Assembly (NCBI GenBank): GCA_050633245.1 | Contig: JBOEGD010000016.1 | Location: 26,746-90,745, forward strand | Source: Calditrichia bacterium | Lineage (GTDB): Bacteria > Calditrichota > Calditrichia > RBG-13-44-9 > J075 | Direction: 5' to 3' | DNA length: 64,000 nucleotides | In this document: positions 1-64,000 of the stretch, one piece after another | Layout: each line of letters starts with the position of its first letter | How positions within the stretch are numbered: position 1 is the stretch's first letter | Position numbers and translations under genes: made by a program | Notes under the pieces: generated by a model | Told to the model about the DNA's origin: nothing | Database searches by the model: none | Seen by the model: only the letters and a program-made list of their open reading frames with translations

Positions 1-1
1 T

Positions 2-577
2 GGCTTTTTTATTCTAAATAATTATCAAAACACCTATTTGCCCGACCCGGCAATTCGCAAAAGCCGTGGCGGCCTTATCGATGGTCTTGTTCATTTTGGT
101 TCCATAGAAACTGCTGTAAAAAAACTATGCTGGATAGATCTTACCTGTTACGAACCGTTTACAATTGGAATGATCGCAGGTGGTGAAGCCGTTACCGTTT
201 ATAGCTGGGACGGATTTATTCTGAGCAGGAAAGAAAAGATAAAAGCTCCGATCTCATCGTCTTCTGCAAAGAACTGGCCCGATATTGCCAAGTGGCGCCG
301 CCAGCGTTTTGCTCAAATCGTTACAGACGCTGCCAATACCAAACAGTTTATTCACTTTCATAGCGACTATTATTCTGTCGATGCGGCAGCTTCAGTTTGC
401 ATGCGCCGTAAAAATGCAGTGACGGTAAGTCTTAGTCATATCTCAGCGACTCAAAAAGCCGTCACATTTAATTATAAAAACGGTGCGCCGGATGCAGTTG
501 ATTGGCAGACTCCTGTTGTTTTGTTGCGGGAGGCAAGACAAATCGCTGCTCCCCGACTAACCAATCTCGCCGAGTAA
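2..577 (+). CDS. NRDE/TANGO2-family protein, 5' end truncated by the window edge
   Basis: The frame is open from position 2 (GFFILNNYQN...KSRGGLI). It has 'PFTI', 'SSSS', 'HFH' and 'SVCMRR...TVS' motifs typical of NRDE Ntn-hydrolase-like proteins. Confidence 0.7.
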   Translation, partial: GFFILNNYQNTYLPDPAIRKSRGGLIDGLVHFGSIETAVKKLCWIDLTCYEPFTIGMIAGGEAVTVYSWDGFILSRKEKIKAPISSSSAKNWPDIAKWRRQRFAQIVTDAANTKQFIHFHSDYYSVDAAASVCMRRKNAVTVSLSHISATQKAVTFNYKNGAPDAVDWQTPVVLLREARQIAAPRLTNLAE

Positions 578-591
578 CTCAGGATTTACAT

Positions 592-3147
592 TTGACTCGC
601 TTTAAAATTCTTCTCCTCATTTACGCTTTTCTGTTAACGACATCCTTTATTTATCAGTGGATTTATCCATTTGATACCACGCCAACTAATCATCAAACAA
701 GTGTCCCCATCGCAGGCTCGGGTGAGCCGGTGATTGTGAATACTCTGGATCTGAAGGCATCTGATACCACAGATGCTCCTGTAATTTTGCTGCTACACGG
801 TAGCCCGGTTGCGGTTGAAATGTTTGACGATCTGCTTCCTGAACTAAGGCGATACTGTAGAGTTATCGCGCCCGATCTTCCCGGCTATGGAACGTCGAGT
901 AGAGAGATTTCCGATTACTCCGTTGCAGCGCATGCTGTATACATGCAGCAATTGTTGGATTCGCTACAGATACAAACTCTTCACGTTGTTGGTTACAGTC
1001 AGGGAGGTGGTGTAGCCATTTATCTTTCAGAAATGCTTGGCGAGCGTATTAAATCGCTGACCCTGCTTTCGGCAATCGGCGTTGTTGAGCTTGAATTACT
1101 TGGGGATTATCACCTCAATCATGCTATTCATGGAGCACAGCTGGCAGGTTTCTGGTTACTCCACTATGGCTTTCCCCATTTCGGATTTATGAAGCGTTTT
1201 CCACTAAACATTTACTATGCGCGAAATTTCTATGACACGGACCAACGTCCGCTGCGCGCTTTATTGAAAAAGCTGGAAATCCCGTTACTTATCCAACATG
1301 GAAATAAGGATGCGCTTGTCCCCTACCCGGCTGCGCTTGAACATCATCGCATTGTGCCGCAAAGCGAGTTGATCACCTATAAAGGTGGGCACGGAATACT
1401 GTCAGGCAAAGGCCCGCAAATGGCGCAGGATTTAAGTGAATTTATTTATCGGGTGGAATCGGGCACAGCCCTTTCCAGAAGTCAGGCAGATTTGCACAGA
1501 GTACAAAAGGCAGACGTACCATTTGTTGGCATCGAAAGTGGTCCCGCTGAAGGGCTCGTTCTATTTGTATTGATTCTGGTAATTGCCTTTGGAACTTTAA
1601 TTAGTGAAGACTTGGCCTGTATTGCTGCCGGCATTCTGGCTGCTCGCGGAATGCTGAGCTTTCCAAGCGCAGTATTTGCATCGTTTATCGGTATTTTTAT
1701 TGGTGATATTCTGTTATTTCTTGCTGGAAAGTGGCTTGGAAGACCAGCGCTAAAAAAAGCACCGCTTAAATGGATTATCAAAAGCGAAAGCGTTGAAAAG
1801 AGCACGCGTTGGTTCCAGGCGAGTGGGCCACAAATTATATTGGCCAGTCGCTTTTTGCCCGGTACCCGCCTGGCTACCTATTTTGGCGCAGGCATGCTGG
1901 GAGCATCCATGCGCACGTTTGTATTGTATTTTGGTCTCGCAGCCCTCATCTGGACGCCGCTGCTGGTTGGTATGGCAATGTTGTTGGGAAATCCATTGAT
2001 CGAGATATTCACTGCCTACAGCGCTCACATTCTTTGGTTGCTGCTTGGCGGTCTCATTCTGCTACATCTGCTGACGCGCACGTTACCCAAGCTCTTCACA
2101 TGGAAAGGCCGCCGCTTAGTTTATTCTTCGTGGAAGCGATTTACCAACTGGGAGTTCTGGCCGCCATACTTTTTTTATCCACCGCTGATTGTCTATCTGA
2201 TCTATCTGGGAATTCGTCATCGCTCGTTTACACTCTTCACTGCTGTGAACCCGGCAATGCCGGCTAGCGGATTCGTCGGTGAATCGAAGAGCGACATTCT
2301 TGCCGGTCTTTCCGAGAACAATGATTGCATTGCTGATTTCAAACTAATTGAGGACGGACTCAAGCGTGCAGAGAAGCTAAGAGCCATTACTGAATTTCAA
2401 TCTGGTTTATCACCAATATGGCCGGTGGTTTTAAAACCCGATACCGGTGAGCGTGGAAGCGGCGTGACCATCGCTAAAAATATGCTTGAGCTGGAAAGGT
2501 TTATCGATCAGACAAAAGTCAATTTTATCGTGCAAAAATATGTTTCGGGAGTAGAGTTTGGTGTGTTTTACTATCGCTATCCCAATGAAAAATCCGGCCA
2601 AATTTTTTCAATAACCGACAAACAGTTTATTACCGTTCGTGGCAACGGAAAAAATACGCTGGAAGAACTTATTCTACTGGATGAGCGAGCCGTTTGTATG
2701 GCGGCGTTTCATCTGGACAAGCATGCGCAGCTTTTGTATGAGGTTCCTTCTGCCGGAGAAGAGATTCCCCTTGTAGAGCTCGGAACTCATAGTAAGGGCG
2801 CGCTATTTCTGGACGGCAGTCGCATTAATACGCCGGCCTTATTAAAAAAGATTGATGAGAATAGTCAGGGCTACGAGGGCTTCTACTTTGGGCGGTATGA
2901 TATACGTGCTGAAACGGAAGAGGACTTTCGCAACGGCATCAATCTGAAGATTATCGAACTAAACGGTGTTACCTCGGAAGCAACGCACATTTATGATCCA
3001 AAAAACAGCGTTTTTGATGCCTATCGAATACTGGCCGAGCAATGGCGTATAGCCTTTGAAATCGGCCGGCAAAACAAAGAACGCGGCGAAAAGCCGGTGG
3101 GTCTGATATCGCTGCTAAAGCTGATAATCACGTCGAGGACTACATAA
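592..3147 (+). CDS. Fusion of alpha/beta hydrolase, DedA (VTT/SNARE-associated) membrane domain and ATP-grasp ligase-like domain
   Basis: Hydrolase motifs: LLHG, APDLPGYG, GYSQG nucleophile elbow, GGH. DedA motifs: 'ISEDLACI..G', 'GDILLF..GK', 'SRFLPGTR'. ATP-grasp motifs: 'VLKPDTGERGSGV', 'GRYDIRA', 'IIELNG'. Start placed at TTG 592 after AGGA (the ORF track starts at 502). Confidence 0.8.
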   Translation: MTRFKILLLIYAFLLTTSFIYQWIYPFDTTPTNHQTSVPIAGSGEPVIVNTLDLKASDTTDAPVILLLHGSPVAVEMFDDLLPELRRYCRVIAPDLPGYGTSSREISDYSVAAHAVYMQQLLDSLQIQTLHVVGYSQGGGVAIYLSEMLGERIKSLTLLSAIGVVELELLGDYHLNHAIHGAQLAGFWLLHYGFPHFGFMKRFPLNIYYARNFYDTDQRPLRALLKKLEIPLLIQHGNKDALVPYPAALEHHRIVPQSELITYKGGHGILSGKGPQMAQDLSEFIYRVESGTALSRSQADLHRVQKADVPFVGIESGPAEGLVLFVLILVIAFGTLISEDLACIAAGILAARGMLSFPSAVFASFIGIFIGDILLFLAGKWLGRPALKKAPLKWIIKSESVEKSTRWFQASGPQIILASRFLPGTRLATYFGAGMLGASMRTFVLYFGLAALIWTPLLVGMAMLLGNPLIEIFTAYSAHILWLLLGGLILLHLLTRTLPKLFTWKGRRLVYSSWKRFTNWEFWPPYFFYPPLIVYLIYLGIRHRSFTLFTAVNPAMPASGFVGESKSDILAGLSENNDCIADFKLIEDGLKRAEKLRAITEFQSGLSPIWPVVLKPDTGERGSGVTIAKNMLELERFIDQTKVNFIVQKYVSGVEFGVFYYRYPNEKSGQIFSITDKQFITVRGNGKNTLEELILLDERAVCMAAFHLDKHAQLLYEVPSAGEEIPLVELGTHSKGALFLDGSRINTPALLKKIDENSQGYEGFYFGRYDIRAETEEDFRNGINLKIIELNGVTSEATHIYDPKNSVFDAYRILAEQWRIAFEIGRQNKERGEKPVGLISLLKLIITSRTT

Positions 3148-3240
3148 TGCAGAGTCATCGGTAAAGACACTCAATTGCGCGTCTCTAGAACCTCGGGACA
3201 TACCCAAAGACGCACTGCAGTGGTCTCTATCCATGCGTCT

Positions 3241-4107
3241 CTATAACCGAACAAACGCACCCAGCGTATATGACGGCGAAGACGCTACAAGATTACCGTC
3301 AAACGCCCCAAATGATGCGAAGCTAATCCCAATTTTCGGCGTAATGTCTGCCAGAACTTTCACTCCCGACGCGATCCACTCTTGTCCATCAGCATATAAC
3401 CCGGTCTGAGACAGGTTATTATCTATGTTGACAGCATCGGTAATAGATTGGCGAATGTCGACAGCTGCGATCAGCCAGAAGCGAGAGCCAATTTTCGCGC
3501 CAGCCTCTCCTGCAAACAGAAAGTCATCGCTGTAATCATTCGTTCGGAAACGTAGACTGATATCGCTGGAAACATAATATTTGTTACCGCTTGTTCCCAG
3601 GCTGATTCCTGGAACAATTCCCAATGCATCTACCCCACTCGCCAAACCAGTTGCAACGTCGGCTTCGCCTGCAGGCATCTCTGCTTTAAATGTGATAGCA
3701 GCCTGAAGGCGATTAAAAGCCTTCCCAGACTTTAGTGCAATAGCCGCATTCCCAAGTGCAGACTTACTGCCAGATTCAAGTAGTGGCGAAAAACTTCCTG
3801 CTCTACTATCCTCGGAAGTAGAAACGGATTTAAAGGGAACTTCAATTGAGGCAGACAAGAAAGGTGTTAGTCCGTATTCCGCATAAAACTGAGTTGTGAT
3901 GTCAGAAACATCACGATTCAGTGTAAAGTTATCGCCATCGCCATTATATAGGCCATCATAAGTTGGTATGACGGTAAGCGACAGCTGAGCAAACCCCTTA
4001 CTTTTTTGCTGTAGCCACGGACCACCTGCGAATGCAAATGATCCAAATAGAACTAGCAGGAACAAACTGGTTGCGATCGTATTTCGAGTTGTATTAAACA
4101 GATTCAT
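3241..4107 (-). CDS. Secreted/outer-membrane beta-barrel-like hypothetical protein
   Basis: Signal peptide ending AFA, alternating beta-strand pattern, and AGGAGA RBS. Confidence 0.6.
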   Translation of the reverse strand: MNLFNTTRNTIATSLFLLVLFGSFAFAGGPWLQQKSKGFAQLSLTVIPTYDGLYNGDGDNFTLNRDVSDITTQFYAEYGLTPFLSASIEVPFKSVSTSEDSRAGSFSPLLESGSKSALGNAAIALKSGKAFNRLQAAITFKAEMPAGEADVATGLASGVDALGIVPGISLGTSGNKYYVSSDISLRFRTNDYSDDFLFAGEAGAKIGSRFWLIAAVDIRQSITDAVNIDNNLSQTGLYADGQEWIASGVKVLADITPKIGISFASFGAFDGNLVASSPSYTLGAFVRL

Positions 4108-4639
4108 CAGATGCTTCTCCTAAAGTGTTTACGGAATCTACGAATCTGATATAACAAAACTTTCACGAGCAGATCATATTAGTTCAACGTTCAGACATAT
4201 CAGTGAGTAGCTACTTACCTAAAAAGTTTAGGCCATTTTTATTGACCGAATTAGCTTAGCCGCCTTGTCTTCGTAAGCGTGATTTCGTTTTAACAAACGA
4301 AAAACCAGTCGTATTCGTCATTTACTACTACTTATTTAGTATTCTCTTGGAAAGCTCAAAAAAGATCAATAGAATAAAATAGTAACCAAACGCACCAAAG
4401 CAATTACATCGGCTAATATGGCTTGAAAAGGCCGTGTGCTCGGACAAATCATCATACCTCCGACATAGGGCTATTTCGACCAATTCAATAGATATTTCCT
4501 CCAGGTAATGCGCTAGAGTTGGACTGAAGTTGAAGGTGTTTGTAGCTATCTGAATGAAGCACTTGCATTCCTTTTCTGTTCTACCAACTATCGATCCCGG
4601 CTCATCGTATTATAAACCTTATTGTGATGAGATTTATTT

Positions 4640-4903
4640 ATGCCGATTAAAAGCTATCTCGCCCATCCTGTCCCGCATCAAAAAAAAGAGCTTCAGCAAG
4701 TTCTTTCTGCAATGCCGGAATGTGACTGTTTACATTCCGAAACGCATGACGTTTTGGTGCTGGTTACCAGCACAGAAACAAAGGATGCAGAACTTATTCT
4801 GGAGCAGAGGCTAAAAGAGATTGACGCTCTTCAATGCCTCGTTTTAGTTGCGGGGTACGAAGATCCCCCTCAAAAAATGGTGGTAACAAATGATGAATCG
4901 TAG
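4640..4903 (+). CDS. napD: NapD-like Tat proofreading chaperone
   Basis: 87 aa, 'MPIKSYLAHP...VLVLVTSTE' NapD-like pattern; its end overlaps the napA start. Confidence 0.6.
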   Translation: MPIKSYLAHPVPHQKKELQQVLSAMPECDCLHSETHDVLVLVTSTETKDAELILEQRLKEIDALQCLVLVAGYEDPPQKMVVTNDES

Positions 4904-7211
4904 AGAGTTTCTCAAGGAACTCGCTGCCGCATCGGCAATGTCTGCAGCAGCGATGTTTTTCCCGGGAATTGTCTTCGCGGAAATGCAAAACAAAAATTTC
5001 CCCGGAGAAGATATTGCATGGAAAAAAGCTCCCTGCCGCTTCTGTGGTGTTGGTTGTGGCTTGTTAATAGGTGTATCGGATGGACGCGCTGTTGCTGTAA
5101 AGGGAGATCCGGCAAGTCCGGTAAATAAAGGGCTGTGTTGTGTGAAAGGCTACCACTCGGTTCTTGCACTATACGGTAAGGATCGTTTAAAAACCGCATT
5201 GATTCGCAAAAACGGCAAACTTGTTCCGGCACCTATTAAAGAGGCTCTTGATTTAGTAGCCAGCAAGATGCAAAGCACGATTAAGGAACACGGGAAAGAT
5301 TCTGTGTCGATCTATGGCTCCGGACAGTGGACGATTCCGGATGGCTATGTTGCCTCAAAATTTATGAAAGGGGCAATTGGAACCAACAATCTTGAGGCCA
5401 ATGCCCGGCTCTGCATGGCTAGTGCAGTTACCGGTTTTATAACCAGCTTTGGAATGGATGAACCGATGGGTTGCTACGAAGACATCGACCATGCTGATGT
5501 CTTTGTTCTGTGGGGCAATAATATGGCAGAGATGCACCCGGTGCTTTTTTCGCGGCTGCTGGATCGGCGCATTAAAAATAGTAATGTAAAAATAATAGAT
5601 TTGGCAACTCGTACAACTCGTACCAGCATCGCTTCCGACAAATCTATTTTGTTCATGCCGCAAACAGATTTAGCAATAGCAAATGCAATCTGCTATGAGT
5701 TACTAACAACCGGTAAGATTAACAGAGATTTTTTAAAGAAGCACTGTGAATTTAAAACCGGTAAAACAAACATTGGATTTGGGCTCGAAGAGAAGTTCGC
5801 GTTTAAGGATGAAGCCTCGGCCAGCTCGATGGAAGAGTTCGCAAGTCTTCTTAGCGATTATTCTCCGGAAAAGGTAGAAAGCACATCCGGTGTTTCTGCA
5901 GCCGATATTCGCTACCTTGCATCTCTATATGGTGATCCGAATAAAAAAATTATGAGCCTGTGGTGCATGGGCGCCAACCAGCATACGCGCGGAACCTGGA
6001 TAAATAACCTAATTTATAACATCCATCTTCTAACCGGCAAAATCTCTACTCCCGGTAACAGTCCATTCTCTCTAACCGGACAACCAAGCGCCTGCGGTAC
6101 GGTAAGGGAAGTCGGCACGCTGACTCATAAATTGCCATATGGCGTGGTCATGAAAGAGGCAGCTCGTAAAAAGGCAGCAGATATCTGGCAGGTGCCGGTA
6201 GAAAATATCCCGGCCAAACCAACACATCATACAGTGTCTATGTTCCGGGCACTGGATCGTGGAGATATTCGTTTCATGTGGATTCAAGTGACCAATCCGA
6301 TGGTGACAATGCCGAAACTAAATCGCTATCGGGACGGGACTCTTAAGAAAGGTCGCTTTATTGTTGTTTCAGACGTATATCCCACACCAACCACAGATAT
6401 TGCAGATGTGGTACTACCGTCCGCGATGTGGATTGAACGGGAAGGTATGTACGGAAATTCGGAGCGCCGCACCCAACATTTTGATCAGCTTATTTCCCCT
6501 CCCGGAGAAGCAATGAGCGATACATGGCAGATTATAGAAGTTGCTCGCAGAATGGGTTATCAAAAGCTCTTCCCCTGGAGCGAGCAAGAACATATTGAAA
6601 AAATCTGGGAGGAATACAGTCGGTTTCACGCCGGTGCAAAACACGGGCTGGCACCTTATAAAGTATTGAAAGAACTTCCCGGTGCACAGTGGCCATATGT
6701 CAACGGGAAAAGCACCAAATGGCGTTTTAATGTCGAGCTTGATCCGGCAGCCAAGGGGCAAGGATTCGATTTTTATGGTAAGTCAAATGGCAAAGCCTGG
6801 ATTTGGTTTCGCCCTTACGAAGCACCACCTGAAGTTCCCGACAACGAGTATCCCTTTTGGTTAAACACCGGTAGGGTTCTGGAACATTGGCACACCGGCT
6901 CCATGACCAGACGTGTAGCGATCCTACACCGTGCAGTCCCGAAAGCCTATGTGGAGTTAAACCCTGATGACGCTCGACATCTGGGAATTCGCAACGGTGA
7001 TCCTGTAAAACTGATCTCCCGTCGCGGACAAATAGTTCTACCCGCCTCAATTAATCAACGTGGAAAGCCGGTAGCGGGTCAGGTGTTTGTACCTTTTTTC
7101 GATGAAGCGAAACTGATTAATGAATTGACGCTGGATGCTTATTGCCCAATCTCTAAACAACCGGACTATAAAAAATGCGCGGTAAAAGTGGAAAAAGTAA
7201 CCGGGGTTTAA
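4890..7211 (+). CDS. napA: Periplasmic nitrate reductase catalytic subunit (Mo-bisPGD)
   Basis: Tat signal NRREFLK; 4Fe-4S motif CRFCGVGC...C; NARLCMASA Mo-ligand Cys; GQPSACGT; TGRVLEHWHTGSMT; C-terminal DYKKCAVKV. Confidence 0.93.
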   Translation: MMNRREFLKELAAASAMSAAAMFFPGIVFAEMQNKNFPGEDIAWKKAPCRFCGVGCGLLIGVSDGRAVAVKGDPASPVNKGLCCVKGYHSVLALYGKDRLKTALIRKNGKLVPAPIKEALDLVASKMQSTIKEHGKDSVSIYGSGQWTIPDGYVASKFMKGAIGTNNLEANARLCMASAVTGFITSFGMDEPMGCYEDIDHADVFVLWGNNMAEMHPVLFSRLLDRRIKNSNVKIIDLATRTTRTSIASDKSILFMPQTDLAIANAICYELLTTGKINRDFLKKHCEFKTGKTNIGFGLEEKFAFKDEASASSMEEFASLLSDYSPEKVESTSGVSAADIRYLASLYGDPNKKIMSLWCMGANQHTRGTWINNLIYNIHLLTGKISTPGNSPFSLTGQPSACGTVREVGTLTHKLPYGVVMKEAARKKAADIWQVPVENIPAKPTHHTVSMFRALDRGDIRFMWIQVTNPMVTMPKLNRYRDGTLKKGRFIVVSDVYPTPTTDIADVVLPSAMWIEREGMYGNSERRTQHFDQLISPPGEAMSDTWQIIEVARRMGYQKLFPWSEQEHIEKIWEEYSRFHAGAKHGLAPYKVLKELPGAQWPYVNGKSTKWRFNVELDPAAKGQGFDFYGKSNGKAWIWFRPYEAPPEVPDNEYPFWLNTGRVLEHWHTGSMTRRVAILHRAVPKAYVELNPDDARHLGIRNGDPVKLISRRGQIVLPASINQRGKPVAGQVFVPFFDEAKLINELTLDAYCPISKQPDYKKCAVKVEKVTGV

Positions 7212-7894
7212 CGGACGACTTAAACTCAAAATACCGATTCATATTTATTGGCCTATGTATACTCCTGATGGCATCATCCGTTTTGATTATTGGTAAGAGC
7301 CTACGTGAAAACGCACGAGAACCGGATATCTCTTTGCAATCGAAGGGTGATCGCTCGGCAATTGCAATTGAGGCAGACGTGTTTCGAAGTGCCGGTAAAA
7401 TGTCGGAGAACTTTTTTTCTCAGGCTGCGAAAGGCTCCTCTCGAAAACTGGTTGATTTTTATTCTCTTAGGGCGTATCCGGGTGCTCCTCCCTCTATTCC
7501 ACATCCGGTAGCGAAGAACAATACCATTGGACACAACGTTTGCCTGCAATGCCACGAAAACGGAGGATATGTACCCAAATTTGAAGCATTTGCACCTGTG
7601 ACACCCCACCCGGAATTTGTTAACTGTTTACAATGTCATTCCGTTAACACGACCAACAGCACGTTTGTAAATTCTGATTGGAGAGTTCCCGCTCCGCCCC
7701 GAATAAATCAGGAGGCACTCTCCGGAAGTCCTCCACCCATTCCACACGCGCTCCATCTAAGAGGTAATTGCCTCGCGTGTCATTCGGGTCCGGGCGCCGT
7801 TGAGGAACTAAGATTTACCCATGCAGAGCGTACCAATTGTCTACAATGCCATGCCTTGAGTTCTGGCATATCGCCCTGGCAACGTGAACAATAA
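7175..7894 (+). CDS. Membrane-anchored NapB-like multiheme cytochrome c (4 CxxCH)
   Basis: N-terminal TM helix; two 'PP.IPH' NapB-like motifs; CLQCH, CLQCH, CLACH, CLQCH. Confidence 0.8.
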   Translation: MRGKSGKSNRGLTDDLNSKYRFIFIGLCILLMASSVLIIGKSLRENAREPDISLQSKGDRSAIAIEADVFRSAGKMSENFFSQAAKGSSRKLVDFYSLRAYPGAPPSIPHPVAKNNTIGHNVCLQCHENGGYVPKFEAFAPVTPHPEFVNCLQCHSVNTTNSTFVNSDWRVPAPPRINQEALSGSPPPIPHALHLRGNCLACHSGPGAVEELRFTHAERTNCLQCHALSSGISPWQREQ

Positions 7895-7952
7895 TTCTAC
7901 AGTGACAAACATTTATGTGTCATTTAGCAACCATTCGAAAGTAGAGAAACGA

Positions 7953-8597
7953 ATGAAAATTTTGCCTAAAATTCCATCGGTGAATTACTTATTTCTTACC
8001 ATTGGTTTCGGTTTTCTCCTAATGGCCTGCAGTTCTGACCATGAAGATAAGACACATCACCAGAGCTTCGCCGAACAGTTATCGGAGAAACATGATCGGA
8101 CCTTAAAGGTGGACATAAATCGTGTAACAGATTTCGATCTTGAAAATTTTATTCCGGTAGACGTTTTATCAACCAACCCCAAATTCTACGTCTCCCCACA
8201 GCTTGCTACAATTTCATCATTTCCCTGCAATGAATGTCATGATCGTCCTTTGAGACAGCTTACTAAGCTTGTCGATCCGGAGATTCAAAAGGCCCATTGG
8301 CAGATTCAGCTAAAGCACGCTTCTACAGATGCGATGGACTGTCAAACTTGTCACAACTCGGAGGACATGAATACATTGGTTAGCTTAACCGGCAAGAAGA
8401 TATCCCTTAACCACAGTTATCAACAGTGCGCTCAGTGTCATTCCGGTCAAGCGACAGACTGGATTGGTGGTGCACATGGCAAACGTGTTGAAGGATGGAT
8501 TCCTCCTCGAATTATCAAAAACTGTGTCCAGTGTCATGATCCACACCAACCGGGTTGGGAAAAAAGATGGCCGACTCAAACACAACAAGTGAGATAA
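7953..8597 (+). CDS. Tetraheme cytochrome c lipoprotein
   Basis: Lipobox LMAC; CNECH, CQTCH, CAQCH, CVQCH. Start moved to ATG 7953. Confidence 0.8.
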   Translation: MKILPKIPSVNYLFLTIGFGFLLMACSSDHEDKTHHQSFAEQLSEKHDRTLKVDINRVTDFDLENFIPVDVLSTNPKFYVSPQLATISSFPCNECHDRPLRQLTKLVDPEIQKAHWQIQLKHASTDAMDCQTCHNSEDMNTLVSLTGKKISLNHSYQQCAQCHSGQATDWIGGAHGKRVEGWIPPRIIKNCVQCHDPHQPGWEKRWPTQTQQVR

Positions 8598-8604
8598 CGA
8601 TACA

Positions 8605-9825
8605 ATGAAAACTCTTCCACAGCAAAACCAGTGTTCTCAAGGATGTTGCTCTAATAAGACAGACGCCAATTCTCCCCCCCAAAGTTTCGCAAGTGGCATC
8701 GCGAATAAGACACTTGCCGGGCTTAAAAAGAACACTCAGGAACTGCTTGCCGAAAGCCAGTTGAAACTAACGCCGACGCCCCGATTTGAATCCTCCGTAA
8801 ATTCAGCGTCTGGTTTAAATGACGTTTTGCTATGGCATCTGATGAAGGATGATGTTTCAAACTCAAAAGCTCAGGCAAAATCAAAGCACATTCAAATGGA
8901 GCAAGCCATTCAACGCCCAATGTCACGTCGTTCAGCAGTGAAAGGTCTGGCCGCAGGCTTAATGGCCGGTCTCGGACTTGTGCAAAGTAGCTGTAGTCCG
9001 TTTGAGGGAGATTCCGGCAAAGCGAGCAAACTAAAATGGAATGAATACTTCAAAGGGAATTTCCGCTTAATGACCGCGACGGAAAAACGGGAAACAATAG
9101 ACCGCCTTCAGCAACTGTATGCACTAAACACCGGGGAACACATTCAGATTAGCGCCGCAAGTGCGCCGAAGAATGTGCTATTTGGCTATGCGTTTAATAT
9201 TGGTAAGTGCCAGGGTTACATGGATTGTATAAAGGCATGTATCAATGAGAATAATCAGGATCGCAAATCCGATATGCGCTACATTCGTATTCATGAGCAC
9301 AAAAAAGGGCATTTTAACTTTGAACATGCCAAAGACGATTTTTTTCATGAGGTTCCCCTGGAAGGGCACTTCTATATAGGAACTCAATGTTTTCACTGTG
9401 AGAATCCGCCATGTGTTGATGTCTGCCCTGTCCAGGCTACCTGGAAGGAGGAAGACGGGATTGTGGTTGTCGATTACGACTGGTGCATCGGCTGTCGATA
9501 TTGTCAAGCTGCCTGCCCTTATGATGCTCGTCGGTTCAATTGGAATGATCCCACTGTTCCGGAAGAGGAAGTGAATCGCAAGCAACATTACCTCGGGAAC
9601 AGGCTCCGGAAGAAAGGCGTCATGGAAAAGTGCACTTTCTGCATTCAGCGCACGCGCGCAGGCAAAAACCCGGCCTGTGTTGAAGCATGCCCAACCGGAG
9701 CGCGTGTGTTTGGCAACTTACTAGATCCCGACAGCGAAATCCGATGGATTATTGAGAACAAAAAAGTGTTTCGTTTAAAAGAGGAATTAGGGACTGAGCC
9801 TAAATTTTGGTATTACATGGACTAA
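8605..9825 (+). CDS. NrfC/DsrO-like 4Fe-4S ferredoxin subunit
   Basis: CFHCENPPCVDVCP, CIGCRYCQAACP, KCTFC...PACVEACP; internal Tat-like SRRSAVK. Confidence 0.85.
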   Translation: MKTLPQQNQCSQGCCSNKTDANSPPQSFASGIANKTLAGLKKNTQELLAESQLKLTPTPRFESSVNSASGLNDVLLWHLMKDDVSNSKAQAKSKHIQMEQAIQRPMSRRSAVKGLAAGLMAGLGLVQSSCSPFEGDSGKASKLKWNEYFKGNFRLMTATEKRETIDRLQQLYALNTGEHIQISAASAPKNVLFGYAFNIGKCQGYMDCIKACINENNQDRKSDMRYIRIHEHKKGHFNFEHAKDDFFHEVPLEGHFYIGTQCFHCENPPCVDVCPVQATWKEEDGIVVVDYDWCIGCRYCQAACPYDARRFNWNDPTVPEEEVNRKQHYLGNRLRKKGVMEKCTFCIQRTRAGKNPACVEACPTGARVFGNLLDPDSEIRWIIENKKVFRLKEELGTEPKFWYYMD

Positions 9826-9840
9826 GATGACTGGATAAAA

Positions 9841-11064
9841 ATGGTAAATCTTTCTGTTCTAAAAAGTTTTTTTAAAGATGCCTTGGCCTCCACAATACGC
9901 GGCAGTTTGCAATATCATTTGTGGATGGCTTTTCTGACCTTCATAATGCTCTGTGGAGCCTACGCCTATTCGGTGCAACTTGAAGAAGGTCTTGCTGCAA
10001 CAGGAATGAGCGATAGCGTTAGCTGGGGCATTTACATCTCTAATTTCACCTTCCTGGTAGGCGTTGCTGCTGCTGCTGTAATGCTGGTTCTTCCGACATA
10101 TATCCTAAAAGATATAGACTTTTCACGAGCCGTTCTTATCGGCGAGGGGCTCGCTGTAGCGGCATTGGTCATGTGTCTTGCCTTCGTAACCGTAGATCTT
10201 GGAGGCCCGGCAAGAGCCTGGCACCTGCTGCCAATAGTTGGATTATTCAACTGGCCGAGTTCTATGTTGGCGTGGGATGTTATTGTATTAAACGGTTATC
10301 TCTTCATCAATATCACCATTCCTTTTTACATCCTGTTTCACCACTATCAGAATAAAAAGCCCAGCAAAAATGTCTACCTTCCTGGAATAATAATTTCCGT
10401 ATTTTGGGCTGTTGCAATCCATTTGGTAACAGCGTTTCTATACGCAGGGCTGGCCTCACGCCCCTTCTGGAACTCTTCATTATTGGGGCCGCGCTTCCTG
10501 GCCTCGGCATTTGCAGCAGGCCCGGCATTAATTGTAATCGTACTCAGTCTTATCCATCACAAAACAGACTACAATATTCAACAAAATACGATTAATAAGA
10601 TTGCCCTGATCGCCACCGTCTCGGCTCAAATAAATCTCATTATGTTGGGATCTGAAATATTTAAGGAATTTTACGCACCGACTCATCACAGTCAGAGTGC
10701 GGTTTATCTGTTTTTCGGCTTAGGTGGTAACACCTCTCTGGTGCCCTGGATTTGGACATCAATTGGGATGAACCTACTTGCAACGGGGATGCTGACATTT
10801 CACTTCCTTCACCGAAAACCCATGTTCTTGTACAGTGCATGCACCATGCTATTCGTCGCCATATGGATCGAAAAAGGAATGGGTCTTATTATTCCCGGCT
10901 TTATTCCCGGCCCATGGGGTAAGATTGTTGAATACAGCCCAAGCTGGGTGGAAATAACAGTAACTGCCGGGATTTGGGCCATGGGTATTTTTCTGTTTAC
11001 AATGCTCGTAAAAGTTGCTATCTCCATTGAAACAGGACGCATGCGCTACCAGGCCGGGAGCTAA
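9841..11064 (+). CDS. NrfD/DsrP/PsrC-family integral membrane quinol oxidoreductase subunit
   Basis: About 10 TM helices; 'VSWGIYISNFTFLVG', 'VDLGGP.R', 'SSMLAWD'. Confidence 0.85.
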   Translation: MVNLSVLKSFFKDALASTIRGSLQYHLWMAFLTFIMLCGAYAYSVQLEEGLAATGMSDSVSWGIYISNFTFLVGVAAAAVMLVLPTYILKDIDFSRAVLIGEGLAVAALVMCLAFVTVDLGGPARAWHLLPIVGLFNWPSSMLAWDVIVLNGYLFINITIPFYILFHHYQNKKPSKNVYLPGIIISVFWAVAIHLVTAFLYAGLASRPFWNSSLLGPRFLASAFAAGPALIVIVLSLIHHKTDYNIQQNTINKIALIATVSAQINLIMLGSEIFKEFYAPTHHSQSAVYLFFGLGGNTSLVPWIWTSIGMNLLATGMLTFHFLHRKPMFLYSACTMLFVAIWIEKGMGLIIPGFIPGPWGKIVEYSPSWVEITVTAGIWAMGIFLFTMLVKVAISIETGRMRYQAGS

Positions 11065-11263
11065 AGAGCTTAGCGAACGCCAAATTGGATGTGAAACAAG
11101 CAGGTCGTTTATACCCGGCCTACCCCCAACCAGCGGCGAAGCCGCGACATACAAGCGAATGCAGTGAGCGACCTATCCACGACCAGCAGCGAAACCGCGT
11201 TTTGCAAGTCCCGCGGGGACGACCTTCCTGCCAGCAGCAAAGCTGCGTCCTACTTCCTCCCCC

Positions 11264-12127
11264 CTATTCTTTCTCATATAGCAGCCCATAACTCAAATCA
11301 TACGCTTCTTTTTGAAATCGCTGAGCAAAAGTTGCCTGCTCATGCACAGGAAGACTCGCCAAGTCACTATATTTCAAAACAGCGCCAACCCATCCCTTCG
11401 TATGCCAGTGTCCTGACGGGAGTTCGCCAAGCTCCGGCAGCGGCTTTGGATAAGGCCAGGGTGTAACATAAAAATAAGGTTCAGAATAACCTTCATCTCC
11501 CGGCGACAGACCAACACCTATGGACTTAGCTAATTCAGGATCAGGATTGCCCTCCACCTTTATTAACGTTGCGATATCAAAGTGATGCGGCCAGGTGCGA
11601 ACCGGCGAAGCCTTGTCTTCCAGATAAAATTGATTTTGCAACATTGCAGCAGAGTTGCTCCAACAGGCAGTCAAGGCTGCGCGTGCATCGGTAGTTGCTC
11701 GTTCAGAGGAAAAAATTCCGCCATCTTTCAATATATGATCCGGCATCTCATACGGCATCTCTAACCTGGCCTGCTCGGCATTCACCCCTTTAGAGCGGAG
11801 CGCCTCCTGGAACTCCTGTAATACCTCTTCCATGCTCTTCCCATCGAGGGCAATCTCAATAAGCTCTCCACGACGCTCTTCAACAAGCAGCGAAAATGAG
11901 CTTGGAGAAAGTCCGGCTCTTATTCGTTCGGCAGCAGATAATTCACGTGTCCAGAAGCGCTGTTCATCCACATGCCAGTGCAGACTGGTATGGCTATCAT
12001 CCTTCCTGGGTGGAAGCAGATATCTTCCAAAAGACGCACAATATTGTGCTGCGAAGTGTAGCTGTATTCTTGCCTCAATTATATCTGCAGATGCAACCTG
12101 CTTTATGGGGTGCCAATCCATTTTCAT
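11264..12127 (-). CDS. DUF5996-like hypothetical protein
   Basis: 'QLH.AAQ', 'DDSHTSL.W', 'WPHHFDIA', 'G.SPGD..Y.EPYFYV.PWP' motifs. Confidence 0.6.
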   Translation of the reverse strand: MKMDWHPIKQVASADIIEARIQLHFAAQYCASFGRYLLPPRKDDSHTSLHWHVDEQRFWTRELSAAERIRAGLSPSSFSLLVEERRGELIEIALDGKSMEEVLQEFQEALRSKGVNAEQARLEMPYEMPDHILKDGGIFSSERATTDARAALTACWSNSAAMLQNQFYLEDKASPVRTWPHHFDIATLIKVEGNPDPELAKSIGVGLSPGDEGYSEPYFYVTPWPYPKPLPELGELPSGHWHTKGWVGAVLKYSDLASLPVHEQATFAQRFQKEAYDLSYGLLYEKE

Positions 12128-12366
12128 ACTCCGATCTATAAAAACGTTTTAACTTGCGATAGTCAATTATTCACAAAAAATAGTATCAACGTGAGGTGAT
12201 GTATACCGAGAATACTCTTAGAACATACTCTATAATACGACGTATTTAATGTATTCGCATCAAGAAAGTGTTGCTATTGCGAACAAAAGCAAAACGAGCA
12301 TATTCGTTGCTTGCGTAACCTTTTATCGAGTATTAAGTTACGAGCGCAATATTAGTAAAGGAGAAT

Positions 12367-14169
12367 TTGTTGAGCAGCAGTCCATATATAGTCGGCATCG
12401 ATCTCGGCACAACGCACTGCGTTTTGGCCTACAGTAAGATTGACGAATCGTCCGATACCCCCTCAAAAATTGAATTAATGCGCATTCCGCAGGTTGTCAG
12501 CCCCGGTGAAATTAAAGAGTTGGCGCTTCTACCCTCTTTCTTACTGCTCCCCGGCCCGCATGATGTGCCGGAAGGTGGCCTGGCGCTACCTTGGGATGCT
12601 GCAAAAGACTATGCGGTTGGTGAATATGCGCGCAGTCGTGGAAATGAAATCCCAAACAGACTAGTGGCCTCTGCAAAGTCCTGGCTTTGCCATAGTGGTG
12701 TAGATCGCAGGGATGCTTTATTGCCCTGGAACAGCGGTGACGATGCACGACGCGTCTCACCGATTGAGGCGACGCAACGCTACCTCGAACACATTCGCGA
12801 CGCCTGGAACGCTCAAATGGCCGAAGATGACAAAAAGCATCGCCTGGAAGAACAGACGATCTATCTGACTGTTCCGGCTTCTTTTGATGCCGTAGCACGT
12901 GAATTGACTGCTGAAGCCGCCAGTGCAGCCGGGCTAAAGCGATTGACGCTATTGGAAGAACCACAGGCGGCCTTCTACGCCTGGCTGGAAGCAAAAGGCA
13001 ATAACTGGCGCAATGATGTCGAGCTTGGAGAATCTATTCTCGTTTGCGACGTAGGCGGCGGAACCAGCGACTTCAGTTTAATTGAGGTCAGCGGCAATGA
13101 AGGTTCACTGGAACTTGAACGTGCAGCGGTTGGCGAACATATTCTGCTTGGTGGCGACAATATGGATCTCGCGCTGGCCTATCTGATTCGCTCAAAGCTT
13201 GCACAAAACGGTACGAATATCGATGATTGGCAGTTCAAAGGCCTATGGCATAGCTGTCGGTCTGCTAAGGAGAAGCTGCTTAATAATCCGGAGATTGAAA
13301 CTGAGCCTTTGGTTATTCTTGGAAGAGGATCTTCCCTGATTGGCGGAACCATTCGCAGCGAGCTTACCCGCGAAGAAATGAATACGTCACTGGTCGATGG
13401 TTTTTTTCCCGCCGGAAATAATGATGATTTTCCACAGGAAGGCACGCGAATAGGAATGCGCGAAATGGGACTTCCCTATGCAGCAGACGCTGCAGTAACG
13501 CGCTACCTGGCGCACTTTCTAAGTAAGCATAGTGGGGAAACAACAGCATTTCCTTCCGCCGTGCTGTTTAATGGCGGCGTAATGAAGGCGGAGTCTTTCA
13601 GAACACGCGTTTTGGAAGCACTTTCTGCCTGGAAAGGCGATACCGTACGCGAGCTTAAAGCCAATGACCTGGATCTCGCCGTGGCAGTTGGTGCAACCTA
13701 CTATGGTCTTGCGCAATCCGGCAAGGGGATTCGTATTCGCGCCGGAGCTGCACGGGCCTACTATATCGGTGTCGAAAGCTCGATGCCCGCGGTTCCCGGC
13801 ATCCCTATTCCAATAAATGCTTTAAACGTCCTGCCATTCGGCACCGAAGAAGGAACAGAAACGGATATTCGTCAGCGCGAATTTGGCCTAATTGTCGGAC
13901 AGCCGGTAGTCTTCCATCTGCTCGCCTCCACGGCAAATGCAGATGACAAAGCCGGTGAAATTGTAGAAGACTGGGCCGGTAATATTCAGAATGTCAGCAC
14001 AATGGAATTAAATCTACCCGCAAGTGCCGACGAAGCTGGTGGAACGATTATCCCGGTATGGCTGCAGAGTAAACTGACGGAAGTCGGCACGCTTGAACTG
14101 TGGTGCGTTTCCACTAAAGATGATCGTCGCTGGAAACTTGAATTTTCAATACGAGATGAAACGGAGTAA
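12367..14169 (+). CDS. Divergent Hsp70/DnaK-family ATPase
   Basis: GIDLGTT, TVPASFD, LEEPQAA, DVGGGTSD, LLGGDNMD; lacks the canonical DnaK substrate-binding domain; AAGGAG RBS. Confidence 0.9.
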   Translation: MLSSSPYIVGIDLGTTHCVLAYSKIDESSDTPSKIELMRIPQVVSPGEIKELALLPSFLLLPGPHDVPEGGLALPWDAAKDYAVGEYARSRGNEIPNRLVASAKSWLCHSGVDRRDALLPWNSGDDARRVSPIEATQRYLEHIRDAWNAQMAEDDKKHRLEEQTIYLTVPASFDAVARELTAEAASAAGLKRLTLLEEPQAAFYAWLEAKGNNWRNDVELGESILVCDVGGGTSDFSLIEVSGNEGSLELERAAVGEHILLGGDNMDLALAYLIRSKLAQNGTNIDDWQFKGLWHSCRSAKEKLLNNPEIETEPLVILGRGSSLIGGTIRSELTREEMNTSLVDGFFPAGNNDDFPQEGTRIGMREMGLPYAADAAVTRYLAHFLSKHSGETTAFPSAVLFNGGVMKAESFRTRVLEALSAWKGDTVRELKANDLDLAVAVGATYYGLAQSGKGIRIRAGAARAYYIGVESSMPAVPGIPIPINALNVLPFGTEEGTETDIRQREFGLIVGQPVVFHLLASTANADDKAGEIVEDWAGNIQNVSTMELNLPASADEAGGTIIPVWLQSKLTEVGTLELWCVSTKDDRRWKLEFSIRDETE

Positions 14170-14177
14170 CTACCTGA

Positions 14178-16988
14178 ATGAGTTCGCTGTTCGACTTTCA
14201 AAATCGCGATTACAAATATATTATTGGTGTCGACCTCGGCACCACCAATTCCGCCGTAGCCTATGTAGACCTCAGCACCACGCGTCGTGCAATCAACTTT
14301 TTTCGAATTCCGCAACTTGTAGCCGCTGGTGAAATCGCAGAACGCGATATTCAACCCTCGTTTTTATATCTTCCGGGCGCATACGACTTACCTGAAGGCA
14401 GCACAGAACTTCCCTGGGACAAGAAGCGCGCTTATATGGTAGGTGAATTCGCTCGTGAACAGGGGGCAAACGTCCCGTCACGGTTGGTGGCCTCTGCAAA
14501 ATCCTGGCTATGCCATGCCGGTGTAAATCGCAAAGCACCAATCCTGCCTTGGGGGGCACCAGAGGAAATCTCCAAAGTGTCTCCATTGGAAGCCAGCAAA
14601 CGCTATCTGCAGCACATCAAGGAATCCTGGAACCACATGATGGCGAAAGGACGCGAAGATTTTTCCTTTGAAGAGCAGCTGGTAGTCTTAACCGTTCCGG
14701 CATCTTTTGATGAAGTTGCTCGCGAACTTACCGTAACCGCAGCGCAGGAAGCGGGTATTCCGCGAGTAGTGTTATTGGAAGAGCCACTCGCCGCTTTTTA
14801 TGCCTGGCTTTCGGCAAATGAATCGACCTGGCAAGAACAAATGCAGGTTGGGCAGCTCATCCTGGTTTGTGACGTTGGCGGTGGAACAACAGACCTTTCA
14901 CTGGTGGGCATTTTCGAAGGCGAAAAGGGCCTTCGTTTTAATCGCATGGCAGTTGGTGAACACTTGATGCTGGGTGGTGACAATATGGACCTGGCACTTG
15001 GGCGCTACCTCGAGCAAAAGCTGATGGGACAGCCCGGTCAGCTCGACAACCAGCGCTGGCATCAGCTTGTCTATCAATGTCGCAAGGCAAAAGAGACGCT
15101 GCTGGGTAATTCCAACCTGGCTGCTATGGATATTACCGTGATGGGAAGTGCGGGAAAGCTCATCGCCAATACCCTTAAAGGCAACTTTACTCAGGAAGAT
15201 ATTCAGAAAATTATTCTGGAAGGATTTTTTCCGAAAAGTGCGCTGGGCGAAAACCCCGACAATTCTCCACGTAGCGGCCTAACCGACCTCGGACTACCTT
15301 ATGTGCAAGATGCGGCTGTTACACGCCATCTGAGCGCTTTCTGGCGACGGTTTGAGAAGCTGATGCTCGATGAAACAGGCCGCAGCTCGGTATTCCCGGA
15401 TTTCGTACTATTCAATGGTGGTGTTCTCAGCCCGGAACTAATTCGCAATCACATTCGTGGCGTTGTTGGCGACTGGTTTGCACCGCTTGCCGGAGATGGT
15501 TGGACGCCCGCAGAATTAGATAATCCAAGACCAGACTTATCCGTCGCTATCGGCGCCGCATATTATGGAAAAGTTCGCGTCGGTGAAGGCGTGCGCGTCG
15601 GAAGCGGCAGTCCGCGAGCGTACTATTTAAATCTCGATGCAACAGCCGGTAAGGAGAAAGAACTTTGCCTGTTGCCACGCGGCGCCGAGGAAGGCGCAGA
15701 TATTCAGCTATCTTCACATAATTTTGAAGTGCTGACCAATCAACCGGTTGCATTTAACCTTGCGACATCAAGCACGCGGCTGGGTGACAAACTGGGCGAT
15801 GTGGTAAAGCTGGAAAGCGAGGAAAGAACCGCGCTGCCGGCAATTCAAACGGTACTTCGCTACGGCAAGAAGAATGAGGCACGCTCACTTCCCGTTGAAG
15901 TCGCAGTTCGACTTACCGAAATAGGCACGCTGGAGCTTTGGTGCCAGTCAAATGAAAGTGATCATCGCTGGCAGCTGCAGTTCGATGTACGCCTCGAAGC
16001 CGATGCGGCGTCTACTTCAAAAGGCGAGACTATCGACGCGGCATTGGTCGAAGAAGCCAATGCTGCAATAGAGAACACGTTTACCTCTTCGGAAAACGCG
16101 CTAAAACCAAGCAAGTTAATGAACGAACTTGAAGAAACACTCGATATGCAAAAAAATAAATGGCCAACCTCACTTATTCGTAAAATGGCAGACAGCCTCC
16201 TGGGAATGCCGGAAGCGCGAGATCTCTCCTTTGCGCATGAATCCCGCTGGCTTAACCTGCTGGGCTACAGTATGCGGCCTGGATTTGGCGATCCGGTCGA
16301 CGATTGGCGCATCAAGCAGTCCTGGAAGCTCTTTCTACAGGGTTTGCGCAATCCAAAGCAGCCGCAGGTAGTAAGTCAATGGTGGATTTTCTGGCGCCGC
16401 ATTGCCGGTGGACTCAGTGAAGGGCGGCAATCACAAATTTATCAGATGTATGCGCCCCTCGTTCATACCGGCAAAACAGCGAAGAAAAAGAGCGAGTTCG
16501 GTAAGCTCAACCCGCAGCAGGAACTGGAAGTTTGGATGCTGCTGGCAAACCTGGAACATTTACCCAAAAATGCCAAACAGGAATTGGGGCGCATCTTATT
16601 AAAACGTATTGCGAAGGGCAATGCCAAGCCGCAGGAATATTGGGCGCTGGGCCGCTTTGGCGCACGCATCCCTTTTTATGGTCATATCGACAATGCCCTA
16701 TCCGGAGCGGAGGTAGCAAGCTGGTGCGAATCTCTAATGAAGTCCAATCCGCAACTTTCAAATAATACCGCGATGACGTTCGTACACCTGGCGCGTAAAA
16801 CAGGTGATCACACACGCGATCTCTCAGGCGAGGTGTTCGAGAAAGTTGAAAACTGGCTGGCACAATCAGACAAGCAGCGCTATGTTGAATTGCTCAATAA
16901 TCCTTCCGCTGCTCTCGAACAAGACGAAAGAAATCAGCAATTCGGAGAATCTCTTCCATCCGGTCTCATCCTTCAATCCAGCCAATAA
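14178..16988 (+). CDS. Divergent Hsp70 with DUF3731-like C-terminal extension
   Basis: GVDLGTTN, TVPASFD, DVGGGTTD; C-terminal 'HESRWLNLLGY.MRPGFG...D.WRI', 'WIFWRRIAGGL', 'FGESLPSGL'. Confidence 0.88.
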   Translation: MSSLFDFQNRDYKYIIGVDLGTTNSAVAYVDLSTTRRAINFFRIPQLVAAGEIAERDIQPSFLYLPGAYDLPEGSTELPWDKKRAYMVGEFAREQGANVPSRLVASAKSWLCHAGVNRKAPILPWGAPEEISKVSPLEASKRYLQHIKESWNHMMAKGREDFSFEEQLVVLTVPASFDEVARELTVTAAQEAGIPRVVLLEEPLAAFYAWLSANESTWQEQMQVGQLILVCDVGGGTTDLSLVGIFEGEKGLRFNRMAVGEHLMLGGDNMDLALGRYLEQKLMGQPGQLDNQRWHQLVYQCRKAKETLLGNSNLAAMDITVMGSAGKLIANTLKGNFTQEDIQKIILEGFFPKSALGENPDNSPRSGLTDLGLPYVQDAAVTRHLSAFWRRFEKLMLDETGRSSVFPDFVLFNGGVLSPELIRNHIRGVVGDWFAPLAGDGWTPAELDNPRPDLSVAIGAAYYGKVRVGEGVRVGSGSPRAYYLNLDATAGKEKELCLLPRGAEEGADIQLSSHNFEVLTNQPVAFNLATSSTRLGDKLGDVVKLESEERTALPAIQTVLRYGKKNEARSLPVEVAVRLTEIGTLELWCQSNESDHRWQLQFDVRLEADAASTSKGETIDAALVEEANAAIENTFTSSENALKPSKLMNELEETLDMQKNKWPTSLIRKMADSLLGMPEARDLSFAHESRWLNLLGYSMRPGFGDPVDDWRIKQSWKLFLQGLRNPKQPQVVSQWWIFWRRIAGGLSEGRQSQIYQMYAPLVHTGKTAKKKSEFGKLNPQQELEVWMLLANLEHLPKNAKQELGRILLKRIAKGNAKPQEYWALGRFGARIPFYGHIDNALSGAEVASWCESLMKSNPQLSNNTAMTFVHLARKTGDHTRDLSGEVFEKVENWLAQSDKQRYVELLNNPSAALEQDERNQQFGESLPSGLILQSSQ

Positions 16989-17043
16989 TTTGCCTGTTAT
17001 CCTCAAAACCTCTATATTTTTCAAATCTAACCCACCAACCCAT

Positions 17044-17067
17044 CAGGCTGAGTAATCTTCAGCCTCA
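17044..17067 (+). terminator. Hairpin downstream of the Hsp70 pair
   Basis: AGGCTGA-gtaatct-TCAGCCT stem-loop; weak U-tail. Confidence 0.35.
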
Positions 17068-17102
17068 CTGCAACTTGTATTACAACATTGAAGGAGAAGT
17101 CT

Positions 17103-17522
17103 ATGAATTGGACGAAGATTCTAATCGTAACTGCTGCAGGTGGATTTGTTATGTGGCTCTACAGCTTTATTACGCATGGTATGATGCTTGGAAACACCTA
17201 TGCCGGAATGCCGGAAGTATTTGTGCCCGGTGATCAGGGAAATCCGATCAGCTTTTTAGTTGTTCAGGTTTTTGTGGTATTTGCCGGAGCCATGCTGTTT
17301 GCTAAAACGCGTGGTTCATGGGATGAAGGTGCAAAAGGTGGAGCCATGTTTGGTTTCTATTTGGGACTTGTTCCACTCTTTGCCTCGCTGATGAATCCCA
17401 TGATCTTTGCAGATTTCCCTTACTATCTCGGATGGTGCTGGGGAACGATTAGCTTGATTGGCTGGACTCTTGTCGGGGCTCTGGCAGGCGTTCTTTACAA
17501 GCGTACCGATGTAGTCGCTTAA
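17103..17522 (+). CDS. Small four-TM membrane protein
   Basis: AAGGAG RBS, ATG 17103, four hydrophobic helices. Confidence 0.7.
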   Translation: MNWTKILIVTAAGGFVMWLYSFITHGMMLGNTYAGMPEVFVPGDQGNPISFLVVQVFVVFAGAMLFAKTRGSWDEGAKGGAMFGFYLGLVPLFASLMNPMIFADFPYYLGWCWGTISLIGWTLVGALAGVLYKRTDVVA

Positions 17523-17530
17523 TAAGACTC

Positions 17531-17610
17531 CCGGCGTCTGACTTTTGGGGGAGAACATTATGTTCATTTCAGACGCCGGTCGCTGTTCACATTATCGGAA
17601 CAGCGACCGG
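17531..17610. terminator. Two adjacent inverted repeats between convergent genes
   Basis: CCGGCGTCTGA...TCAGACGCCGG followed by CCGGTCGCTGTTC...GAACAGCGACCGG. Confidence 0.5.
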
Positions 17611-17642
17611 ATTGTTAAGTTATTTTAGTACACTCTCCCGTA

Positions 17643-18392
17643 TTATCTTCCAAAACCAAATCCAAATGTCATATCCAGCACCCACTGACTACCCTCTGCA
17701 TCAAAATCAAGTGCTACGCCGGTTAGGGTAATTGCGGTAAACGTAACCGTCTTCCTCTTGAACCCAAATGTAATGGAATAGTTGGACATAAACGTGGTCA
17801 TTTCCACTCCGAATGTTTCCGTATCCCCCTTAAATCCGTCTTCCACTTCATCGAGCCAATTAACATCACCAATACCGGCAACCAGAAACAACGTAGTTTC
17901 ATTACCGCTTTTAAACCACTGCCATACACGTGGGTTTATCTTAATAAGATATTCCTCAGTGCGATAGTCGAGGTCTACCTCTACCCGTTTACTATCAAGC
18001 TTATGTGTTCCCTTGGCCTTCATGTACTGAATCTGTGCAATATTGCTGAAACCGGCCCGACCACCCCACTGAAAAACAAGGCTGGATAGAATGTCCAGCT
18101 GATTATCGAAGATATCTTCTACGTCAGAAGACCTAAGGTGGCTAAATCCCATTCCCCCCAACGCATGGACATATACAAAGGGCGGCTTGTATCTGCGTTT
18201 TTTACGCTTAACAACCGGCACCTGTTGTTCTGGCACAGCGGTTTGTGACGAGTCACTTTTCGTTTCCCCTATTGAAGGCTTTTGCAAAGAGTCGCTTATA
18301 GAAGAGTCTGGCAATGCAACTGGTTCTTGTGCAACAGCGAGCAAGGTGAAAAGAAACATACCTAAAAGTAGATGTTGAATGAATGGCCTCAT
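17643..18392 (-). CDS. Secreted/outer-membrane beta-barrel-like hypothetical protein
   Basis: GGAG RBS, ATG 18392, signal peptide ending AVAQ, beta-strand periodicity, C-terminal FGFGFGR. Confidence 0.6.
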   Translation of the reverse strand: MRPFIQHLLLGMFLFTLLAVAQEPVALPDSSISDSLQKPSIGETKSDSSQTAVPEQQVPVVKRKKRRYKPPFVYVHALGGMGFSHLRSSDVEDIFDNQLDILSSLVFQWGGRAGFSNIAQIQYMKAKGTHKLDSKRVEVDLDYRTEEYLIKINPRVWQWFKSGNETTLFLVAGIGDVNWLDEVEDGFKGDTETFGVEMTTFMSNYSITFGFKRKTVTFTAITLTGVALDFDAEGSQWVLDMTFGFGFGR

Positions 18393-18516
18393 ATGGCTCC
18401 CCTCTATTCCGGTAAGAGAATTGTAAGCTGGTTCCGTGGTCTTACCGATCTTCAAATTATGCGGTGTATGAATCGATAGTCTTACTATTGACAAGTTTCA
18501 TGCCAGCGGGAAAGGT

Positions 18517-21177
18517 GTGTCAGGACGTTGTTTTAAGCACGCATGTCCCGAATTTGCTACGCTTTTTCTGGAATCATGTAACAAATTTGATACATTCGTG
18601 GATTTGACTTCCGGAACGCTTTCGGTATATTTTAAAAATCAAACTAATCCACGGATGCTACCAATGCGTTTAAAAGGCAATATGTATTCACATCACCTGG
18701 TCATACTATGGCTGACCATGTCGATTGCTCTGTCTGCATTTACAACCTGGATTATTTCACAGAAATCACAGCCATTCAATGTCAACGAGCTGGAGCACTT
18801 TGCCAGCAAGAAAAACAACAATCACTATTTCCACGATTTAGATCGCGACGGATACAGTGAGCGATTTCGCATATCAAATCGCCCCGAAAAGACTTCTCAT
18901 AATATTCTGGTGCGAGACTACGACTCACGCGTCATCGATCAGGCAAACTACCTGGAACCAATCACCAGAGAAGGACTGTATTTTGAAGACATTACGAGAG
19001 ATAACTTTGATGAAGTTTTTGCACTAACCTGGCAGGACGACTCGCTTTTTTTATACATCCACAACCTGCAAACGAAAAAGGCCATCCTGAACAGACAGCA
19101 TGTTGCAATGCCAATGGCAGATTCCGCAAAAGAACGCCAGGTCTATATCTTTTTTCCAATAATGCTTTCCGATGTCGATGGAAATGGCTCAGCCGAATTC
19201 GTTTTCGCTTTATTTGGTAATGACCGATCCACGCGATCGGTCTATGCCTGGGACTTCCATCAGGCAAAAATGATAAAGAGCTTTGCCACGCACGCTGCCT
19301 TTCAGCAGATAAGCCTAGTGGATATGAATGGAGATGGGGAGCAGGAAATCATTATCGCCTCCGGTGCCACCGGTAATTTTCATATCCCGGTTGACTATGG
19401 AGATCAGGAGGCCTGGCTCTTTGTGCTGACAAATAAGCTTGAATTACTTTTTCCGGCAAAGCGTTATATCGAATTCCCAGGACGCATTGCCGCCTCCCCG
19501 CTTTTCATTGGAGATAAAAGCCACATTCTGGTAAGTGAAGCTTATGCAGGCGTGCGTAACCGCGAGAACTTCTTTTACCTTCTGGATAAAAACGGAAACG
19601 TGATTCGTAAAAACCACTCTCCATTGCAATTGAGTCCATACATACAACCTCTGATAGATAATGCGCAAAATCCACCATCACTCTTTTCCAATACACGGGA
19701 CAAGACGTTGATAAAGTTTAATACTGATCTGAACATCGAAGCAAAATTTCGTCCAGCGGGCAAATACATCTTTCCCTTCCTGTTGCAGGATCTCGATAAT
19801 GATGGTCTCAAAGAGGTACTCGCATCAACCGGAGATGAGCTTTTAATCTTTGATAACAATCTGAAGCAGCTCACCAAATGGGATGGAAAAATTGAGCTGT
19901 TAAGCTGGTCTGTTCGCCATACCGGGCCCAATTCACCGGTTGAGTTGATGTTCCGCAGTCCGGATGAAAATTTACAATACCGCATTCAACTGGTAGCGAA
20001 TCCACTGTCCGCACCGGGAACTATTTTTCTTTTTTCGCTGTTGGCATTTGGCCTTTTATGCTGGCTGATCTATCGGGTTTATTTACACAGTTCAGTAAAG
20101 TATCGCGGCTACCGCAGCGCCTTCATGCAGCATGATGGAGCGGTCGGCATTTTTTCACCTGATTTTAAGATCATTCGTTTTAACGCGAACTTTCGCACCG
20201 TTTTTAAAATGCCTGCCGATTTTGCACGGTTTTCAAATCTGAGTAAATCAATGCGGCATCTTCCAGGTGTGGTCAATGCTCTGTTAGAGTGCGTTAAAAC
20301 CACACGAACACTAAGTTTGGAAGTAGCGCCTGACAATACTCAGAGTTTTCCAGGCGGAAAGTTGGTGGTGCGTCCATGGATCGCCTTTCGGCGATGGCCT
20401 TTACTCTATGCGCTGGAATTTCGCCCATCAGAATACTCAGGGAATGATGCACAAACCCAAATTTGGACCAGCTTTATCGCGGAACAAGGTCATACGGTAA
20501 AGAATAACATTGTAGCGCTTCGCAACTTCACCGCTGCCATATTAACGCGCTTGAATGAAAGTCCCGGAGACACGCCAAAAGAAGTATTTGAAGACCTGCA
20601 AAGCTTAAAGCGTAACATTGGTTTTACGATCTCAACGGCTCGGAAGCTGGTCGATTTTTCTCAATATCAACCGCCTGCATATCGCATGGCGGATATCAGC
20701 ATTCCGCTCAAAGAAGCAATCGAAGAATACCAGCGTCAGTTTGCGGCGGGCCCGATATTGGAATATCAAATTGCAGACAATGCCACTCATGCATATACCG
20801 ATGTACTGCATCTAAAGCAAGTTCTACGAGTCCTGTTGCAAAATAGCGCTCGGGAGGCCGGAGACAGCGGCCAGATACAACTTTCGGCACAGTACATCAG
20901 CAATCCTACAATGATTGCCGATTTGTGGGAAGTTGAGATTTGGGATAATGGTAATGGCATTGCACCGAAATCTTTGGAAAAAATATTTGACGCGAATTAC
21001 AGCACCGCCCCCGATGGTAACGGCATGGGTCTTGCTTATGTTAAGCTGATTGTAGAAAACAATCTCGGCAGCATTCGGGCAGAATCGAAGGTTGGTCATT
21101 TTACACGATTCATCGTCCGGCTTCCGGCAACACATGAGGCATTTATACGCTTGAAAGAGGCGGGCAATGAACACTAG
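18517..21177 (+). CDS. Sensor histidine kinase with extracytoplasmic FG-GAP/VCBS-like beta-propeller
   Basis: DxxxDG-type repeats (DLDRDGYSE, DVDGNGSAE, DMNGDGEQE, DLDNDGLKE) between two TM segments; H-box GHTVKN; N-box LLQNS; DNGNGI; GNGMGL. The true start is probably near 18655-18682. Confidence 0.85.
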   Translation: MSGRCFKHACPEFATLFLESCNKFDTFVDLTSGTLSVYFKNQTNPRMLPMRLKGNMYSHHLVILWLTMSIALSAFTTWIISQKSQPFNVNELEHFASKKNNNHYFHDLDRDGYSERFRISNRPEKTSHNILVRDYDSRVIDQANYLEPITREGLYFEDITRDNFDEVFALTWQDDSLFLYIHNLQTKKAILNRQHVAMPMADSAKERQVYIFFPIMLSDVDGNGSAEFVFALFGNDRSTRSVYAWDFHQAKMIKSFATHAAFQQISLVDMNGDGEQEIIIASGATGNFHIPVDYGDQEAWLFVLTNKLELLFPAKRYIEFPGRIAASPLFIGDKSHILVSEAYAGVRNRENFFYLLDKNGNVIRKNHSPLQLSPYIQPLIDNAQNPPSLFSNTRDKTLIKFNTDLNIEAKFRPAGKYIFPFLLQDLDNDGLKEVLASTGDELLIFDNNLKQLTKWDGKIELLSWSVRHTGPNSPVELMFRSPDENLQYRIQLVANPLSAPGTIFLFSLLAFGLLCWLIYRVYLHSSVKYRGYRSAFMQHDGAVGIFSPDFKIIRFNANFRTVFKMPADFARFSNLSKSMRHLPGVVNALLECVKTTRTLSLEVAPDNTQSFPGGKLVVRPWIAFRRWPLLYALEFRPSEYSGNDAQTQIWTSFIAEQGHTVKNNIVALRNFTAAILTRLNESPGDTPKEVFEDLQSLKRNIGFTISTARKLVDFSQYQPPAYRMADISIPLKEAIEEYQRQFAAGPILEYQIADNATHAYTDVLHLKQVLRVLLQNSAREAGDSGQIQLSAQYISNPTMIADLWEVEIWDNGNGIAPKSLEKIFDANYSTAPDGNGMGLAYVKLIVENNLGSIRAESKVGHFTRFIVRLPATHEAFIRLKEAGNEH

Positions 21178-22540
21178 CGTATTGATAATTGATGATAATC
21201 GCGTTTACCTGGAAAGCATTCAGGCCTTTCTAAAGGCAAGACGCGTTCAGGTAGACATCCTGCAAAATCCACTGCATCTGGAAGCAAAGCTGCACCGCAG
21301 CAGCTACCACTGCATTGTATTAGACCTCGTGATGCCGGGTATGGATGGCGAGAAGACGCTGGAGCTGGTTCAAAAGATCGCTCCGGAAATTCCAGTTGTT
21401 CTCAACTCCGGCGCCAGTAATATTGAAACCGCAGTACGCTGCATTAAAAAAGGTGCATTTCATTTCATCGAGAAAAGTGAATCTCCCGAAAGTTTACTAC
21501 AACTTATTCATCTGGCGCAGCGCCAATACCGCCGTACCTATGAAGAAATTGAGGCTTATCGGTTAATCGGCTCCTCAAAGTCGATGGAAAAACTACGTGG
21601 TGATATCAACAAAGTAGCAGACAGCAGCGCAACGGTTTTAATTCTGGGAGAAAGTGGCACCGGCAAGGAACATGTTGCTGGTCTGCTTCATTATCTTAGC
21701 AGCCGGGCCAACGAGCCATTTGTTACACTCAACTGCGCAGCGATTTCCGAGAATCTGATTGAGAGTGAGCTATTCGGACACGTGAAAGGTGCATTTACCG
21801 GTGCCATCCGCGATCAGGATGGAGCATTTATTGCGGCTCATGGCGGGACACTGTTTTTGGATGAGATCGGCGATTTGCCTCAAAGTGCTCAGACCAAGCT
21901 GCTACGCGTGTTAGGTAGCGGAGAGATAAAACGAGTCGGCGACGCTCAAACGCGTACCGTTGACGTGCGAATTGTTGCTGCTACCAATCAGGATCTTAGT
22001 GAGTTAATTCGAGCCGGTACATTTCGTGAAGAGCTTTTCTATCGCCTGAACCAGCTGGTATTACGCACTCCACCACTCCGTGATCATCCCGAAGACATCC
22101 CCGAACTTTCTGAACATTTTCTGCCGGTGGCGAATCGCAAGAACAATCGTTACGTGGCAGCCTTCGCTAAAGACGCAATGTATTTCATACTCAGATATCG
22201 TTGGCCCGGAAATGTAAGGCAGCTACAGAGCGTTATTCTTCGCGCGGTGGCATTTGCCGAGGGAAATGAGATAACGCAGCAGGATGTTTCTGATGCCTTG
22301 GAAGTTACGGAGAACTCACGTAGCAGCAGCCCAAATCAAGAACAAGCCAAGCCAATAGACGTTCAGCCAATGGAAGAAGCGGTTAATGAGTTTCAGCGTC
22401 AGTACGTTATCGCTGCCCTCTATGCCTGTGGCGGCCGCAAAGGTGAAACTGCCGAGAAACTGGGACTAAGTCGGCAGACATTCTATCGGTTGATGGAGAA
22501 GCTGGACCTTAGTAACACCGATTTTAAGCCGGGTAATTGA
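21167..22540 (+). CDS. NtrC-family sigma54-dependent response regulator
   Basis: REC domain (IIDD, LDLVMP), GESGTGKE, GAFTGA, LFLDEIG, C-terminal Fis HTH. Confidence 0.93.
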   Translation: MNTSVLIIDDNRVYLESIQAFLKARRVQVDILQNPLHLEAKLHRSSYHCIVLDLVMPGMDGEKTLELVQKIAPEIPVVLNSGASNIETAVRCIKKGAFHFIEKSESPESLLQLIHLAQRQYRRTYEEIEAYRLIGSSKSMEKLRGDINKVADSSATVLILGESGTGKEHVAGLLHYLSSRANEPFVTLNCAAISENLIESELFGHVKGAFTGAIRDQDGAFIAAHGGTLFLDEIGDLPQSAQTKLLRVLGSGEIKRVGDAQTRTVDVRIVAATNQDLSELIRAGTFREELFYRLNQLVLRTPPLRDHPEDIPELSEHFLPVANRKNNRYVAAFAKDAMYFILRYRWPGNVRQLQSVILRAVAFAEGNEITQQDVSDALEVTENSRSSSPNQEQAKPIDVQPMEEAVNEFQRQYVIAALYACGGRKGETAEKLGLSRQTFYRLMEKLDLSNTDFKPGN

Positions 22541-22694
22541 TGATGTTACGCACTTCACTAGGCAAGAAGGCTTGTCTTGTAAGGAATACGTCAGTTTAAA
22601 AACATGTGCCATTATTGAAAAAAGTATCCGAGGCACCAGAGATTTGAATCTCCGATGCCCCGTTGTCTAACCTGTCCCATTGTCTGAAGACAGC

Positions 22695-25343
22695 TTATTT
22701 AAAAAAGCGATAGGTGGCTTTAATCAAGAATGTGTTTTCAGGTCGTTTCTTAATAATTTGTTCTCTGAAGCGATTTGCAAGGCCTGAACCCGGTGTGGAA
22801 TAGTCATTAATTCCCTGCGACCACACCAGAAAGATTGCTGAGCCCGGACGATATTCGTAGCGCACCACCAAATTCGACCTGAACTGTGCAAAGGAAAAGT
22901 CCAGATCATTAAACGAGTAGTCGGCGGTGCCATTGCGATCTTCATCAACCTGAAAACCACCATTTGCTGCGCTGGTTAATTGAGCATCATCATACCTAAC
23001 CAGCTGTTCACGCTCGCTATCTGCAAGTGGATTTTGCACGTAGCTATAGCGATCATATTCGCCGCTCGAAAGATAAACCTCACCATAATATTGGATGGAC
23101 AGCGTTGAACTTTGCGCATAATTTAACCTAAGCGATGTGCTAAAGGTCTCTTGACTGAGCTTTGCGGTCAAGTAGCGAGCATCTCCCTGGAAGTTTGCTT
23201 GCCCAATATATTGCAAACGATTATCAGTTGTTACATAACGAGGCGATAAAGACAGACGAAGTTGATTTATCGGTTGATACGTCACGGTTAACCAATTCTC
23301 CAGAAGACGATAAGCATCTTCGCCACCGCGTTTCGTCCAGCCGTAGAGGTAGGCGTAGAACTTGCGCCTTCTGTCCGAACCGACCTCCCACCATAATCCT
23401 CGCTGATCCGGAAGCCGGATTCTTGGTCCACCGCGTAAAATAGATTTAGAATAGATATGCGGTTGGATAAAAAGGCCAAGCGTGGAAAACCAGTTGTTCT
23501 TAAAGACAGAATTTATATCGATATCCCAATCGTGATAGTTATGGTTTCCTTCAAAATCCCAGGTATACCAGTGATTGTATCCTATCGTAGCGCTGCGAAA
23601 GAGACTGAAGGGCCGAAGCGAACTATAGGTCGCTCCCATATAGTTTTGAATATCATCAGCCTCCCGTAAAAAGCCAATGTCATTTAACTCCAGGCCTGGT
23701 GATCGCCAGGTCAAACCCGTTTCAAACTTCACATGTCCTTTACCAGCCTTGCCGACTTTCAGATCGCCTCCATGTCCGCTCAGCGATGTTTTAGTCGAAT
23801 CGACTGACACATGCCCCGCATCTACCCGCTGATACAGTCGTCTTAAGGAAGTCTGTGTATTTAGTATAGATTCTTTAGTGCCGGCAACGCGACTAAAAAC
23901 CAGATTATTGTCTACATACCAACTTCGATCATTCCATTGATGCTTAAAATCTAAACCACCGGTTAAAGCAGATTTATGAAGAAAGCTTACGTTCTCATTA
24001 TTGTCACGAACGACTGAAGTGATGATACCGCCGATATAGGTATTTTTGTTGTTTAAGTCCTGCTGTGCTCTTCCTACAAAATAGTTTGTTAACGGTTCAA
24101 CCACAACCTCATCAACGCCATCAGTTCCGCTTATCTCGGCGTATTCGGTTCCGGTAACACTTTCCATTAATCCCAGAGATAATCCACTTTTGGTCTTACC
24201 ACTCAGCTTAACAGCACCTAAAATAGTCGTTCGTGCAGGCATATTAATAAAGCCATCACCATTTGTTTGCACACTCCCCTGCGGCGCCCGTCCAATTCTG
24301 CGGGAATAGAACAAATTATCGCTGCTGAACGGCCCACCAACTATCGCGGTAGAAAATCTATAGTCAAAAATGTTTTTGTTTTCGACAAAAAATGGCCGTC
24401 GTTCATTGAAGAACAATTGAAATCCATCGAGCGCAATCGCTGCCGGGTCAGCCTCGACCTGCCCAAAATCTGGATTTGCAGTAAAGTCCAGCGTTAGATT
24501 ATTGGTAATGCTGAATTTTCCATCCACTCCAAACTCAACAGACTTAATGCTTGAATCCCGAAAGGGATTTTGCGGAACGGTTTCAAATGTATTAAGTGAA
24601 TTCACAATAAACGGCTGAATCTCCAGATGCTTTTCGGCACTAAGGTCGTTTAAGCCGGTAAGCTCACCAAATTCGCTCACCCAACCTGCTGCGTCCAGCG
24701 GCACGCGCTGCCAGACGGAGAGTTCTTCATTACGCGAAAGTCGCCTCACAATTTGCAGTCCCCATGTCAGACCATCGCTCGCGCTAAAACGAAGCTGGCT
24801 GAGTGGAATTTTCATCTCGGATGTCCATCCTTCCTCAGAAATATTGCTTCCCGAGTACCACACCGGATTCCAGGTATCATCTTCCTGACTACCGTTTAAC
24901 AAAATCTTTTTATCTCCCTGCACACCTGCAGCAGAGAGAGTGAACGAAAAAGCAGTTCGCAGATCATGGTCACTGTCAAAAAGTACCTCTACCCAATCTC
25001 CTTCAGCTCCATCTCTGCGTGTCATACGTCGGTTTATTTTATCCGGCTCTGCATCGAAGCACTTAATTCCGATGTACAAAAACTCGGGATCGTAAATAAT
25101 TTTGAATGTCGTTTGCTCGTCGGGCTCGGCATTTTCATTTGGTTCGCGCTGAATAAAACGTTGCCCCCACCCCTCTCCTGACCAAACCTCTTCATCGAGT
25201 TTGCCATCGATAACCGGAACCTGTTGCGCATCAATCTGCTGCGTTGAATACGCGCGTTTTTCGATTTCCAATTCCTGGGAGAACCCACTGAGTGACATCA
25301 GCAGGAAGACAACCGGATATAGTAAAACTCGCTTTAAACACAT
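22695..25343 (-). CDS. CBM9-like sugar-binding domain plus DUF5916 outer-membrane protein
   Basis: 'IDGKLDEEVW', 'EMKIPLSQLRF', 'LDFTANPDFGQVEAD', 'FFNERRPFF.E', 'LFYSRRIG'. Confidence 0.85.
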   Translation of the reverse strand: MCLKRVLLYPVVFLLMSLSGFSQELEIEKRAYSTQQIDAQQVPVIDGKLDEEVWSGEGWGQRFIQREPNENAEPDEQTTFKIIYDPEFLYIGIKCFDAEPDKINRRMTRRDGAEGDWVEVLFDSDHDLRTAFSFTLSAAGVQGDKKILLNGSQEDDTWNPVWYSGSNISEEGWTSEMKIPLSQLRFSASDGLTWGLQIVRRLSRNEELSVWQRVPLDAAGWVSEFGELTGLNDLSAEKHLEIQPFIVNSLNTFETVPQNPFRDSSIKSVEFGVDGKFSITNNLTLDFTANPDFGQVEADPAAIALDGFQLFFNERRPFFVENKNIFDYRFSTAIVGGPFSSDNLFYSRRIGRAPQGSVQTNGDGFINMPARTTILGAVKLSGKTKSGLSLGLMESVTGTEYAEISGTDGVDEVVVEPLTNYFVGRAQQDLNNKNTYIGGIITSVVRDNNENVSFLHKSALTGGLDFKHQWNDRSWYVDNNLVFSRVAGTKESILNTQTSLRRLYQRVDAGHVSVDSTKTSLSGHGGDLKVGKAGKGHVKFETGLTWRSPGLELNDIGFLREADDIQNYMGATYSSLRPFSLFRSATIGYNHWYTWDFEGNHNYHDWDIDINSVFKNNWFSTLGLFIQPHIYSKSILRGGPRIRLPDQRGLWWEVGSDRRRKFYAYLYGWTKRGGEDAYRLLENWLTVTYQPINQLRLSLSPRYVTTDNRLQYIGQANFQGDARYLTAKLSQETFSTSLRLNYAQSSTLSIQYYGEVYLSSGEYDRYSYVQNPLADSEREQLVRYDDAQLTSAANGGFQVDEDRNGTADYSFNDLDFSFAQFRSNLVVRYEYRPGSAIFLVWSQGINDYSTPGSGLANRFREQIIKKRPENTFLIKATYRFFK

Positions 25344-25497
25344 AGCACATCTCTCCTATACAATGGTTAAATATGTTATTGCCTTTCTCAACTTTTGAAA
25401 TATACAGGGCTTTTGGGGCGCTGAAATTGAATAGGTTTGACGGCTTAACTGAAATAATTTCAAGTAACTTTTTCATAAATGCGCTTATATTTGATCC

Positions 25498-26388
25498 ATG
25501 GAACTAAAATACTTCAAACTGATAAAGACCATTGCCGAAGAAGGTAATATCGCCAATTCATCGGAACGGCTCTTCCTTACGCAGTCGGCATTAAGCCATC
25601 AGCTGCGTGAGATTGAAGAGCGACTCGGGTTTAAGGTGTTTCATCGCAGTCGTAACAAGTGGCAGCTGACTCAGGAGGGCTCGGAGCTCTACAAGCTGGC
25701 TAATAATCTGCTAAGTGCGATTGAAGAAGGCTTCAGCAATATCCAGCAGATTAAGCAGGGTTCGAAGGGGTCTATAAAGCTAAATGCGGAGTGCCATTCC
25801 TTTTTTCGCGGCCTCCCGGCGTTTGTTCAAAAGATGGCGGTGTTGTATCCGGAAATTGAGATCGATTTGAATCTTGGGACAACTCACCAAACCATTTCCG
25901 AGCTTCTGTCAGGTGAAATCGATATTGCCATTCTCAGCTCGAAACCGAGTGGAGAAACACTGACCAGTATTGAAGTATTTAGAGATGAGATTTTTGCAGT
26001 GATGCACAAGGAGAGCTATTACAAGAACGTGGACTATCTGGAAGCGAGTCACTTTTCCGATCTGCATCTGATCATCAATTCCTTCCCACTGGAGGGCGTT
26101 GCCGTTTATGAACATTTCTTACGACCCAACAAGATAACCCCCGGCAAGATAACCGCTATCCCCTTTACGGAAATCACGCTGGAAATGGTGAATGCCAATA
26201 TGGGAGTTATGTGTTCGCCCAAATGGGCATTGAAGACCTTTAAGCTTCCGGAAGATTTGGTGTACAAACACATTGGCGAGAATGGCTTAAAACGTACGCA
26301 CTATCTGGTTGTAAAAGAAGAGAATCGGAAGAAGCGCTATATCAGGGATTTTATTGCTACGTTTGAGGAAGATTTTCTGGATAAGTAA
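25498..26388 (+). CDS. LysR-family transcriptional regulator (MetR-like), divergent from the DUF5916 gene
   Basis: HTH 'LFLTQSALSHQLREIEERLG', 'ECHS'. Confidence 0.92.
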   Translation: MELKYFKLIKTIAEEGNIANSSERLFLTQSALSHQLREIEERLGFKVFHRSRNKWQLTQEGSELYKLANNLLSAIEEGFSNIQQIKQGSKGSIKLNAECHSFFRGLPAFVQKMAVLYPEIEIDLNLGTTHQTISELLSGEIDIAILSSKPSGETLTSIEVFRDEIFAVMHKESYYKNVDYLEASHFSDLHLIINSFPLEGVAVYEHFLRPNKITPGKITAIPFTEITLEMVNANMGVMCSPKWALKTFKLPEDLVYKHIGENGLKRTHYLVVKEENRKKRYIRDFIATFEEDFLDK

Positions 26389-26559
26389 GATCCAGCCAGG
26401 GCAGGTCAACTCACTTAACGACTCTCGTGATAGCCAGTCCAATATTCGCAGCTGCGGACAGTATACTGCCAGCGGTAGGGCAAATAAACAATGATTAGCT
26501 CTCCATCATAATTTCTTCTATTTGTCCATCTTCATCTTCTTTTGTTTCAAATGCGCTTT

Positions 26560-27741
26560 TTATGGCTGAGCAGCTTCTTCTCGCTTTTTTACTACTTCCT
26601 GGTTAGCGCTCATTTTTTCTACCTTTTCCTTCTTTTCTTTCTTCTCCCTCGGCAACCAACCCAACCCTTTGGCATGTAAACTTTGAATATAGAGACGATC
26701 TTCAGTCTCGGTTACTGCAGTCGTTTCAGGATATTGCCCGGTTGGGTCCTGTAGATCAGAGACGATAATACCATCTTCAGTAAACGCAATGACATGTCCA
26801 TAAGCTTTGGGAACCGGCCAAAGTGCTCGCGGGAGGCGCAGAATCACCTTGCGCAGGAATGGTTTATCGGCCAGCATATCTACAATCGGACTGCGCGGCT
26901 TGGCAAACCCCAGCCAGATTTTTCCGTCCGTTCCGCGTAGCAGATTGTCAGGGTAACCCGGCAAATTGTCAAGTAAGATGCTGGCCAGGTTGCTATCCGT
27001 GTTTACATCAACGTTTTCGGCTGAGACGGCTACTTTCCAGACACGATATCTGCCGGTCTCATTTACAAACAGTGTTTTTTCGTCATCGCTGAGTGCTACG
27101 CCATTGGCAAAGCTGAATCCACTTGCCACAATACGGATAGACTTTGTTTGTGGATTGTATCGGAGAATTCGCCCGCTGGCAGACTGTTCGATAATATCGA
27201 GCACACTGGCCTCAAACGTGCCGCCCCAAAGTCTGGGGGCAAAACGGGTAGATGCTTCACTGAAATAGATCATGCTGTCGCTCGCTACCACGACTGAATT
27301 GGCGTAACAAACTGGCTTTCCATTAATCGCATGTACAAGCACCTCAATAAATCCACCCGGGCTAATAGATAACAAGCCTTTAACTGCATCAGCAGCGATC
27401 AGATAGCCAGCAGCATCAAAATCGAATCCTAAAACGCGTCCTTCGGTATTTACAAACACTTCCAGTTCACTGCCATCGGGCTTCATGCGCAAGATATTAC
27501 CACTCGCTACCGCCATGTATAGCAAGCTATCCGGACCAAGAACCACATGTTCCGGGCCCTCTCCTCCGTCCAATGGAATAATGTTTAAGTCATTGAGTTT
27601 TTGGTTAACAGCATGTGGCCCAACATATCCGGGGGCCTCCGGAGCATTCCAGCTCACTGGTTCTGCCGGTACCGGCCAGAAACAGAGCCAGGCGACAATG
27701 ACAAACGAAAGCAATAGCAGACTTCGAGTCAGCTTTTTCAT
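26560..27741 (-). CDS. Strictosidine synthase-like / SMP-30 beta-propeller enzyme
   Basis: 'GPEHV', 'GRVLGF', 'DAVKGLL', 'FANGVALS', 'NLPGYPDN'; N-terminal anchor. Confidence 0.85.
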   Translation of the reverse strand: MKKLTRSLLLLSFVIVAWLCFWPVPAEPVSWNAPEAPGYVGPHAVNQKLNDLNIIPLDGGEGPEHVVLGPDSLLYMAVASGNILRMKPDGSELEVFVNTEGRVLGFDFDAAGYLIAADAVKGLLSISPGGFIEVLVHAINGKPVCYANSVVVASDSMIYFSEASTRFAPRLWGGTFEASVLDIIEQSASGRILRYNPQTKSIRIVASGFSFANGVALSDDEKTLFVNETGRYRVWKVAVSAENVDVNTDSNLASILLDNLPGYPDNLLRGTDGKIWLGFAKPRSPIVDMLADKPFLRKVILRLPRALWPVPKAYGHVIAFTEDGIIVSDLQDPTGQYPETTAVTETEDRLYIQSLHAKGLGWLPREKKEKKEKVEKMSANQEVVKKREEAAQP

Positions 27742-27840
27742 AGACAGCCTCAGAAATTTATTCTCTGCGTTGAAGGATAGATTTGTTGAAGATATCGATC
27801 TTTGAGGGAATAGGAAAATCGGCAGGTTACGTGCGGATAG

Positions 27841-28209
27841 TTATCTGTTTCCGGTTTGCCAATCATATAGTTTACCATCACGGATGTCAGCACGAAAATA
27901 CGCTGCCACATGCCAGCGATGGTCGGGATTATGATACCAGTCCAAATGATCAGCGCTTACACCAGTTGGAGGGCCCAGCACCGCTTCAGCGTCTGCGCGG
28001 GACATTCCGTCATGCAGCGTTCCATTGTCGATCAAAGCCTTGCGTTCAAGAAAACTGCTCGGCGTGCCGTACGGCCAGCCTTCGGTCACTAGCACTTTTT
28101 CTGACGTGTCTGTTGCTGCTTTTGCAGACTTGGCCTGCTGTTTGTCAGTATGATTACAGCCTGTAATTATGATTGACAGGACAATCGATAGTACCATTGC
28201 TCTAATCAC
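27841..28209 (-). CDS. Small lipoprotein (SmpA/BamE-like 'GMS..DAEAVLGPP' motif)
   Basis: Lipobox IITGC. GTG 28209 lies just after the CHAT gene stop, with GAGGA upstream (ATG 28227 or 28197 are alternatives). Confidence 0.65.
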   Translation of the reverse strand: MIRAMVLSIVLSIIITGCNHTDKQQAKSAKAATDTSEKVLVTEGWPYGTPSSFLERKALIDNGTLHDGMSRADAEAVLGPPTGVSADHLDWYHNPDHRWHVAAYFRADIRDGKLYDWQTGNR

Positions 28210-28210
28210 T

Positions 28211-29305
28211 CTACAATTCCTCGTCATTTTTTTGCCCCAGAAACACAGGTGTATCCGCACCGTCAAGATTACGCATATCAAGCGCATTGCAACCGATTTC
28301 ATATGCTATTTTATAAGACTTTCCGGCACCCAGAGTATCATAAAACGCAACCGAAAATTCTATCGCTGCCTGCTGCTCAATTTTGTTGCTCATACCAATA
28401 ACGCAGGGAATGTGTGCGCTAATTGCCCTGGCCTGTGGTTCAGAATAACAAGCATTGAGTATGACGCACTCAATATTCTCGCTCAGTATACCCAACAAAT
28501 TTGCCAATGCAGCCTCACCTATCGGCTTTCCGAGTCCATTTTCATCCTCTAGTAGAACGGCGCTCTTATTCTCAGAACGCATACCGTGTCCGCTAAAATG
28601 CACGATATTCGGCTCCTCATCTAAAATAGCACGGCGTAAGTCTGTAGTGCGAACCGCCATTCGCGTTACCAGCTCAAACTCATCGCGACGATTTGCACGG
28701 CGAAGGCCCTCCTCTATCTCGCGGATTTCCTCGGCGATGCGCAGCGGATCCTGATCAATCGGCTGGGCAGCCAGCACCAGAATTTTACGCTTTTTCTTAT
28801 TTGCGGTATGATTCTTATTGGATCGTTTATCGATGGTCACTTGCGCAGCATCACCGGTAATATTGATTTGATCACCTTCTACCTGCGTTGTGCTTTGATC
28901 GACAGTATAGTCACCCGTTACCTTCCCTGGCGAGTTTTGACCATGCGTTGTAATGGTATCACCATAACTGACGTTCTGTACATTGCCATCGCCCTGCTGG
29001 TTGGGGCTATTGGTAAACTGGTTACCGCTTTGGGAATAGTGCTTTTTAGGTTGAATCTCTTTCATTAGCTGTTGCAGCACCGTATTGCTCTCTACATAGG
29101 CTTCAAAATACTTGGCGCTTTTGCGATCTGTCTCACTGGCCTTCATTGCCTCTTCGACAATAGCCGTTAGCTGCTCCTCGCTGATCAGAAACTTCTGTAG
29201 TCGTTCGCGCAGGAATTGTTTGGTTACACTTCCGGCGGCCTTTACAGCGTCATAACAAATTCCGCCTAGCACAGCGGAGGTGAGAAATGCGTTTACTCCG
29301 TCCAT
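28211..29305 (-). CDS. Putative effector: N-terminal helical domain, Q/N/G/T-rich linker and CHAT (caspase/HetF-like) protease
   Basis: 'KILVLAAQP...LRI.EE.REI', catalytic His in IVHFSGHG (aa 240), Cys in VILNACYS (aa 286), 'VIGM', 'FY..L..G'. Confidence 0.9.
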   Translation of the reverse strand: MDGVNAFLTSAVLGGICYDAVKAAGSVTKQFLRERLQKFLISEEQLTAIVEEAMKASETDRKSAKYFEAYVESNTVLQQLMKEIQPKKHYSQSGNQFTNSPNQQGDGNVQNVSYGDTITTHGQNSPGKVTGDYTVDQSTTQVEGDQINITGDAAQVTIDKRSNKNHTANKKKRKILVLAAQPIDQDPLRIAEEIREIEEGLRRANRRDEFELVTRMAVRTTDLRRAILDEEPNIVHFSGHGMRSENKSAVLLEDENGLGKPIGEAALANLLGILSENIECVILNACYSEPQARAISAHIPCVIGMSNKIEQQAAIEFSVAFYDTLGAGKSYKIAYEIGCNALDMRNLDGADTPVFLGQKNDEEL

Positions 29306-29331
29306 TGATATTCCTTTTTATTGGGATACAC

Positions 29332-31509
29332 CTACATTTTCTTGCTAATTCGATCTATAAAATCCTGAATTTTCTGATGATAAGGATGCTCTTCCGGCAA
29401 GGCGGCATGGTAAATTTCTGCTGCCCGAGAGCAGTAATTCAGGGCAGCTTCGAAATGCCTCATATCCTCTAAGATAGACCCCATTACCCAGCAGGACAGT
29501 GCTAAATCAGGATGATTCGCATGCAAAACCGGCTCACGAATTTTTAATGCCTTCTGTTGCGCATCCAACGCATCTTCTAAACGACCCAAAGAACGATAAA
29601 CCGTCGACAGATTGCTGTAAGATGTGGCTAAGTCAGGATGCCTCTCATCCAAAATAGCTCCAAAAATCTCATGCGCCTTTAGCTGCACTTCCAACCCATC
29701 TTCTAAACGATCCAAAGACTGATAAATAGACGAAAGGTTGTTGTAGGACTGTGCTAAAGAAGGATGAGTCGCATCTAAAACGGACTCACGGATGTTCACT
29801 GCCTTCTGTTGCGCTTCCAACCCATCTTCTAAACGACCCAAAGAAAGATAAACCGTCGACAGATTGTTGTAGGAGGTAGCTAAAGAAGGGTGAGTTGCAT
29901 CTAAAACGGACATTTTAATCTTTAATGCCTTCTGCTGTGACTCCAGCGCATCCTCAAAACGCCCCAAAGAATTATAAATCAACGACAGATTGTTGTAGGA
30001 CTGTGCTATGTCTGGATGATCCACACCCAAAACGGACTCACGACAATTCAAAGCCTTCTGCTGCGACTCTAGCGCATCCTCAAAACGCCCCAAAGAATTA
30101 TAAATCAACGACAGATTGTTGTAGGAGTTGGCCAGTGAAAGATCATCAGCCTCTAGCAGCTTTTCTTCAATGTCTATTCCGCGCAGCTGCACCTCAAGAG
30201 AGTCAGTTATTCGTCCAAAATGGTAATAAATCCAAGCCAGGCGTTCCATAAATCTCGCCAACGAGGTATTAGCGTCCGTCAAATAAGACACCATATCCTC
30301 TGCATAAGGAACAAGACTTGCCTTTGCAAGCGGATTGTCTCCAGGCTGGACGGTTAGTAAGTTTGTCAGCGATTCGATCAGCTTGCTACACCCCCCCGCA
30401 GTGGGTTTCAACCGCTCCCGTGCCACCGCAGCAATAATTGGGTGCAAAAAGACTTCAAAACCTTCCTGCTCAGACAGCCAGCCTTTGGCGACTAGTGAAG
30501 TAAGGGTATCGCTAATGTCATCCTGTAGCCAGTCGCTGAGCATTTGTGCTTCCATTGGCTCAGAAGGCAATACGCATAGGTTAGCAAGTACGTGGGCTTC
30601 TTCTGCAGATAGACCTTCCATGTTAAAAACGTTATTCAGGTGCTCAAAAAGCTTCTTCTCATCAATTTGATCATGCCAGAGGGTCTTAACCTTTTTCGGC
30701 AGAGCTTCATTTAGGTTAAAGCCGATCTCCTTCAGACGTTCCAGCAGTACGGTAATACTTATTTTGGCATGGTTGGCCGTCTTGGCAAGCAGCTCGACAG
30801 TCAACGTATGCTGCCCGGCAAGGTCGATTATCTCCTCCAGCGTTTCCACATCGCGCTTGCCCTTATAGAAGCGATAGAAAATCTCTCTGCAGCTTTCCAC
30901 ATCCAGAAATCCCAGTGGATAGCTCTCAAAACCTGCCAGCTGCAGCCGCGAGCTGGTTACCACCTTTAGCGGCAGGCCGCGCAGGTTGGCCAGATCAGCG
31001 TCTTCTGCATCAAGAATGTCATCGACAACCAGCAAAGACTTTACGGGCAGATTTGCAATCAAATGCATAATAAGCGCAAACTGTTCGTCGAGCGTTTGGC
31101 CCTGCTGAGGCGTAAATACCTCTGCGCTAATCGCCCGAACCAAAGACTCACGAAAGCTGCCAAAATAGTCTACCCACAGCAAATGATCAAAATTCGTCTT
31201 CTGTTCATGGAAAAAATGACGGCACAGCTCAGTCTTGCCTATGCCACCCAGGCCATTCACTACCACCACTGCTCCGGCATCATTCAGCGAGGTTTCCAGC
31301 TGGCGCAAATCTTCTTTCCGACCAACAAAACCCGCATTCTGCGGAGGTGTTCCGGTGAGGAATTTCGGTAATAGTTTATCACCGGAAATATACTGGTTTA
31401 TGATGTTTCCATAGTGAACGCGCTGAGTTCCACCATCGCCCTGCATATTGGGGCTTTGGATAAAGGCATTGTCAGCCTGCTCTTGCTCTTTTGGTTTCTT
31501 CTTTGGCAT
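29332..31509 (-). CDS. NB-ARC (STAND) ATPase + TPR, NLR-like receptor (here NLR-C)
   Basis: FVGRKEDL, Walker A GLGGIGKT, Walker B LLVVDD, 42-aa TPRs of the HPxxAxSYNNLS type. Confidence 0.92.
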   Translation of the reverse strand: MPKKKPKEQEQADNAFIQSPNMQGDGGTQRVHYGNIINQYISGDKLLPKFLTGTPPQNAGFVGRKEDLRQLETSLNDAGAVVVVNGLGGIGKTELCRHFFHEQKTNFDHLLWVDYFGSFRESLVRAISAEVFTPQQGQTLDEQFALIMHLIANLPVKSLLVVDDILDAEDADLANLRGLPLKVVTSSRLQLAGFESYPLGFLDVESCREIFYRFYKGKRDVETLEEIIDLAGQHTLTVELLAKTANHAKISITVLLERLKEIGFNLNEALPKKVKTLWHDQIDEKKLFEHLNNVFNMEGLSAEEAHVLANLCVLPSEPMEAQMLSDWLQDDISDTLTSLVAKGWLSEQEGFEVFLHPIIAAVARERLKPTAGGCSKLIESLTNLLTVQPGDNPLAKASLVPYAEDMVSYLTDANTSLARFMERLAWIYYHFGRITDSLEVQLRGIDIEEKLLEADDLSLANSYNNLSLIYNSLGRFEDALESQQKALNCRESVLGVDHPDIAQSYNNLSLIYNSLGRFEDALESQQKALKIKMSVLDATHPSLATSYNNLSTVYLSLGRLEDGLEAQQKAVNIRESVLDATHPSLAQSYNNLSSIYQSLDRLEDGLEVQLKAHEIFGAILDERHPDLATSYSNLSTVYRSLGRLEDALDAQQKALKIREPVLHANHPDLALSCWVMGSILEDMRHFEAALNYCSRAAEIYHAALPEEHPYHQKIQDFIDRISKKM
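29927..30126. repeat. Near-identical TPR-coding direct repeat with 126-bp period in NLR-C
   Basis: SYNNLSLIYNSLGRFEDALESQQKAL is encoded twice, 126 nt apart, with only a couple of synonymous differences. Confidence 0.85.
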
Positions 31510-31524
31510 CGTATAAACCTATTT

Positions 31525-33594
31525 TTATTCTTTCGTCTCGTCCAGTTTCTCCCTGTAGGATTGTAAATTATGAAATGCGATATCAAGATGAGGATGCCCA
31601 CCCGTAAAATTTTTTTGCCAAATCTGCAAGGCCCTTTCTTCAAACACCACTGCAAAATTATAGCTTTCCATGACCGCGTAAATACTCGCAAGGTTGTGAT
31701 AAGACTGCGCTAAGTCCGGGTGATCACCAGACAAAGTTGAGCCACGTATTTCAACCGATTTCTGCTGCATTTCCAAAGCCTCAGCGAAACAATATAACCC
31801 CTTATAAATAAGCGACAGGTTATTGTAGGACGTCGCTAGATTAGGATGATCCACACCCATAACCGAGATATAAATTTTATGTGCTTTCTTCTGCGTAGCC
31901 AACGCCTCGTCCAAACGTCCCATTGATTCAAAAATAAGTGACAAATTGTTGTAAGAGGTTGCTAAATTAGGGTGATCAGAGGGCAACGCCGACTCGAATA
32001 TGTCAATTGCTTTCTGCTGGGAAGCCAGTGCATTATCTAAACGACTCAAAGAACGATAAATTAGCGACAAATTATTGTAGGAGCTTCCTAAGTCAAGGTG
32101 ATCGGGTGGTAATAGTAACTCACTAATTTTAAGATCTTTCAGCTGCGACGCAAGCGCATCATCCAAACGCCCTAAAGAAAGATAAATTTGCGACAGGTCG
32201 TTATAGGAATCAGCCAATAAGGCATCGGTGCTATGAAGGAGCTGCTCTCGAATAGCAACGGAGCGTAGCTGCACCCTGAGGGATTCATTTAACTTTCCAA
32301 TTCCACGATATACCCAGCCCAAATAATACCCCAATGTCGCCAAGATTAGATGATCTTCGTTAAGATGGTTAAACAGTTCCTGACTGTAGGGAAGAAAAAT
32401 TGATTTACTAATTGGATTATCCCCCGGCTTCATTTCAAGTTTACTGATAAGCGAGTTGACCAAGATATTACAAGACATTGCCTTTGGCTTCAGCCGTTCC
32501 CGAGCCACGGCAGCAATAATTGGGTGCAAAAACACTTCAAAACCTTCCTGCTCAGACAGCCAGCCTTTGGCGACTAGTGAAGTGAGGGTATCGCTAATGT
32601 CATCCTGTAGCCAGTCGCTTAGTATTGCGGCTTCCATAGGCTCAGACGGCAATACACATAGATTAGCCAGCACGTAGGCTTCCTCTTCTGACAGGCTGTC
32701 CATTGCAAAAACGTTGTTTAAATGCTCAAAAAGCTTCTTTTCATCGACCTGCTCATGCCAGAGCATCTTCACGTTCTTTGGCAAGGCCTCATTCAGATTA
32801 AAGCCGATATCTATCAGGCGTTCAAACAGAACGGCAATGCTGATTTTTGCATGGTTGGCCGTCTTGGCAAGCAGCTCGACGGTCAGAGTATGCTGCCCGG
32901 TAAGATCGATCACGGCATCCAGCGTTTCCTCATCGCGCTTGCCGTTGTAAAAGCGATAGAAAACTTCCCGGCAGCTTTCAACGTCCAGAAATCCCAACGG
33001 ATAGCTTTCAAAACCTTCCAGCTGTAGACGTGAGCTGGTAACCACCTTTAGCGGCAGGCCGCGCAGTGCGGCCAGATCAGCGTCTTCTGCATCAAGAATG
33101 TCATCAACCAGCAGTAATGACTTTTCCGGCAAGTCGGCAAGAATAAGCATCACCTGCTCAAACTGTTCATTTAATGTTTGCCCCTCTCGCGGTCTGAATA
33201 CGTCTGTTCTAATAGCACGTACTAATGATTCCCGAAAGTTGCCGAGATAATCTACCCAGAGCAGGTGCTCAAACTTCGCCTGCTGTTCATGAAAAAAATG
33301 CCGGCACAGCTCGGTTTTGCCAATTCCACCCAGGCCATTCACCACCACCACTGCTCCGGCATCATTCAGCGAGGTTTCCAGCTGACGCAGATCTTCCTCC
33401 CGACCAAAGAAACCTGCATTCTGCGGTGGCGTGCCGGTGAGGAATTTGGGCAGCGGTTTTTCACCGGAAATATATTGATTTATGATATTTCCATAGTGAA
33501 CGTGCTGCGTATTGCCATCGCCCTGCTGATTCGGGCTTTGGCTAAAGGCATTAGCGCTCTGCTCTTGCTTTTTTGGCTTCTTTTTTGACGACAT
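31525..33594 (-). CDS. NB-ARC (STAND) ATPase + TPR, NLR-like receptor (here NLR-B)
   Basis: FFGREEDL, GLGGIGKT, LLLVDD, 42-aa TPRs; paralogue of both neighbours. Confidence 0.92.
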   Translation of the reverse strand: MSSKKKPKKQEQSANAFSQSPNQQGDGNTQHVHYGNIINQYISGEKPLPKFLTGTPPQNAGFFGREEDLRQLETSLNDAGAVVVVNGLGGIGKTELCRHFFHEQQAKFEHLLWVDYLGNFRESLVRAIRTDVFRPREGQTLNEQFEQVMLILADLPEKSLLLVDDILDAEDADLAALRGLPLKVVTSSRLQLEGFESYPLGFLDVESCREVFYRFYNGKRDEETLDAVIDLTGQHTLTVELLAKTANHAKISIAVLFERLIDIGFNLNEALPKNVKMLWHEQVDEKKLFEHLNNVFAMDSLSEEEAYVLANLCVLPSEPMEAAILSDWLQDDISDTLTSLVAKGWLSEQEGFEVFLHPIIAAVARERLKPKAMSCNILVNSLISKLEMKPGDNPISKSIFLPYSQELFNHLNEDHLILATLGYYLGWVYRGIGKLNESLRVQLRSVAIREQLLHSTDALLADSYNDLSQIYLSLGRLDDALASQLKDLKISELLLPPDHLDLGSSYNNLSLIYRSLSRLDNALASQQKAIDIFESALPSDHPNLATSYNNLSLIFESMGRLDEALATQKKAHKIYISVMGVDHPNLATSYNNLSLIYKGLYCFAEALEMQQKSVEIRGSTLSGDHPDLAQSYHNLASIYAVMESYNFAVVFEERALQIWQKNFTGGHPHLDIAFHNLQSYREKLDETKE

Positions 33595-33615
33595 AGTATG
33601 GACCTAGTTTTGTTG

Positions 33616-35559
33616 CTATTTCGTCTCATCCAGTTTCTCTTGATAGGATTGCAAAGCACTGGATGAACTGTCAACGTGAGGGTGCCCATCAGGAAAGTTC
33701 ACCTCAAGTATTTGCAGGGCCTTCGCTTCGAGTTCTAGTGCCTTCTGGTAATTTTTCTGCACTGCATAAATGCCGGCTAGGTTGTGATAGGAAATCGCTA
33801 AATGAGGATGAGCCGTATCCAAAACAATTTCAGCAATTTTGTGCGCTTTCTCTTGCGTAGCCGACGCCTCGTCCAAACGCCCCAAAGAACGATAAATCAG
33901 TGACAGATTGTTGTAGGACCCCGCTACATGGGGATGAGTCGAATCCAAAGCCGACTTAAGTATTTTGTGCGCTTTCTCTTGCGCAGCCAATGCCTCATCC
34001 AAACGACTCAAAGAACGATAAATCAGTGACAGATTGTTGTAGGACGTCGCTAATAAAGGATGATTTGCTTCCAACACTGACTCGCTGATTTCAATATCCT
34101 TCTGCTGCGCAGCCAATGCCTCATCCAAACGCCCCAAAGACTGAAAGGTTAGTGCCAAATTGGAATAGGATGAAGCCAGAGAATTATCATTATTTTCTAA
34201 CAGCCGCTCTTCGATCTCAAGCCCACGGTGTTGAACTTTTAGAGAGTCTTCTAACCTTCCAAGATCGCGGTAAACCCAAGCCAGGTGAAACATCAATTTT
34301 GCCACCAGCGTACTATCTTCATTCAATTGATCGACCAGTTTTTGCGCAAAGGGCACATAGCCGGCACGACGAAGTGGATTATCTTCCGGCTCAACAGTCA
34401 GCTTTATTGTAAGCGATTCGATCAGCTTCCTACAGGTGTCGGGAGTGGGCTCTAACAGTTCGCGAGCCACTGCGGCAATAATCGGGTGCAAAAACACTTC
34501 AAAACCTTCCTGCTCAGACAGCCAGCCTTTAGCTGTGAGGGCAGTCAGCGTATCGCTGAGATCCTTTTTCAGCCAGTCGCTTAAGGTCTGGGCTTCCAAT
34601 GGTTCAGACGGCAGCACACAGAAATTAGACAAAACCTCGACCTCGTCGTCAGTAAGGTCCTCCATTGCAAAGACGTTTCTTAAGTGCTCAAAGAGCTTCT
34701 TTTCATCAATCTCGTCATGCCAGAGCGTCTTTACGTTCTTCGGTAGAGCCTCATTCAGGTTAAAGCCGATCTCCTTCAAGCGTTCAACCAGATCCGCAAT
34801 GCTGATTTTGGCATGATTGGCTGTCTTGGCCAAAAGCTCGACGGTAAGCGTATGCTGCCCGGCAAGGTCGATAATCTCCTCCAGCGTTTGCTCATCGCGC
34901 CTGCCCTTGTAAAAGCGATAGAAAATCTCTTTGCAGCTTTCCATATCCAGAAATCCCAGCGGATAGCTTTCAAAGCCTTCCAGCTGTAAGCGCGAGCTGC
35001 TAACCACCTTTAGCGGCAGGCTGCGCAAGGCCGCTAAATCGGGATCATTAACATCATCAATATCATCAACAACCAGCAGGGTCTTCCTCGGCAAATTGGT
35101 AGCCAGCCCCATAACCAGCGCAAACTGCTCATCCAGAGTCTGCCCTTCGGTTGGCATAAATACTTCGGATCGCATTACCCGCACCAAAGACTCGCGGAAG
35201 CTACCGAGATAATCCACCCACAGCAGGTGCGTAAACTGCTCTTTCTGCCGGTGAAAAAACTGCCGGCACAGCTCGGTTTTGCCAATCCCGCCCAGACCGT
35301 TCACCACAACCACCGCCCCGGCACTGTTCAGCGTATTTTCCAACTGCGCGAGGTCTTCCTCCCGGCCAAAAAAGCCGGCATTTTGCGGTGGCGTACCGGT
35401 AAGAAATTTGGGCAGCGGCTTTTGCTGCGGAAGATTGTTAATCGTGCGCTTATCAATATTTACGGATGCCTGTTCACCGCTAATATTTAGCTGGTCATTG
35501 GCAATTTTAGTTTTTGAGTGGCTGACAGAAGTCTGTTGAGGCTTTTTCTTTTTTGCCAA
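33616..35559 (-). CDS. NB-ARC (STAND) ATPase + TPR, NLR-like receptor (here NLR-A)
   Basis: TTG start with GGGAG RBS; FFGREEDL, GLGGIGKT, LLVVDD, 42-aa TPRs. Confidence 0.92.
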   Translation of the reverse strand: MAKKKKPQQTSVSHSKTKIANDQLNISGEQASVNIDKRTINNLPQQKPLPKFLTGTPPQNAGFFGREEDLAQLENTLNSAGAVVVVNGLGGIGKTELCRQFFHRQKEQFTHLLWVDYLGSFRESLVRVMRSEVFMPTEGQTLDEQFALVMGLATNLPRKTLLVVDDIDDVNDPDLAALRSLPLKVVSSSRLQLEGFESYPLGFLDMESCKEIFYRFYKGRRDEQTLEEIIDLAGQHTLTVELLAKTANHAKISIADLVERLKEIGFNLNEALPKNVKTLWHDEIDEKKLFEHLRNVFAMEDLTDDEVEVLSNFCVLPSEPLEAQTLSDWLKKDLSDTLTALTAKGWLSEQEGFEVFLHPIIAAVARELLEPTPDTCRKLIESLTIKLTVEPEDNPLRRAGYVPFAQKLVDQLNEDSTLVAKLMFHLAWVYRDLGRLEDSLKVQHRGLEIEERLLENNDNSLASSYSNLALTFQSLGRLDEALAAQQKDIEISESVLEANHPLLATSYNNLSLIYRSLSRLDEALAAQEKAHKILKSALDSTHPHVAGSYNNLSLIYRSLGRLDEASATQEKAHKIAEIVLDTAHPHLAISYHNLAGIYAVQKNYQKALELEAKALQILEVNFPDGHPHVDSSSSALQSYQEKLDETK

Positions 35560-35821
35560 GGCTGGTTGCTCCCTATTGCTTTATGCAACGTTTATCCAGC
35601 TCGCCTGTCCTGGAATCAGCAGTAACACGTTGCTGACACAAAATTCAGGTAGGTCTATGATTGTCACTACTTTAATAGGTGCAGATATAGGGGAGATTTC
35701 GCAAAAAGATATAATTTTTTTGCTAAAATTTCAAGGCTTGAAAAAACCAGTCGCATCCTTTTTAGCAGTTCGCATGAGAATATAGATATTTATTGCTGAG
35801 GAAAATATCTGCAGGATCTCC

Positions 35822-35850
35822 GTCAGCATCTCGACTCTGCTCGATGTGAT
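35822..35850. repeat. Possible REP-like palindromic element
   Basis: CATCTCGACTCTGCTCGATGTGA imperfect palindrome resembling REPs recalled from FCB-group genomes; only one copy in this window. Confidence 0.3.
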
Positions 35851-35926
35851 AAACGGATCAAACAGGTTAAGACCAATTTGTTCTGTTGTTCATAGTTTAT
35901 AAGCAAATTAAGATGAGGTAGCAAAC

Positions 35927-35960
35927 AAAAAAGGAGGCTCCGCAAATTGCAGAGCCTCCT
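35927..35960 (-). terminator. Intrinsic terminator of the fad operon
   Basis: AGGAGGCTC..GCAA/TTGC..GAGCCTCCT stem with an A-tract on the left (U-tail on the minus strand). Confidence 0.8.
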
Positions 35961-35991
35961 CGAGTAAAGATCTAATCATGATTTTAGAAGA

Positions 35992-38463
35992 CTAAGCCAC
36001 CTTCTGCGTTTGCTTTGCTTTCTGCGGCTTTTTCACCTCAGGATCCTTAGCCGCCGTGCGCATATATTCATCCTGCGAGAAGTCGTCGACTTGAATAACA
36101 TCGGTGCGGACTTCTTCAGCACGTGCCAGCAGTGCGGCTTCGTCCTTGCTGATAATGCCATCCTTGACAGCTGCAACCACCATAAGGTCGAGACGATCAC
36201 GCTTCAGCTTGCTGCTTTTTAAGGCAGACATAACCTTCTTCACCACCGGCTGAGATTGGGCAGCTAAGGCCAGCCCAAGATTCAGGCGACCCAAAGCTTC
36301 AGTCGTATCTTCAGGATTGTAGCAGAGCGGCGTTAAACGATCTCGCTGCTCACCGGGCTGCTGCAGAATGCGTGCAACCTGACTACCTAACAAGTCACTC
36401 GGCTGCTTGCCGATGCTGTTTAGGCGAGACCACCAGGCCAGCGGGCCGCTAAACGGAAAGCCAAGATTGGCGAGTAAGCCGTCGAAACCCTGCTGAATTT
36501 CTGCAAAGGCATATTCCATCGACCACTGCATCAGAGCAAGATCTTCTTTCTTGCGACCTTCTGCTTCAAAGCGACGCAGAACCGATGCGCCCAAATACAT
36601 CCAGGAAAAGATGTCGGCATAACGACCGGTAATTTTCTCCATGCGCTTAAGGTTTCCACCAAATCGTCCCATTGCGATATCTGCCAGCAGCGCAAAAGAT
36701 GCCGAACTCCAGGCCAGCTTGCGCCAGTAACGTGCCGCTTCACCGCTTACCGGAGAACTTGCCAGGTAACCACGCGTGACGCTTAAACCAATCGAGCGAA
36801 ATAGATTGCGCACAACATGTCCGATATGAGACCAAAATGCTTCATCAAAGGCCTTCAGATCGTTATTGCCAAGCGCTTCAATTTCTTTCAGTGCATAAGG
36901 ATGACAGCGAATGGCACCCTGACCAAAGATCATCAGCGTTCGCGTCAAAATGTTCGCACCTTCCACGGTAATGCCAACCGGCGTATTCAAATAGGGATGC
37001 GCCAGCAAATTGCGCGGGCCGCGGGAAATTCCCGATCCACCGGCAATGTCCATGGCGTCATTAATGGCTTTGCGCCCAAGCTCGGTAAAATTGTATTTTG
37101 CCATCGCGGTAATCACCGGAGGCTTCTCACCACTGTCCAGGGCACCGCAAGTAAAACGTCGCGCCGCTTCCAGGATGTAGGTAAATCCACCAATGCGCGC
37201 CAAAGGCTCTTCGATACCCTCAAACTTGCCGATTGGTAGGCCAAACTGCTTACGCAGGCGTGCATAGGCACCAATACCGCGGGTAATCATTTGCGTGCCC
37301 CCTGCTGCCGAAGCAGGTAGTGAAATTCCACGACCAACGGACAGACTTTCCATCAGCATGCGCCAGCCTTTGCCAGCCATTGCCGGTCCACCAATGATTG
37401 CGCTGATTGGAACAACCACGTCATGCCCTTCAGTTGGGCAATTGTAAAAAGGAATGCCCAGCGGGTCGTGACGACGTCCGATAACCACGCCAGCGGTATC
37501 GGTTGGAATAAGCGCGCAGGTAATTCCCAGCTCTTCATCCTTACCAAGCAATTTTTCCGGATCATAGAGCTTAAATGCCAGTCCAAGCACCGTCGAAATT
37601 GCCGCTAATGTGATGTAGCGTTTCTTCCAGGTGAGGCGCATATAGAGTTCACCGTCTTCGCCTTTAAAAATGACTCCGCGTGAAGTCATTGCTCCAGCAT
37701 CAGAACCAGCACCGGGCTCGGTAAGCGCAAAACAGGGAATTTCCTCTGCTGTTGCGAGTCTTGGTAGATAATAATCCTTTTGCTCTTCAGTACCATAGTG
37801 CATCAGTAGTTCAGCCGGGCCAAGCGAGTTTGGCACCATCACGGTTGTGGAGAGCGGGCCGCTACGTGACGAGAGTTTCGAGACAATCGCGCTATTGGCA
37901 GATGGTGAAAACTCATGTCCTCCGTATTTCTTGGGAATGATAATGCCAAAAAATTTCTCGCGTTTAATGATATCCCAGGATTCATCCGAAAGCTTGCGGT
38001 TCTGCCAGATATCCCAGTCGCTGCTAACGCGACAAAGTTCTTCTACCGGGCCATCGATAAATGCACGCTCTTCAGGTGATAAATCGGGATAGTCTTCGTT
38101 GATTATGCGCTCGAAATCCGGCTTTCCGGAAAAAAGCTCACCATCAATCCAGATATTGCCTGCGTCAATGGCTTCCTGTTCGGTTTGCGAAATCTGCGGC
38201 AAAAACTTCATTGCCTTCATAACCTGCACTATCGGCCCACTTAGGAGTGGCCTGCGCAGGAAAGGAAGGTTAAACACCATCGCAAGTGCGCCATAGGCAA
38301 CCCATAGCCAGGTTGGAGCTGCAAAGCCGGCAAGTGCAGCGGCTCCGGCAAGTGTCCATAAGGGCAGAGACGCGCCGGTATAACCAAGCACGAATAACAC
38401 TGCTATAATGCTTCCCGCTGTTAACAGCGGCGGTATATTCGAAAAAAAGCCAATAAACTCCAT
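35992..38463 (-). CDS. fadE: FadE-type acyl-CoA dehydrogenase
   Basis: VMVPNSLGPAELL, CFALTEPGAGSDAG, RKQFGLPIGKFEG, ITVEGANILTR; DUF1974-like C-terminus. Confidence 0.92.
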   Translation of the reverse strand: MEFIGFFSNIPPLLTAGSIIAVLFVLGYTGASLPLWTLAGAAALAGFAAPTWLWVAYGALAMVFNLPFLRRPLLSGPIVQVMKAMKFLPQISQTEQEAIDAGNIWIDGELFSGKPDFERIINEDYPDLSPEERAFIDGPVEELCRVSSDWDIWQNRKLSDESWDIIKREKFFGIIIPKKYGGHEFSPSANSAIVSKLSSRSGPLSTTVMVPNSLGPAELLMHYGTEEQKDYYLPRLATAEEIPCFALTEPGAGSDAGAMTSRGVIFKGEDGELYMRLTWKKRYITLAAISTVLGLAFKLYDPEKLLGKDEELGITCALIPTDTAGVVIGRRHDPLGIPFYNCPTEGHDVVVPISAIIGGPAMAGKGWRMLMESLSVGRGISLPASAAGGTQMITRGIGAYARLRKQFGLPIGKFEGIEEPLARIGGFTYILEAARRFTCGALDSGEKPPVITAMAKYNFTELGRKAINDAMDIAGGSGISRGPRNLLAHPYLNTPVGITVEGANILTRTLMIFGQGAIRCHPYALKEIEALGNNDLKAFDEAFWSHIGHVVRNLFRSIGLSVTRGYLASSPVSGEAARYWRKLAWSSASFALLADIAMGRFGGNLKRMEKITGRYADIFSWMYLGASVLRRFEAEGRKKEDLALMQWSMEYAFAEIQQGFDGLLANLGFPFSGPLAWWSRLNSIGKQPSDLLGSQVARILQQPGEQRDRLTPLCYNPEDTTEALGRLNLGLALAAQSQPVVKKVMSALKSSKLKRDRLDLMVVAAVKDGIISKDEAALLARAEEVRTDVIQVDDFSQDEYMRTAAKDPEVKKPQKAKQTQKVA

Positions 38464-38502
38464 AGTTCTTCTCCTAAATGGGTAAAACGTTAAATCTGCA
38501 TC

Positions 38503-39687
38503 CTAGAGCATCATGTTTTCAAAAATGCCGGTGGCTCCCATTCCGCCGCCAATACACATGGTGCAAATTCCATACTTTACTTCACGTCGCTTCATCTCAT
38601 GCAGCAGCGTAGCTGTTAACTTCGCTCCGGTACAGCCCAGCGGATGACCAAGAGCAATGGCGCCACCGTTTACGTTTACAATCGACTCATCGATGCCCAA
38701 CGTGCGAAGAATTGCCAAAGACTGTGAAGCAAACGCTTCATTCAATTCAATCAATCCGATATCAGACAGCGACAGTCCGGTTTGCTTGAGTGCTTTTGGA
38801 ATTGACTCAATCGGTCCGATACCCATTACCTCCGGTGCAACACCTGCCACTGCAAAGCCAAGCAATTTCGCCATCGGCTCGGCACCTAATTCTTTCATGC
38901 GATCGCCGCTCATCACTACAGCGGCGGCGGCGCCATCGGACATCTGCGAAGCATTTCCAGCGGTAACGGTCCCCGGCATTTTAAATACCGGACGCAGTCG
39001 CGCAAGTCCTTCAACACTGGTATCGGCGCGAACACCTTCATCCACAGCGAAATCAAATTCCTTGCTTAACAGTTCACCATTATTATAAAGCGTTTCGGAA
39101 ATGTGCATCGGTGCAATCTCTTCTTCGAAGCGACCGGACTTTATTGCGTCGGCTGCTTTTTGATGTGATCGGGTTGCAAAGGCATCCTGATCTTCACGCG
39201 AAATGGAATAGCGCTCCGCAACATTCTCGGCGGTGATTCCCATGCCGATATACACGTCAGGATCGTTGTTTACCAAACCCGGATCGGGATTGAAGTAATA
39301 TCCTGCCATCGGCACCATACTCATAGACTCAGCGCCACCGGCAACGACCACATCGGCATGCCCGGCTAAAACGGCCTGCGTTGCGCTGGCTATTGTCTGC
39401 AAACCGGATGAACAAAATCGGTTAATTGTTGCTGCAGGAACAGCATCCGGTAGTCCGGCTTTTTGGGCAATAATGCGTCCCATATTCATGCCCTGCTCGC
39501 CTTCCGGCATGGCGCAGCCGATAAGCACATCATCAATCTGCTCGGCCTGCAGTCCTTTTACACGACCAATTGCGGCTTGAACCGCATGGGCTCCCATCTC
39601 TTCCGGACGGGTATTGCGCAGACTTCCTTTTTTTGCTTTGCCAACGGCTGTCCGCACGCTGCTAACTACAAAGGCTTCTCTATTCAT
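38503..39687 (-). CDS. fadA: Acetyl-CoA C-acyltransferase (thiolase)
   Basis: INRFCSSG, NEAFA, GGAIALGHPLG, MCIGGGMG. Confidence 0.95.
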   Translation of the reverse strand: MNREAFVVSSVRTAVGKAKKGSLRNTRPEEMGAHAVQAAIGRVKGLQAEQIDDVLIGCAMPEGEQGMNMGRIIAQKAGLPDAVPAATINRFCSSGLQTIASATQAVLAGHADVVVAGGAESMSMVPMAGYYFNPDPGLVNNDPDVYIGMGITAENVAERYSISREDQDAFATRSHQKAADAIKSGRFEEEIAPMHISETLYNNGELLSKEFDFAVDEGVRADTSVEGLARLRPVFKMPGTVTAGNASQMSDGAAAAVVMSGDRMKELGAEPMAKLLGFAVAGVAPEVMGIGPIESIPKALKQTGLSLSDIGLIELNEAFASQSLAILRTLGIDESIVNVNGGAIALGHPLGCTGAKLTATLLHEMKRREVKYGICTMCIGGGMGATGIFENMML

Positions 39688-39750
39688 AAAGTTCTCCTTT
39701 CAAAGGATCTTAATATCATTTTTTTACTCATTCATAGAATCGAACACCTG

Positions 39751-42120
39751 CTAGTTGCGCAGCGGCTTATTGGTTGTAAGAATGCTCTCGATGCGCTCAA
39801 GCGTCTTTTTCTGCGTCAGCAGCTCGTGGAAAACCTCGCGCTCCAGATCGTAGAGATACTGCTCGTGCACTTCGGAAGCAGCCGTAATCTTACCACCAGT
39901 CATGATGTAGGCAAGTTTACCAGCGAGATAACGATCATAGTCGCTTGCGAAACCGCCTTCCTTCATTTGGTAAGCTGCAGCTTCCATCACTGCGCGTCCC
40001 GGTTGACCTAGCACACGAATATGGCTGCGCACTGGTGGCGGCGTATAGCCTTGTTTGGACAGACAGAGAACTTCTTCTTTTGCAACGGCCATGCGTCGGT
40101 CGGCGTGCATAACAATTTTTGCATTCTCGCCGATAAATCCCATTTCTCGCGCTTCAAATGCGCTGGTCGAGACTTTCGCCGTAGCGACATTGGTGAATGA
40201 AGGAATCAGTGCGGCCTGAACCTCATTGGAGAATCCGTTCGGCGCGCTTTTTGAAGCCAGATAGGTCAAGTGAGTCGTTCCGCAACCACCGGGAATCAAT
40301 CCGGCACCAAGCTCAACGAGACCGACATACGATTCCATCGCGGCAATTGTTCCGGCGGCGGCCATCGCCATCTCACAACCACCACCGAGTGCCATGCCCT
40401 GAATGGCCACAACGACCGGCTTACGCGCATAGCGCACCCGGTTAATCATATCCTGAAAGCGCTTGGTAGCAACCGGAATCAGATCCATCTTTCCGCCCAT
40501 GACTGCGAAGGCCATTTCGCCAAGATTGGCGCCAACCGAAAAGTTGCGGCCATCGTTGGCAATTACCAGCCCATGGAAATCATTAGACTCTACATAGTCA
40601 ATCGCTTCGAAGATTCCTTCAACCACGTCATTACCGAGCGAGTTAGACTTGGAACGGAATTCATACAACGCAACACCATCGCCCATATCAAGCAGAGCGG
40701 CTTCTTTGCGAGTAATAAGCTCATTTGATGCCATCGTTTTAAGCGACGCTGTTGAGATGCTATCGGCATAAACGGTTTGCGCAACATAACCTTCGCCCGG
40801 CGCATATACTTCAGCCACACCGTTATTATCGCGATAAAATGCTTTATTCCCAGCCTTTTCCATGTCCAGAACCCAGGATGGAATTTCAATTTTTGCTTCT
40901 CTCATATCCGAGATCACTTTATCGAAGCCCAGCGTGTCCCATGATGCAAACGGTCCCATCTCCCAACCAAATCCCCAGCAAATGGCGTTGTCTACATCGG
41001 CGGGTTTATCTGCGATTTCCGGAACACGGCGTGCGCAGTATCCCATCAGGTCCAGCATAGAGGCGCGGGTAAATGCTCCGGCACGACCATCATCGGCATA
41101 CAGCGCCTTCACGCGATCTCCCAGCTTTCCTGCTTTCTTAAATGCTTTTACATCACCGATATTCATATCTTTCGGTGCTTCAAACTCAAAGGTTTCGGTA
41201 TTAAGTGAGAGGATGTTTTTGCCTACTTTTTTGTAGAATCCAGCCTTGGTCTTCGCACCCAACATGCCCTTATCTACCAGTTGACGCAGAATGTCCGGCG
41301 CCTGATGTGCTTCACGGCTTTCATCATCTGGAATTGCCTTATATAAATTGTCTGCTACATACAGCATCGTGTCTAAACCAACAACGTCCAGCGTGCGAAA
41401 AGTGGCAGACTTGGCGTGTCCGATTAGCGGCCCGGTCAGCGCATCGATTTCTTCGATCGTATAATCGCCTTCTGTAAAAAAGCGCATGGTTTGCAGAGTT
41501 GCATAGTTTCCGATGCGATTTGCTATGAAGTTCGGCGTGTCCTTCGCTATCACGATGCTTTTACCAAGATGAACCCGTCCAAACCACTTAATGCGTTCCA
41601 GGAATTCAGAATCCGTTGATGGCGTTGGAATAATTTCGAGCAGCTTTAAATAGCGCGGTGGATTAAAGAAGTGGGTGCCCATGAAGCGCTTCTTGAATGC
41701 CTCACTACGTCCTTCCGAAATCAGGTGAATAGGCAGTCCACTGGTATTGCTGCTGATTATTGCGTCAGGATGAGCGACTTTCTCGATGCGCTCCATCAGG
41801 CTTTGCTTAATAGCCATATTTTCGATCACCACCTCTATCACCCATTCGGCCTCGGCAATGCGATCGAAGTGCTCATCGAAATTTCCCAGCGTAATGCGTT
41901 TTGAAGCAGCTTTACTGGCGAAAGGATTGGGCTTCATTTTCAGCGTTTTCTTAAAAGCGCCTTCAATGATGCTATTTTTTTTGCCTTCCTTAGCGGGGAT
42001 ATCCAATAAATGCACGTGCAGACCGGCGTTAGCAAGATGTGCGGCTATTTGCGCTCCCATAACGCCAGCGCCCAGCACGGCTGCTGTTCTAAATGGCAGG
42101 TGAGATGAAGATGATTGCAT
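39751..42120 (-). CDS. fadN: 3-hydroxyacyl-CoA dehydrogenase / enoyl-CoA hydratase (FadN type)
   Basis: GAGVMG Rossmann motif, SNTSG, HFFNPPRY, C-terminal crotonase 'ALGGGCE', 'GLVE.G.GLIP'. Confidence 0.92.
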   Translation of the reverse strand: MQSSSSHLPFRTAAVLGAGVMGAQIAAHLANAGLHVHLLDIPAKEGKKNSIIEGAFKKTLKMKPNPFASKAASKRITLGNFDEHFDRIAEAEWVIEVVIENMAIKQSLMERIEKVAHPDAIISSNTSGLPIHLISEGRSEAFKKRFMGTHFFNPPRYLKLLEIIPTPSTDSEFLERIKWFGRVHLGKSIVIAKDTPNFIANRIGNYATLQTMRFFTEGDYTIEEIDALTGPLIGHAKSATFRTLDVVGLDTMLYVADNLYKAIPDDESREAHQAPDILRQLVDKGMLGAKTKAGFYKKVGKNILSLNTETFEFEAPKDMNIGDVKAFKKAGKLGDRVKALYADDGRAGAFTRASMLDLMGYCARRVPEIADKPADVDNAICWGFGWEMGPFASWDTLGFDKVISDMREAKIEIPSWVLDMEKAGNKAFYRDNNGVAEVYAPGEGYVAQTVYADSISTASLKTMASNELITRKEAALLDMGDGVALYEFRSKSNSLGNDVVEGIFEAIDYVESNDFHGLVIANDGRNFSVGANLGEMAFAVMGGKMDLIPVATKRFQDMINRVRYARKPVVVAIQGMALGGGCEMAMAAAGTIAAMESYVGLVELGAGLIPGGCGTTHLTYLASKSAPNGFSNEVQAALIPSFTNVATAKVSTSAFEAREMGFIGENAKIVMHADRRMAVAKEEVLCLSKQGYTPPPVRSHIRVLGQPGRAVMEAAAYQMKEGGFASDYDRYLAGKLAYIMTGGKITAASEVHEQYLYDLEREVFHELLTQKKTLERIESILTTNKPLRN

Positions 42121-42213
42121 GAATGCCTCCTAAAGCTGCAAGATCGATCAGTTATATTTTAATTCGTTATGTCTCATTATAGTATCGGCAAAAGTTCAGC
42201 TAATTAAACAATT

Positions 42214-42228
42214 TTGAACACCGTTCAA
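42214..42228. promoter_or_regulatory. Palindromic operator TTGAAC-N3-GTTCAA (copy 1) upstream of the fad operon
   Basis: TTGAACaccGTTCAA; a second copy lies at 42405; adjacent to a TetR gene. Confidence 0.7.
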
Positions 42229-42404
42229 GGCAAAATCTAAAAATATCCCCAAAGGGGGACTAATTGATGATTTATGATTGATGACTTTTGATTGAACAGA
42301 AAGCCTAACCAGGATTCGGGTAGTACTTATGCCAGTAGAATATGCTATTGGTTGTTAATTCATAAATCATCCGTCATCATTCATCAATTGCATTATACTA
42401 TTTC

Positions 42405-42419
42405 TTGAACATCGTTCAA
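42405..42419. promoter_or_regulatory. Palindromic operator TTGAAC-N3-GTTCAA (copy 2)
   Basis: TTGAACatcGTTCAA. Confidence 0.7.
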
Positions 42420-42452
42420 AGAGAAAAATTCGTTAAGTTCACTTGCACAGCC

Positions 42453-43061
42453 CTACCCTGCTTTCACAGTGTGACGCCGTCGCGTTTCTACGATTTGATC
42501 GAGAGCCAGCTCAATCATTGCTGAATGTTCCACGCTACGATGAATGCGCTTGGTTAAAATAAGGGAGACAATTCCGTGCATGTGAGACCAGATCAGCTGC
42601 GTCTCCATTCCGGCGTCGCCCACCACCAATTCCCCCTGATCAGCCCCCTCGATTAAGGTATTGGAAAGCATGTCCAGGCTTTTAAAGGCCCTGCGATATT
42701 TTTCGGCTGGATAGCGGGACATACGTTCAGCATGCAGCATAAACATAATTTCATAGTATTCTGGGTTATCAATCGCAAAATTGATGTAGTTTCGACAGAG
42801 TTCTTTCAGGCGTTGCAAGGGATCGGAGATCGTTTCTGCAACCTTCTCCTGCACCGAGATCAATTTTTCAAAACCTTCCTCTATCAGAGAATGCACTAAG
42901 GCATCTTTATTCTGGAAATAAAAATAGATGGTTCCAACGCTGCAGCCAACTTTTCCGGCGATCATGCGAATGGATACGTTTGTGATTCCCTTTTCAACAA
43001 GCAACTGACGTGCTGTATCAAGAATTTTTCTGCGGATATCAATTTTGGGCGAAAAAGCCAT
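42453..43061 (-). CDS. TetR/AcrR-family regulator (WHG-like C-terminus)
   Basis: HTH 'SIRMIAGKVGCSVGTIYFYFQNK', 'WSHMHG'; ATG 43061 with GAGGA RBS. Confidence 0.9.
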   Translation of the reverse strand: MAFSPKIDIRRKILDTARQLLVEKGITNVSIRMIAGKVGCSVGTIYFYFQNKDALVHSLIEEGFEKLISVQEKVAETISDPLQRLKELCRNYINFAIDNPEYYEIMFMLHAERMSRYPAEKYRRAFKSLDMLSNTLIEGADQGELVVGDAGMETQLIWSHMHGIVSLILTKRIHRSVEHSAMIELALDQIVETRRRHTVKAG

Positions 43062-43372
43062 TCCATTCCTCGTAAAAGAAACTCGTCCATTGAGTTTTAG
43101 CAAAATGTGCGGCACTATCCACAACAATAATGCTCTGTCTGTGCAGAATATAGCAAAGCACATTCAAACAGTCAACAAGAGCCAAAGACATCTGACTACG
43201 GACAAGAGCAAAAATCTATGTGTAGATTGTATACAAATTCACTTATTTCGCTTTTCTCTAACACTCTTATATAAGAACTACATATAGCACATATCGAGAT
43301 TTTATTTACAATTAAAGCCATAAAGCGTATATTATGCGTCAATTCAGTATATCTATCCCCATTGCCACCCCT

Positions 43373-43387
43373 TGGCACGAATGTTGT
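43373..43387 (+). promoter_or_regulatory. Possible sigma54 promoter
   Basis: TGGCAC-N5-TTGT (GT instead of GC at -12), about 50 nt before the 43436 ORF. Confidence 0.35.
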
Positions 43388-43435
43388 TAATTTAGCGATC
43401 AGAGACACACTAAAATTCTTTAGTCAGGAGAGATC

Positions 43436-43627
43436 ATGGCCTTAAAGCATGTTTGTGCATATTGCGGAATTACAATTAAAGAGGGTAAGGACGGAGTTTC
43501 TCATGGAATTTGTAAGCCTTGTTTCGTCGATTTCAAGCGCGAACATTTAGACAAGCGCAAGCGCCCTGATTGGAAACAGGTCTTTCCTGAGGTGAAGAGC
43601 GGCGCCAAAGCCTTAAAAGCCGGATAG
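43436..43627 (+). CDS. Small Cys-rich (zinc-finger-like) protein
   Basis: AGGAGA RBS; CAYC...SHGICKPC. Confidence 0.65.
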   Translation: MALKHVCAYCGITIKEGKDGVSHGICKPCFVDFKREHLDKRKRPDWKQVFPEVKSGAKALKAG

Positions 43628-43631
43628 CATT

Positions 43632-43955
43632 CTACCCACCGGAGCGCTTGACGTTAAAACCTTTTTCGCTTAGGTATTTAACCACAACATCACAATGATC
43701 ACCCTGTAAGAGAACAACCCCATCTTTAAGAGAACCACCACCACCAACGCACTGTTTTAGTTCTTTTACCAAAGCTAGAAGCTCGGCACCAAACAGCGGA
43801 ATTCCGGTAATGGTTGTAACCGTTTTTCCACGTCTACCTTTGACCTCACGTTGGACTCTCACCACACCGTCAGACTTTTCTGTCTTTTTTTTCTTTGGTT
43901 CTTCTTTTACTCTACCACTCTCGGTGGAATACACGGATCGGCTGTTTTTTTTCAT
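43632..43955 (-). CDS. yciH: SUI1/eIF1-family translation factor
   Basis: 'VYSTE.GR', 'KGRRGKTVT.I.G', 'LKQCVGGGGSLKDG...QGDH', C-terminal SGG. Confidence 0.9.
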   Translation of the reverse strand: MKKNSRSVYSTESGRVKEEPKKKKTEKSDGVVRVQREVKGRRGKTVTTITGIPLFGAELLALVKELKQCVGGGGSLKDGVVLLQGDHCDVVVKYLSEKGFNVKRSGG

Positions 43956-43994
43956 AATGTTACCAAGCTAAGGATTCAAGGTTCAATATTCAAA

Positions 43995-44058
43995 AAAGTG
44001 AAAAGTGAAAAGTGAATTAAGGCAATAAGGCAATAAGGCAATAAGGCAATAAGGCAAT
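43995..44058. repeat. Simple tandem repeats (AAAGTGA)x3 and (AAGGCAAT)x5
   Basis: Directly visible in the intergenic DNA. Confidence 0.9.
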
Positions 44059-44091
44059 TTTGTCCAATGCCAAATCATAATTCATCAATCG

Positions 44092-45345
44092 TCAATCATC
44101 AATTGCACTCGGCATCCACCATGCAAAAAGCCCGCAAGCGAGCAATACCGGAGAAAGAGCATAAAAAGCCGGTGCATACGAACCATAGCTATCAAAAACA
44201 TATGACATCATCAGTGGCCCGGTAGCGGATCCAAGAACGGCCAGTACTTGTGCTGTTCCCTGAATTTTGCCGAGGTGCAAGCGGCCAAAATAGCTGCCAA
44301 ATGAAGCAAAAAAGACCACCATAACAACGCCACCTGCAAGTCCAAGTAAAGCACCATGTGCAATAATTGCGGGTAAACTATTCAAATATGGATATCCAAG
44401 CAAAGCGGCACTTACAAAGAGCATTGCAACTGCCATTAATCGCTTAAGACCAAAGCGCTTCGCCAATTTATCGGCAATCAGATTTCCAAGCAGACCAAAA
44501 AAAGCATAGGCGCCCATCGCATATTGAAAGTATTCGGCAAACCCCAATTCACCTAAAATAGACTCGTTCAACAGGGTAACACCGGAAATGACCAGGTTGT
44601 AAGCGGCGCTGCCCACTGCAAAACCCCAAAAAGCAGGATGCATCATTGCACCAAAAAATGTATCTGCATTCTTATCTTGTATCGACTCAGAAACAACGGT
44701 TTCATCAGCAGCCAAACCGTCTACAGGCAGGCCAAGCGTCTCCGGACTGCGACGCATTAACAGAACGACAATAACTGCCAGGCCAAGAATAGAAAATCCA
44801 ATTGCAGACCAAACCGTGCGCCAGCCAAGTGCTTCAACAGAACCTCCGGCCCACAGTATAACGATGGTAAAGCCAATACTAATAGTTACTGCAAATACAC
44901 CCATAGCAAGGCTGAGGCGCTTTGCAAACCACTTCCCTACTATCGTCAGGCTGGTCGCGGAAAGCGCACTCTGTCCAAATCCACGAGTAAGGATCCATAA
45001 TGGAAGCAAATAAGCTGCCTGGCTGGCCCCGCCAATGCTGACCACGCAAAGGCCAAGAGCAACTAGAACGAAGGTAAGCACCCAGCGCCCGCCAAAACGA
45101 TCAATTGCCGGTCCCACCAACAACGAAAACAGTGCCCCGGCGATTGTAGCCCAAAAGATCATTGCCGCAAACTCCGTTCGTGAAATACCAAAGTCTGCAA
45201 TGAGTGGTTCTGTAATCAGGCCAATACCAATGCTGCGGCCGGGCAACGTTGCAATCATTGCCAGGACGGCGACGAAAAGAGCTATCCAGCCGTAGTAAAA
45301 GGGCAGGTTTTTCGAAATTTTATGTAGGTAGGATGGTGTAGGCAT
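44092..45345 (-). CDS. MFS transporter
   Basis: 12-TM pattern; motif A 'GPAIDRFGGR'; 'FYYGW'. Confidence 0.9.
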   Translation of the reverse strand: MPTPSYLHKISKNLPFYYGWIALFVAVLAMIATLPGRSIGIGLITEPLIADFGISRTEFAAMIFWATIAGALFSLLVGPAIDRFGGRWVLTFVLVALGLCVVSIGGASQAAYLLPLWILTRGFGQSALSATSLTIVGKWFAKRLSLAMGVFAVTISIGFTIVILWAGGSVEALGWRTVWSAIGFSILGLAVIVVLLMRRSPETLGLPVDGLAADETVVSESIQDKNADTFFGAMMHPAFWGFAVGSAAYNLVISGVTLLNESILGELGFAEYFQYAMGAYAFFGLLGNLIADKLAKRFGLKRLMAVAMLFVSAALLGYPYLNSLPAIIAHGALLGLAGGVVMVVFFASFGSYFGRLHLGKIQGTAQVLAVLGSATGPLMMSYVFDSYGSYAPAFYALSPVLLACGLFAWWMPSAIDD

Positions 45346-45443
45346 TCAGGCACTTTCAAAGATAGATGTATTCTATATCTGCCCAAAATAAACAGAGCGA
45401 CGATAGTTTCCAATGCCAAATATATCTAACGCCGCTCTGATAC

Positions 45444-46130
45444 TTATGCTACTGGAACTGCAGCGTTTTGCAGGAAACGCAATAACGGCTTCCCTGCCAG
45501 ATAGTGCTCAATAATCGTATCGGCCAGGTTTTGCGTTAATAATTCTGCCGCGGGCAACTCTGTCATAAAATAGAACTGCTTATAGGCAATCAGCGGTTCG
45601 ATCTTATATGTTTCCTGAAATTCTGTAGGGATGCGCTTATTCGGCTCTCCCTGAAGCTCTCCAAAATGGCGAATAAAATCCTTATCGGCAATCAGCTTTC
45701 GCAACGCCTTGGGGTCTTCAACAATAGCTCGACGAATGGCCTCAAGGTAACCTTTTTCGGGCATAAACACGCCCCCGTGAAATACCAGCTTCTCTGCACC
45801 AAAAGAGAAATGTATACCTGGAAGCCCTTTGTTTTTCTTACCTCCGGGAATCAACAGTGCGCTCATTGAAGTTTTGTAAGGCGTTTTATCTTTTGAAAAG
45901 CGAATATCACGGTTAATGCGAAAGATAGACTCCTTTGGCGTGGTTAAGAAATCGGGGTCATCTGCCTGCACCCGCGCGATAATCAGTTCGACAAATTCCT
46001 TAAAAGGAACCTTAATCGATTTCTCATAGCGTTTACGATTTGCATCAAACCAATCCTTACTATTGTTGTTTTTAAACTCTGTAAAAAAATCGAGATATTC
46101 CTGCGAGAAATAGTTCATAACGATCCTCAT
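45444..46130 (-). CDS. DUF2461 family protein
   Basis: 'NNSKDWF..NRKRY', 'FRINRDIRFSKDKTPYK'. Confidence 0.88.
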   Translation of the reverse strand: MRIVMNYFSQEYLDFFTEFKNNNSKDWFDANRKRYEKSIKVPFKEFVELIIARVQADDPDFLTTPKESIFRINRDIRFSKDKTPYKTSMSALLIPGGKKNKGLPGIHFSFGAEKLVFHGGVFMPEKGYLEAIRRAIVEDPKALRKLIADKDFIRHFGELQGEPNKRIPTEFQETYKIEPLIAYKQFYFMTELPAAELLTQNLADTIIEHYLAGKPLLRFLQNAAVPVA

Positions 46131-46197
46131 TGATAAACGAATTCAATGGACGTAAAAACGCCCATTGAATTCACAGAATAGATTGATTGGATTCGAT

Positions 46198-46566
46198 TTA
46201 CTGTGGGGAATGGAATGCGACGCGGTTACCTTCAGAATCCATAAAAATCGCCATGAAACCAATTTCATCAGAGATCTTGGTCTTTGGCATCACGACTTTA
46301 CCACCGGCTTTTTCGACACGGCCAAGCTGTGTGGCGAGATCATCACCACCGTTAAGATAAATCATTGCGCCTTCTGCAGAAGGAACGTAGCCTTCCGCCT
46401 GACATAATGCACCACCAACGCCTTCATTATCCTGAGAGAAAAAAGCCATCTTTGCGCCATTCATGTCCATAACCTCGAGCTTTGAATCCATCACTTCGCC
46501 ATAAAAACGCATTGCGCGCTCAATGTCTGCTGCCGGAATCTCGAACCAATTTAATACGTTTGCCAT
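46198..46566 (-). CDS. VOC/glyoxalase family protein
   Basis: 'NWFEIPA.DIERA..FY', 'F.DSEGNRVA.HS'; AAGGAG RBS before ATG 46566. Confidence 0.9.
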   Translation of the reverse strand: MANVLNWFEIPAADIERAMRFYGEVMDSKLEVMDMNGAKMAFFSQDNEGVGGALCQAEGYVPSAEGAMIYLNGGDDLATQLGRVEKAGGKVVMPKTKISDEIGFMAIFMDSEGNRVAFHSPQ

Positions 46567-46850
46567 GATACTACTCCTTAACAATTGGGTTTGGATGTCG
46601 AGCGCCCATATTCACTGCGACGATTATTAGTTGAATTACCCACTTGCTCCTCCCCTGAACATTTGATGCACCGGAACATACATTTTTTTGTTTCTTAAAT
46701 CAATTCACTTTAGCCGATAAACGTAGACTTCAAATACCCAAAAAGAAAGAAGAAGATGTCAGCTACCAAATAAAACTTGCGTTTTTACGCACATTCGACC
46801 AAATTAAATATCAAAAACGATGATAATACACAAAAGAAACGTAGGTTTCA

Positions 46851-48317
46851 ATGCACAAAATCGAAACGCTTTTTGAGCTTATCAAATCTCTCAGTCGGAC
46901 TGAGAAACGCTATTTTAAGCTGCACTCAGCCGGAAGCAAATCGGCAAACTATCTGCTGCTATTCAATGCTATCGACAAGCAAGATGTTTACGATGAGCAG
47001 GCACTACGACGAAAGTTTGCCGGTAAGACTTTTGTAAAGCAACTACACGTCATCAAAAATTATCTTTATAGTCAAATTTTGGAGAGTCTTAGACTTTATC
47101 ACAGCAACATCTCACACCAGGCAAAGCTGCACGATCTGATTAGAGAAGCCGAGATACTTTTTAGACGCGATCTGTTGAAGGCCTGTGAGAAACACCTGCA
47201 ACGTGCAGAGAAACTCGCACGACAGTTTGAAAATGATAGTCAACTTTTGATTATCTTACAGTGGCAGCGCAAGCTGATTTTACGTGTAAGTGGTGCTGGC
47301 ATGGCAAAAGAAAAACTAAATGAAATTTCAGGCAATATCTCAATTTGCCTGAAGCGACTTTTTCAAGTATCGGATTACTGGAATATTACCATCAACTTTT
47401 TCGATATCTACTCTAATGCCGGTCCAAACGAATTTCGCAAGAAGTATGACCGCGACACCGCTAGTGAGCCACTTGGGCACCATGCACAAGTGCTACACAA
47501 CTATATTGGGCAGACTCTCAGCTTTGTAGAAAATATTCCAGGTGAGGCCATGCGCGCGACCAATGAGCTTATTGAATACCTTGAAAGCCGCCCGGAGTTT
47601 ATTTCTGATGACCCGACTACCTATGTAACTGCATTGAATAACAAGATATCCGTTTGCCTTCGTCAGAAGAAATACAAAGAGATTCCCCCTCTCCTACAGC
47701 GCATTCGTTCGATTCCAGAGACGTTTGGTGTAGATCCGCGAGGCGTATCGGCAATAAAAATGACGGTTCATACTTTCAATGTTGAGCTGGAAATGTACCG
47801 GGACACCAATGATATTATTGCCGGTATGAAGCTTATCGATCAGATAAAGGCGTATTTGAAAAAGTATCAGAAGCGAATACCAGGCACCTATCAGTTTTTG
47901 CTTTATTATCAATTTGCGTCGCTATACTTCTTAAACAAAGAGTACGATTCAGCGCTTGAATGGGTAAACCGGATCACAGCAATCCCGGCGGCAGAAGTAC
48001 GACAGGATATTCGCAAACAGGCAGAGCTAATGCGGTTAATTATTCACTATGAACTTAACAACATAACCGTCCTAAGATATGCCGTCGCCAATTGTCGCAA
48101 GTTTCTTCAGCGGCGCAATCAGTATGGAAATTACGAGAAGGAACTGTTAAAGCTATTTTCTCGGTTGTGCACACTCCCTTTCAGCGATCATCTTTCTGCC
48201 TTTCAATCCACATATGATGAACTCTTCTCGACTGACATTTCCAAGGAGGTTAAAAATGAGCTTGATTATCTGAACTTTGCAGATTGGATCGCAGACCATC
48301 TCAAGAAACTTTCTTAA
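46851..48317 (+). CDS. Conserved helical/TPR-like hypothetical protein (possible regulator)
   Basis: N-terminal 'LFELIKSLS..EKRYFK...YL.LF..I', recalled as a family common in FCB bacteria; helical C-terminus. Confidence 0.6.
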   Translation: MHKIETLFELIKSLSRTEKRYFKLHSAGSKSANYLLLFNAIDKQDVYDEQALRRKFAGKTFVKQLHVIKNYLYSQILESLRLYHSNISHQAKLHDLIREAEILFRRDLLKACEKHLQRAEKLARQFENDSQLLIILQWQRKLILRVSGAGMAKEKLNEISGNISICLKRLFQVSDYWNITINFFDIYSNAGPNEFRKKYDRDTASEPLGHHAQVLHNYIGQTLSFVENIPGEAMRATNELIEYLESRPEFISDDPTTYVTALNNKISVCLRQKKYKEIPPLLQRIRSIPETFGVDPRGVSAIKMTVHTFNVELEMYRDTNDIIAGMKLIDQIKAYLKKYQKRIPGTYQFLLYYQFASLYFLNKEYDSALEWVNRITAIPAAEVRQDIRKQAELMRLIIHYELNNITVLRYAVANCRKFLQRRNQYGNYEKELLKLFSRLCTLPFSDHLSAFQSTYDELFSTDISKEVKNELDYLNFADWIADHLKKLS

Positions 48318-48359
48318 GTCGGCCGTAACAAAAGTCGAAACCTGATGTAGCTGGCAAGG

Positions 48360-50117
48360 ATGCCGGGAATTTGCGCAAAACCGACAAAGGGATTTGTAAT
48401 GAGCGTGTTCTACTACATATACTTCCTCCTCTTTTGCAGCAGTGCTCTTATAAGTGTGGCTGCACAATCCCCCGAAAATTCCTTTCTATTAAAGCAATTT
48501 GGCGGCAATGGTGATAACTTTCCCACCGGCATAGCCTGTAGCCCGGACGGCAGTATTTTTCTGGCCGGGGTGTTTGAAGATGAATTGAGCAGCCAGGAAA
48601 AAATTCTTCATAGCAGTGGAAAATGTGACATCTATCTTGGTAAGGTTAGCACCGCCGGCAAAGCAGAATGGCTTGTTAAAGCAGGTGGCACCGGTACAGA
48701 TATCCTTCTTGATATTGCAACAGACAACTATGGCAATACCTACATAGCAGGCACCTTCGAAGACATCATTTTTTTCGACAACGAGTCCTATCTACAGGCA
48801 ATTGGTTACACAGACGCATTTGTTGCACGATTGAATAGCAATGGCGACATCGACTGGCAGGTTCAACTCGGTGGAAATTACCAGGACTTTTGCGCTGCCG
48901 TTACAGCCGACCATCTTGGAAATCTAATTGTTGCAGGCAGCTTCGAGAATGACGCTCTTTTCGGCAAGAAGATAGTAACCGGGTTTGGACAGACCGATGC
49001 CTTCATTGCCAAACTGGATAGACAAACGGGTGAAGTCATTTGGGTTCGCGAAATCGGTGGAGGCAAGCAAGATTGTGCCTGGGATATTAAAACTGACGGC
49101 AGCGGCAACATTATTGTTGCAGGTGAATTTCGAGAGATAGCGCTGGTAGGTAAAACACAGCTCACCGCACGGGGAGGTGCAGATATTTATGTCGCCAAGT
49201 TCTCATCTGATGGACAGCCCCTATGGGCAAAGCAGCTTGGTGGCCAATACGATGACTCTGCAAGGCAGCTCGCGGTAGACCACTACAACTCGATCTACCT
49301 TGCCGGCAACTTCAATGACATCGCACAATTTGGCTCTGAGCAGTTGATTAGTTTGGGTGGAGCCGAGGCATTTGTGGTGCGAATGAAAAGCAATGGCGCA
49401 ATTGATTGGGCAAGGCGAGCAGGTGGACCCGGCGATGACCAGGTCTTATCACTTGCACTAAATCAGCAGCAGGAATGCCATATTACCGGCAAATTTGCTG
49501 CGCGAGCCGCTTTTGGAGAACATACCGTCAGCTCTGATGGCGCAACCGACGTCTTTTTGGCATCGTTGGACAGCCGCGGAAACTGGAATAGCGCTGAGGC
49601 TATCGGGGGTCACAAGAATGACAGCGGGAGCGCATTGGCAGTCGATCGGAATAATCGTCTTCTCCTGGCCGGCACTTTTGAAGACTCGCTGTTATTTGGC
49701 GAGAAAAGTTTACAGAGCCTTGGACGCCGAGATACGTTTCTAACGCGGCTCGATCCAAACCGCAACGGCTCTAACCACGGCCTGAGACTGACACGTGCCA
49801 CGCAAACAGATTTTGGAGTTGTACAGGCTTCGGCAAATTATGAAGGCATGATAGCCGTGGCTGACGATAATAAAAGACTCGTAAAAAGCTGTTTAAGACG
49901 CACGTATCGAAATGATCCTACCTTTAAGGGCCACATGGTTGTGAAATTCATGATTCACGCCAAAGGATTTGTTATTCCGGAGAGCGTCACAATCCTCAAG
50001 TCCAACTTAAGAGATCGTCGACTGATACACTGTATAACCAAGAATATTAAACGTTGGAAGAATTTTCCCGCTGCAGACAGTGGCGTATACCCAATTGTGC
50101 AAAAATACATCTTCTAG
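48360..50117 (+). CDS. Secreted SBBP-repeat beta-propeller with AgmX/PglI (TonB-C-like) C-terminal domain
   Basis: Repeats of 'IATD..GN.Y.AG.F...D.F.AK....G...W...GG'; C-terminal 'SC...P..KG..VVKF.I...G.V....I..S.L.D..L..CI'. The start is probably ATG 48399. Confidence 0.75.
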   Translation: MPGICAKPTKGFVMSVFYYIYFLLFCSSALISVAAQSPENSFLLKQFGGNGDNFPTGIACSPDGSIFLAGVFEDELSSQEKILHSSGKCDIYLGKVSTAGKAEWLVKAGGTGTDILLDIATDNYGNTYIAGTFEDIIFFDNESYLQAIGYTDAFVARLNSNGDIDWQVQLGGNYQDFCAAVTADHLGNLIVAGSFENDALFGKKIVTGFGQTDAFIAKLDRQTGEVIWVREIGGGKQDCAWDIKTDGSGNIIVAGEFREIALVGKTQLTARGGADIYVAKFSSDGQPLWAKQLGGQYDDSARQLAVDHYNSIYLAGNFNDIAQFGSEQLISLGGAEAFVVRMKSNGAIDWARRAGGPGDDQVLSLALNQQQECHITGKFAARAAFGEHTVSSDGATDVFLASLDSRGNWNSAEAIGGHKNDSGSALAVDRNNRLLLAGTFEDSLLFGEKSLQSLGRRDTFLTRLDPNRNGSNHGLRLTRATQTDFGVVQASANYEGMIAVADDNKRLVKSCLRRTYRNDPTFKGHMVVKFMIHAKGFVIPESVTILKSNLRDRRLIHCITKNIKRWKNFPAADSGVYPIVQKYIF

Positions 50118-50203
50118 AACATACCGCCGTATTATCCTTGCAGTATGTTCGACTACCTACAAAAACAGCTCGCCCTTAGTTTTCAGGGCGGGCTGCTTAC
50201 CTT

Positions 50204-50620
50204 TCAGGCAGACTGCTTATTAAGATGTTCAGCAACTTCTTTTAGAGATTGGCACCAGGTCGCACCATTTTCGAGAACCAGGCGGCCGACGGCATTCAAA
50301 GACTTTATCTGCCAGCTGGTAAACGCCATGTCACCATCTTCCTCAAGATAACAAAATATGGTTTTTTTCGGACGTTTATTGCTATCATCCACAACTTCGG
50401 CGATGGAATAAAACCCCTCCAAACGAGGAGACAAAACATAAAGACAGAACTCACTATGTTCTCGGGCATCCAGTTCACGCTGCTGCGCGGCGTCATCCCA
50501 CTCCTCTACAATAGGATGAAAATAATCGATTTCCAGGTGCGGTATCAATTCCTCGCGCCATCCAGAGTCGGCACAGGTACCACCAAGAAAGACACATGGA
50601 TTTTTAGTATCAGAAGCCAT
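50204..50620 (-). CDS. Nucleoside 2-deoxyribosyltransferase-like protein
   Basis: 'VFLGGTC..S.WRE', 'YF.P.V..W', 'YSIAEV.DDS'; ATG 50620 with GGAGG RBS. Confidence 0.75.
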   Translation of the reverse strand: MASDTKNPCVFLGGTCADSGWREELIPHLEIDYFHPIVEEWDDAAQQRELDAREHSEFCLYVLSPRLEGFYSIAEVVDDSNKRPKKTIFCYLEEDGDMAFTSWQIKSLNAVGRLVLENGATWCQSLKEVAEHLNKQSA

Positions 50621-50630
50621 CTGTAGCCTC

Positions 50631-51290
50631 CTATTTAAACAGCGGTATAGTTTGTAAGGTGTTGTTTGTTGCGCGATAGAGCATTGCCGGTCTTGCCTTT
50701 TGTCCGCGTAACGTTTGACCACTCGGTTCAACAATATCCATTGAGAGGATCTTCTTGCGGAAGTTCCGCTTGTCCAGCGATTTATCAAGGCAAACTTCAT
50801 AGAGGTGTTGCATATCTGATAGCGGGAAAAGTTTCGGCAAAAGAAAAAGAGCAATTGTTGTATAGTTCAGCTTGGAGGCAATTCGTTCGAGACAGGTTTC
50901 CAAAATATTATCATGATCATACGCTAATCCGTTCACAGAATGGGCATTGAACCAACTGCCCCCGGAATATTTATCGCAGGCAATAAATTCGTCTTCCCCA
51001 GTGGTGAACGACATGTAAGCTGTCGAAATCGAACGCTGCCGTGGATCGCGATGTAGATCTGAGAAGGTAAATACTTGCTCAACATAACCGGGTTCTACTC
51101 CGGTAGCCTCATGATAAACCCGTGAAGAGGCCTGCTGTAGATTTTCATCCATCTGCAGCAAAGAGCCGGGAAAAGCCAACTTCCCTTTTTGAGGTTCACC
51201 TTTTAAACGAACCAGGAAGACCTGAAGCGTTTTTTCACGGAAACGGAAAATTCCAACATCTGTCGCGGCATATGGGTTCGTTGCTTGCAT
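50631..51290 (-). CDS. nrtR: NrtR-family Nudix-wHTH transcriptional regulator
   Basis: Degenerate Nudix domain, 'RDPR.R.IS.AY', 'LAYDH', 'LDKRNFRKK', 'RPA.LY'. Confidence 0.88.
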   Translation of the reverse strand: MQATNPYAATDVGIFRFREKTLQVFLVRLKGEPQKGKLAFPGSLLQMDENLQQASSRVYHEATGVEPGYVEQVFTFSDLHRDPRQRSISTAYMSFTTGEDEFIACDKYSGGSWFNAHSVNGLAYDHDNILETCLERIASKLNYTTIALFLLPKLFPLSDMQHLYEVCLDKSLDKRNFRKKILSMDIVEPSGQTLRGQKARPAMLYRATNNTLQTIPLFK

Positions 51291-51298
51291 GCAGAGAA

Positions 51299-51320
51299 TA
51301 TCGTGTAAATTTTACACTAT
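51299..51320. promoter_or_regulatory. Putative NrtR operator
   Basis: GTGTAAA-T-TTTACAC palindrome (51303-51317) with a GT-N7-AC core, immediately upstream of nrtR. Confidence 0.75.
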
Positions 51321-51485
51321 CGCAAGTGGAAAGATTATTTCAGTACCGCTTTCAAAAACGAGTATTGCGCAGCCCGGTAAACCTGCTTATTTTAGCCTCG
51401 CCGATGAAAAATTGCACTTTAACCGAGACAATTAATCTCATTCGGCCTATGTCCGGAATCCTATTAGAATCTATGGAGTTATACA

Positions 51486-52223
51486 ATGGCAAATCAAAAG
51501 CAATTTTCTCTGCTTTCCTTTTTTACTCTGCTGGTAACCAACCTCTTGTTGGGTGGTGGCCTATATTATCTGGGTAGCAACATTTTAAGCAAGCTGCAGG
51601 GCTGGGTAAATCAGCCGGTAGATGCCGGCGCAGACAATGTAACGGTAACCGTACAAAACATCGTCGCATTTCTTAACGATTTTATTCCGCAAAATCGCGA
51701 ACAACTTATGCTTTTTGCGATTGGCCTTGCGGTTGCCGCTACGCTTATCGGCTGGCTAATTATCCAGCTGCTTGCAAAACGCACGCTCGGCAGCACTCCT
51801 ACTGCTGCTAAAGCCAAGCCAGCCAAGATGGACGAGAACTCTCCTGCCCCGGCAATTCAGCTGCTATCTATTTTACAGCGCGATGGTCGTCTGTTAGATT
51901 TTCTGAATGAAGACCTGTCATCTTATGATGACGCTCAGATTGGAGCAGCCGTTCGCAATGTTCACGAAGGCTGTAAAAAAGCGCTCAACAACTGCTTTCA
52001 GATGAAGCCGGTAATGTCGCAGCAGGAAGGCAGCGAAGTGAATGTTCCGCATGGATTTGATGCACGGCAAATTCGCCTGATAGGCAATGTAGTTGGAGAA
52101 CCGCCATTCAGCGGCTCATTACGTCATAAAGGCTGGAAAATTACTCGCGTCGATTTGCCGAAGCAAACCAAGGAACAAAGCGAAAATAAAGTTGTTGCTG
52201 CCGCTGAAGTAGAAGTGCGCTAG
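51486..52223 (+). CDS. DUF2760 membrane protein (GrpE-like C-terminus)
   Basis: 'QLLSILQRDGRL.DFL.ED...Y.DAQIGAAVR.VH.GC', 'GN..GEPPF.G.L.H.GW', 'AEVE'. Confidence 0.88.
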   Translation: MANQKQFSLLSFFTLLVTNLLLGGGLYYLGSNILSKLQGWVNQPVDAGADNVTVTVQNIVAFLNDFIPQNREQLMLFAIGLAVAATLIGWLIIQLLAKRTLGSTPTAAKAKPAKMDENSPAPAIQLLSILQRDGRLLDFLNEDLSSYDDAQIGAAVRNVHEGCKKALNNCFQMKPVMSQQEGSEVNVPHGFDARQIRLIGNVVGEPPFSGSLRHKGWKITRVDLPKQTKEQSENKVVAAAEVEVR

Positions 52224-52241
52224 AATCCGCACTCTCACCTT

Positions 52242-53939
52242 TTAGCTTTCGCGATTCGTTGGGCAGGTCATGCAGCGTGGCCCGCCTCCCCACTTCACGA
52301 TATTCGGCATCGAAACAGCTACGACCTCGACGCCAGCGTCAACAAGACGCTGGTTAGTGCTTTCGTTTTCACGCGCAGCGACGACTTTATTCGGCGCAAG
52401 ACAAACGACATTACAGCCTAATGAAACCTGTTCTTCCGGGTCAGCGACTATGATCTCAAAATTATCTTTGCGCAAACGCTTCAAGAAGCTATCTGGCAGC
52501 TGCGTTATATCTGCAAGACACTTGCGGGGTGCGAGCATGGTAAACAACACGTCAAGGTGCAGATCGGCATGTGGTACCGGAATAAATTCGTATTGTGGAA
52601 AGGTTGCGACAAGCTTATCGTAACCGGCACGCGTAGTACGCTGACCAATTCCAACAGCAATGGTTTTTTCATCCAGCAATATCAAATCGCCGCCTTCGGC
52701 AACCGCTTCTTCATCGCCTCCGAGCTCCATTTGAACTCTTCCCTGCGATACCAGTCGCATTCCTTCACTTTCGTACATCCTCTGCTGCTGCCCCAATTGA
52801 GCAATGCAAAAGGTCTTGTCAAAAACAAAGGCAGGGTCGCGCGTAAAAATGGCGGACTTACCATCTTTTCCCATGGCATTTGTATGAACGACATTTACGT
52901 TATGCGCGACCAGTGTTCCTACAAACAGATTGTATTCATCTTTAAAGGCAATCGGATCAATGTTATTGACATTCATACGCGCAACATCATTGATGGCATA
53001 TTCTTCGCGAATCTGGGCATTTTCCGGAGTGTATGAGACTACCACCTCGCGTAGCGGATCGTATTCAGTTTTTACACTGAGCGGAAAAGCAAGACGATCT
53101 GCGCGAGGAGGGAGATCATTGCGCTGAAAAAGCAATACTTGTTCTTCGCTGCTGGCTGCATCGTATTCACCGGGCAGCAATAGTGCAATTCCAAAATAAT
53201 CTGAATGTAGCACTTTCCCTAACATGTGGTGAGTATTAAGCTCAAAGCCATCTCGCTTTTGCACACGAATAGCGATTTTCTCCGGCTTATCGGAAAGCAG
53301 CGCATCTGCGCCCTCCGGGCTTTCCAGACGCGCTATTATCCCGTCACGCAGAAGCTCGGCCTGTTTATCAGGCTCAAAAGGAAACTGCTCGGTAATCAGG
53401 TTTTTCGCCATTACCAGGCGCCCACCGCCTTCTTCCTGTGCGGCATAGCGTGTTGGATCGTACTCGGTAATGCGAAAACCGGCAAGAAAGGCATCGCGGA
53501 TTATTTCGCGATTTTCCGGTCTTACCGTTAAACGAATACTGCGCTTTCGTTCTTCACGCGCCAGTACCTCTTGCGCTTTATATAAAACCTGTACATAGCC
53601 TGCACCGGCTGTTCCATAAATAAACGCTTCATGCATGCGCACTTCCTGCCAATACACAGATCCAAATAAAGCCTGCGAAAAGGCGACGACACTCCCACTA
53701 TCGTCACGGCAAAACAGCACTGCACCGCGCTCGCGGATTGCCAGCAGCTCTTTCATGGATATTTGCTGGATGCCGGTAAAGTGTTGATTATCGAGGTGCA
53801 AGACTTCCTTAAGCTCAGCATCCGATTTTGCAACCGAAACGCGGTAAAGCTTTCCTTCGTGCTTTACCTCTACATAGTGATGACCGGATGAATCTGTTAC
53901 GCTTTTATTGATAATACTCTGGAAGCGATTGGATGACAT
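52242..53939 (-). CDS. GNAT-like domain fused to an amidinotransferase/ADI/DDAH-family domain
   Basis: C-terminal 'EYDPLREV', FTRD, EGGD, HLD, GGGPRCMT (catalytic Cys); N-terminal 'IRLTVRPEN......F..AGF'. Confidence 0.75.
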   Translation of the reverse strand: MSSNRFQSIINKSVTDSSGHHYVEVKHEGKLYRVSVAKSDAELKEVLHLDNQHFTGIQQISMKELLAIRERGAVLFCRDDSGSVVAFSQALFGSVYWQEVRMHEAFIYGTAGAGYVQVLYKAQEVLAREERKRSIRLTVRPENREIIRDAFLAGFRITEYDPTRYAAQEEGGGRLVMAKNLITEQFPFEPDKQAELLRDGIIARLESPEGADALLSDKPEKIAIRVQKRDGFELNTHHMLGKVLHSDYFGIALLLPGEYDAASSEEQVLLFQRNDLPPRADRLAFPLSVKTEYDPLREVVVSYTPENAQIREEYAINDVARMNVNNIDPIAFKDEYNLFVGTLVAHNVNVVHTNAMGKDGKSAIFTRDPAFVFDKTFCIAQLGQQQRMYESEGMRLVSQGRVQMELGGDEEAVAEGGDLILLDEKTIAVGIGQRTTRAGYDKLVATFPQYEFIPVPHADLHLDVLFTMLAPRKCLADITQLPDSFLKRLRKDNFEIIVADPEEQVSLGCNVVCLAPNKVVAARENESTNQRLVDAGVEVVAVSMPNIVKWGGGPRCMTCPTNRES

Positions 53940-53979
53940 AACGACCTCTTTCGAAAAGGTAAGTGAGAGTGAAAAAAAA

Positions 53980-55260
53980 TCAATCGGACACGGTCCATCT
54001 TTTGGCCTTCATCTCGAAACGTGGTAACTCACCGCTTGCTACTTCTCGAACCGGGACGCGAAGAGCGAGCCGAACCTTCAGTTCTTTTTCGAGCACCTGC
54101 AGCAAAGCGGGTTGTCCCTGATGATCAGGAAAAGGTTCAACCACAATAGCCATTTCGTGCATTCCCTTGCTTTTCGATATCTCGACCTGATACTCGGCAA
54201 TCCAGTTGAATGTTCGCACAATTGCATCTATTGCGGCAGGGTAAATATTCACACCGCGAATCGAATACATATCATCAGTGCGACCGAGAATTCCGCCGGA
54301 AAGCGCCATTTCGACATTGCCCCCTGCTGCATCGGTTGCTTCGCAAACCAGATCGCCGGTTCGATAACGTATCAAAGGTGATCCCGTTCGTCCCAGCGTC
54401 GTGAGCACCAGCTCACCGGGAGTGCCTGGTGTAACGGGCTGTAACGTTTCCGGCTCTACAACTTCTGCCAGATAATTATCACCCATAATTCGCAAGATAT
54501 CAGAATTATCCGGGCACTCATAGCTTACCGGACCTGTTTCCGTCATTCCGTGGTGGTCATAGACATGACAGCCCGGCCACAGGCGTTCAATCTGCCTTAC
54601 GGTTGCGGGAAGACTACCGCCGGGTTCACCTGCAACAATCACCGCTTTAACCGGCGAGTCAATAAAATCTATGCCTTCAGAACGAGCAACCTCACCTAAT
54701 CTTATCGCATACGTCGGGGTACAAAGCAAAGCATCAATCCGATTATCGCGAAACATCTTCAGTCGTGCCACGCTGCTTAAACCACCTGCGGGAATGGCCA
54801 GGTATCCCAGAGAAACTGCGGCATCAAATGCCGTCCAAAATCCAAGAAAAGGACCAAAAGAAAAGGCAAATCCAAGACGATCACCTTTTTTCAGTCCACA
54901 GGCATCGAAAATGCGTCGCCATGCGTGCAGCATCCACTCCCAGCTCTCAGCGGTATCCAGCCAGCGCAATGGCTGCCCGGACGTGCCACTCGTCTGGCTA
55001 TAGCGCGAATAATCGGACAGTGGCCAGGTCATAATACGCCCATAGGGTGGATGTATTTGTTGATCCGCAACAATTTCGGCCTTCGACGTGATGGGAATAA
55101 GATCTTTGAACGCATCGAGGCTTTGCAAAGCAGCATTCAAATCGAGACCGGTATATTTTTCCTGATAAAATTTATTTGACGGGAGAATCAAAGAAAACAA
55201 CTTGCGCAGTTGCGCAAGCTGCTTCGCTTCTAATACGTGTAGGTCTGAGAATAGCGCCAT
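53980..55260 (-). CDS. Phenylacetate-CoA ligase-like (PaaK-family) adenylating enzyme
   Basis: TSGTSG P-loop, AGEPG, HGMTE, IRYRTGD, GRTDDM. Confidence 0.9.
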   Translation of the reverse strand: MALFSDLHVLEAKQLAQLRKLFSLILPSNKFYQEKYTGLDLNAALQSLDAFKDLIPITSKAEIVADQQIHPPYGRIMTWPLSDYSRYSQTSGTSGQPLRWLDTAESWEWMLHAWRRIFDACGLKKGDRLGFAFSFGPFLGFWTAFDAAVSLGYLAIPAGGLSSVARLKMFRDNRIDALLCTPTYAIRLGEVARSEGIDFIDSPVKAVIVAGEPGGSLPATVRQIERLWPGCHVYDHHGMTETGPVSYECPDNSDILRIMGDNYLAEVVEPETLQPVTPGTPGELVLTTLGRTGSPLIRYRTGDLVCEATDAAGGNVEMALSGGILGRTDDMYSIRGVNIYPAAIDAIVRTFNWIAEYQVEISKSKGMHEMAIVVEPFPDHQGQPALLQVLEKELKVRLALRVPVREVASGELPRFEMKAKRWTVSD

Positions 55261-55275
55261 TTAGTAAACTCTGGC

Positions 55276-55836
55276 CTATTCAGGTGCCTGATCTGAAGAA
55301 TTGACCGGCTGGTGAACCGCCGATTGCGGTTTAGCCGCAGCTGGCCCCGGTTTGTATTTTACAACCAGATATCCGCCAATAGCGGCCATTAAAATACCAA
55401 TAAAGAACGGTGCACGAATGCTGCTGATTCCACCAGCGGGCGGATGAACAATCATTGAAGCAATAGCGTTAACAATCGGCGCCCCAGCAAAAACAAGCGA
55501 CATTACAACGGCCGGTGTACCTTTTGCACCAAAGGCCAAAAGAACGCTAAAGGCACCAATAGCACCAACGATGCCGGCGATTAGCGACAATCCCATCCCG
55601 CTGGCCGGGAAACTCCAGTCTGCGCCATTAAACTTTAGCATTAGTAGTGGCCCAAGAACTGCGGTAATAAAGTAGGCAATTCCTACAAACAGAAAGGCCT
55701 TGTATCGCCCATTTTCCGGATCGCCCATTCCAATTTGTCCGCTGTGAAGAAAAATTCCATACAGTCCCCACGTAATGATAGTCAGGGCAACAAACACTAG
55801 CCATGTCATAGATTGCGCTCCATTTCCAGCTTCCAT
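55276..55836 (-). CDS. Five-TM EamA/DMT-like membrane protein
   Basis: Hydrophobic helices; 'WGLYG..LH.G', 'VMSLVFAGAPIVN'. The start may be 55809. Confidence 0.65.
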   Translation of the reverse strand: MEAGNGAQSMTWLVFVALTIITWGLYGIFLHSGQIGMGDPENGRYKAFLFVGIAYFITAVLGPLLMLKFNGADWSFPASGMGLSLIAGIVGAIGAFSVLLAFGAKGTPAVVMSLVFAGAPIVNAIASMIVHPPAGGISSIRAPFFIGILMAAIGGYLVVKYKPGPAAAKPQSAVHQPVNSSDQAPE

Positions 55837-55866
55837 ATAAGCTCCATATCAATTTTTGTCACAATG

Positions 55867-56316
55867 TTAGCCTTTGACGGCCTCAGGTGCAACCTCTATT
55901 TTGTTTGCAAGTCCATCGGGAATCGCCATTCCTCTCATCTCGCCGGATTGAGGATCCTTTAGCATGCAAACGCAGACAAGATTGCCAATCGCAGCCACTG
56001 CTACCGGAACGCCATCTTCACAACGCGAAATCGTAAACCGATAACTCAGAGATTTCGTGCCTTTGCGAATAACCTGAAGGTGCACCTGAAGTTCATCTTC
56101 AAAGCGAACGGGTGTTTTGAAATCGCAATTGGCATGAACACGCGGCCAACCACTGTATTCGGTGGTCTCGTGCGGATGCACGGTATAGCCGAGAGAACGT
56201 AAGAAGGCATGCTCGGCTTGTTCCATATAGCGAAAGAAGTTGGCAAAATGAACGATACCTGCCATATCCGTTTCCGCAAATTCAACGCGTCTGCGCAGAT
56301 AGAATTCATGCGCCAT
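55867..56316 (-). CDS. 4HBT/YbgC-like acyl-CoA thioesterase
   Basis: 'RVEFAETDMAGIVHFANFFRYME.AE'. Confidence 0.9.
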   Translation of the reverse strand: MAHEFYLRRRVEFAETDMAGIVHFANFFRYMEQAEHAFLRSLGYTVHPHETTEYSGWPRVHANCDFKTPVRFEDELQVHLQVIRKGTKSLSYRFTISRCEDGVPVAVAAIGNLVCVCMLKDPQSGEMRGMAIPDGLANKIEVAPEAVKG

Positions 56317-56319
56317 TCA

Positions 56320-57591
56320 TTAGCCCGCTACGGTTTCATTAGCAATAAGCGGTTTACCATGTGGTAAGTCCTGCGGAACCTCGGCAAATTCACCAATACG
56401 CTCGAAAAGCTGATCGTAGTCGCGATCCAGCCTGCCGATAAGACAGTCGGTTACATCGTTTCGGGAATCCGGATATTTGCGAAAGAATTCGCGAAAGTTA
56501 AATTCGGAATCGTAGAAGGCATAGATCAGCTTACGCATTGCCTCAACGCTGCCGCGTACCGATTCACCATACTCAGCAAACTGAGAGGCGGATACGTTGC
56601 CAGATTTCAAGGCACAATCTGCGGCTTCAGCCGCTTCTGCCCCACTGTGCAGTGCCAGGAGTATTCCGGATGAGAATACGGGATCGAGAAATGAAAAAGC
56701 ATCCCCGGTAAGCACAACACCGTCTGCAGCGCAGTGCTTCGAGCGATAGGAGTAGTCTCCCGTAACCCAATATTCCGAGCACAATTTGCCGCTCTCCAAA
56801 TGTTCGGAAAGCCACTTATTCCTGGCGATTTCAGCATTCATAATCGTCTCGGGGTCACGCGATTCCCGATAGAGATACTCCTTATCGGCAACCACACCGA
56901 CGCTGACCTTATTGTCTGGCAACGGAATATACCAACACCAGCCGTTATCTGGCAGATATGCGACGGTCGTTGCCCCTTCATCAATTCCCGGATCACGAGT
57001 TGCACCTTCATAATAAGCCCAAATGGAAATCTTTTGTAGATTTTCATCGGCAACGCGCCATCCGTTTCGAGTAGCAAAGAAACCGTTACGCCCACTGGCA
57101 TCAACCGTTAAGCTGGCTTCAAAACGATGCTCATTTCCGTCAACATCTGTGGCAATAACGCCCTGCGTAACACCATCCTGTTCGATGATCTTGCGCGCAC
57201 GCATTTGTTCAAAAACAGTTACGCCATTTTCAGCAGCATTCTCCAACATCATTTTGTCGAATTCACTGCGAACCACCTGCCATGTTTTAGACGACGGATG
57301 ATCATTATGCTCATGAAAATAAAACGGTTGTGACAGCTTTCCTGAGCTGCTGGCAAACTGCACGCTATATTTTTTCGTAAACGAAGACGCATTTAGCTTT
57401 TCAAGCATTCCCAACTTTTCGAGGATAAAATAACAATAGGGAATCAAAGATTCACCGACGTGGTATCGCGGAAACTTTTCGCGTTCAATTAACGCAACAC
57501 GATGTCCCTTCATTGCAAGCAGGGTTGCCGCAGTAGAACCTGCAGGGCCGCCACCGACTACCAATGCATCATATTTATCGTGGTGTAGCAT
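56320..57591 (-). CDS. Flavin-dependent halogenase-like oxidoreductase
   Basis: GGGPAG, FPRYHVGES, FTKK (catalytic Lys position), WCWYIP (WxWxIP), GDAFSFLDPVFSSG. Confidence 0.85.
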   Translation of the reverse strand: MLHHDKYDALVVGGGPAGSTAATLLAMKGHRVALIEREKFPRYHVGESLIPYCYFILEKLGMLEKLNASSFTKKYSVQFASSSGKLSQPFYFHEHNDHPSSKTWQVVRSEFDKMMLENAAENGVTVFEQMRARKIIEQDGVTQGVIATDVDGNEHRFEASLTVDASGRNGFFATRNGWRVADENLQKISIWAYYEGATRDPGIDEGATTVAYLPDNGWCWYIPLPDNKVSVGVVADKEYLYRESRDPETIMNAEIARNKWLSEHLESGKLCSEYWVTGDYSYRSKHCAADGVVLTGDAFSFLDPVFSSGILLALHSGAEAAEAADCALKSGNVSASQFAEYGESVRGSVEAMRKLIYAFYDSEFNFREFFRKYPDSRNDVTDCLIGRLDRDYDQLFERIGEFAEVPQDLPHGKPLIANETVAG

Positions 57592-57592
57592 G

Positions 57593-58165
57593 CTATTTCC
57601 TTTCAGGGATATTTGATGGAAGTACTTCTACCACTTCCGCCAAGGGTTGATTATTTGGGGTATAAAGGGTATTCACTCGTCCGTAAAGGCACTGATGACC
57701 GTTCAACCTAAGCGCCTCGTTTATTGTAGCATCGGACAATATTTCAAAAAACAGATCGGGTTTACTGTAATGTAGGATGGCATAATCATTCAGGATTCTG
57801 CCAAAGGGACGCTCGCAGCCTTCAATTTGCTCGCGAGGATCCTTATCAAACATATCGAGGTGAATATGAATGGCACCAAAGAGAATCGGATTATCATCAT
57901 CTAAAATGAGGTTGACGAGCCGCAACATGCTGTCATTCTCACGAACGACCCGAAGTGCTGATACGCGTAGCGATTGCTTGTAGTGATTTTCTTGTGCAAT
58001 GGTCATGTCCTCATCATGCACCAGAAGCTGACGCTGGATAGAGGGAATCTCTGACGGATGTACGCGACGAACAGATGGCATAGGGAGATTGAGCAGCGAA
58101 TAGAACTCATCGAGTGGATAGGGCGTAATATACTTCATGGTGGCTGTTACGTAGCTTTCAGACAT
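57593..58165 (-). CDS. Chorismate lyase (UbiC/DUF98)-like protein
   Basis: 'LLVH..DMT...E', 'R.V.L......I.FG.I', 'PFGRIL', 'YGR......PLAEVVEVLP'. Confidence 0.6.
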   Translation of the reverse strand: MSESYVTATMKYITPYPLDEFYSLLNLPMPSVRRVHPSEIPSIQRQLLVHDEDMTIAQENHYKQSLRVSALRVVRENDSMLRLVNLILDDDNPILFGAIHIHLDMFDKDPREQIEGCERPFGRILNDYAILHYSKPDLFFEILSDATINEALRLNGHQCLYGRVNTLYTPNNQPLAEVVEVLPSNIPERK

Positions 58166-58405
58166 GAGGTTCCATTATTCCGGGTAGCATTTTCAATTTG
58201 CTCTATTTAATTTAGAAACATGTTGCCAACTCACAAGTAAAAAATAAGTATAGACAGCAATGGTGTACTTTTAGTGGAATATCGTTTTGCAATGATGTAT
58301 CAGAGATCATTGCTCCAGATGCAACATTCACTTTAATTGCGCCTGCTCTGACATCTTTTCTATTTAAACACCCACGTGTATGAACCGACAGATTTAAGGA
58401 TTTTC

Positions 58406-60928
58406 ATGAAGAAGCTTGTCATTTTTCTAGTCACTCTCGTTTTGTTCTTGCTCGCAGCCCTTATTGCATTGCCGGCTTTTTTTAGCGATAGTTTGGCAGC
58501 ATTGGTAAAAGAAGAATTAAATCGTGAGCTCGATGCGCAGGTAGAATTTTCTGACCTGAATTTGAGTGCTTTTCGCGCATTTCCCAATATTGCTTTGGGT
58601 CTGGACGATCTACTTATCGTTAATAACCCGCCATTCAGCGATACCCTCGTCCAACTCGAACGGCTGGACTTTTCACTCGGTTTAACAAGCCTTTTTAGCG
58701 GAAAGCAGGATATTCGCAGCGTGGTGCTGCAAAAGCCCAAATTAAATCTGCGCATTCTTGAGGACGGACGCACCAATTGGGACATTATGAAAGCTTCTGC
58801 TGAAGAGCAACCCGCTGATACAAGCTCCGGCGGCTTCAATTTTGGAATTCAGTCGTATTCTATAACCGACGGTTCGCTGAGCTATACAAATGAGCCAAAA
58901 AACACCGCGCTGAATCTGAAAGGATTTAATCATCAGGGATCGGGTGATTTTAACAGCGATAACTTTTTGTTGAATACAGAGACCCGCATTAATGCAATTA
59001 ACTATGCAAATGAAGGCAATAGCTATCTTTCAGAAGCATTATTTGAGTCAACAGCCGACATAGAAGTAGATCTTACAACAAAGCGTTACACGCTGAAAGA
59101 GAATTCGTTTCGACTAAATGATCTAAACCTTCAGCTGAATGGCTGGGTCCAGGAAATTGCAGATGGCTATAATACTTCCGTAGTATTTTCCGCTCCGGAG
59201 GCGAAGATTGAAGACATTCTTTCGCTATTACCTTTGATCTATGGAGACAGCAATGGCGATATTTCAGGAAACGGGTTGGTGATGGTTAAGGGCTCGGTAA
59301 ATGGAGTTTATTCCGAAGAAAAAATTCCGGCTTTTAAAACCGAGATGACAGTAAAGAAAGGTTCTTTTAAGTACGCCGCGCTCCCGAGTTCTGTGGAAGG
59401 AATTGAACTCGATCTGATCGTCGAAAACAAAGGTGACGAAATTGACGATATTTTCACTCGGCTAAATCAGCTCAACTTTCGCATTAACAATAATCCGATC
59501 AGCGCTCGATTGGTGCTCACCAAACCGTTAACCGACATGCAGGTAGACGGCGCTGTAAAAGGTACGCTGAACCTGAACGATTTGAAGTCTGCCCTGCCTA
59601 TGGAAGACGGTGTTAAACTCAGCGGCGCTTTCGACACCGACTTGAAGTTTAACGGTTCCCTGAAGGCGCTTGAAGAAAACCAGCCGGAGCGATTTTCCTC
59701 CAGCGGAAAGCTAAATCTAAGCGACATTCGCTATGAAGATGCCAGCTTGCCGGAAGTCATTCAGGTAAATAAGGCCAACCTGACCTTCAACTCCACTCTG
59801 GCAACATTGAACCAGCTCGACGCAACAATCGGCAGCAGCGACCTTAAGGTTTCCGGAAAACTTCAAAACCTGTTTGGGTATGCGATGGCTAACCAGCCGC
59901 TCTACGGTAGTTTGAATATGAACTCCAACTCTTTTAATCTCAACCCATGGATTGAAGGAGAGAGCGAAACGATTGAGCCGCCAAGGCTTCCTGAGAACAT
60001 TGAATTCCTGATAAATGCTACAGCAGGAAGAGTACAGGTAGACAATCTGGATATGACCGATGTAAAGGGCGAGGTGCTGCTTAAAGGCGGGCGCCTCTCA
60101 TTGAATAACCTGAGCGGCAACACCCTTAGTGGAAGCATGGTTGCAACCGGAAGCTATGAATTCGATGCAAGCGGAAAACCGAAAATGGACTTTGCTTTAA
60201 ACCTGGATAAACTGAGTATCCCGGACCTTTTCAAAAATATTGTTACGGTGCAGAAACTGATGCCCTTTGCCTCCTATATGGGAGGGGATATCAGCGGTCA
60301 GCTGACTCTTAATGCCCCGCTGGACAATACCTTCATGCCGGAATGGGCTCAACTTTTGAGTCAGGGGAAGATGCAAATTCCCAAAGTAAATGTTAAGGAT
60401 TTTTCCCCCTTTAATAAGATATCCGAGTACCTGAAGATTAGCCGGCTTAAAGATCCGTCCTTAAGCAACCTGCGCCCGAGTTATTATATAAAGGACGGAC
60501 GTTTTGTCCTGGAGCCCCTGCTTTTTGCAGTAGACCAATATAACATCGAGGCATCCGGTTCGAATGGCCTTGATAAATCGCTGGACTATCTATTCAAAGT
60601 AACATTACCTGCATCAGAGTTAAAAAATTCGGCCAACGCAGAAATTGCTAAACTTCTAAATACAGACATTTCATTACTTGGAAGCGCACCGGTTACGGTA
60701 GACCTAAAGGTGACCGGCAAGCCGGATTCTCCAACAATAAAGCCGGCCGGAGTAAACATTGTGCAAAACATTGCGGATCCGTTGAAAGAAAAAGCACGCC
60801 AAGAATCCGAGGCCGCCAAGAAGAAACTCGAAGATCAATTAAACAAGGATCTTCAAAAGAAAAAAGATGAGCTCAAGAATTCTGTCAATAAGAAGTTGAA
60901 AGGATTGTTCGGCGGTGGTAAGAAGTAG
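58406..60928 (+). CDS. AsmA-family protein
   Basis: N-terminal TM helix followed by 'LNA.V.F.DL.LS.FR.FPN', 'G.TNWDI'; long beta-taco-like repeats. Confidence 0.85.
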   Translation: MKKLVIFLVTLVLFLLAALIALPAFFSDSLAALVKEELNRELDAQVEFSDLNLSAFRAFPNIALGLDDLLIVNNPPFSDTLVQLERLDFSLGLTSLFSGKQDIRSVVLQKPKLNLRILEDGRTNWDIMKASAEEQPADTSSGGFNFGIQSYSITDGSLSYTNEPKNTALNLKGFNHQGSGDFNSDNFLLNTETRINAINYANEGNSYLSEALFESTADIEVDLTTKRYTLKENSFRLNDLNLQLNGWVQEIADGYNTSVVFSAPEAKIEDILSLLPLIYGDSNGDISGNGLVMVKGSVNGVYSEEKIPAFKTEMTVKKGSFKYAALPSSVEGIELDLIVENKGDEIDDIFTRLNQLNFRINNNPISARLVLTKPLTDMQVDGAVKGTLNLNDLKSALPMEDGVKLSGAFDTDLKFNGSLKALEENQPERFSSSGKLNLSDIRYEDASLPEVIQVNKANLTFNSTLATLNQLDATIGSSDLKVSGKLQNLFGYAMANQPLYGSLNMNSNSFNLNPWIEGESETIEPPRLPENIEFLINATAGRVQVDNLDMTDVKGEVLLKGGRLSLNNLSGNTLSGSMVATGSYEFDASGKPKMDFALNLDKLSIPDLFKNIVTVQKLMPFASYMGGDISGQLTLNAPLDNTFMPEWAQLLSQGKMQIPKVNVKDFSPFNKISEYLKISRLKDPSLSNLRPSYYIKDGRFVLEPLLFAVDQYNIEASGSNGLDKSLDYLFKVTLPASELKNSANAEIAKLLNTDISLLGSAPVTVDLKVTGKPDSPTIKPAGVNIVQNIADPLKEKARQESEAAKKKLEDQLNKDLQKKKDELKNSVNKKLKGLFGGGKK

Positions 60929-61013
60929 TTATTAAAACAAAAACTTAGAATTGCTCATGCGCAGTAGAACCATACCACCCCGCATGAGTAACTCTTAACA
61001 ATCGTCAATCGGT

Positions 61014-62654
61014 TTATTTTAGTAACTGCAATTGCTTAACCGCACTACCCTGCGAAGTGGTAAGCCGATAGAAATAGCTTCCGCTTGCCAAATCATTGCT
61101 GCTTACCTCGGCTGCATGCCAACCGGCCGAACGTTTTTGGTTAAGCAAGGTAGCAACGCGACGCCCTTGAATATCAAACAGCTCCAGCTTCACCTGATCC
61201 GCCTCAGGCAAACGAAAGCGAATTGTGCTGGTGCCATTGAACGGATTCGGGTAGTTCTGTTCTAATACAAACGCTTCCGGCAGCTGCTCATCATCAGGTG
61301 TGCCCAATACGGCAAAAGCCTGCTCGTAGGTAAGAATCTCATTCCCATCCTCATCTTGTCCGACAAACTGCAAACGAAAGTCACTCGGTCCATTATCGAT
61401 AATTGAGATTACGCCAAATTGCCCTTCTCCGGGGAAAGCACCCTCACTGTAGGGGCCACCCTTTTCGCTTTCCGATCGATCGAGACTTGCAGCATGAATT
61501 ACCGGAAATCCGATTCCACCACCATAGGTATTGTTGGTGCCATCATCCGCAGCAATCATATGCGCGTCACCACTGAGCATAACAAGGTTTGACGATATTC
61601 CATTTTGTTCAATAAAGTCTGCAAGCTCCTGTCGTTCAGTAGTGTAGCCACCCCAATGATCCTGCTCATCTTCCTGCTCATGAATCCACGGCACGGTGTT
61701 CACCCAAATAACCAGCGCATAATTAGGGCTCAACAACAGCTGCTGCTTTAACCAATCTTTCTGAGTATCGCCCATCATCGTCTTATCCGCATTATCCGGT
61801 TGGTTCGGCTTAACGCGCTCGGAGCGCAAATCGGTTAAAATAAAGTGAACACGTCCCACATCAAACGCTTGATAAATCGGCTTGGTGCCATCTCCTTCCA
61901 CCAGCGGGTAGTGAGGCACGTATTCGCGATACGTTAACTGTGCCGACTCGCGTCCTGCAGAATCACGATGACTATTGCCATGACCATAATCATGATCGTC
62001 CCACATATAGACTAACGGCACGTTGCGATAAAGCGAGCTTTGGCGATCTGAATCCAGTACGTCCTCGTACGCCTCGCGAAAAAGGTCGCGATCGGTATCA
62101 TTGATGTCTTCATAGTGTAAATCACCCATGTGCAAAAAGAACAGTGGAGACTTGCTTTCAATCGTTTCAAAAACCTTTCGGTCCGATCCGGTGCGTGCGC
62201 AGGATGCCAAAGCGAACGAAAACGAGGCTTGTCCAACTGGAAAGGTGTTAAAGGTCCCGGTTTTGGCCATTAGAATAGTGCCGGCTTCCTCTATTGCGTA
62301 AAAGTATTGCGTATCGGTCTGTAAACCGTCAATAGTGAGTCTTACCACACGATTATTGGTGGAATTCTCTGCATCTGCAGGTTGGGAAAAAAGCGGATTA
62401 GTCATGCTGCTGTCAAGGCTCACCGCCAGGCGAACGGTGGTATCCTCACTCATCTTTGCATTGACAACTGCAGAGTTCGGCGTAATTCCTCCAGACCATA
62501 AGAAATTAACTTCTGCAAGCTGCTTCGTCTGTGAAGGCTTCTCGCTTTTTGCGAACAGCCCTTTAAACCCCGGCCAAAATGTTAAGCCGAGAGTTCCTAA
62601 AAATGTTTTACGAATAAATTCGCGTCGAGACCGGTTGAAAATGTTTTTGAACAT
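61014..62654 (-). CDS. phoD: PhoD-family alkaline phosphatase with Tat signal and FlgD/T9SS-A-like C-terminal domain
   Basis: SRREFI Tat signal; ASC, HMGDLHY, WDDHDY, DLRS.R, LSGDAH; C-terminal LEQNYPNPFN...LASGSYFYRL. Confidence 0.88.
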   Translation of the reverse strand: MFKNIFNRSRREFIRKTFLGTLGLTFWPGFKGLFAKSEKPSQTKQLAEVNFLWSGGITPNSAVVNAKMSEDTTVRLAVSLDSSMTNPLFSQPADAENSTNNRVVRLTIDGLQTDTQYFYAIEEAGTILMAKTGTFNTFPVGQASFSFALASCARTGSDRKVFETIESKSPLFFLHMGDLHYEDINDTDRDLFREAYEDVLDSDRQSSLYRNVPLVYMWDDHDYGHGNSHRDSAGRESAQLTYREYVPHYPLVEGDGTKPIYQAFDVGRVHFILTDLRSERVKPNQPDNADKTMMGDTQKDWLKQQLLLSPNYALVIWVNTVPWIHEQEDEQDHWGGYTTERQELADFIEQNGISSNLVMLSGDAHMIAADDGTNNTYGGGIGFPVIHAASLDRSESEKGGPYSEGAFPGEGQFGVISIIDNGPSDFRLQFVGQDEDGNEILTYEQAFAVLGTPDDEQLPEAFVLEQNYPNPFNGTSTIRFRLPEADQVKLELFDIQGRRVATLLNQKRSAGWHAAEVSSNDLASGSYFYRLTTSQGSAVKQLQLLK

Positions 62655-62689
62655 CGCATAATCCTCGTGTGTAATACAATATGCATTTT

Positions 62690-62706
62690 AGCAAATCTTA
62701 TACCAG
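62690..62706 (-). promoter_or_regulatory. Putative sigma54 (-24/-12) promoter of phoD
   Basis: Minus-strand CTGGTATAAGATTTGCT = GG-N10-GC, about 35 nt before the ATG; GAGGA RBS in between. Confidence 0.5.
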
Positions 62707-62950
62707 TATGCAGTGCGCTTGGTGACGCTATTTCAAAAGATAGGGCATTCAAGATTGCGCAGTTTTTATACAAATGCAGGGGTCAGGGGATAGAGAATTG
62801 TTAAAAAGAGTGAAAAAGCAATGAGGCAATGGGGCAATTTCCTTCTGACGTCTTTAACTGACGTCCTTTAGCTGCCGTCTTTTAAGTGCGGTTGTTCACC
62901 CGCTCTCCCAATCGTCCATTTCTGTGTCTGTGTTCTAATTATCAATCAGT

Positions 62951-63853
62951 CTATTTGCGAGTTACGAAGATTATGCTCAGCAATAGCACACCGACTCCCA
63001 GCCATTGCGGCGCGCTCAAAATATTATCTCGAACCAGAAACTCCAGCAGAACCGCAGTAAGCGGGAAAGCCAGTTCGCAGATCGTTGCAACTGAAGCGGA
63101 GATGCGTTTTAATCCGTAGTAATATACCAGCATGGCCACCACGCCGCTGATAAGTGCGATACTGACAAAAACAATAAACTGACTCTGAGTGATTTCATCA
63201 TATCGCGCCACATCGCCGGTTGCAGTTGCAATAATTATTAGAATGAATGCAGTAAAGACAAATCGCAGGTAGGCACTGGTTTGGTGAGATACATTTTGCA
63301 GAGCCATCTTGCCCAACACTGTGCCGGAAGCAAATGCAATCGCGGCAATAATTGCAAAAATCGCAGCAACAGCTGTTTTGTCCCCCGTCTCCAGGTTTGG
63401 CGACTGTAGACCAAAGGTCATGAGGTAAGCGCCAAGTATCGCAAGGCCTGCCCAGAGATAAAACTGTTTCTGAGGACGCTCTTTTAGCAGAATAGCGGCG
63501 AGCAGAATAGCAAAAACCGGCTGAAGTTTTTGCAGCAAAACAACAATCGACAAATTTACGAAGTTTACGTAAAACAGTGCACGCGTAATGGCCATCGTTC
63601 CAATCGCTCCGCCAACCAATCCGATCAGGAATAAGATTATCCAATCACGCTTTGTGAGTTTTCCAAAAGAGGCACGATTATAGAAGATATATGGAGTCAG
63701 CAACAAAACGATCAGACTACTTTCAACGAGGACCACCAGAGGCACAGGGAGACTGTAAAGAGATGGGCGTAGTAAAATTCCATCAACGCCCCAGAGGGCA
63801 GCGCCAAAAATAACAAAAAAGGGGGCGTAACGGCTCATAAACAGTCTATCCAA
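62951..63853 (-). CDS. DMT/EamA-family transporter
   Basis: 10 TM helices in two EamA repeats; 'LLQKLQPVFA..LA...LKE'. Confidence 0.9.
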   Translation of the reverse strand: MDRLFMSRYAPFFVIFGAALWGVDGILLRPSLYSLPVPLVVLVESSLIVLLLTPYIFYNRASFGKLTKRDWIILFLIGLVGGAIGTMAITRALFYVNFVNLSIVVLLQKLQPVFAILLAAILLKERPQKQFYLWAGLAILGAYLMTFGLQSPNLETGDKTAVAAIFAIIAAIAFASGTVLGKMALQNVSHQTSAYLRFVFTAFILIIIATATGDVARYDEITQSQFIVFVSIALISGVVAMLVYYYGLKRISASVATICELAFPLTAVLLEFLVRDNILSAPQWLGVGVLLLSIIFVTRK

Positions 63854-63937
63854 TCAGTTTAACGAGCAGCAATTTAGTGAAGTGCATGTGGATAGCCAAG
63901 CGAGGTTTTAGATAGAGACGTGAGTGGCGAGGAGCGA

Positions 63938-64000
63938 GATGTGAAATGTGAGATGTGAGATGTGAGATGTGAGATGTGAAATGTGAGATGTGAGATGTGA
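63938..64000. repeat. Heptamer tandem repeat (RATGTGA)x9, running off the window edge
   Basis: Nine consecutive GATGTGA/AATGTGA units. Confidence 0.95.

Follow-up and report, generated by a model that had tools for sequence, protein, structure and literature searches.

Organisation of the locus

The window analysed was the whole stretch of 64,000 nucleotides of a Calditrichia bacterium contig (JBOEGD010000016.1, positions 26,746 to 90,745). It contains a cluster of genes encoding three NLR proteins and a CHAT protease effector, followed by a small open reading frame (ORF). The features are listed in window coordinates.

33616..35559, minus strand: NLR1 (P0001), 647 aa, TTG start; K-rich start, motif B peptide, NB-ARC NOD and five TPR_10 stretches (ORF, translation, Pfam, Walker A/B)
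31525..33594, minus strand: NLR2 (P0002), 689 aa; K-rich start, motif A peptide, NB-ARC NOD, TPR array
29332..31509, minus strand: NLR3 (P0003), 725 aa; K-rich start, motif A peptide, NB-ARC NOD, TPR array
28211..29305, minus strand: effector (P0004), 364 aa; Babybell/HetE-N domain, three-unit linker, CHAT protease
27841..28197, minus strand: small lipoprotein-like ORF with a lipobox (...ITGC) in its translation
35706..35734, minus strand: sigma-70-like promoter match 5′ of NLR1, by consensus only
35931-35961: 14-bp terminator-like hairpin belonging to the upstream fadE-like gene, by consensus only

The four main genes all lie on the minus strand, and the ORF coordinates confirmed the close-set, co-oriented arrangement described in the original prediction, with intergenic gaps of 21, 15 and 26 nt. 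A GGGAG sequence is present approximately 10 nt 5′ of the TTG start of NLR1. Promoter-like sites were not enriched relative to shuffled sequences. The small lipoprotein-like ORF has an internal ATG 13 nt past the effector stop codon, and no Pfam family was identified in it at E ≤ 0.001; it is a possible fifth gene of the cassette, of uncertain membership. The neighbouring genes are housekeeping genes (fad genes, LysR and a strictosidine-synthase-like gene), with no obvious defence island.

A PADLOC search, as the original prediction had suggested, showed that the cassette matches no named PADLOC system model; none of the models fitted the four proteins and there was no significant full-length match. 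The matches to the NLRs were local to the P-loop (Avs4, E 0.004-0.017; PDC-S27, E 0.006-0.008). For the effector, the sole matches were to a generic "chat" model (2e-12) and, within SAVED_CHAT, to the CHAT part (2e-6).

Three NLR receptors

Pfam analysis identified NB-ARC (24.4, 30.9 and 31.3 bits, against a cut-off of 23.5) and AAA_16 in all three NLRs, together with TPR_10/TPR_12 arrays (E 1e-37 to 1e-69), and no domain was found by Pfam ahead of residue ~60 in any of them. The Walker A (GLGGIGKT) and Walker B (LL[VL]VDD) motifs are intact in each of the three. With NB-ARC above the cut-off, intact Walker motifs and a C-terminal repeat sensor, the proteins are STAND NB-ARC NLRs. The TPR array is longest in NLR3, and tandem-repeat analysis resolved units of 126 nt.

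The N-terminus of NLR1 is 14-18% identical to those of NLR2 and NLR3, while the adjoining NOD (NOD+WH) is 77-84% identical, such that identity falls abruptly between the two; the TPR arrays are 47-61% identical. These values support the original prediction of two kinds of receptor motif, the N-termini of NLR1 and of NLR2/NLR3 being unrelated. Elsewhere, members of the same NOD clade carry TIR, or Bell-like N-domains, as direct fusions, which corresponds to the "all-in-one versus split" pattern in the account of amyloid-signalling NLRs by Dyrka 2020 (10.1101/2020.01.06.895854).

Two modules of the effector

The effector consists of two folded domains on either side of the linker.

29042..29299, minus strand: Babybell/HetE-N helical domain, effector aa 3-88 (Pfam, AF2, Foldseek, phmmer)
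28232..28795, minus strand: CHAT caspase-like protease domain, effector aa 171-358 (Pfam, dyad, AF2, Foldseek, phmmer)

The N-terminal region, which the original prediction had left as an unrecognised helical domain, is a Babybell/HetE-N execution domain. It matched PF20701 (HetE-N) over aa 7-105 with E 5.6e-15 and 55.9 bits, against a cut-off of 25. The AF2 model contains five helices between aa 3 and 83, with a pLDDT of 88-96 per 10-residue block over aa 11-90, and the six top Foldseek matches were all chains of PDB 9h9v, the structure of the Bab/Agp execution domain (TMt 0.80-0.84, rmsd 1.7-2.2); phmmer gave E 6e-6 against the same entry. The predicted fold is a compact helical bundle in which a hydrophobic N-terminal helix is cupped by four helices, as in 9h9v. 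In the alignment, G15, Y18 and D19 of helix 1 are in register with G11, Y14 and D15 of Bab, the mutation of which is reported to abolish Bab activity (Ibarlosa et al. 2024, 10.1101/2024.11.07.622273). K22 is the same in all 44 aligned sequences, and D19 is conserved in at least 90% of them; at the position of Bab D2 there is an alanine here. The domain scored 65.3 bits (E 5e-18) against NCBIfam GapS6a, below the curated cut-off of 90; by the NCBI rule it counts as a relative and not as a member of the GapS6a family. With a Babybell domain at its N-terminus, the effector has two killing modules, rather than a protease and a spacer.

The C-terminal region matched PF12770 (CHAT) over aa 172-330 (E 4e-12, 46.5 bits, cut-off 24). 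His240 lies in SGHG (codon 28586-28588) and Cys286 in NACYS (codon 28448-28450), and each is at least 90% conserved in 29 aligned sequences, in agreement with the intact dyad originally described. The AF2 model of this region had a pLDDT of 84-96 per 10-residue block over aa 171-340. The best Foldseek match was 8tl0 (E 5e-14, rmsd 2.6 over 192 columns), followed by caspases, MALT1 and separase, and phmmer also matched 8tl0 (E 1.4e-12). As this closest solved CHAT structure is an "activated SAVED-CHAT filament", it offers a precedent for polymer-dependent activation.

Peptides shared by receptors and effector

The linker of the effector is composed of three motif units.

28967..29029, minus strand: linker motif A, effector aa 93-113; cognate of NLR2 and NLR3
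28895..28966, minus strand: linker motif C, effector aa 114-137; homologous to a G009, G006 and G007 peptide
28820..28894, minus strand: linker motif B, effector aa 138-162; cognate of NLR1, with a K/R-rich stretch after it

NLR1 aa 11-42 (35434..35529, minus strand) matched effector aa 134-165 with a score of 79 (z 11.4, 0/2000 shuffles; E 4e-4 against the whole ORF set), with 60% nucleotide identity to the effector counterpart. NLR2 aa 6-41 (33472..33579, minus strand), which comprises motif A and the first half of motif C, matched effector aa 85-121 with a score of 106 (z 14.2, 0/2000 shuffles; E 1.3e-7; 67% nucleotide identity). NLR3 aa 7-40 (31390..31491, minus strand; motif A) matched effector aa 88-121 with a score of 86 (z 10.8, 0/2000 shuffles; E 7e-5 against the whole ORF set). 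Together with the Pfam results, these matches uphold the original description of three NB-ARC/TPR paralogues that lack an effector domain and share N-terminal peptides with the downstream CHAT protein. The claim that the linker carries both kinds of receptor peptide was likewise supported (z 10.8-14.2), but the linker has three units and not two, motif C having been missed.

Among 11,212 ORFs of at least 80 aa in the genome, only NLR1-3 matched the linker at E < 0.01, and six-frame tblastn of the genome gave the same outcome. No full cognate receptor for motif C was found by six-frame tblastn in the 97%-complete genome; the linker therefore includes a unit that is not a "socket" in use. In G009, G006 and G007, the motif C homologue is a peptide common to NLRs and a CHAT effector. 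Motif A-type sequences also occur after HetE-N in homologues, and N-terminally in the NLR homologues P0204 and P0226.

The three units abut, in the order A, C, B, within one continuous region of ~75 aa. The linker is 59% Q/N/G/S/T, with no leucine and two prolines in 76 aa, and is predicted to be disordered (AF2 pLDDT < 50 over effector aa 86-164); this composition and disorder fit the description given for BASS-type motifs, which are rich in Q, N, G, V and I and poor in P and L. At the DNA level the NLR and effector peptides have diverged (59-67% nucleotide identity), and motif B uses the same codon at only 4 of 11 identical residues. Such retention of the match at the protein level as the DNA diverges speaks for selection and against recent gene conversion.

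Homologous loci

The original prediction had proposed that motifs should co-vary in homologous loci, and this was found at the one informative locus, G009:C61 from a sister genus. Its NLRs are 38-41% identical to those described here and its CHAT protein 51% identical; the effector and both flanking NLRs share motif C instead (z 22 and z 54), and the NLR N-termini of the present genome (G000) showed no match to the G009 effector (z 0.6, 2.4 and 2.8). The motifs therefore co-vary between the loci (n = 2 loci). The G009 shared region includes a hydrophobic helix of ~35 aa besides the motif, and is thus more than a minimal amyloid core. The Bab-type loci retrieved carry a different motif, of the Q-x-H-x-G-x-G-D-N-V kind. 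The shared-motif logic recurs with another motif in G009, and also in Bab/Agp-type loci.

In three related NLR genes, a canonical -1 frameshift signal is present between the motif leader and the NOD.

Discussion

We consider that the four genes, possibly with the fifth, probably form a cassette for cell death or defence, of the NLR/short-shared-motif/effector type, with amyloid-like templating as originally proposed. The diverged TPR array of each NB-ARC+TPR protein would sense a separate cue, and oligomerisation through the NOD would cluster the N-terminal Q/N/G-rich peptides of ~30 aa. The clustered peptides may nucleate a cross-beta (amyloid-like) fold, which would then template the matching unit of the disordered effector linker, A for NLR2 and NLR3 and B for NLR1. 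In the resulting effector polymers, helix 1 of the Babybell domain, which is hydrophobic, would be freed to attack the membrane, as has been suggested for Bab; the CHAT domains would also come together, switching on the His240/Cys286 protease. The outcome would be abortive infection or regulated cell death. Any single sensor of the three should suffice. The orthogonal sockets and the OR-gate of the original prediction are inferences, and the highly similar NODs may also form hetero-oligomers.

A wider joint reading, in which the locus acts as a "signal bus", is offered tentatively and we regard it as doubtful. The Babybell domain would be the membrane-attacking module and CHAT the polymer-activated, caspase-like protease of one executioner, whose disordered linker gathers differing amyloid sockets into which duplicated and diverged NLRs could plug without cross-talk. 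Motif C would be a spare or ancestral socket, still able to accept the motif C receptors of sister genera. The NLRs of those genera might produce both a small helix-plus-motif peptide and the full receptor by programmed -1 frameshifting; with two products per gene, the ratio of receptor to polymer subunit would be set translationally.

The wiring could be the same with the peptides acting as non-amyloid homotypic adaptors, which recruit the effector stoichiometrically to the NLR oligomer and which might work by beta-strand augmentation or as a small ordered oligomer, much as helical effector-associated domains (EADs) do. Homotypic EAD-type coupling of CHAT effectors is widespread (e.g., EAD10- and EAD11-CHAT proteins), this genome has an EAD8-CHAT-TIR gene adjoining an EAD8 protein, and the hydrophobic helix in G009 exceeds a minimal amyloid core. 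We nevertheless think this unlikely, as the length, predicted disorder and leucine-free composition of the units match what is described for BASS-type motifs, and the motif type sits after Babybell domains, as does the amyloid motif reported as proven in Bab.

Alternatively, the NLRs may be interdependent, forming mixed oligomers (sensor/helper or AND-like) in which both motif types are needed in one nucleus. Given their similarity, the three NODs could co-assemble, and this would undermine a simple OR gate; the genes are translationally tight (gaps of 15-26 nt) and the linker units are contiguous. However, the same motif on NLR2 and NLR3 would be redundant in an AND design, the G009 locus has one motif type on two NLRs, and the TPR arrays have diverged as those of independent sensors would. 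We therefore judge interdependence to be distinctly improbable.

It is very unlikely that the peptides are substrate or pseudosubstrate sites of the CHAT protease rather than templating elements. In that case the linker would either inhibit its own enzyme or release the Babybell domain on cleavage, and the N-termini of the NLRs would be cut or would compete with it. K/R-rich stretches do lie beside the effector motifs and at each NLR start, and in bacterial gasdermin systems caspase-like proteases free pore-formers. Yet the motif type and the K-rich tails are shared by stand-alone Babybell proteins that have no protease, and Bab/Agp, as described, uses such a motif without a protease. That the similarity has no signalling role, and was left behind when exon-like shuffling copied pieces from the 5′ ends of NLR genes into that of the effector, is scarcely credible: the partnerless motif C does indicate that unmatched units can persist, but residues are conserved despite synonymous divergence, the matches are exclusively to adjacent genes, and the same logic recurs at other loci.

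On the favoured reading of amyloid-like templating, the locus bears on several questions. Fungi, and now E. coli, provide established cases of NLR-effector amyloid signalling, and the field is asking how motif families keep their specificity towards one another, how templating can switch on an enzyme as opposed to a pore-former, and how sensor repertoires grow. Within 7.3 kb the locus unites three sensors, killing modules of two kinds and two motif types that are unrelated to each other, such that a single construct could address orthogonality, OR-gating and protease activation by polymerisation. The locus also brings the mechanism to a little-studied phylum, and draws attention to a family whose motif leader and receptor are linked by a frameshift signal.

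Comparison with known systems

The original comparison with NWD2/HET-S and with BASS/Bell systems was apt. In fungal NWD2/HET-S, an N-terminal motif of the NLR templates the amyloid motif of the effector. Fungal PNT1/HELLP/SBP is a multi-component cluster in which one receptor addresses two effectors via one motif, whereas here three receptors address one double effector via at least two motif types.

The view that the architecture belongs to no named system requires revision, as the class is already published, both as BASS/Bell, including CHAT (Dyrka 2020), and as Bab/Agp (2024). In the former account, BASS motifs are common to NLRs and Bell, less often CHAT or TIR, proteins. The present locus has the same effector-less NB-ARC/TPR NLR with an N-terminal Q/N/G-rich motif of ~25-35 aa, and an adjacent, probably co-transcribed gene whose product has a Bell-type helical domain with this motif after it, the likeness of motifs A, B and C to BASS motifs being one of composition, length and predicted disorder. 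CHAT is already listed there as an alternative effector, and double and triple effector motif copies are described. The published motifs, as described, are C-terminal on the effector, whereas here they are internal (aa 93-162 of 364) and followed by a CHAT region of 190 aa. The published double and triple copies are pseudo-repeats matched to one NLR, whereas the motifs here differ in type and in receptor, with three receptors per effector. The host probably belongs to candidate division KSB1, from which its nearest named relative comes, and is neither an actinobacterium nor a cyanobacterium, unlike those described.

Bab/Agp, an E. coli antiphage system, is reported to signal via a shared amyloid motif and to kill via Babybell (10.1101/2024.11.07.622273), and is of the same type as GAPS6a/b of GMT islands (10.1101/2023.03.28.534373). 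It shares with the present locus the Babybell fold with the helix 1 G/Y/D residues, a motif common to the adjacent sensor, and K-rich flanks. Bab, however, is described as a protein of 109 aa with a single C-terminal BASS11 motif and no enzyme domain.

The His/Cys dyad aligns with that of SAVED-CHAT (8tl0), which is active as a filament; there, polymerisation is by the cyclic-nucleotide-binding SAVED domain and not by an NLR or shared peptide, and Babybell is absent. The EAD STAND/CHAT systems of Kaur et al. 2021 (PMC8195603), where HetE-N is named as an effector domain, resemble the locus in having an adaptor common to the NTPase and a separate effector. The EADs are described as folded and alpha-helical (~90-100 aa), in contrast to the short, disordered, Q/N/G-rich peptides here.

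An internal array of different motifs, a Babybell+CHAT fusion and the convergence of three receptors on one effector were each not found in the literature or among the homologues examined. Amyloid-motif signalling between bacterial NLRs and effectors is already known, and the locus is an unusual form of it with several inputs.

Organisation of the cassette

The cassette comprises three NB-ARC and TPR paralogues (NLR1, NLR2 and NLR3) and a CHAT-containing effector (P0004). The coordinates agree with the original prediction of four closely spaced, co-oriented genes, which lie tightly together with gaps of 21, 15 and 26 nt and are followed by a small ORF:

33616-35559, minus strand: NLR1, 647 aa, TTG start
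31525-33594, minus strand: NLR2, 689 aa
29332-31509, minus strand: NLR3, 725 aa
28211-29305, minus strand: effector, 364 aa
27841-28197, minus strand: small ORF, with an internal ATG 13 nt past the effector stop

The product of the small ORF carries a lipoprotein-like signal (…ITGC) and a domain of ~95 aa that matched no family in Pfam. The ORF could be the fifth member of the operon, or could have nothing to do with it. The cassette lies among housekeeping genes of the window (fadE-, thiolase- and fadB-like genes, a LysR regulator and a strictosidine-synthase-like gene).

NB-ARC was identified by Pfam in all three NLRs (24.4-31.3 bits; cut-off 23.5), together with AAA_16 and TPR_10/TPR_12 arrays. 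The receptors had been described as paralogues lacking an N-terminal effector domain and, consistent with this, no Pfam domain was found N-terminal of residue ~60 in any of them. All three retain an intact Walker A (GLGGIGKT) and an intact Walker B. The first ~45 residues of NLR1 are 14-18% identical to those of NLR2 and NLR3, the adjoining NB-ARC switch region (NOD) is 77-84% identical, and the TPR arrays of the three share 47-61% identity; the motif and the sensor thus differ among the paralogues, while the switch is kept. No other copies of this NOD are present among the 11,212 ORFs (≥80 aa) of the 6.35-Mb genome. The TPR arrays (window 29493-30127 and 33796-34140) are built of 126-nt tandem units, 75-84% alike in DNA. 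In NLR sensors, repeats that stay so alike internally may let specificity reshuffle fast.

Domains and predicted structure of the effector

The N-terminal domain of the effector, earlier described as helical, is a HetE-N (PF20701) domain, scoring 55.9 bits against a Pfam cut-off of 25. It is also near the NCBIfam family GapS6a (E 5e-18), yet with 65.3 bits it does not reach that family's cut-off, 90. For aa 1-170, AlphaFold2 modelling with 44 homologues gave a five-helix bundle at aa 3-83 followed by a disordered tail, with a pLDDT of 88-96 per 10-residue block over aa 11-90. The best six PDB fold matches were all chains of 9h9v (TMt 0.80-0.84, rmsd 1.7-2.2 Å), titled 'BabyBass soluble domain', and phmmer matched the effector to 9h9v with an E of 6e-6. 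This entry shows the Bab execution domain as solved by crystallography; Bab belongs to the E. coli Bab/Agp abortive infection system, in which the signal passes from sensor to effector via a shared amyloid motif (2024 preprint, 10.1101/2024.11.07.622273). The domain is therefore assigned to the Babybell fold. G15, Y18 and D19 in helix 1 of the effector aligned with G11, Y14 and D15 of Bab, and mutation of these Bab residues is reported to abolish its activity (2024 preprint).

The CHAT domain was placed by Pfam at aa 172-330. The predicted His/Cys dyad is intact: His240, within SGHG, and Cys286, within NACYS, each show at least 90% conservation across an alignment of 29 sequences. The full-length model gave CHAT (aa 171-358) a pLDDT of 84-96 in 10-residue blocks as far as aa 340; over aa 86-164 the pLDDT was <50. 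Among the fold matches of CHAT, 8tl0, an 'activated SAVED-CHAT filament', ranked first (E 5e-14), ahead of caspases, MALT1, separase and Csx29. The effector thus runs from Babybell through a disordered motif array to CHAT. With a Babybell fold and CHAT in one chain, the effector therefore has two potential killing modules.

Peptides shared between receptors and effector

Local alignment matched NLR1 aa 11-42 to effector aa 134-165 (score 79, z 11.4), NLR2 aa 6-41 to effector aa 85-121 (score 106, z 14.2) and the NLR3 N-terminus to the effector linker (score 86, z 10.8); 0/2000 shuffles equalled each score. When the linker was compared with all 11,212 ORFs of the genome, E<0.01 was obtained for NLR1, NLR2 and NLR3 only, and a six-frame search had the same outcome. 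The linker thus holds copies of both kinds of receptor peptide, as had been claimed. In nucleotide sequence, motif A was 67% identical for NLR2 and 59% for NLR3, while motif B was 60% identical for NLR1; in motif B the same codon was used at just 4/11 identical residues. As the matches are held at the protein level, recent gene conversion is not their explanation. Complex prediction for NLR1 aa 1-50 and NLR2 aa 1-50 with effector aa 85-170 scored 0.01 against a mark of 0.34, and counts neither for nor against contact.

The motifs are all bracketed by K-rich stretches, which lie at the NLR starts (window 35529-35559, 33565-33594 and 31485-31509) and at either end of the effector linker (aa 86-88 and aa 161-174); the stand-alone HetE-N homologues carry one at the C-terminal end. 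These flanks may act as charged gatekeepers against spontaneous aggregation.

The linker had been described as just two units, and this part of the description did not hold, since a third unit, motif C, lies between them:

28895-28966, minus strand: motif C, effector aa 114-137, between motif A (aa 93-113) and motif B (aa 138-162)

Motif C has the form GD-x-I-T-T-x-G-x-x-SPGKV-x-GDY. It is also present C-terminal of HetE-N in the nearest relatives of the N-domain (P0126, and locus L014 of G001, a genome of the same family) and in the CHAT protein P0009 of G009, from the same taxonomic family. No second copy was found in six frames of the 97%-complete assembly of the window's own genome, so no cognate receptor is present there; NLR2 and NLR3 keep only its first half. 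In G009, receptors and effector have motif C in common, and it is also present in the NLR leaders of the sister-genus genomes G006 and G007. One possibility is that motif C is a 'socket' that is orphaned or ancestral; another is that it contributes to the fold of the units beside it.

Co-variation of the shared peptide in homologous loci

On contig 61 of G009, a CHAT gene that shares 51% identity with the effector CHAT domain is flanked by two NLR genes; their NODs share 41% and 38% identity with the NLR2 NOD. The G009 effector consists of a hydrophobic N-helix, motif C and CHAT. Within this locus, the effector matched both NLRb (score 131, z 22) and the leader of NLRa (score 279, z 54), with 0/2000 shuffles in each case. 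Across loci, NLR1, NLR2 and NLR3 did not match the G009 effector (z 0.6, 2.4 and 2.8), and the match of G009 NLRb to the effector of the cassette was confined to the motif C segment (z 5.9). Because the within-locus pairs match and the cross-locus pairs do not, these alignments indicate that homologous receptors and effectors change the shared peptide together, in two loci only. Motif co-variation, a check set in advance, was therefore observed, for the cassette and G009. The NLR homologues of G006 and G007 had no CHAT neighbour within the surrounding 9.1 and 18 kb and so could not be used.

A search of metagenome contigs with 13 HetE-N proteins yielded 18 loci. Tail matching was performed on 17 of these and on L014; L018, whose gene runs off the contig, was left out. 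In 10 loci (L019-L025, L028-L030), which are of the Bab/Agp type, the Babybell tail matched the N-terminus of the adjoining downstream gene of ~1,100 aa, with scores of 53-76. The cross-locus controls were just as high (maxima 50-76) because one motif family is common to all ten, which thus show motif sharing, not co-variation. No tail partner was found for L026, L027, L032 and L014, which are truncated or without a large neighbour, or for L016, L017, L031 and L033, whose best scores (16-39) were inside the control range; L016 and L017 have a motif-A-like unit and an extra C-terminal domain, with no matching neighbour. The sole return of a genome-contig search with P0004 was a CHAT-only locus (L009, Bacillota MAG). 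Homologues of the gene downstream of the cassette were only 38-41% identical in relatives, and are thus too distant for flank synteny to show an insertion site.

Frame junction in sister-genus receptors

In three sister-genus receptors, the leader, a hydrophobic helix and motif C ending in PPKK, is in the +1 frame relative to the NOD:

L042 (G009, contig 61), ~7370-7700, plus strand: leader/NOD frame junction of NLRa
L044 (G006, contig 168), ~9400-9760, minus strand: leader/NOD frame junction
L043 (G007, contig 190), ~8400-8760, minus strand: leader/NOD frame junction

The junction heptamer is A_AAA_AAG in G009 and A_AAA_AAA in G006 and G007, with a 0-frame stop directly after it. A stem-loop of 11-14 bp lies 5-8 nt downstream in all three (-23.7, -29.6 and -24.1 kcal/mol; z -3.5, -2.7 and -3.7), and the stems of G006 and G007 differ by one compensatory change, C:G to U:A. 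No comparable stem was found in the in-frame genes (G009 NLRb and NLR1-3; 4/4), where z was +0.2 to -1.3. A homopolymer sequencing error may be the source of the frame offset. Judged by its sequence, the junction looks like a canonical programmed -1 frameshifting architecture; if so, each gene would yield a helix and motif peptide of ~86 aa and, after slippage, the full receptor.

Distribution

The effector N-domain and linker matched 47 proteins (E≤1e-3) among 1.84 billion representatives. Most are 105-145 aa long, with HetE-N, a C-terminal N/Q/G-rich motif and a K-rich tail; a motif-A-like unit (F-x-N-S-P-x-x-Q-G-x-G-N) occurs in several, a few have extra C-terminal domains of no recognised family, and one is an all-in-one HetE-N-STAND-TPR protein. 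CHAT was found in 0/8 of the longer proteins scanned. PF20701 and PF12770 occurred together in P0004 only, among the 120 CHAT homologues listed of at least 985 (word-indexed search over at most 8,000 candidates). The Babybell and CHAT fusion is thus rare, although rarity does not amount to absence.

The NOD clade gave 77 matches at E≤1e-20, mostly with N-terminal TIR or Bell-like helices; the closest named member is from 'candidate division KSB1' (46% identity), and P0204 and P0226 have motif-A-like peptides at the N-terminus. Such an 'all-in-one versus split' pattern is described for amyloid-signalling NLRs (Dyrka 2020 preprint, 10.1101/2020.01.06.895854). Among the 86 species genomes representing the host phylum in the collection, HetE-N was present in 2/86 and the NOD clade in 5/86; the cassette is an accessory element. 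Reports of BASS-type systems come mainly from Actinobacteria and Cyanobacteria.

Further CHAT loci were noted in the same genome. L046 (contig 2, 74000-84000; genes at 2103-7024, minus strand) has an EAD8-CHAT-TIR gene directly upstream of genes for an EAD8-(unknown)-Lcl_C protein and a TIR-Lcl_C protein; here effector coupling takes a helical-adaptor form, built around a CHAT paralogue. Contig 18 (52618-66362), which may hold a defence island, has three more CHAT paralogues (518, 169 and 425 aa) in 14 kb. On contig 22 (316-1404), a CHAT protein has an N/G/S-rich stretch C-terminal of the CHAT domain, and matched the N-terminus of a neighbour with a score of 51.

Proposed mechanism and comparison with known systems

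If the cassette works as HET-S/NWD2, Bell/BASS and Bab/Agp do, TPR sensing would trigger oligomerisation of the NOD, which would cluster the N-terminal peptides into a cross-beta nucleus able to template the cognate linker unit of the effector. Polymerisation of the effector would then free helix 1 of Babybell for the membrane and switch CHAT on by proximity; the nearest solved CHAT (8tl0) is active as a filament. An OR-gate, in which any sensor suffices, is plausible, given the divergence of the sensors and the motif common to NLR2 and NLR3. The three NLRs may instead form mixed NOD oligomers.

The architecture had not been recognised as a named system. PADLOC models gave the cassette no system name; the principle of NLR signalling through a shared motif is already published, BASS with CHAT included (Dyrka 2020 preprint; review PMC7889193). 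Literature searches and term searches within papers returned no report of different motif types within one effector, of several NLRs feeding one effector, or of a motif array placed internally, with Babybell before it and CHAT after it; the supplementary tables of motif pairs in Dyrka 2020 might hold such cases. The motif array, the fusion and the multi-receptor input were thus not found by these searches, and the cassette is a variant of published amyloid-motif NLR signalling. The double and triple motifs described in Dyrka 2020 and PMC7889193 are pseudo-repeats of one motif facing one NLR, whereas the cassette brings different motif types and several NLRs together on one effector.

Follow-up and report, generated by a model that had tools for sequence, protein, structure and literature searches.

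That NLRs signal to death effectors through amyloids is well established for fungi and, with the work on Bab/Agp, for bacteria as well. Descriptions so far concern either one motif per pathway or one receptor that branches to several effectors. In the BASS systems presented by Dyrka et al. 2020 (bioRxiv 10.1101/2020.01.06.895854), a Bell-domain effector carries a motif after the domain, the NLR carries a motif at its N-terminus, and the collinear genes lie a few bases apart. The same preprint gives CHAT as an alternative effector domain, and in its account of Bell proteins multiple motifs are described only as pseudo-repeats of the same motif. In the Bab/Agp system of E. coli (BASS11), Bab executes abortive infection (Abi) via amyloid templating; as presented there, Bab has 109 aa, carries one motif and lacks a protease, and a single receptor and a single motif are involved (bioRxiv 10.1101/2024.11.07.622273).

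In HET-s/NWD2 of Podospora, an NLR N-terminal motif templates the prion-forming region of the effector, and HET-s is described as containing two pseudo-repeats of one motif (PMC7885112). Three independent amyloid signalosomes of Podospora use different motif families in one genome without cross-seeding (PMC7885112; PMC4518210). The PNT1/HELLP/SBP cluster of Chaetomium globosum, with more than two genes, is branched: one NLR and one motif serve two effectors (PMC7885112).

How does the locus described here compare with these systems? The window, which is the whole 64,000-nucleotide stretch of DNA analysed, contains a cluster of three NLR genes and one effector gene. Its layout is the known BASS layout with a new twist, in that different motif families stand in series between two killing domains. 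As in the BASS Bell/NLR pairs of Dyrka et al., a short NLR N-terminal motif is shared with the effector, the linked, collinear genes almost abut, and the effector motif region (aa 93-162) comes after a Bell-type domain; a composition rich in N/Q/G/V/I may be a further likeness. Unlike in the pairs described there, three motif families are found in tandem on one effector, with three receptors split between them, and the motifs are internal and precede a CHAT domain instead of being C-terminal; moreover, one of them, motif B, matches no other searched sequence. The likeness to Bab/Agp consists of a homologous globular domain (PDB 9h9v) followed by a shared motif. In contrast to the Podospora pathways, which are described with one effector each (PMC7885112), dissimilar motifs are present on a single effector. 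Whereas the Chaetomium cluster is divergent, the arrangement found here is convergent, with three NLRs and at least two motifs for one effector.

Three receptors and one effector in a compact operon

The genes, the effector domains and a flanking hairpin are as follows.

33616..35559, minus strand: NLR-A, a 647-aa NB-ARC/AAA_16 plus TPR_10/TPR_12 receptor with a TTG start (ORF; Pfam NB-ARC 24.4 bits, cut-off 23.5; TPR_10 E 2.4e-40)
31525..33594, minus strand: NLR-B, a 689-aa paralog (NOD region 263/354 identical to NLR-A)
29332..31509, minus strand: NLR-C, a 725-aa paralog (NOD region 280/354 identical to NLR-A)
28211..29305, minus strand: effector gene, 364 aa, with a Bab/Bell-type domain, a motif-bearing linker and a CHAT protease (ORF, Pfam, AF2, phmmer, Foldseek)
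29042..29287, minus strand: Bab/Bell-type helical domain, effector aa 7-88 (Pfam HetE-N PF20701, E 5.6e-15)
28235..28792, minus strand: CHAT caspase-like protease domain, effector aa 172-357 (Pfam CHAT E 4.2e-12; AF2 pLDDT mostly above 90)
35931..35961, minus strand: terminator-like hairpin downstream of the upstream fadE gene (14-bp stem with 8 G-C pairs, then a T-run)

The four genes form a compact operon of three old NB-ARC/TPR paralogs and one effector, all coded on the minus strand and separated by gaps of 21, 15 and 26 nt. The intact NLR-A gene comes first, 4.3 kb from the effector in the same collinear cluster. The hairpin separates the cluster from fadE, and the cluster is thus taken to be a transcription unit of its own.

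All three receptors are recognised as NB-ARC plus TPR STAND proteins, with a GLGGIGKT P-loop, NB-ARC scores of 24.4, 30.9 and 31.3 bits (cut-off 23.5) and matches to TPR_10 and TPR_12 with E values of 1e-37 to 1e-69. Their NOD regions are 263-288/354 identical at the protein level. At identical residues in this region, fourfold third positions match in only 32/80 to 47/85 cases, so the paralogs must be old. The N-termini tell a different story: NLR-A has only 7-9 identical residues of 44-45 in comparison with NLR-B or NLR-C, and only the lysine-rich first ~10 residues are common to them.

The TTG at position 35559 is the sole usable start codon of NLR-A. An in-frame TAA lies 8 codons upstream, no alternative ATG, GTG or TTG occurs from codon 1 to codon 73, which is already inside the NB-ARC region, and GGGAG is found 9 nt upstream of the TTG. 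The proteins begin alike (M-AKKKKP in NLR-A, MSSKKKP in NLR-B, MPKKKP in NLR-C). The first-pass annotation had placed motif B inside the NLR-A protein, and the start does lie upstream of it.

The N-terminal domain of the effector is, by sequence, a homologue of Bab, the abortive-infection executioner of E. coli (PDB 9h9v). The PF20701 score is 55.9 bits (cut-off 25), and phmmer matches aa 7-88 to residues 4-84 of the 85-residue chain of 9h9v, named 'Babybass', with an E value of 2.3e-6. AF2 predicts four helices at aa 2-84. The protein begins with MDGVNAFLTSAVLGG; like Bell and Bab proteins, it combines a hydrophobic N-terminal helix, acidic at position 2-3, with a small bundle of helices. In total, 46 Bell homologues were found, mostly of 106-168 aa.

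The CHAT domain scores 46.5 bits with PF12770 (cut-off 24). The CHAT family consensus keeps both HFSGHG (aa 236-241) and LNACYS (aa 283-288), which provide a candidate His/Cys dyad. The best Foldseek match is 8tl0, SAVED-CHAT (E 1.8e-13, rmsd 2.5 Å, 23% identity); this PDB entry is titled as an activated filament, and activation of the effector by polymerisation would fit for that reason. Further Foldseek matches are MALT1 and caspases. SAVED-CHAT differs from the effector in that its activation goes through a cyclic-nucleotide-binding SAVED domain and not through an amyloid-type motif.

Motif B is common to NLR-A and the effector

The motifs occupy the N-termini of the receptors and the linker of the effector.

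35443..35526, minus strand: motif B, receptor copy, NLR-A aa 12-39 (alignment, shuffles, HMM, genome-wide scoring)
28820..28903, minus strand: motif B, effector copy, aa 135-162, with a private core at aa 145-161 (alignment, HMM)
33469..33558, minus strand: motif A on NLR-B, aa 13-42 (17/30 identical to effector aa 93-122; HMM match)
31387..31476, minus strand: motif A on NLR-C, aa 12-41 (14/30 identical to effector aa 93-122; HMM match)
28940..29029, minus strand: motif A on the effector, aa 93-122 (alignment and HMM)
28889..28966, minus strand: motif M on the effector, aa 114-139, of the type GD.I.T.G..SPGKV.GDY (HMM and regex search)

The reverse complement of 28820-28903 translates to VDQSTTQVEGDQINITGDAAQVTIDKRS, which is effector aa 135-162, and that of 35443-35526 to VSHSKTKIANDQLNISGEQASVNIDKRT, which is NLR-A aa 12-39; translation of the plus strand gives nonsense. 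The two segments are identical at 14/28 positions without a gap, exactly as had been reported at these coordinates, and at 11/17 positions in the 17-residue core DQ[IL]NI[TS]G[DE]xAxVxIDKR.

Could such a likeness arise by chance? When the effector linker (aa 86-175) and NLR-A aa 1-50 are aligned locally, the score is 79, whereas 2000 shuffles gave a mean of 25.5 (sd 4.5) and a maximum of 50, and 0/2000 reached 79. When NLR-A aa 1-44 was scored against all frames of the 6.35-Mb genome (47,755 stop-to-stop frames, minimum length 50 aa), the effector was the best non-self match with the same score of 79; the next best reached 55. Genome-wide, the HMM for motif B has matches in NLR-A and the effector alone (E about 6e-21; next match E 0.47), and that for motif A in NLR-B, NLR-C and the effector alone (next match E 1.7). 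The pairing is therefore specific and non-random, and the exclusivity proposed by the first-pass annotation, with NLR-A lacking motif A and NLR-B and NLR-C lacking motif B, holds across the genome.

Two details of that annotation needed revision. It had counted two motifs on the effector; motifs A and B are both there, but the linker holds three motif families, A, M and B. Motif M overlaps the end of motif A and the first residues of motif B. An HMM built from 8 relatives, with the effector left out, matches the effector with an E value of 4e-9 (next match in the genome E 2.1), and this genome-wide search found no partner for motif M in the window's genome. The length of 28 residues given to motif B did not stand either, although the pairing did: its start falls inside motif M, and the private core is about 20 residues long. 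The overlap of the first ~8 residues of the effector copy with motif M counts against a signalling role.

The conserved residues of motif B follow the pattern phi-N-phi-x-G-x-x-A-x-phi-x-phi. For the effector copy, AF2 predicts short strands at aa 139-143, 146-151 and 154-159 (pLDDT about 59), with a turn around G151; pLDDT is below 50 for motifs A and M. The content of Q/N/G/V/I is 13/28 in the effector copy and 11/28 in NLR-A, and that of K/P/L is 1/28 and 4/28, respectively, the NLR-A value exceeding the depletion described for BASS. A complex prediction that combined effector aa 86-172 with NLR-A aa 1-48 in three copies scored 0.01 against a mark of 0.34; it was run without controls and is counted neither for nor against binding.

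Searches for motif B in other sequences

Motif B was found in 0/46 Bell homologues, 0/119 CHAT homologues and 0/12,438 frames of 83 related NLR loci. By comparison, A-like motifs are present at the C-terminus of 6/46 Bell homologues, all short ones, none of which has motif B. Against 82 related NLR N-termini there was no significant likeness (best score 32, null maximum 35.3±4.6). A degenerate DNA pattern for the core had 0 matches in metagenome contigs, and word-based searches of 5.8 billion protein clusters with motif B recovered only the motif itself. For NLR-A aa 1-48, a protein structure and feature atlas gave no usable feature match, and the structural matches were unrelated folds with TM below 0.52. 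Motif B turned up in none of the other sequences searched, so neither conservation nor covariation backs its function.

Two candidates were rejected. Among 107 motif B pattern matches in genome contigs, the sole case confirmed by tblastn, locus L016 in an Ahniellaceae MAG, proved to be an antisense frame inside a high-GC gene. The possibility that motif B is a diverged second half of motif M was dropped because there is no significant alignment with M-type N-termini.

Possible mechanism and alternative explanations

What might motif B do? It is probably a BASS-type receptor-to-effector signalling motif that connects NLR-A privately to the effector, with a probability of roughly 0.55. Each NB-ARC/TPR paralog would sense its own trigger via its diverged TPR array and oligomerise, and the clustered N-terminal motifs would form a beta-arch or amyloid-like nucleus. 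As in HET-s/NWD2, this nucleus would template the matching segment on the effector, NLR-A through motif B and NLR-B and NLR-C through motif A. Polymerisation of the linker would switch on both killing modules: the Bab/Bell-type N-terminal helix would be released to attack the membrane, and the CHAT domains would be placed side by side, comparable to filament-activated SAVED-CHAT. The predicted outcome is cell death of the abortive-infection type.

The linker, with the A, M and B families joined in series, would make the effector a multi-socket hub whose M socket is empty in this genome. Motifs A and B may provide separate channels, and orthogonal channels have a precedent because the Podospora motif families, as described, do not cross-seed (PMC7885112; PMC4518210). 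A more far-reaching proposal, to be held tentatively and with the odds somewhat against it, is that the effector is a multi-input OR gate. Orthogonal prion-like sockets A, M and B would be flanked by a Bab/Bell domain that forms pores and by a CHAT protease, distinct sets of NLRs would use each socket without cross-talk, and sockets would be gained and lost together with their sensors, M now being empty; any one socket would fire both killing activities at once. If an effector can indeed take several unrelated motifs, modules of 20-30 residues would be stackable like connectors, and diversified sensors could be funnelled into one executioner while the receptor nuclei stay orthogonal. With four genes and three motif families, the locus is a compact natural test bed for questions such as templating specificity, the independent folding of adjacent prion-like motifs, and the way in which polymerisation switches on a membrane-attack domain along with a caspase-like protease of the same chain.

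The motifs might instead be successive layers of one multi-rung beta-solenoid or amyloid core, comparable to r1 and r2 of HET-s, with each NLR templating one layer and any nucleus folding the whole region. They are contiguous and overlapping (aa 93-122, 114-139 and 135-162), G-D turns punctuate the region, and the 11-residue G/P-containing stretch GQNSPGKVTGD that separates A and B on the effector resembles the Gly/Pro-rich loops described between pseudo-repeats of HET-s and of double and triple BASS motifs (bioRxiv 10.1101/2020.01.06.895854). However, known multi-rung cores repeat one motif, whereas A and B are mutually dissimilar: their comparison revealed no similarity beyond residues common to both test windows and no HET-s-type pseudo-repeat. 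Furthermore, other proteins carry A-like and M motifs singly, each as a complete C- or N-terminal module, and a single composite core is rather unlikely. Another reading concerns the end of the motif, where both copies have IDKR followed by S or T. The sequence ...V.IDKR[ST] could be recognised or cleaved by the CHAT protease or by a third factor, or could serve as a docking site for beta-strand addition; in the protease version, cleavage would part the Bell half of the effector from its CHAT half, and NLR-A would be trimmed at this sequence too. Metacaspase-type proteases with a caspase fold cleave after basic residues, which is counted in favour of cleavage, as is the position of the effector IDKR immediately ahead of a basic linker, with the CHAT domain following. 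Conservation of about 17-28 residues in an alternating strand-turn-strand pattern goes far beyond the needs of a cleavage site, however, and the motif A pair has no comparable basic site, making such a non-amyloid element improbable.

A similarly low probability is given to the idea that the likeness is a relic of old recombination or domain shuffling, with its signalling role lost and NLR-A decoupled or wired differently. It would account for motif B being an orphan in every database searched, and swaps of N-terminal modules are frequent in this NLR family (94 NLR segments include ones with TIR-like, CHAT, caspase-like, TM and short-motif N-termini). The codons argue otherwise. The two copies agree at only 46/84 nucleotides. 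Agreement is kept at the first and second codon positions (19/28 each) but near random at third positions (8/28), and one identical serine is written with two different codons, AGC and TCA. The likeness is thus old and has been kept at the amino-acid level, and is not a recent copy. A likeness over 28 residues should not survive neutral decay for such a time, and the NLR-A gene is still intact at the head of a tight operon.

Genomic surroundings and related loci

The genome collection used for comparison contains 86 genomes of the window's phylum. Orthologues of fadE are present in 13/15 family genomes, and in 0/4 family genomes with NLR homologues do NLRs adjoin fadE. The strictosidine-synthase-like gene downstream of the cluster has no synteny in this comparison, and the 16 flanking ORFs scanned include no integrase or transposase. 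A PADLOC scan of the cluster yielded no catalogued defence system: on the effector it matches the CHAT part only (E 2.3e-12 and 2.2e-6), the match to the SAVED_CHAT model being weak and confined to that part, and Avs4 and PDC-S27 are matched weakly, at the level of the P-loop (E above 0.003).

Pairs of NLR and effector with the same motif are found at six of the 83 related NLR loci (L025, L068, L079, L087, L091 and L093). The first of these, in a genome of the same family (G003), has the order NLR, CHAT effector (P0010), NLR. Its receptors belong to the same NLR family (NOD identity 41-42%), P0010 is 44% identical to the effector over 66% of the query, and its CHAT domain is immediately preceded by motif M. 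Unlike at the window's locus, motifs A and B are absent, motif M by itself is common to all partners and pairs both NLRs with the CHAT effector, and P0010 has a hydrophobic N-terminal helix in place of the Bell-type domain. A relative in which Bell and NLR are combined in one protein (P0158) is encoded by a Clostridia MAG.

Organisation of the locus

Positions 28211-35559 are filled by four collinear open reading frames on the minus strand: three paralogous NB-ARC/TPR receptors and an effector in which a Bab/Bell-type domain, a motif-bearing linker and a CHAT domain are joined. The position initially assigned to motif B was right, but it must be read on the minus strand, as the plus-strand translation is nonsense.

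Features of the locus
35961-35931, minus: strong terminator-like hairpin, closing a fatty-acid oxidation block
33616-35559, minus: NLR-A, 647 aa, TTG start
31525-33594, minus: NLR-B, 689 aa
29332-31509, minus: NLR-C, 725 aa
28211-29305, minus: effector, 364 aa
28889-28966, minus: motif M, effector aa 114-139 (GDTITTHGQNSPGKVTGDYTVDQSTT), between motifs A and B and overlapping both
27841-28197, minus: small ORF with a lipoprotein-like signal (…SIIITGC…), beginning about 13 nt past the effector stop

The genes of the cluster are separated by 21, 15 and 26 nt. Upstream lies the fatty-acid oxidation block (TetR, fadB-like, thiolase, fadE), and downstream are the small lipoprotein-like ORF and a strictosidine-synthase-like gene. 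Given the short gaps, the upstream hairpin and the nature of the flanking genes, the three receptors and the effector look like a single transcription unit of their own. The small ORF, which has no Pfam match, could be a fifth member of the operon.

Does NLR-A begin upstream of motif B? The first-pass annotation had made the pairing depend on this point, and the TTG start, which precedes the motif, is secure. There is an in-frame TAA 8 codons 5' of the TTG and a GGGAG 9 nt 5' of it. An in-frame scan found no alternative ATG, GTG or TTG ahead of codon 73, and a start at that codon would remove the conserved segment before the P-loop. The product has a lysine-rich N-terminus resembling those of NLR-B and NLR-C.

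Motif B pairs the effector with NLR-A

The sequences claimed for effector aa 135-162 and NLR-A aa 12-39 are correct, and they are identical at 14/28 positions without gaps. The effector linker and NLR-A aa 1-50 align locally with a score of 79, a value reached by none of 2000 shuffles (mean 25.5, sd 4.5, maximum 50). The 6.35-Mb genome has 47,755 stop-to-stop frames of 50 aa or longer; in a comparison of NLR-A aa 1-44 with all of them, the top non-self match was the effector (79; runner-up 55). The complementary claim, that NLR-A lacks motif A while NLR-B and NLR-C lack motif B, was borne out by the HMM check that had been suggested: the motif B model finds only NLR-A and the effector, and the motif A model only NLR-B, NLR-C and the effector. 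The pairing therefore stands, but the 28-residue extent does not, since the first eight or so residues are the tail of motif M. What is private to B is the core DQ[IL]NI[TS]G[DE]xAxVxIDKR, with 11/17 residues identical.

The two copies of motif B share 46/84 nucleotides; first and second codon positions match at 19/28 each and third positions at 8/28, and a serine common to both is AGC in one and TCA in the other. By these differences the pair is not a recent copy, and the codon pattern is the one expected from long-term amino-acid constraint.

The receptors themselves are all NB-ARC/AAA_16 proteins with TPR_10/TPR_12 repeats (Pfam), and the genome encodes no further member of this NOD family. 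Their NOD regions are identical at 263-288/354 positions and their TPR parts are less alike. Over its first 45 residues NLR-A bears no relation to NLR-B or NLR-C (9/45 and 7/44 identical). At identical residues of the NOD region, fourfold-degenerate third positions match in just 32/80 to 47/85 cases, which indicates that the triplication is old.

Is motif B found elsewhere? It is absent from 46 Bell homologues, 119 CHAT homologues and the 12,438 frames of 83 related NLR loci, and its similarity to 82 related NLR N-termini is not significant. Word-based searches returned only self, whether restricted to NLR-A aa 1-48, with 6 candidates, or to effector aa 131-172, with 2, and a degenerate pattern had 0 matches in metagenome contigs. 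The one match in genome contigs was antisense and spurious. Motif B is thus, across these searches, apparently private to NLR-A and the effector; the pairing is known from one locus in one genome, the only one of its genus among those searched. The sole remotely B-like sequence is the C-terminal tail of a 240-aa CHAT homologue (P0118; …YDIQITGDVEGLVLGDDAQVTMNFGG), which faintly resembles the core (HMM E 0.59, not significant).

The effector and its multi-motif linker

The N-terminal domain of the effector is HetE-N (PF20701) and aligns by sequence search with the entire crystallised Bab domain ('Babybass', PDB 9h9v; E 2.3e-6). bioRxiv 10.1101/2024.11.07.622273 describes Bab as the Bell-type executioner of E. 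coli Bab/Agp abortive infection, acting via amyloid templating. The C-terminal domain is CHAT (Pfam), and the AF2 model has a mean pLDDT of 74.

AF2 model of the effector
aa 2-84: helices
aa 84-138: disordered stretch
aa 139-143, 146-151 and 154-159: three short strands, pLDDT about 59, corresponding to motif B
aa 172-357: confident CHAT fold

The closest PDB structure to the CHAT fold is 8tl0, an activated SAVED-CHAT filament (E 1.8e-13, rmsd 2.5 Å), and the conserved HFSGHG and LNACYS motifs are retained. Searched exhaustively with HMMER, effector aa 1-172 has 46 homologues, the majority of 106-168 aa, which is the usual size of a Bell-plus-motif protein; one is an all-in-one Bell-NB-ARC-TPR protein. 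Leaving aside P0142, which is spurious, Pfam found no CHAT domain in the seven hits of at least 238 aa, the rest being too short to hold one, and PF20701 is absent from the other 119 matches listed from the CHAT-driven search.

Motif M was recognised in the effector at E 4e-9 by an HMM built from eight relatives with the effector left out. It has no partner in this genome, where the next HMM match is at E 2.1 and the regular expression finds only the effector. M is found alone in other proteins: it follows a Bell-type domain in P0127 and in a protein of genome G005, and precedes the NLRs of G010 and G013. An A-like motif ends 6/46 Bell homologues. Because A-like motifs and M occur separately in this way and B is private, the linker is, by sequence, made of no fewer than three motif families strung together (A, M and B).

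The closest relative of the system is the L025 cluster of G003, a genome of the same family (G003:C61:462000-475525), which comprises an NLR, a TM-M-CHAT effector (P0010) and an M-NLR. There M is common to all partners and connects P0010 with an NLR of the same NOD family on either side; P0010 is 44% identical to the effector of the window over 66% of the query. The M of the window's effector may be an orphan socket inherited from an M-type ancestor resembling the G003 effector.

Proposed mechanism and alternatives

The layout of the four genes fits what has been published on bacterial amyloid signalling. According to Dyrka et al. 2020, a Bell-type domain precedes a motif that recurs at the N-terminal end of an adjacent NB-ARC/TPR protein, the genes are collinear and abutting, and CHAT is an alternative effector domain. 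From the parts and motif pairings observed here, we infer that a triggered NLR would oligomerise and that its clustered N-termini would form a beta-arch nucleus, which would template the matching segment of the effector linker. The resulting polymer would release the Bab-like helix for membrane attack and bring CHAT domains side by side, leading to their activation.

Alternatively, A, M and B may each be a layer of a single composite core. This differs from the proposed reading solely in whether the sockets fold independently, and modularity is favoured by the occurrence of A-like and M motifs on their own in other proteins. The similarity between the motif B copies may instead be a relic, or the segment may serve for docking or as a protease site. 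Independent sockets for different receptors are the preferred reading.

How does this arrangement compare with known systems? Several pseudo-repeats of one motif on a single effector have been described by Dyrka 2020. PMC7885112 describes two effectors fed by a single NLR, as well as parallel pathways without cross-seeding, each with a separate effector, and PMC9815663 mentions two motif classes combined at fungal NLR N-termini. In the open literature searched, no account was found of an effector whose unrelated motifs are addressed by different receptors. Among the 83 related loci, short-motif pairs are present in L025, L068, L079, L087, L091, L093 and L097, and wherever a motif is shared, a single motif is used.

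N-terminal modules in related systems

Six of these loci, on metagenome contigs (L093, L097, L079, L068, L087 and L091), have an NLR N-terminal motif of the type QKN[IV][IV].G.I..V....IGD, which recurs in small proteins nearby or in another NLR. The N-terminus of still other relatives is TIR-like, CHAT, caspase-like or transmembrane; free exchange of such modules within this NLR family is evident.

Possible frameshift sites are found in three related genomes of two genera.

L025:8306-8700 (G003)
L026:8592-8894, minus (G013)
L027:8572-8799, minus (G010)

The NLR N-terminal module in these genomes consists of a hydrophobic helix and M, about 85-100 aa in frame 0, with a stop codon 1-2 codons past an A run (CCA AAA AAG TCT TAA in G003; CCA AAA AAA GCC TGA in G010 and G013). 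It is the -1 frame that leads on into the conserved NOD segment (KK[SV]LTSLPP...GRE), which lacks a start codon of its own ahead of the P-loop. Such an arrangement looks like dnaX-type programmed -1 frameshifting (A_AAA_AAG / A_AAA_AAA) or transcriptional slippage; if so, one message would yield the motif as a small free protein and also fused to the NLR.

Another CHAT protein is encoded elsewhere in the genome (contig C2:76105-81050, outside the window). It shares an N-terminal part of about 110 aa with the ORF beside it (score 169) and a C-terminal part with the ORF after that (score 241), and may represent domain-based adaptor pairing instead of short-motif pairing.
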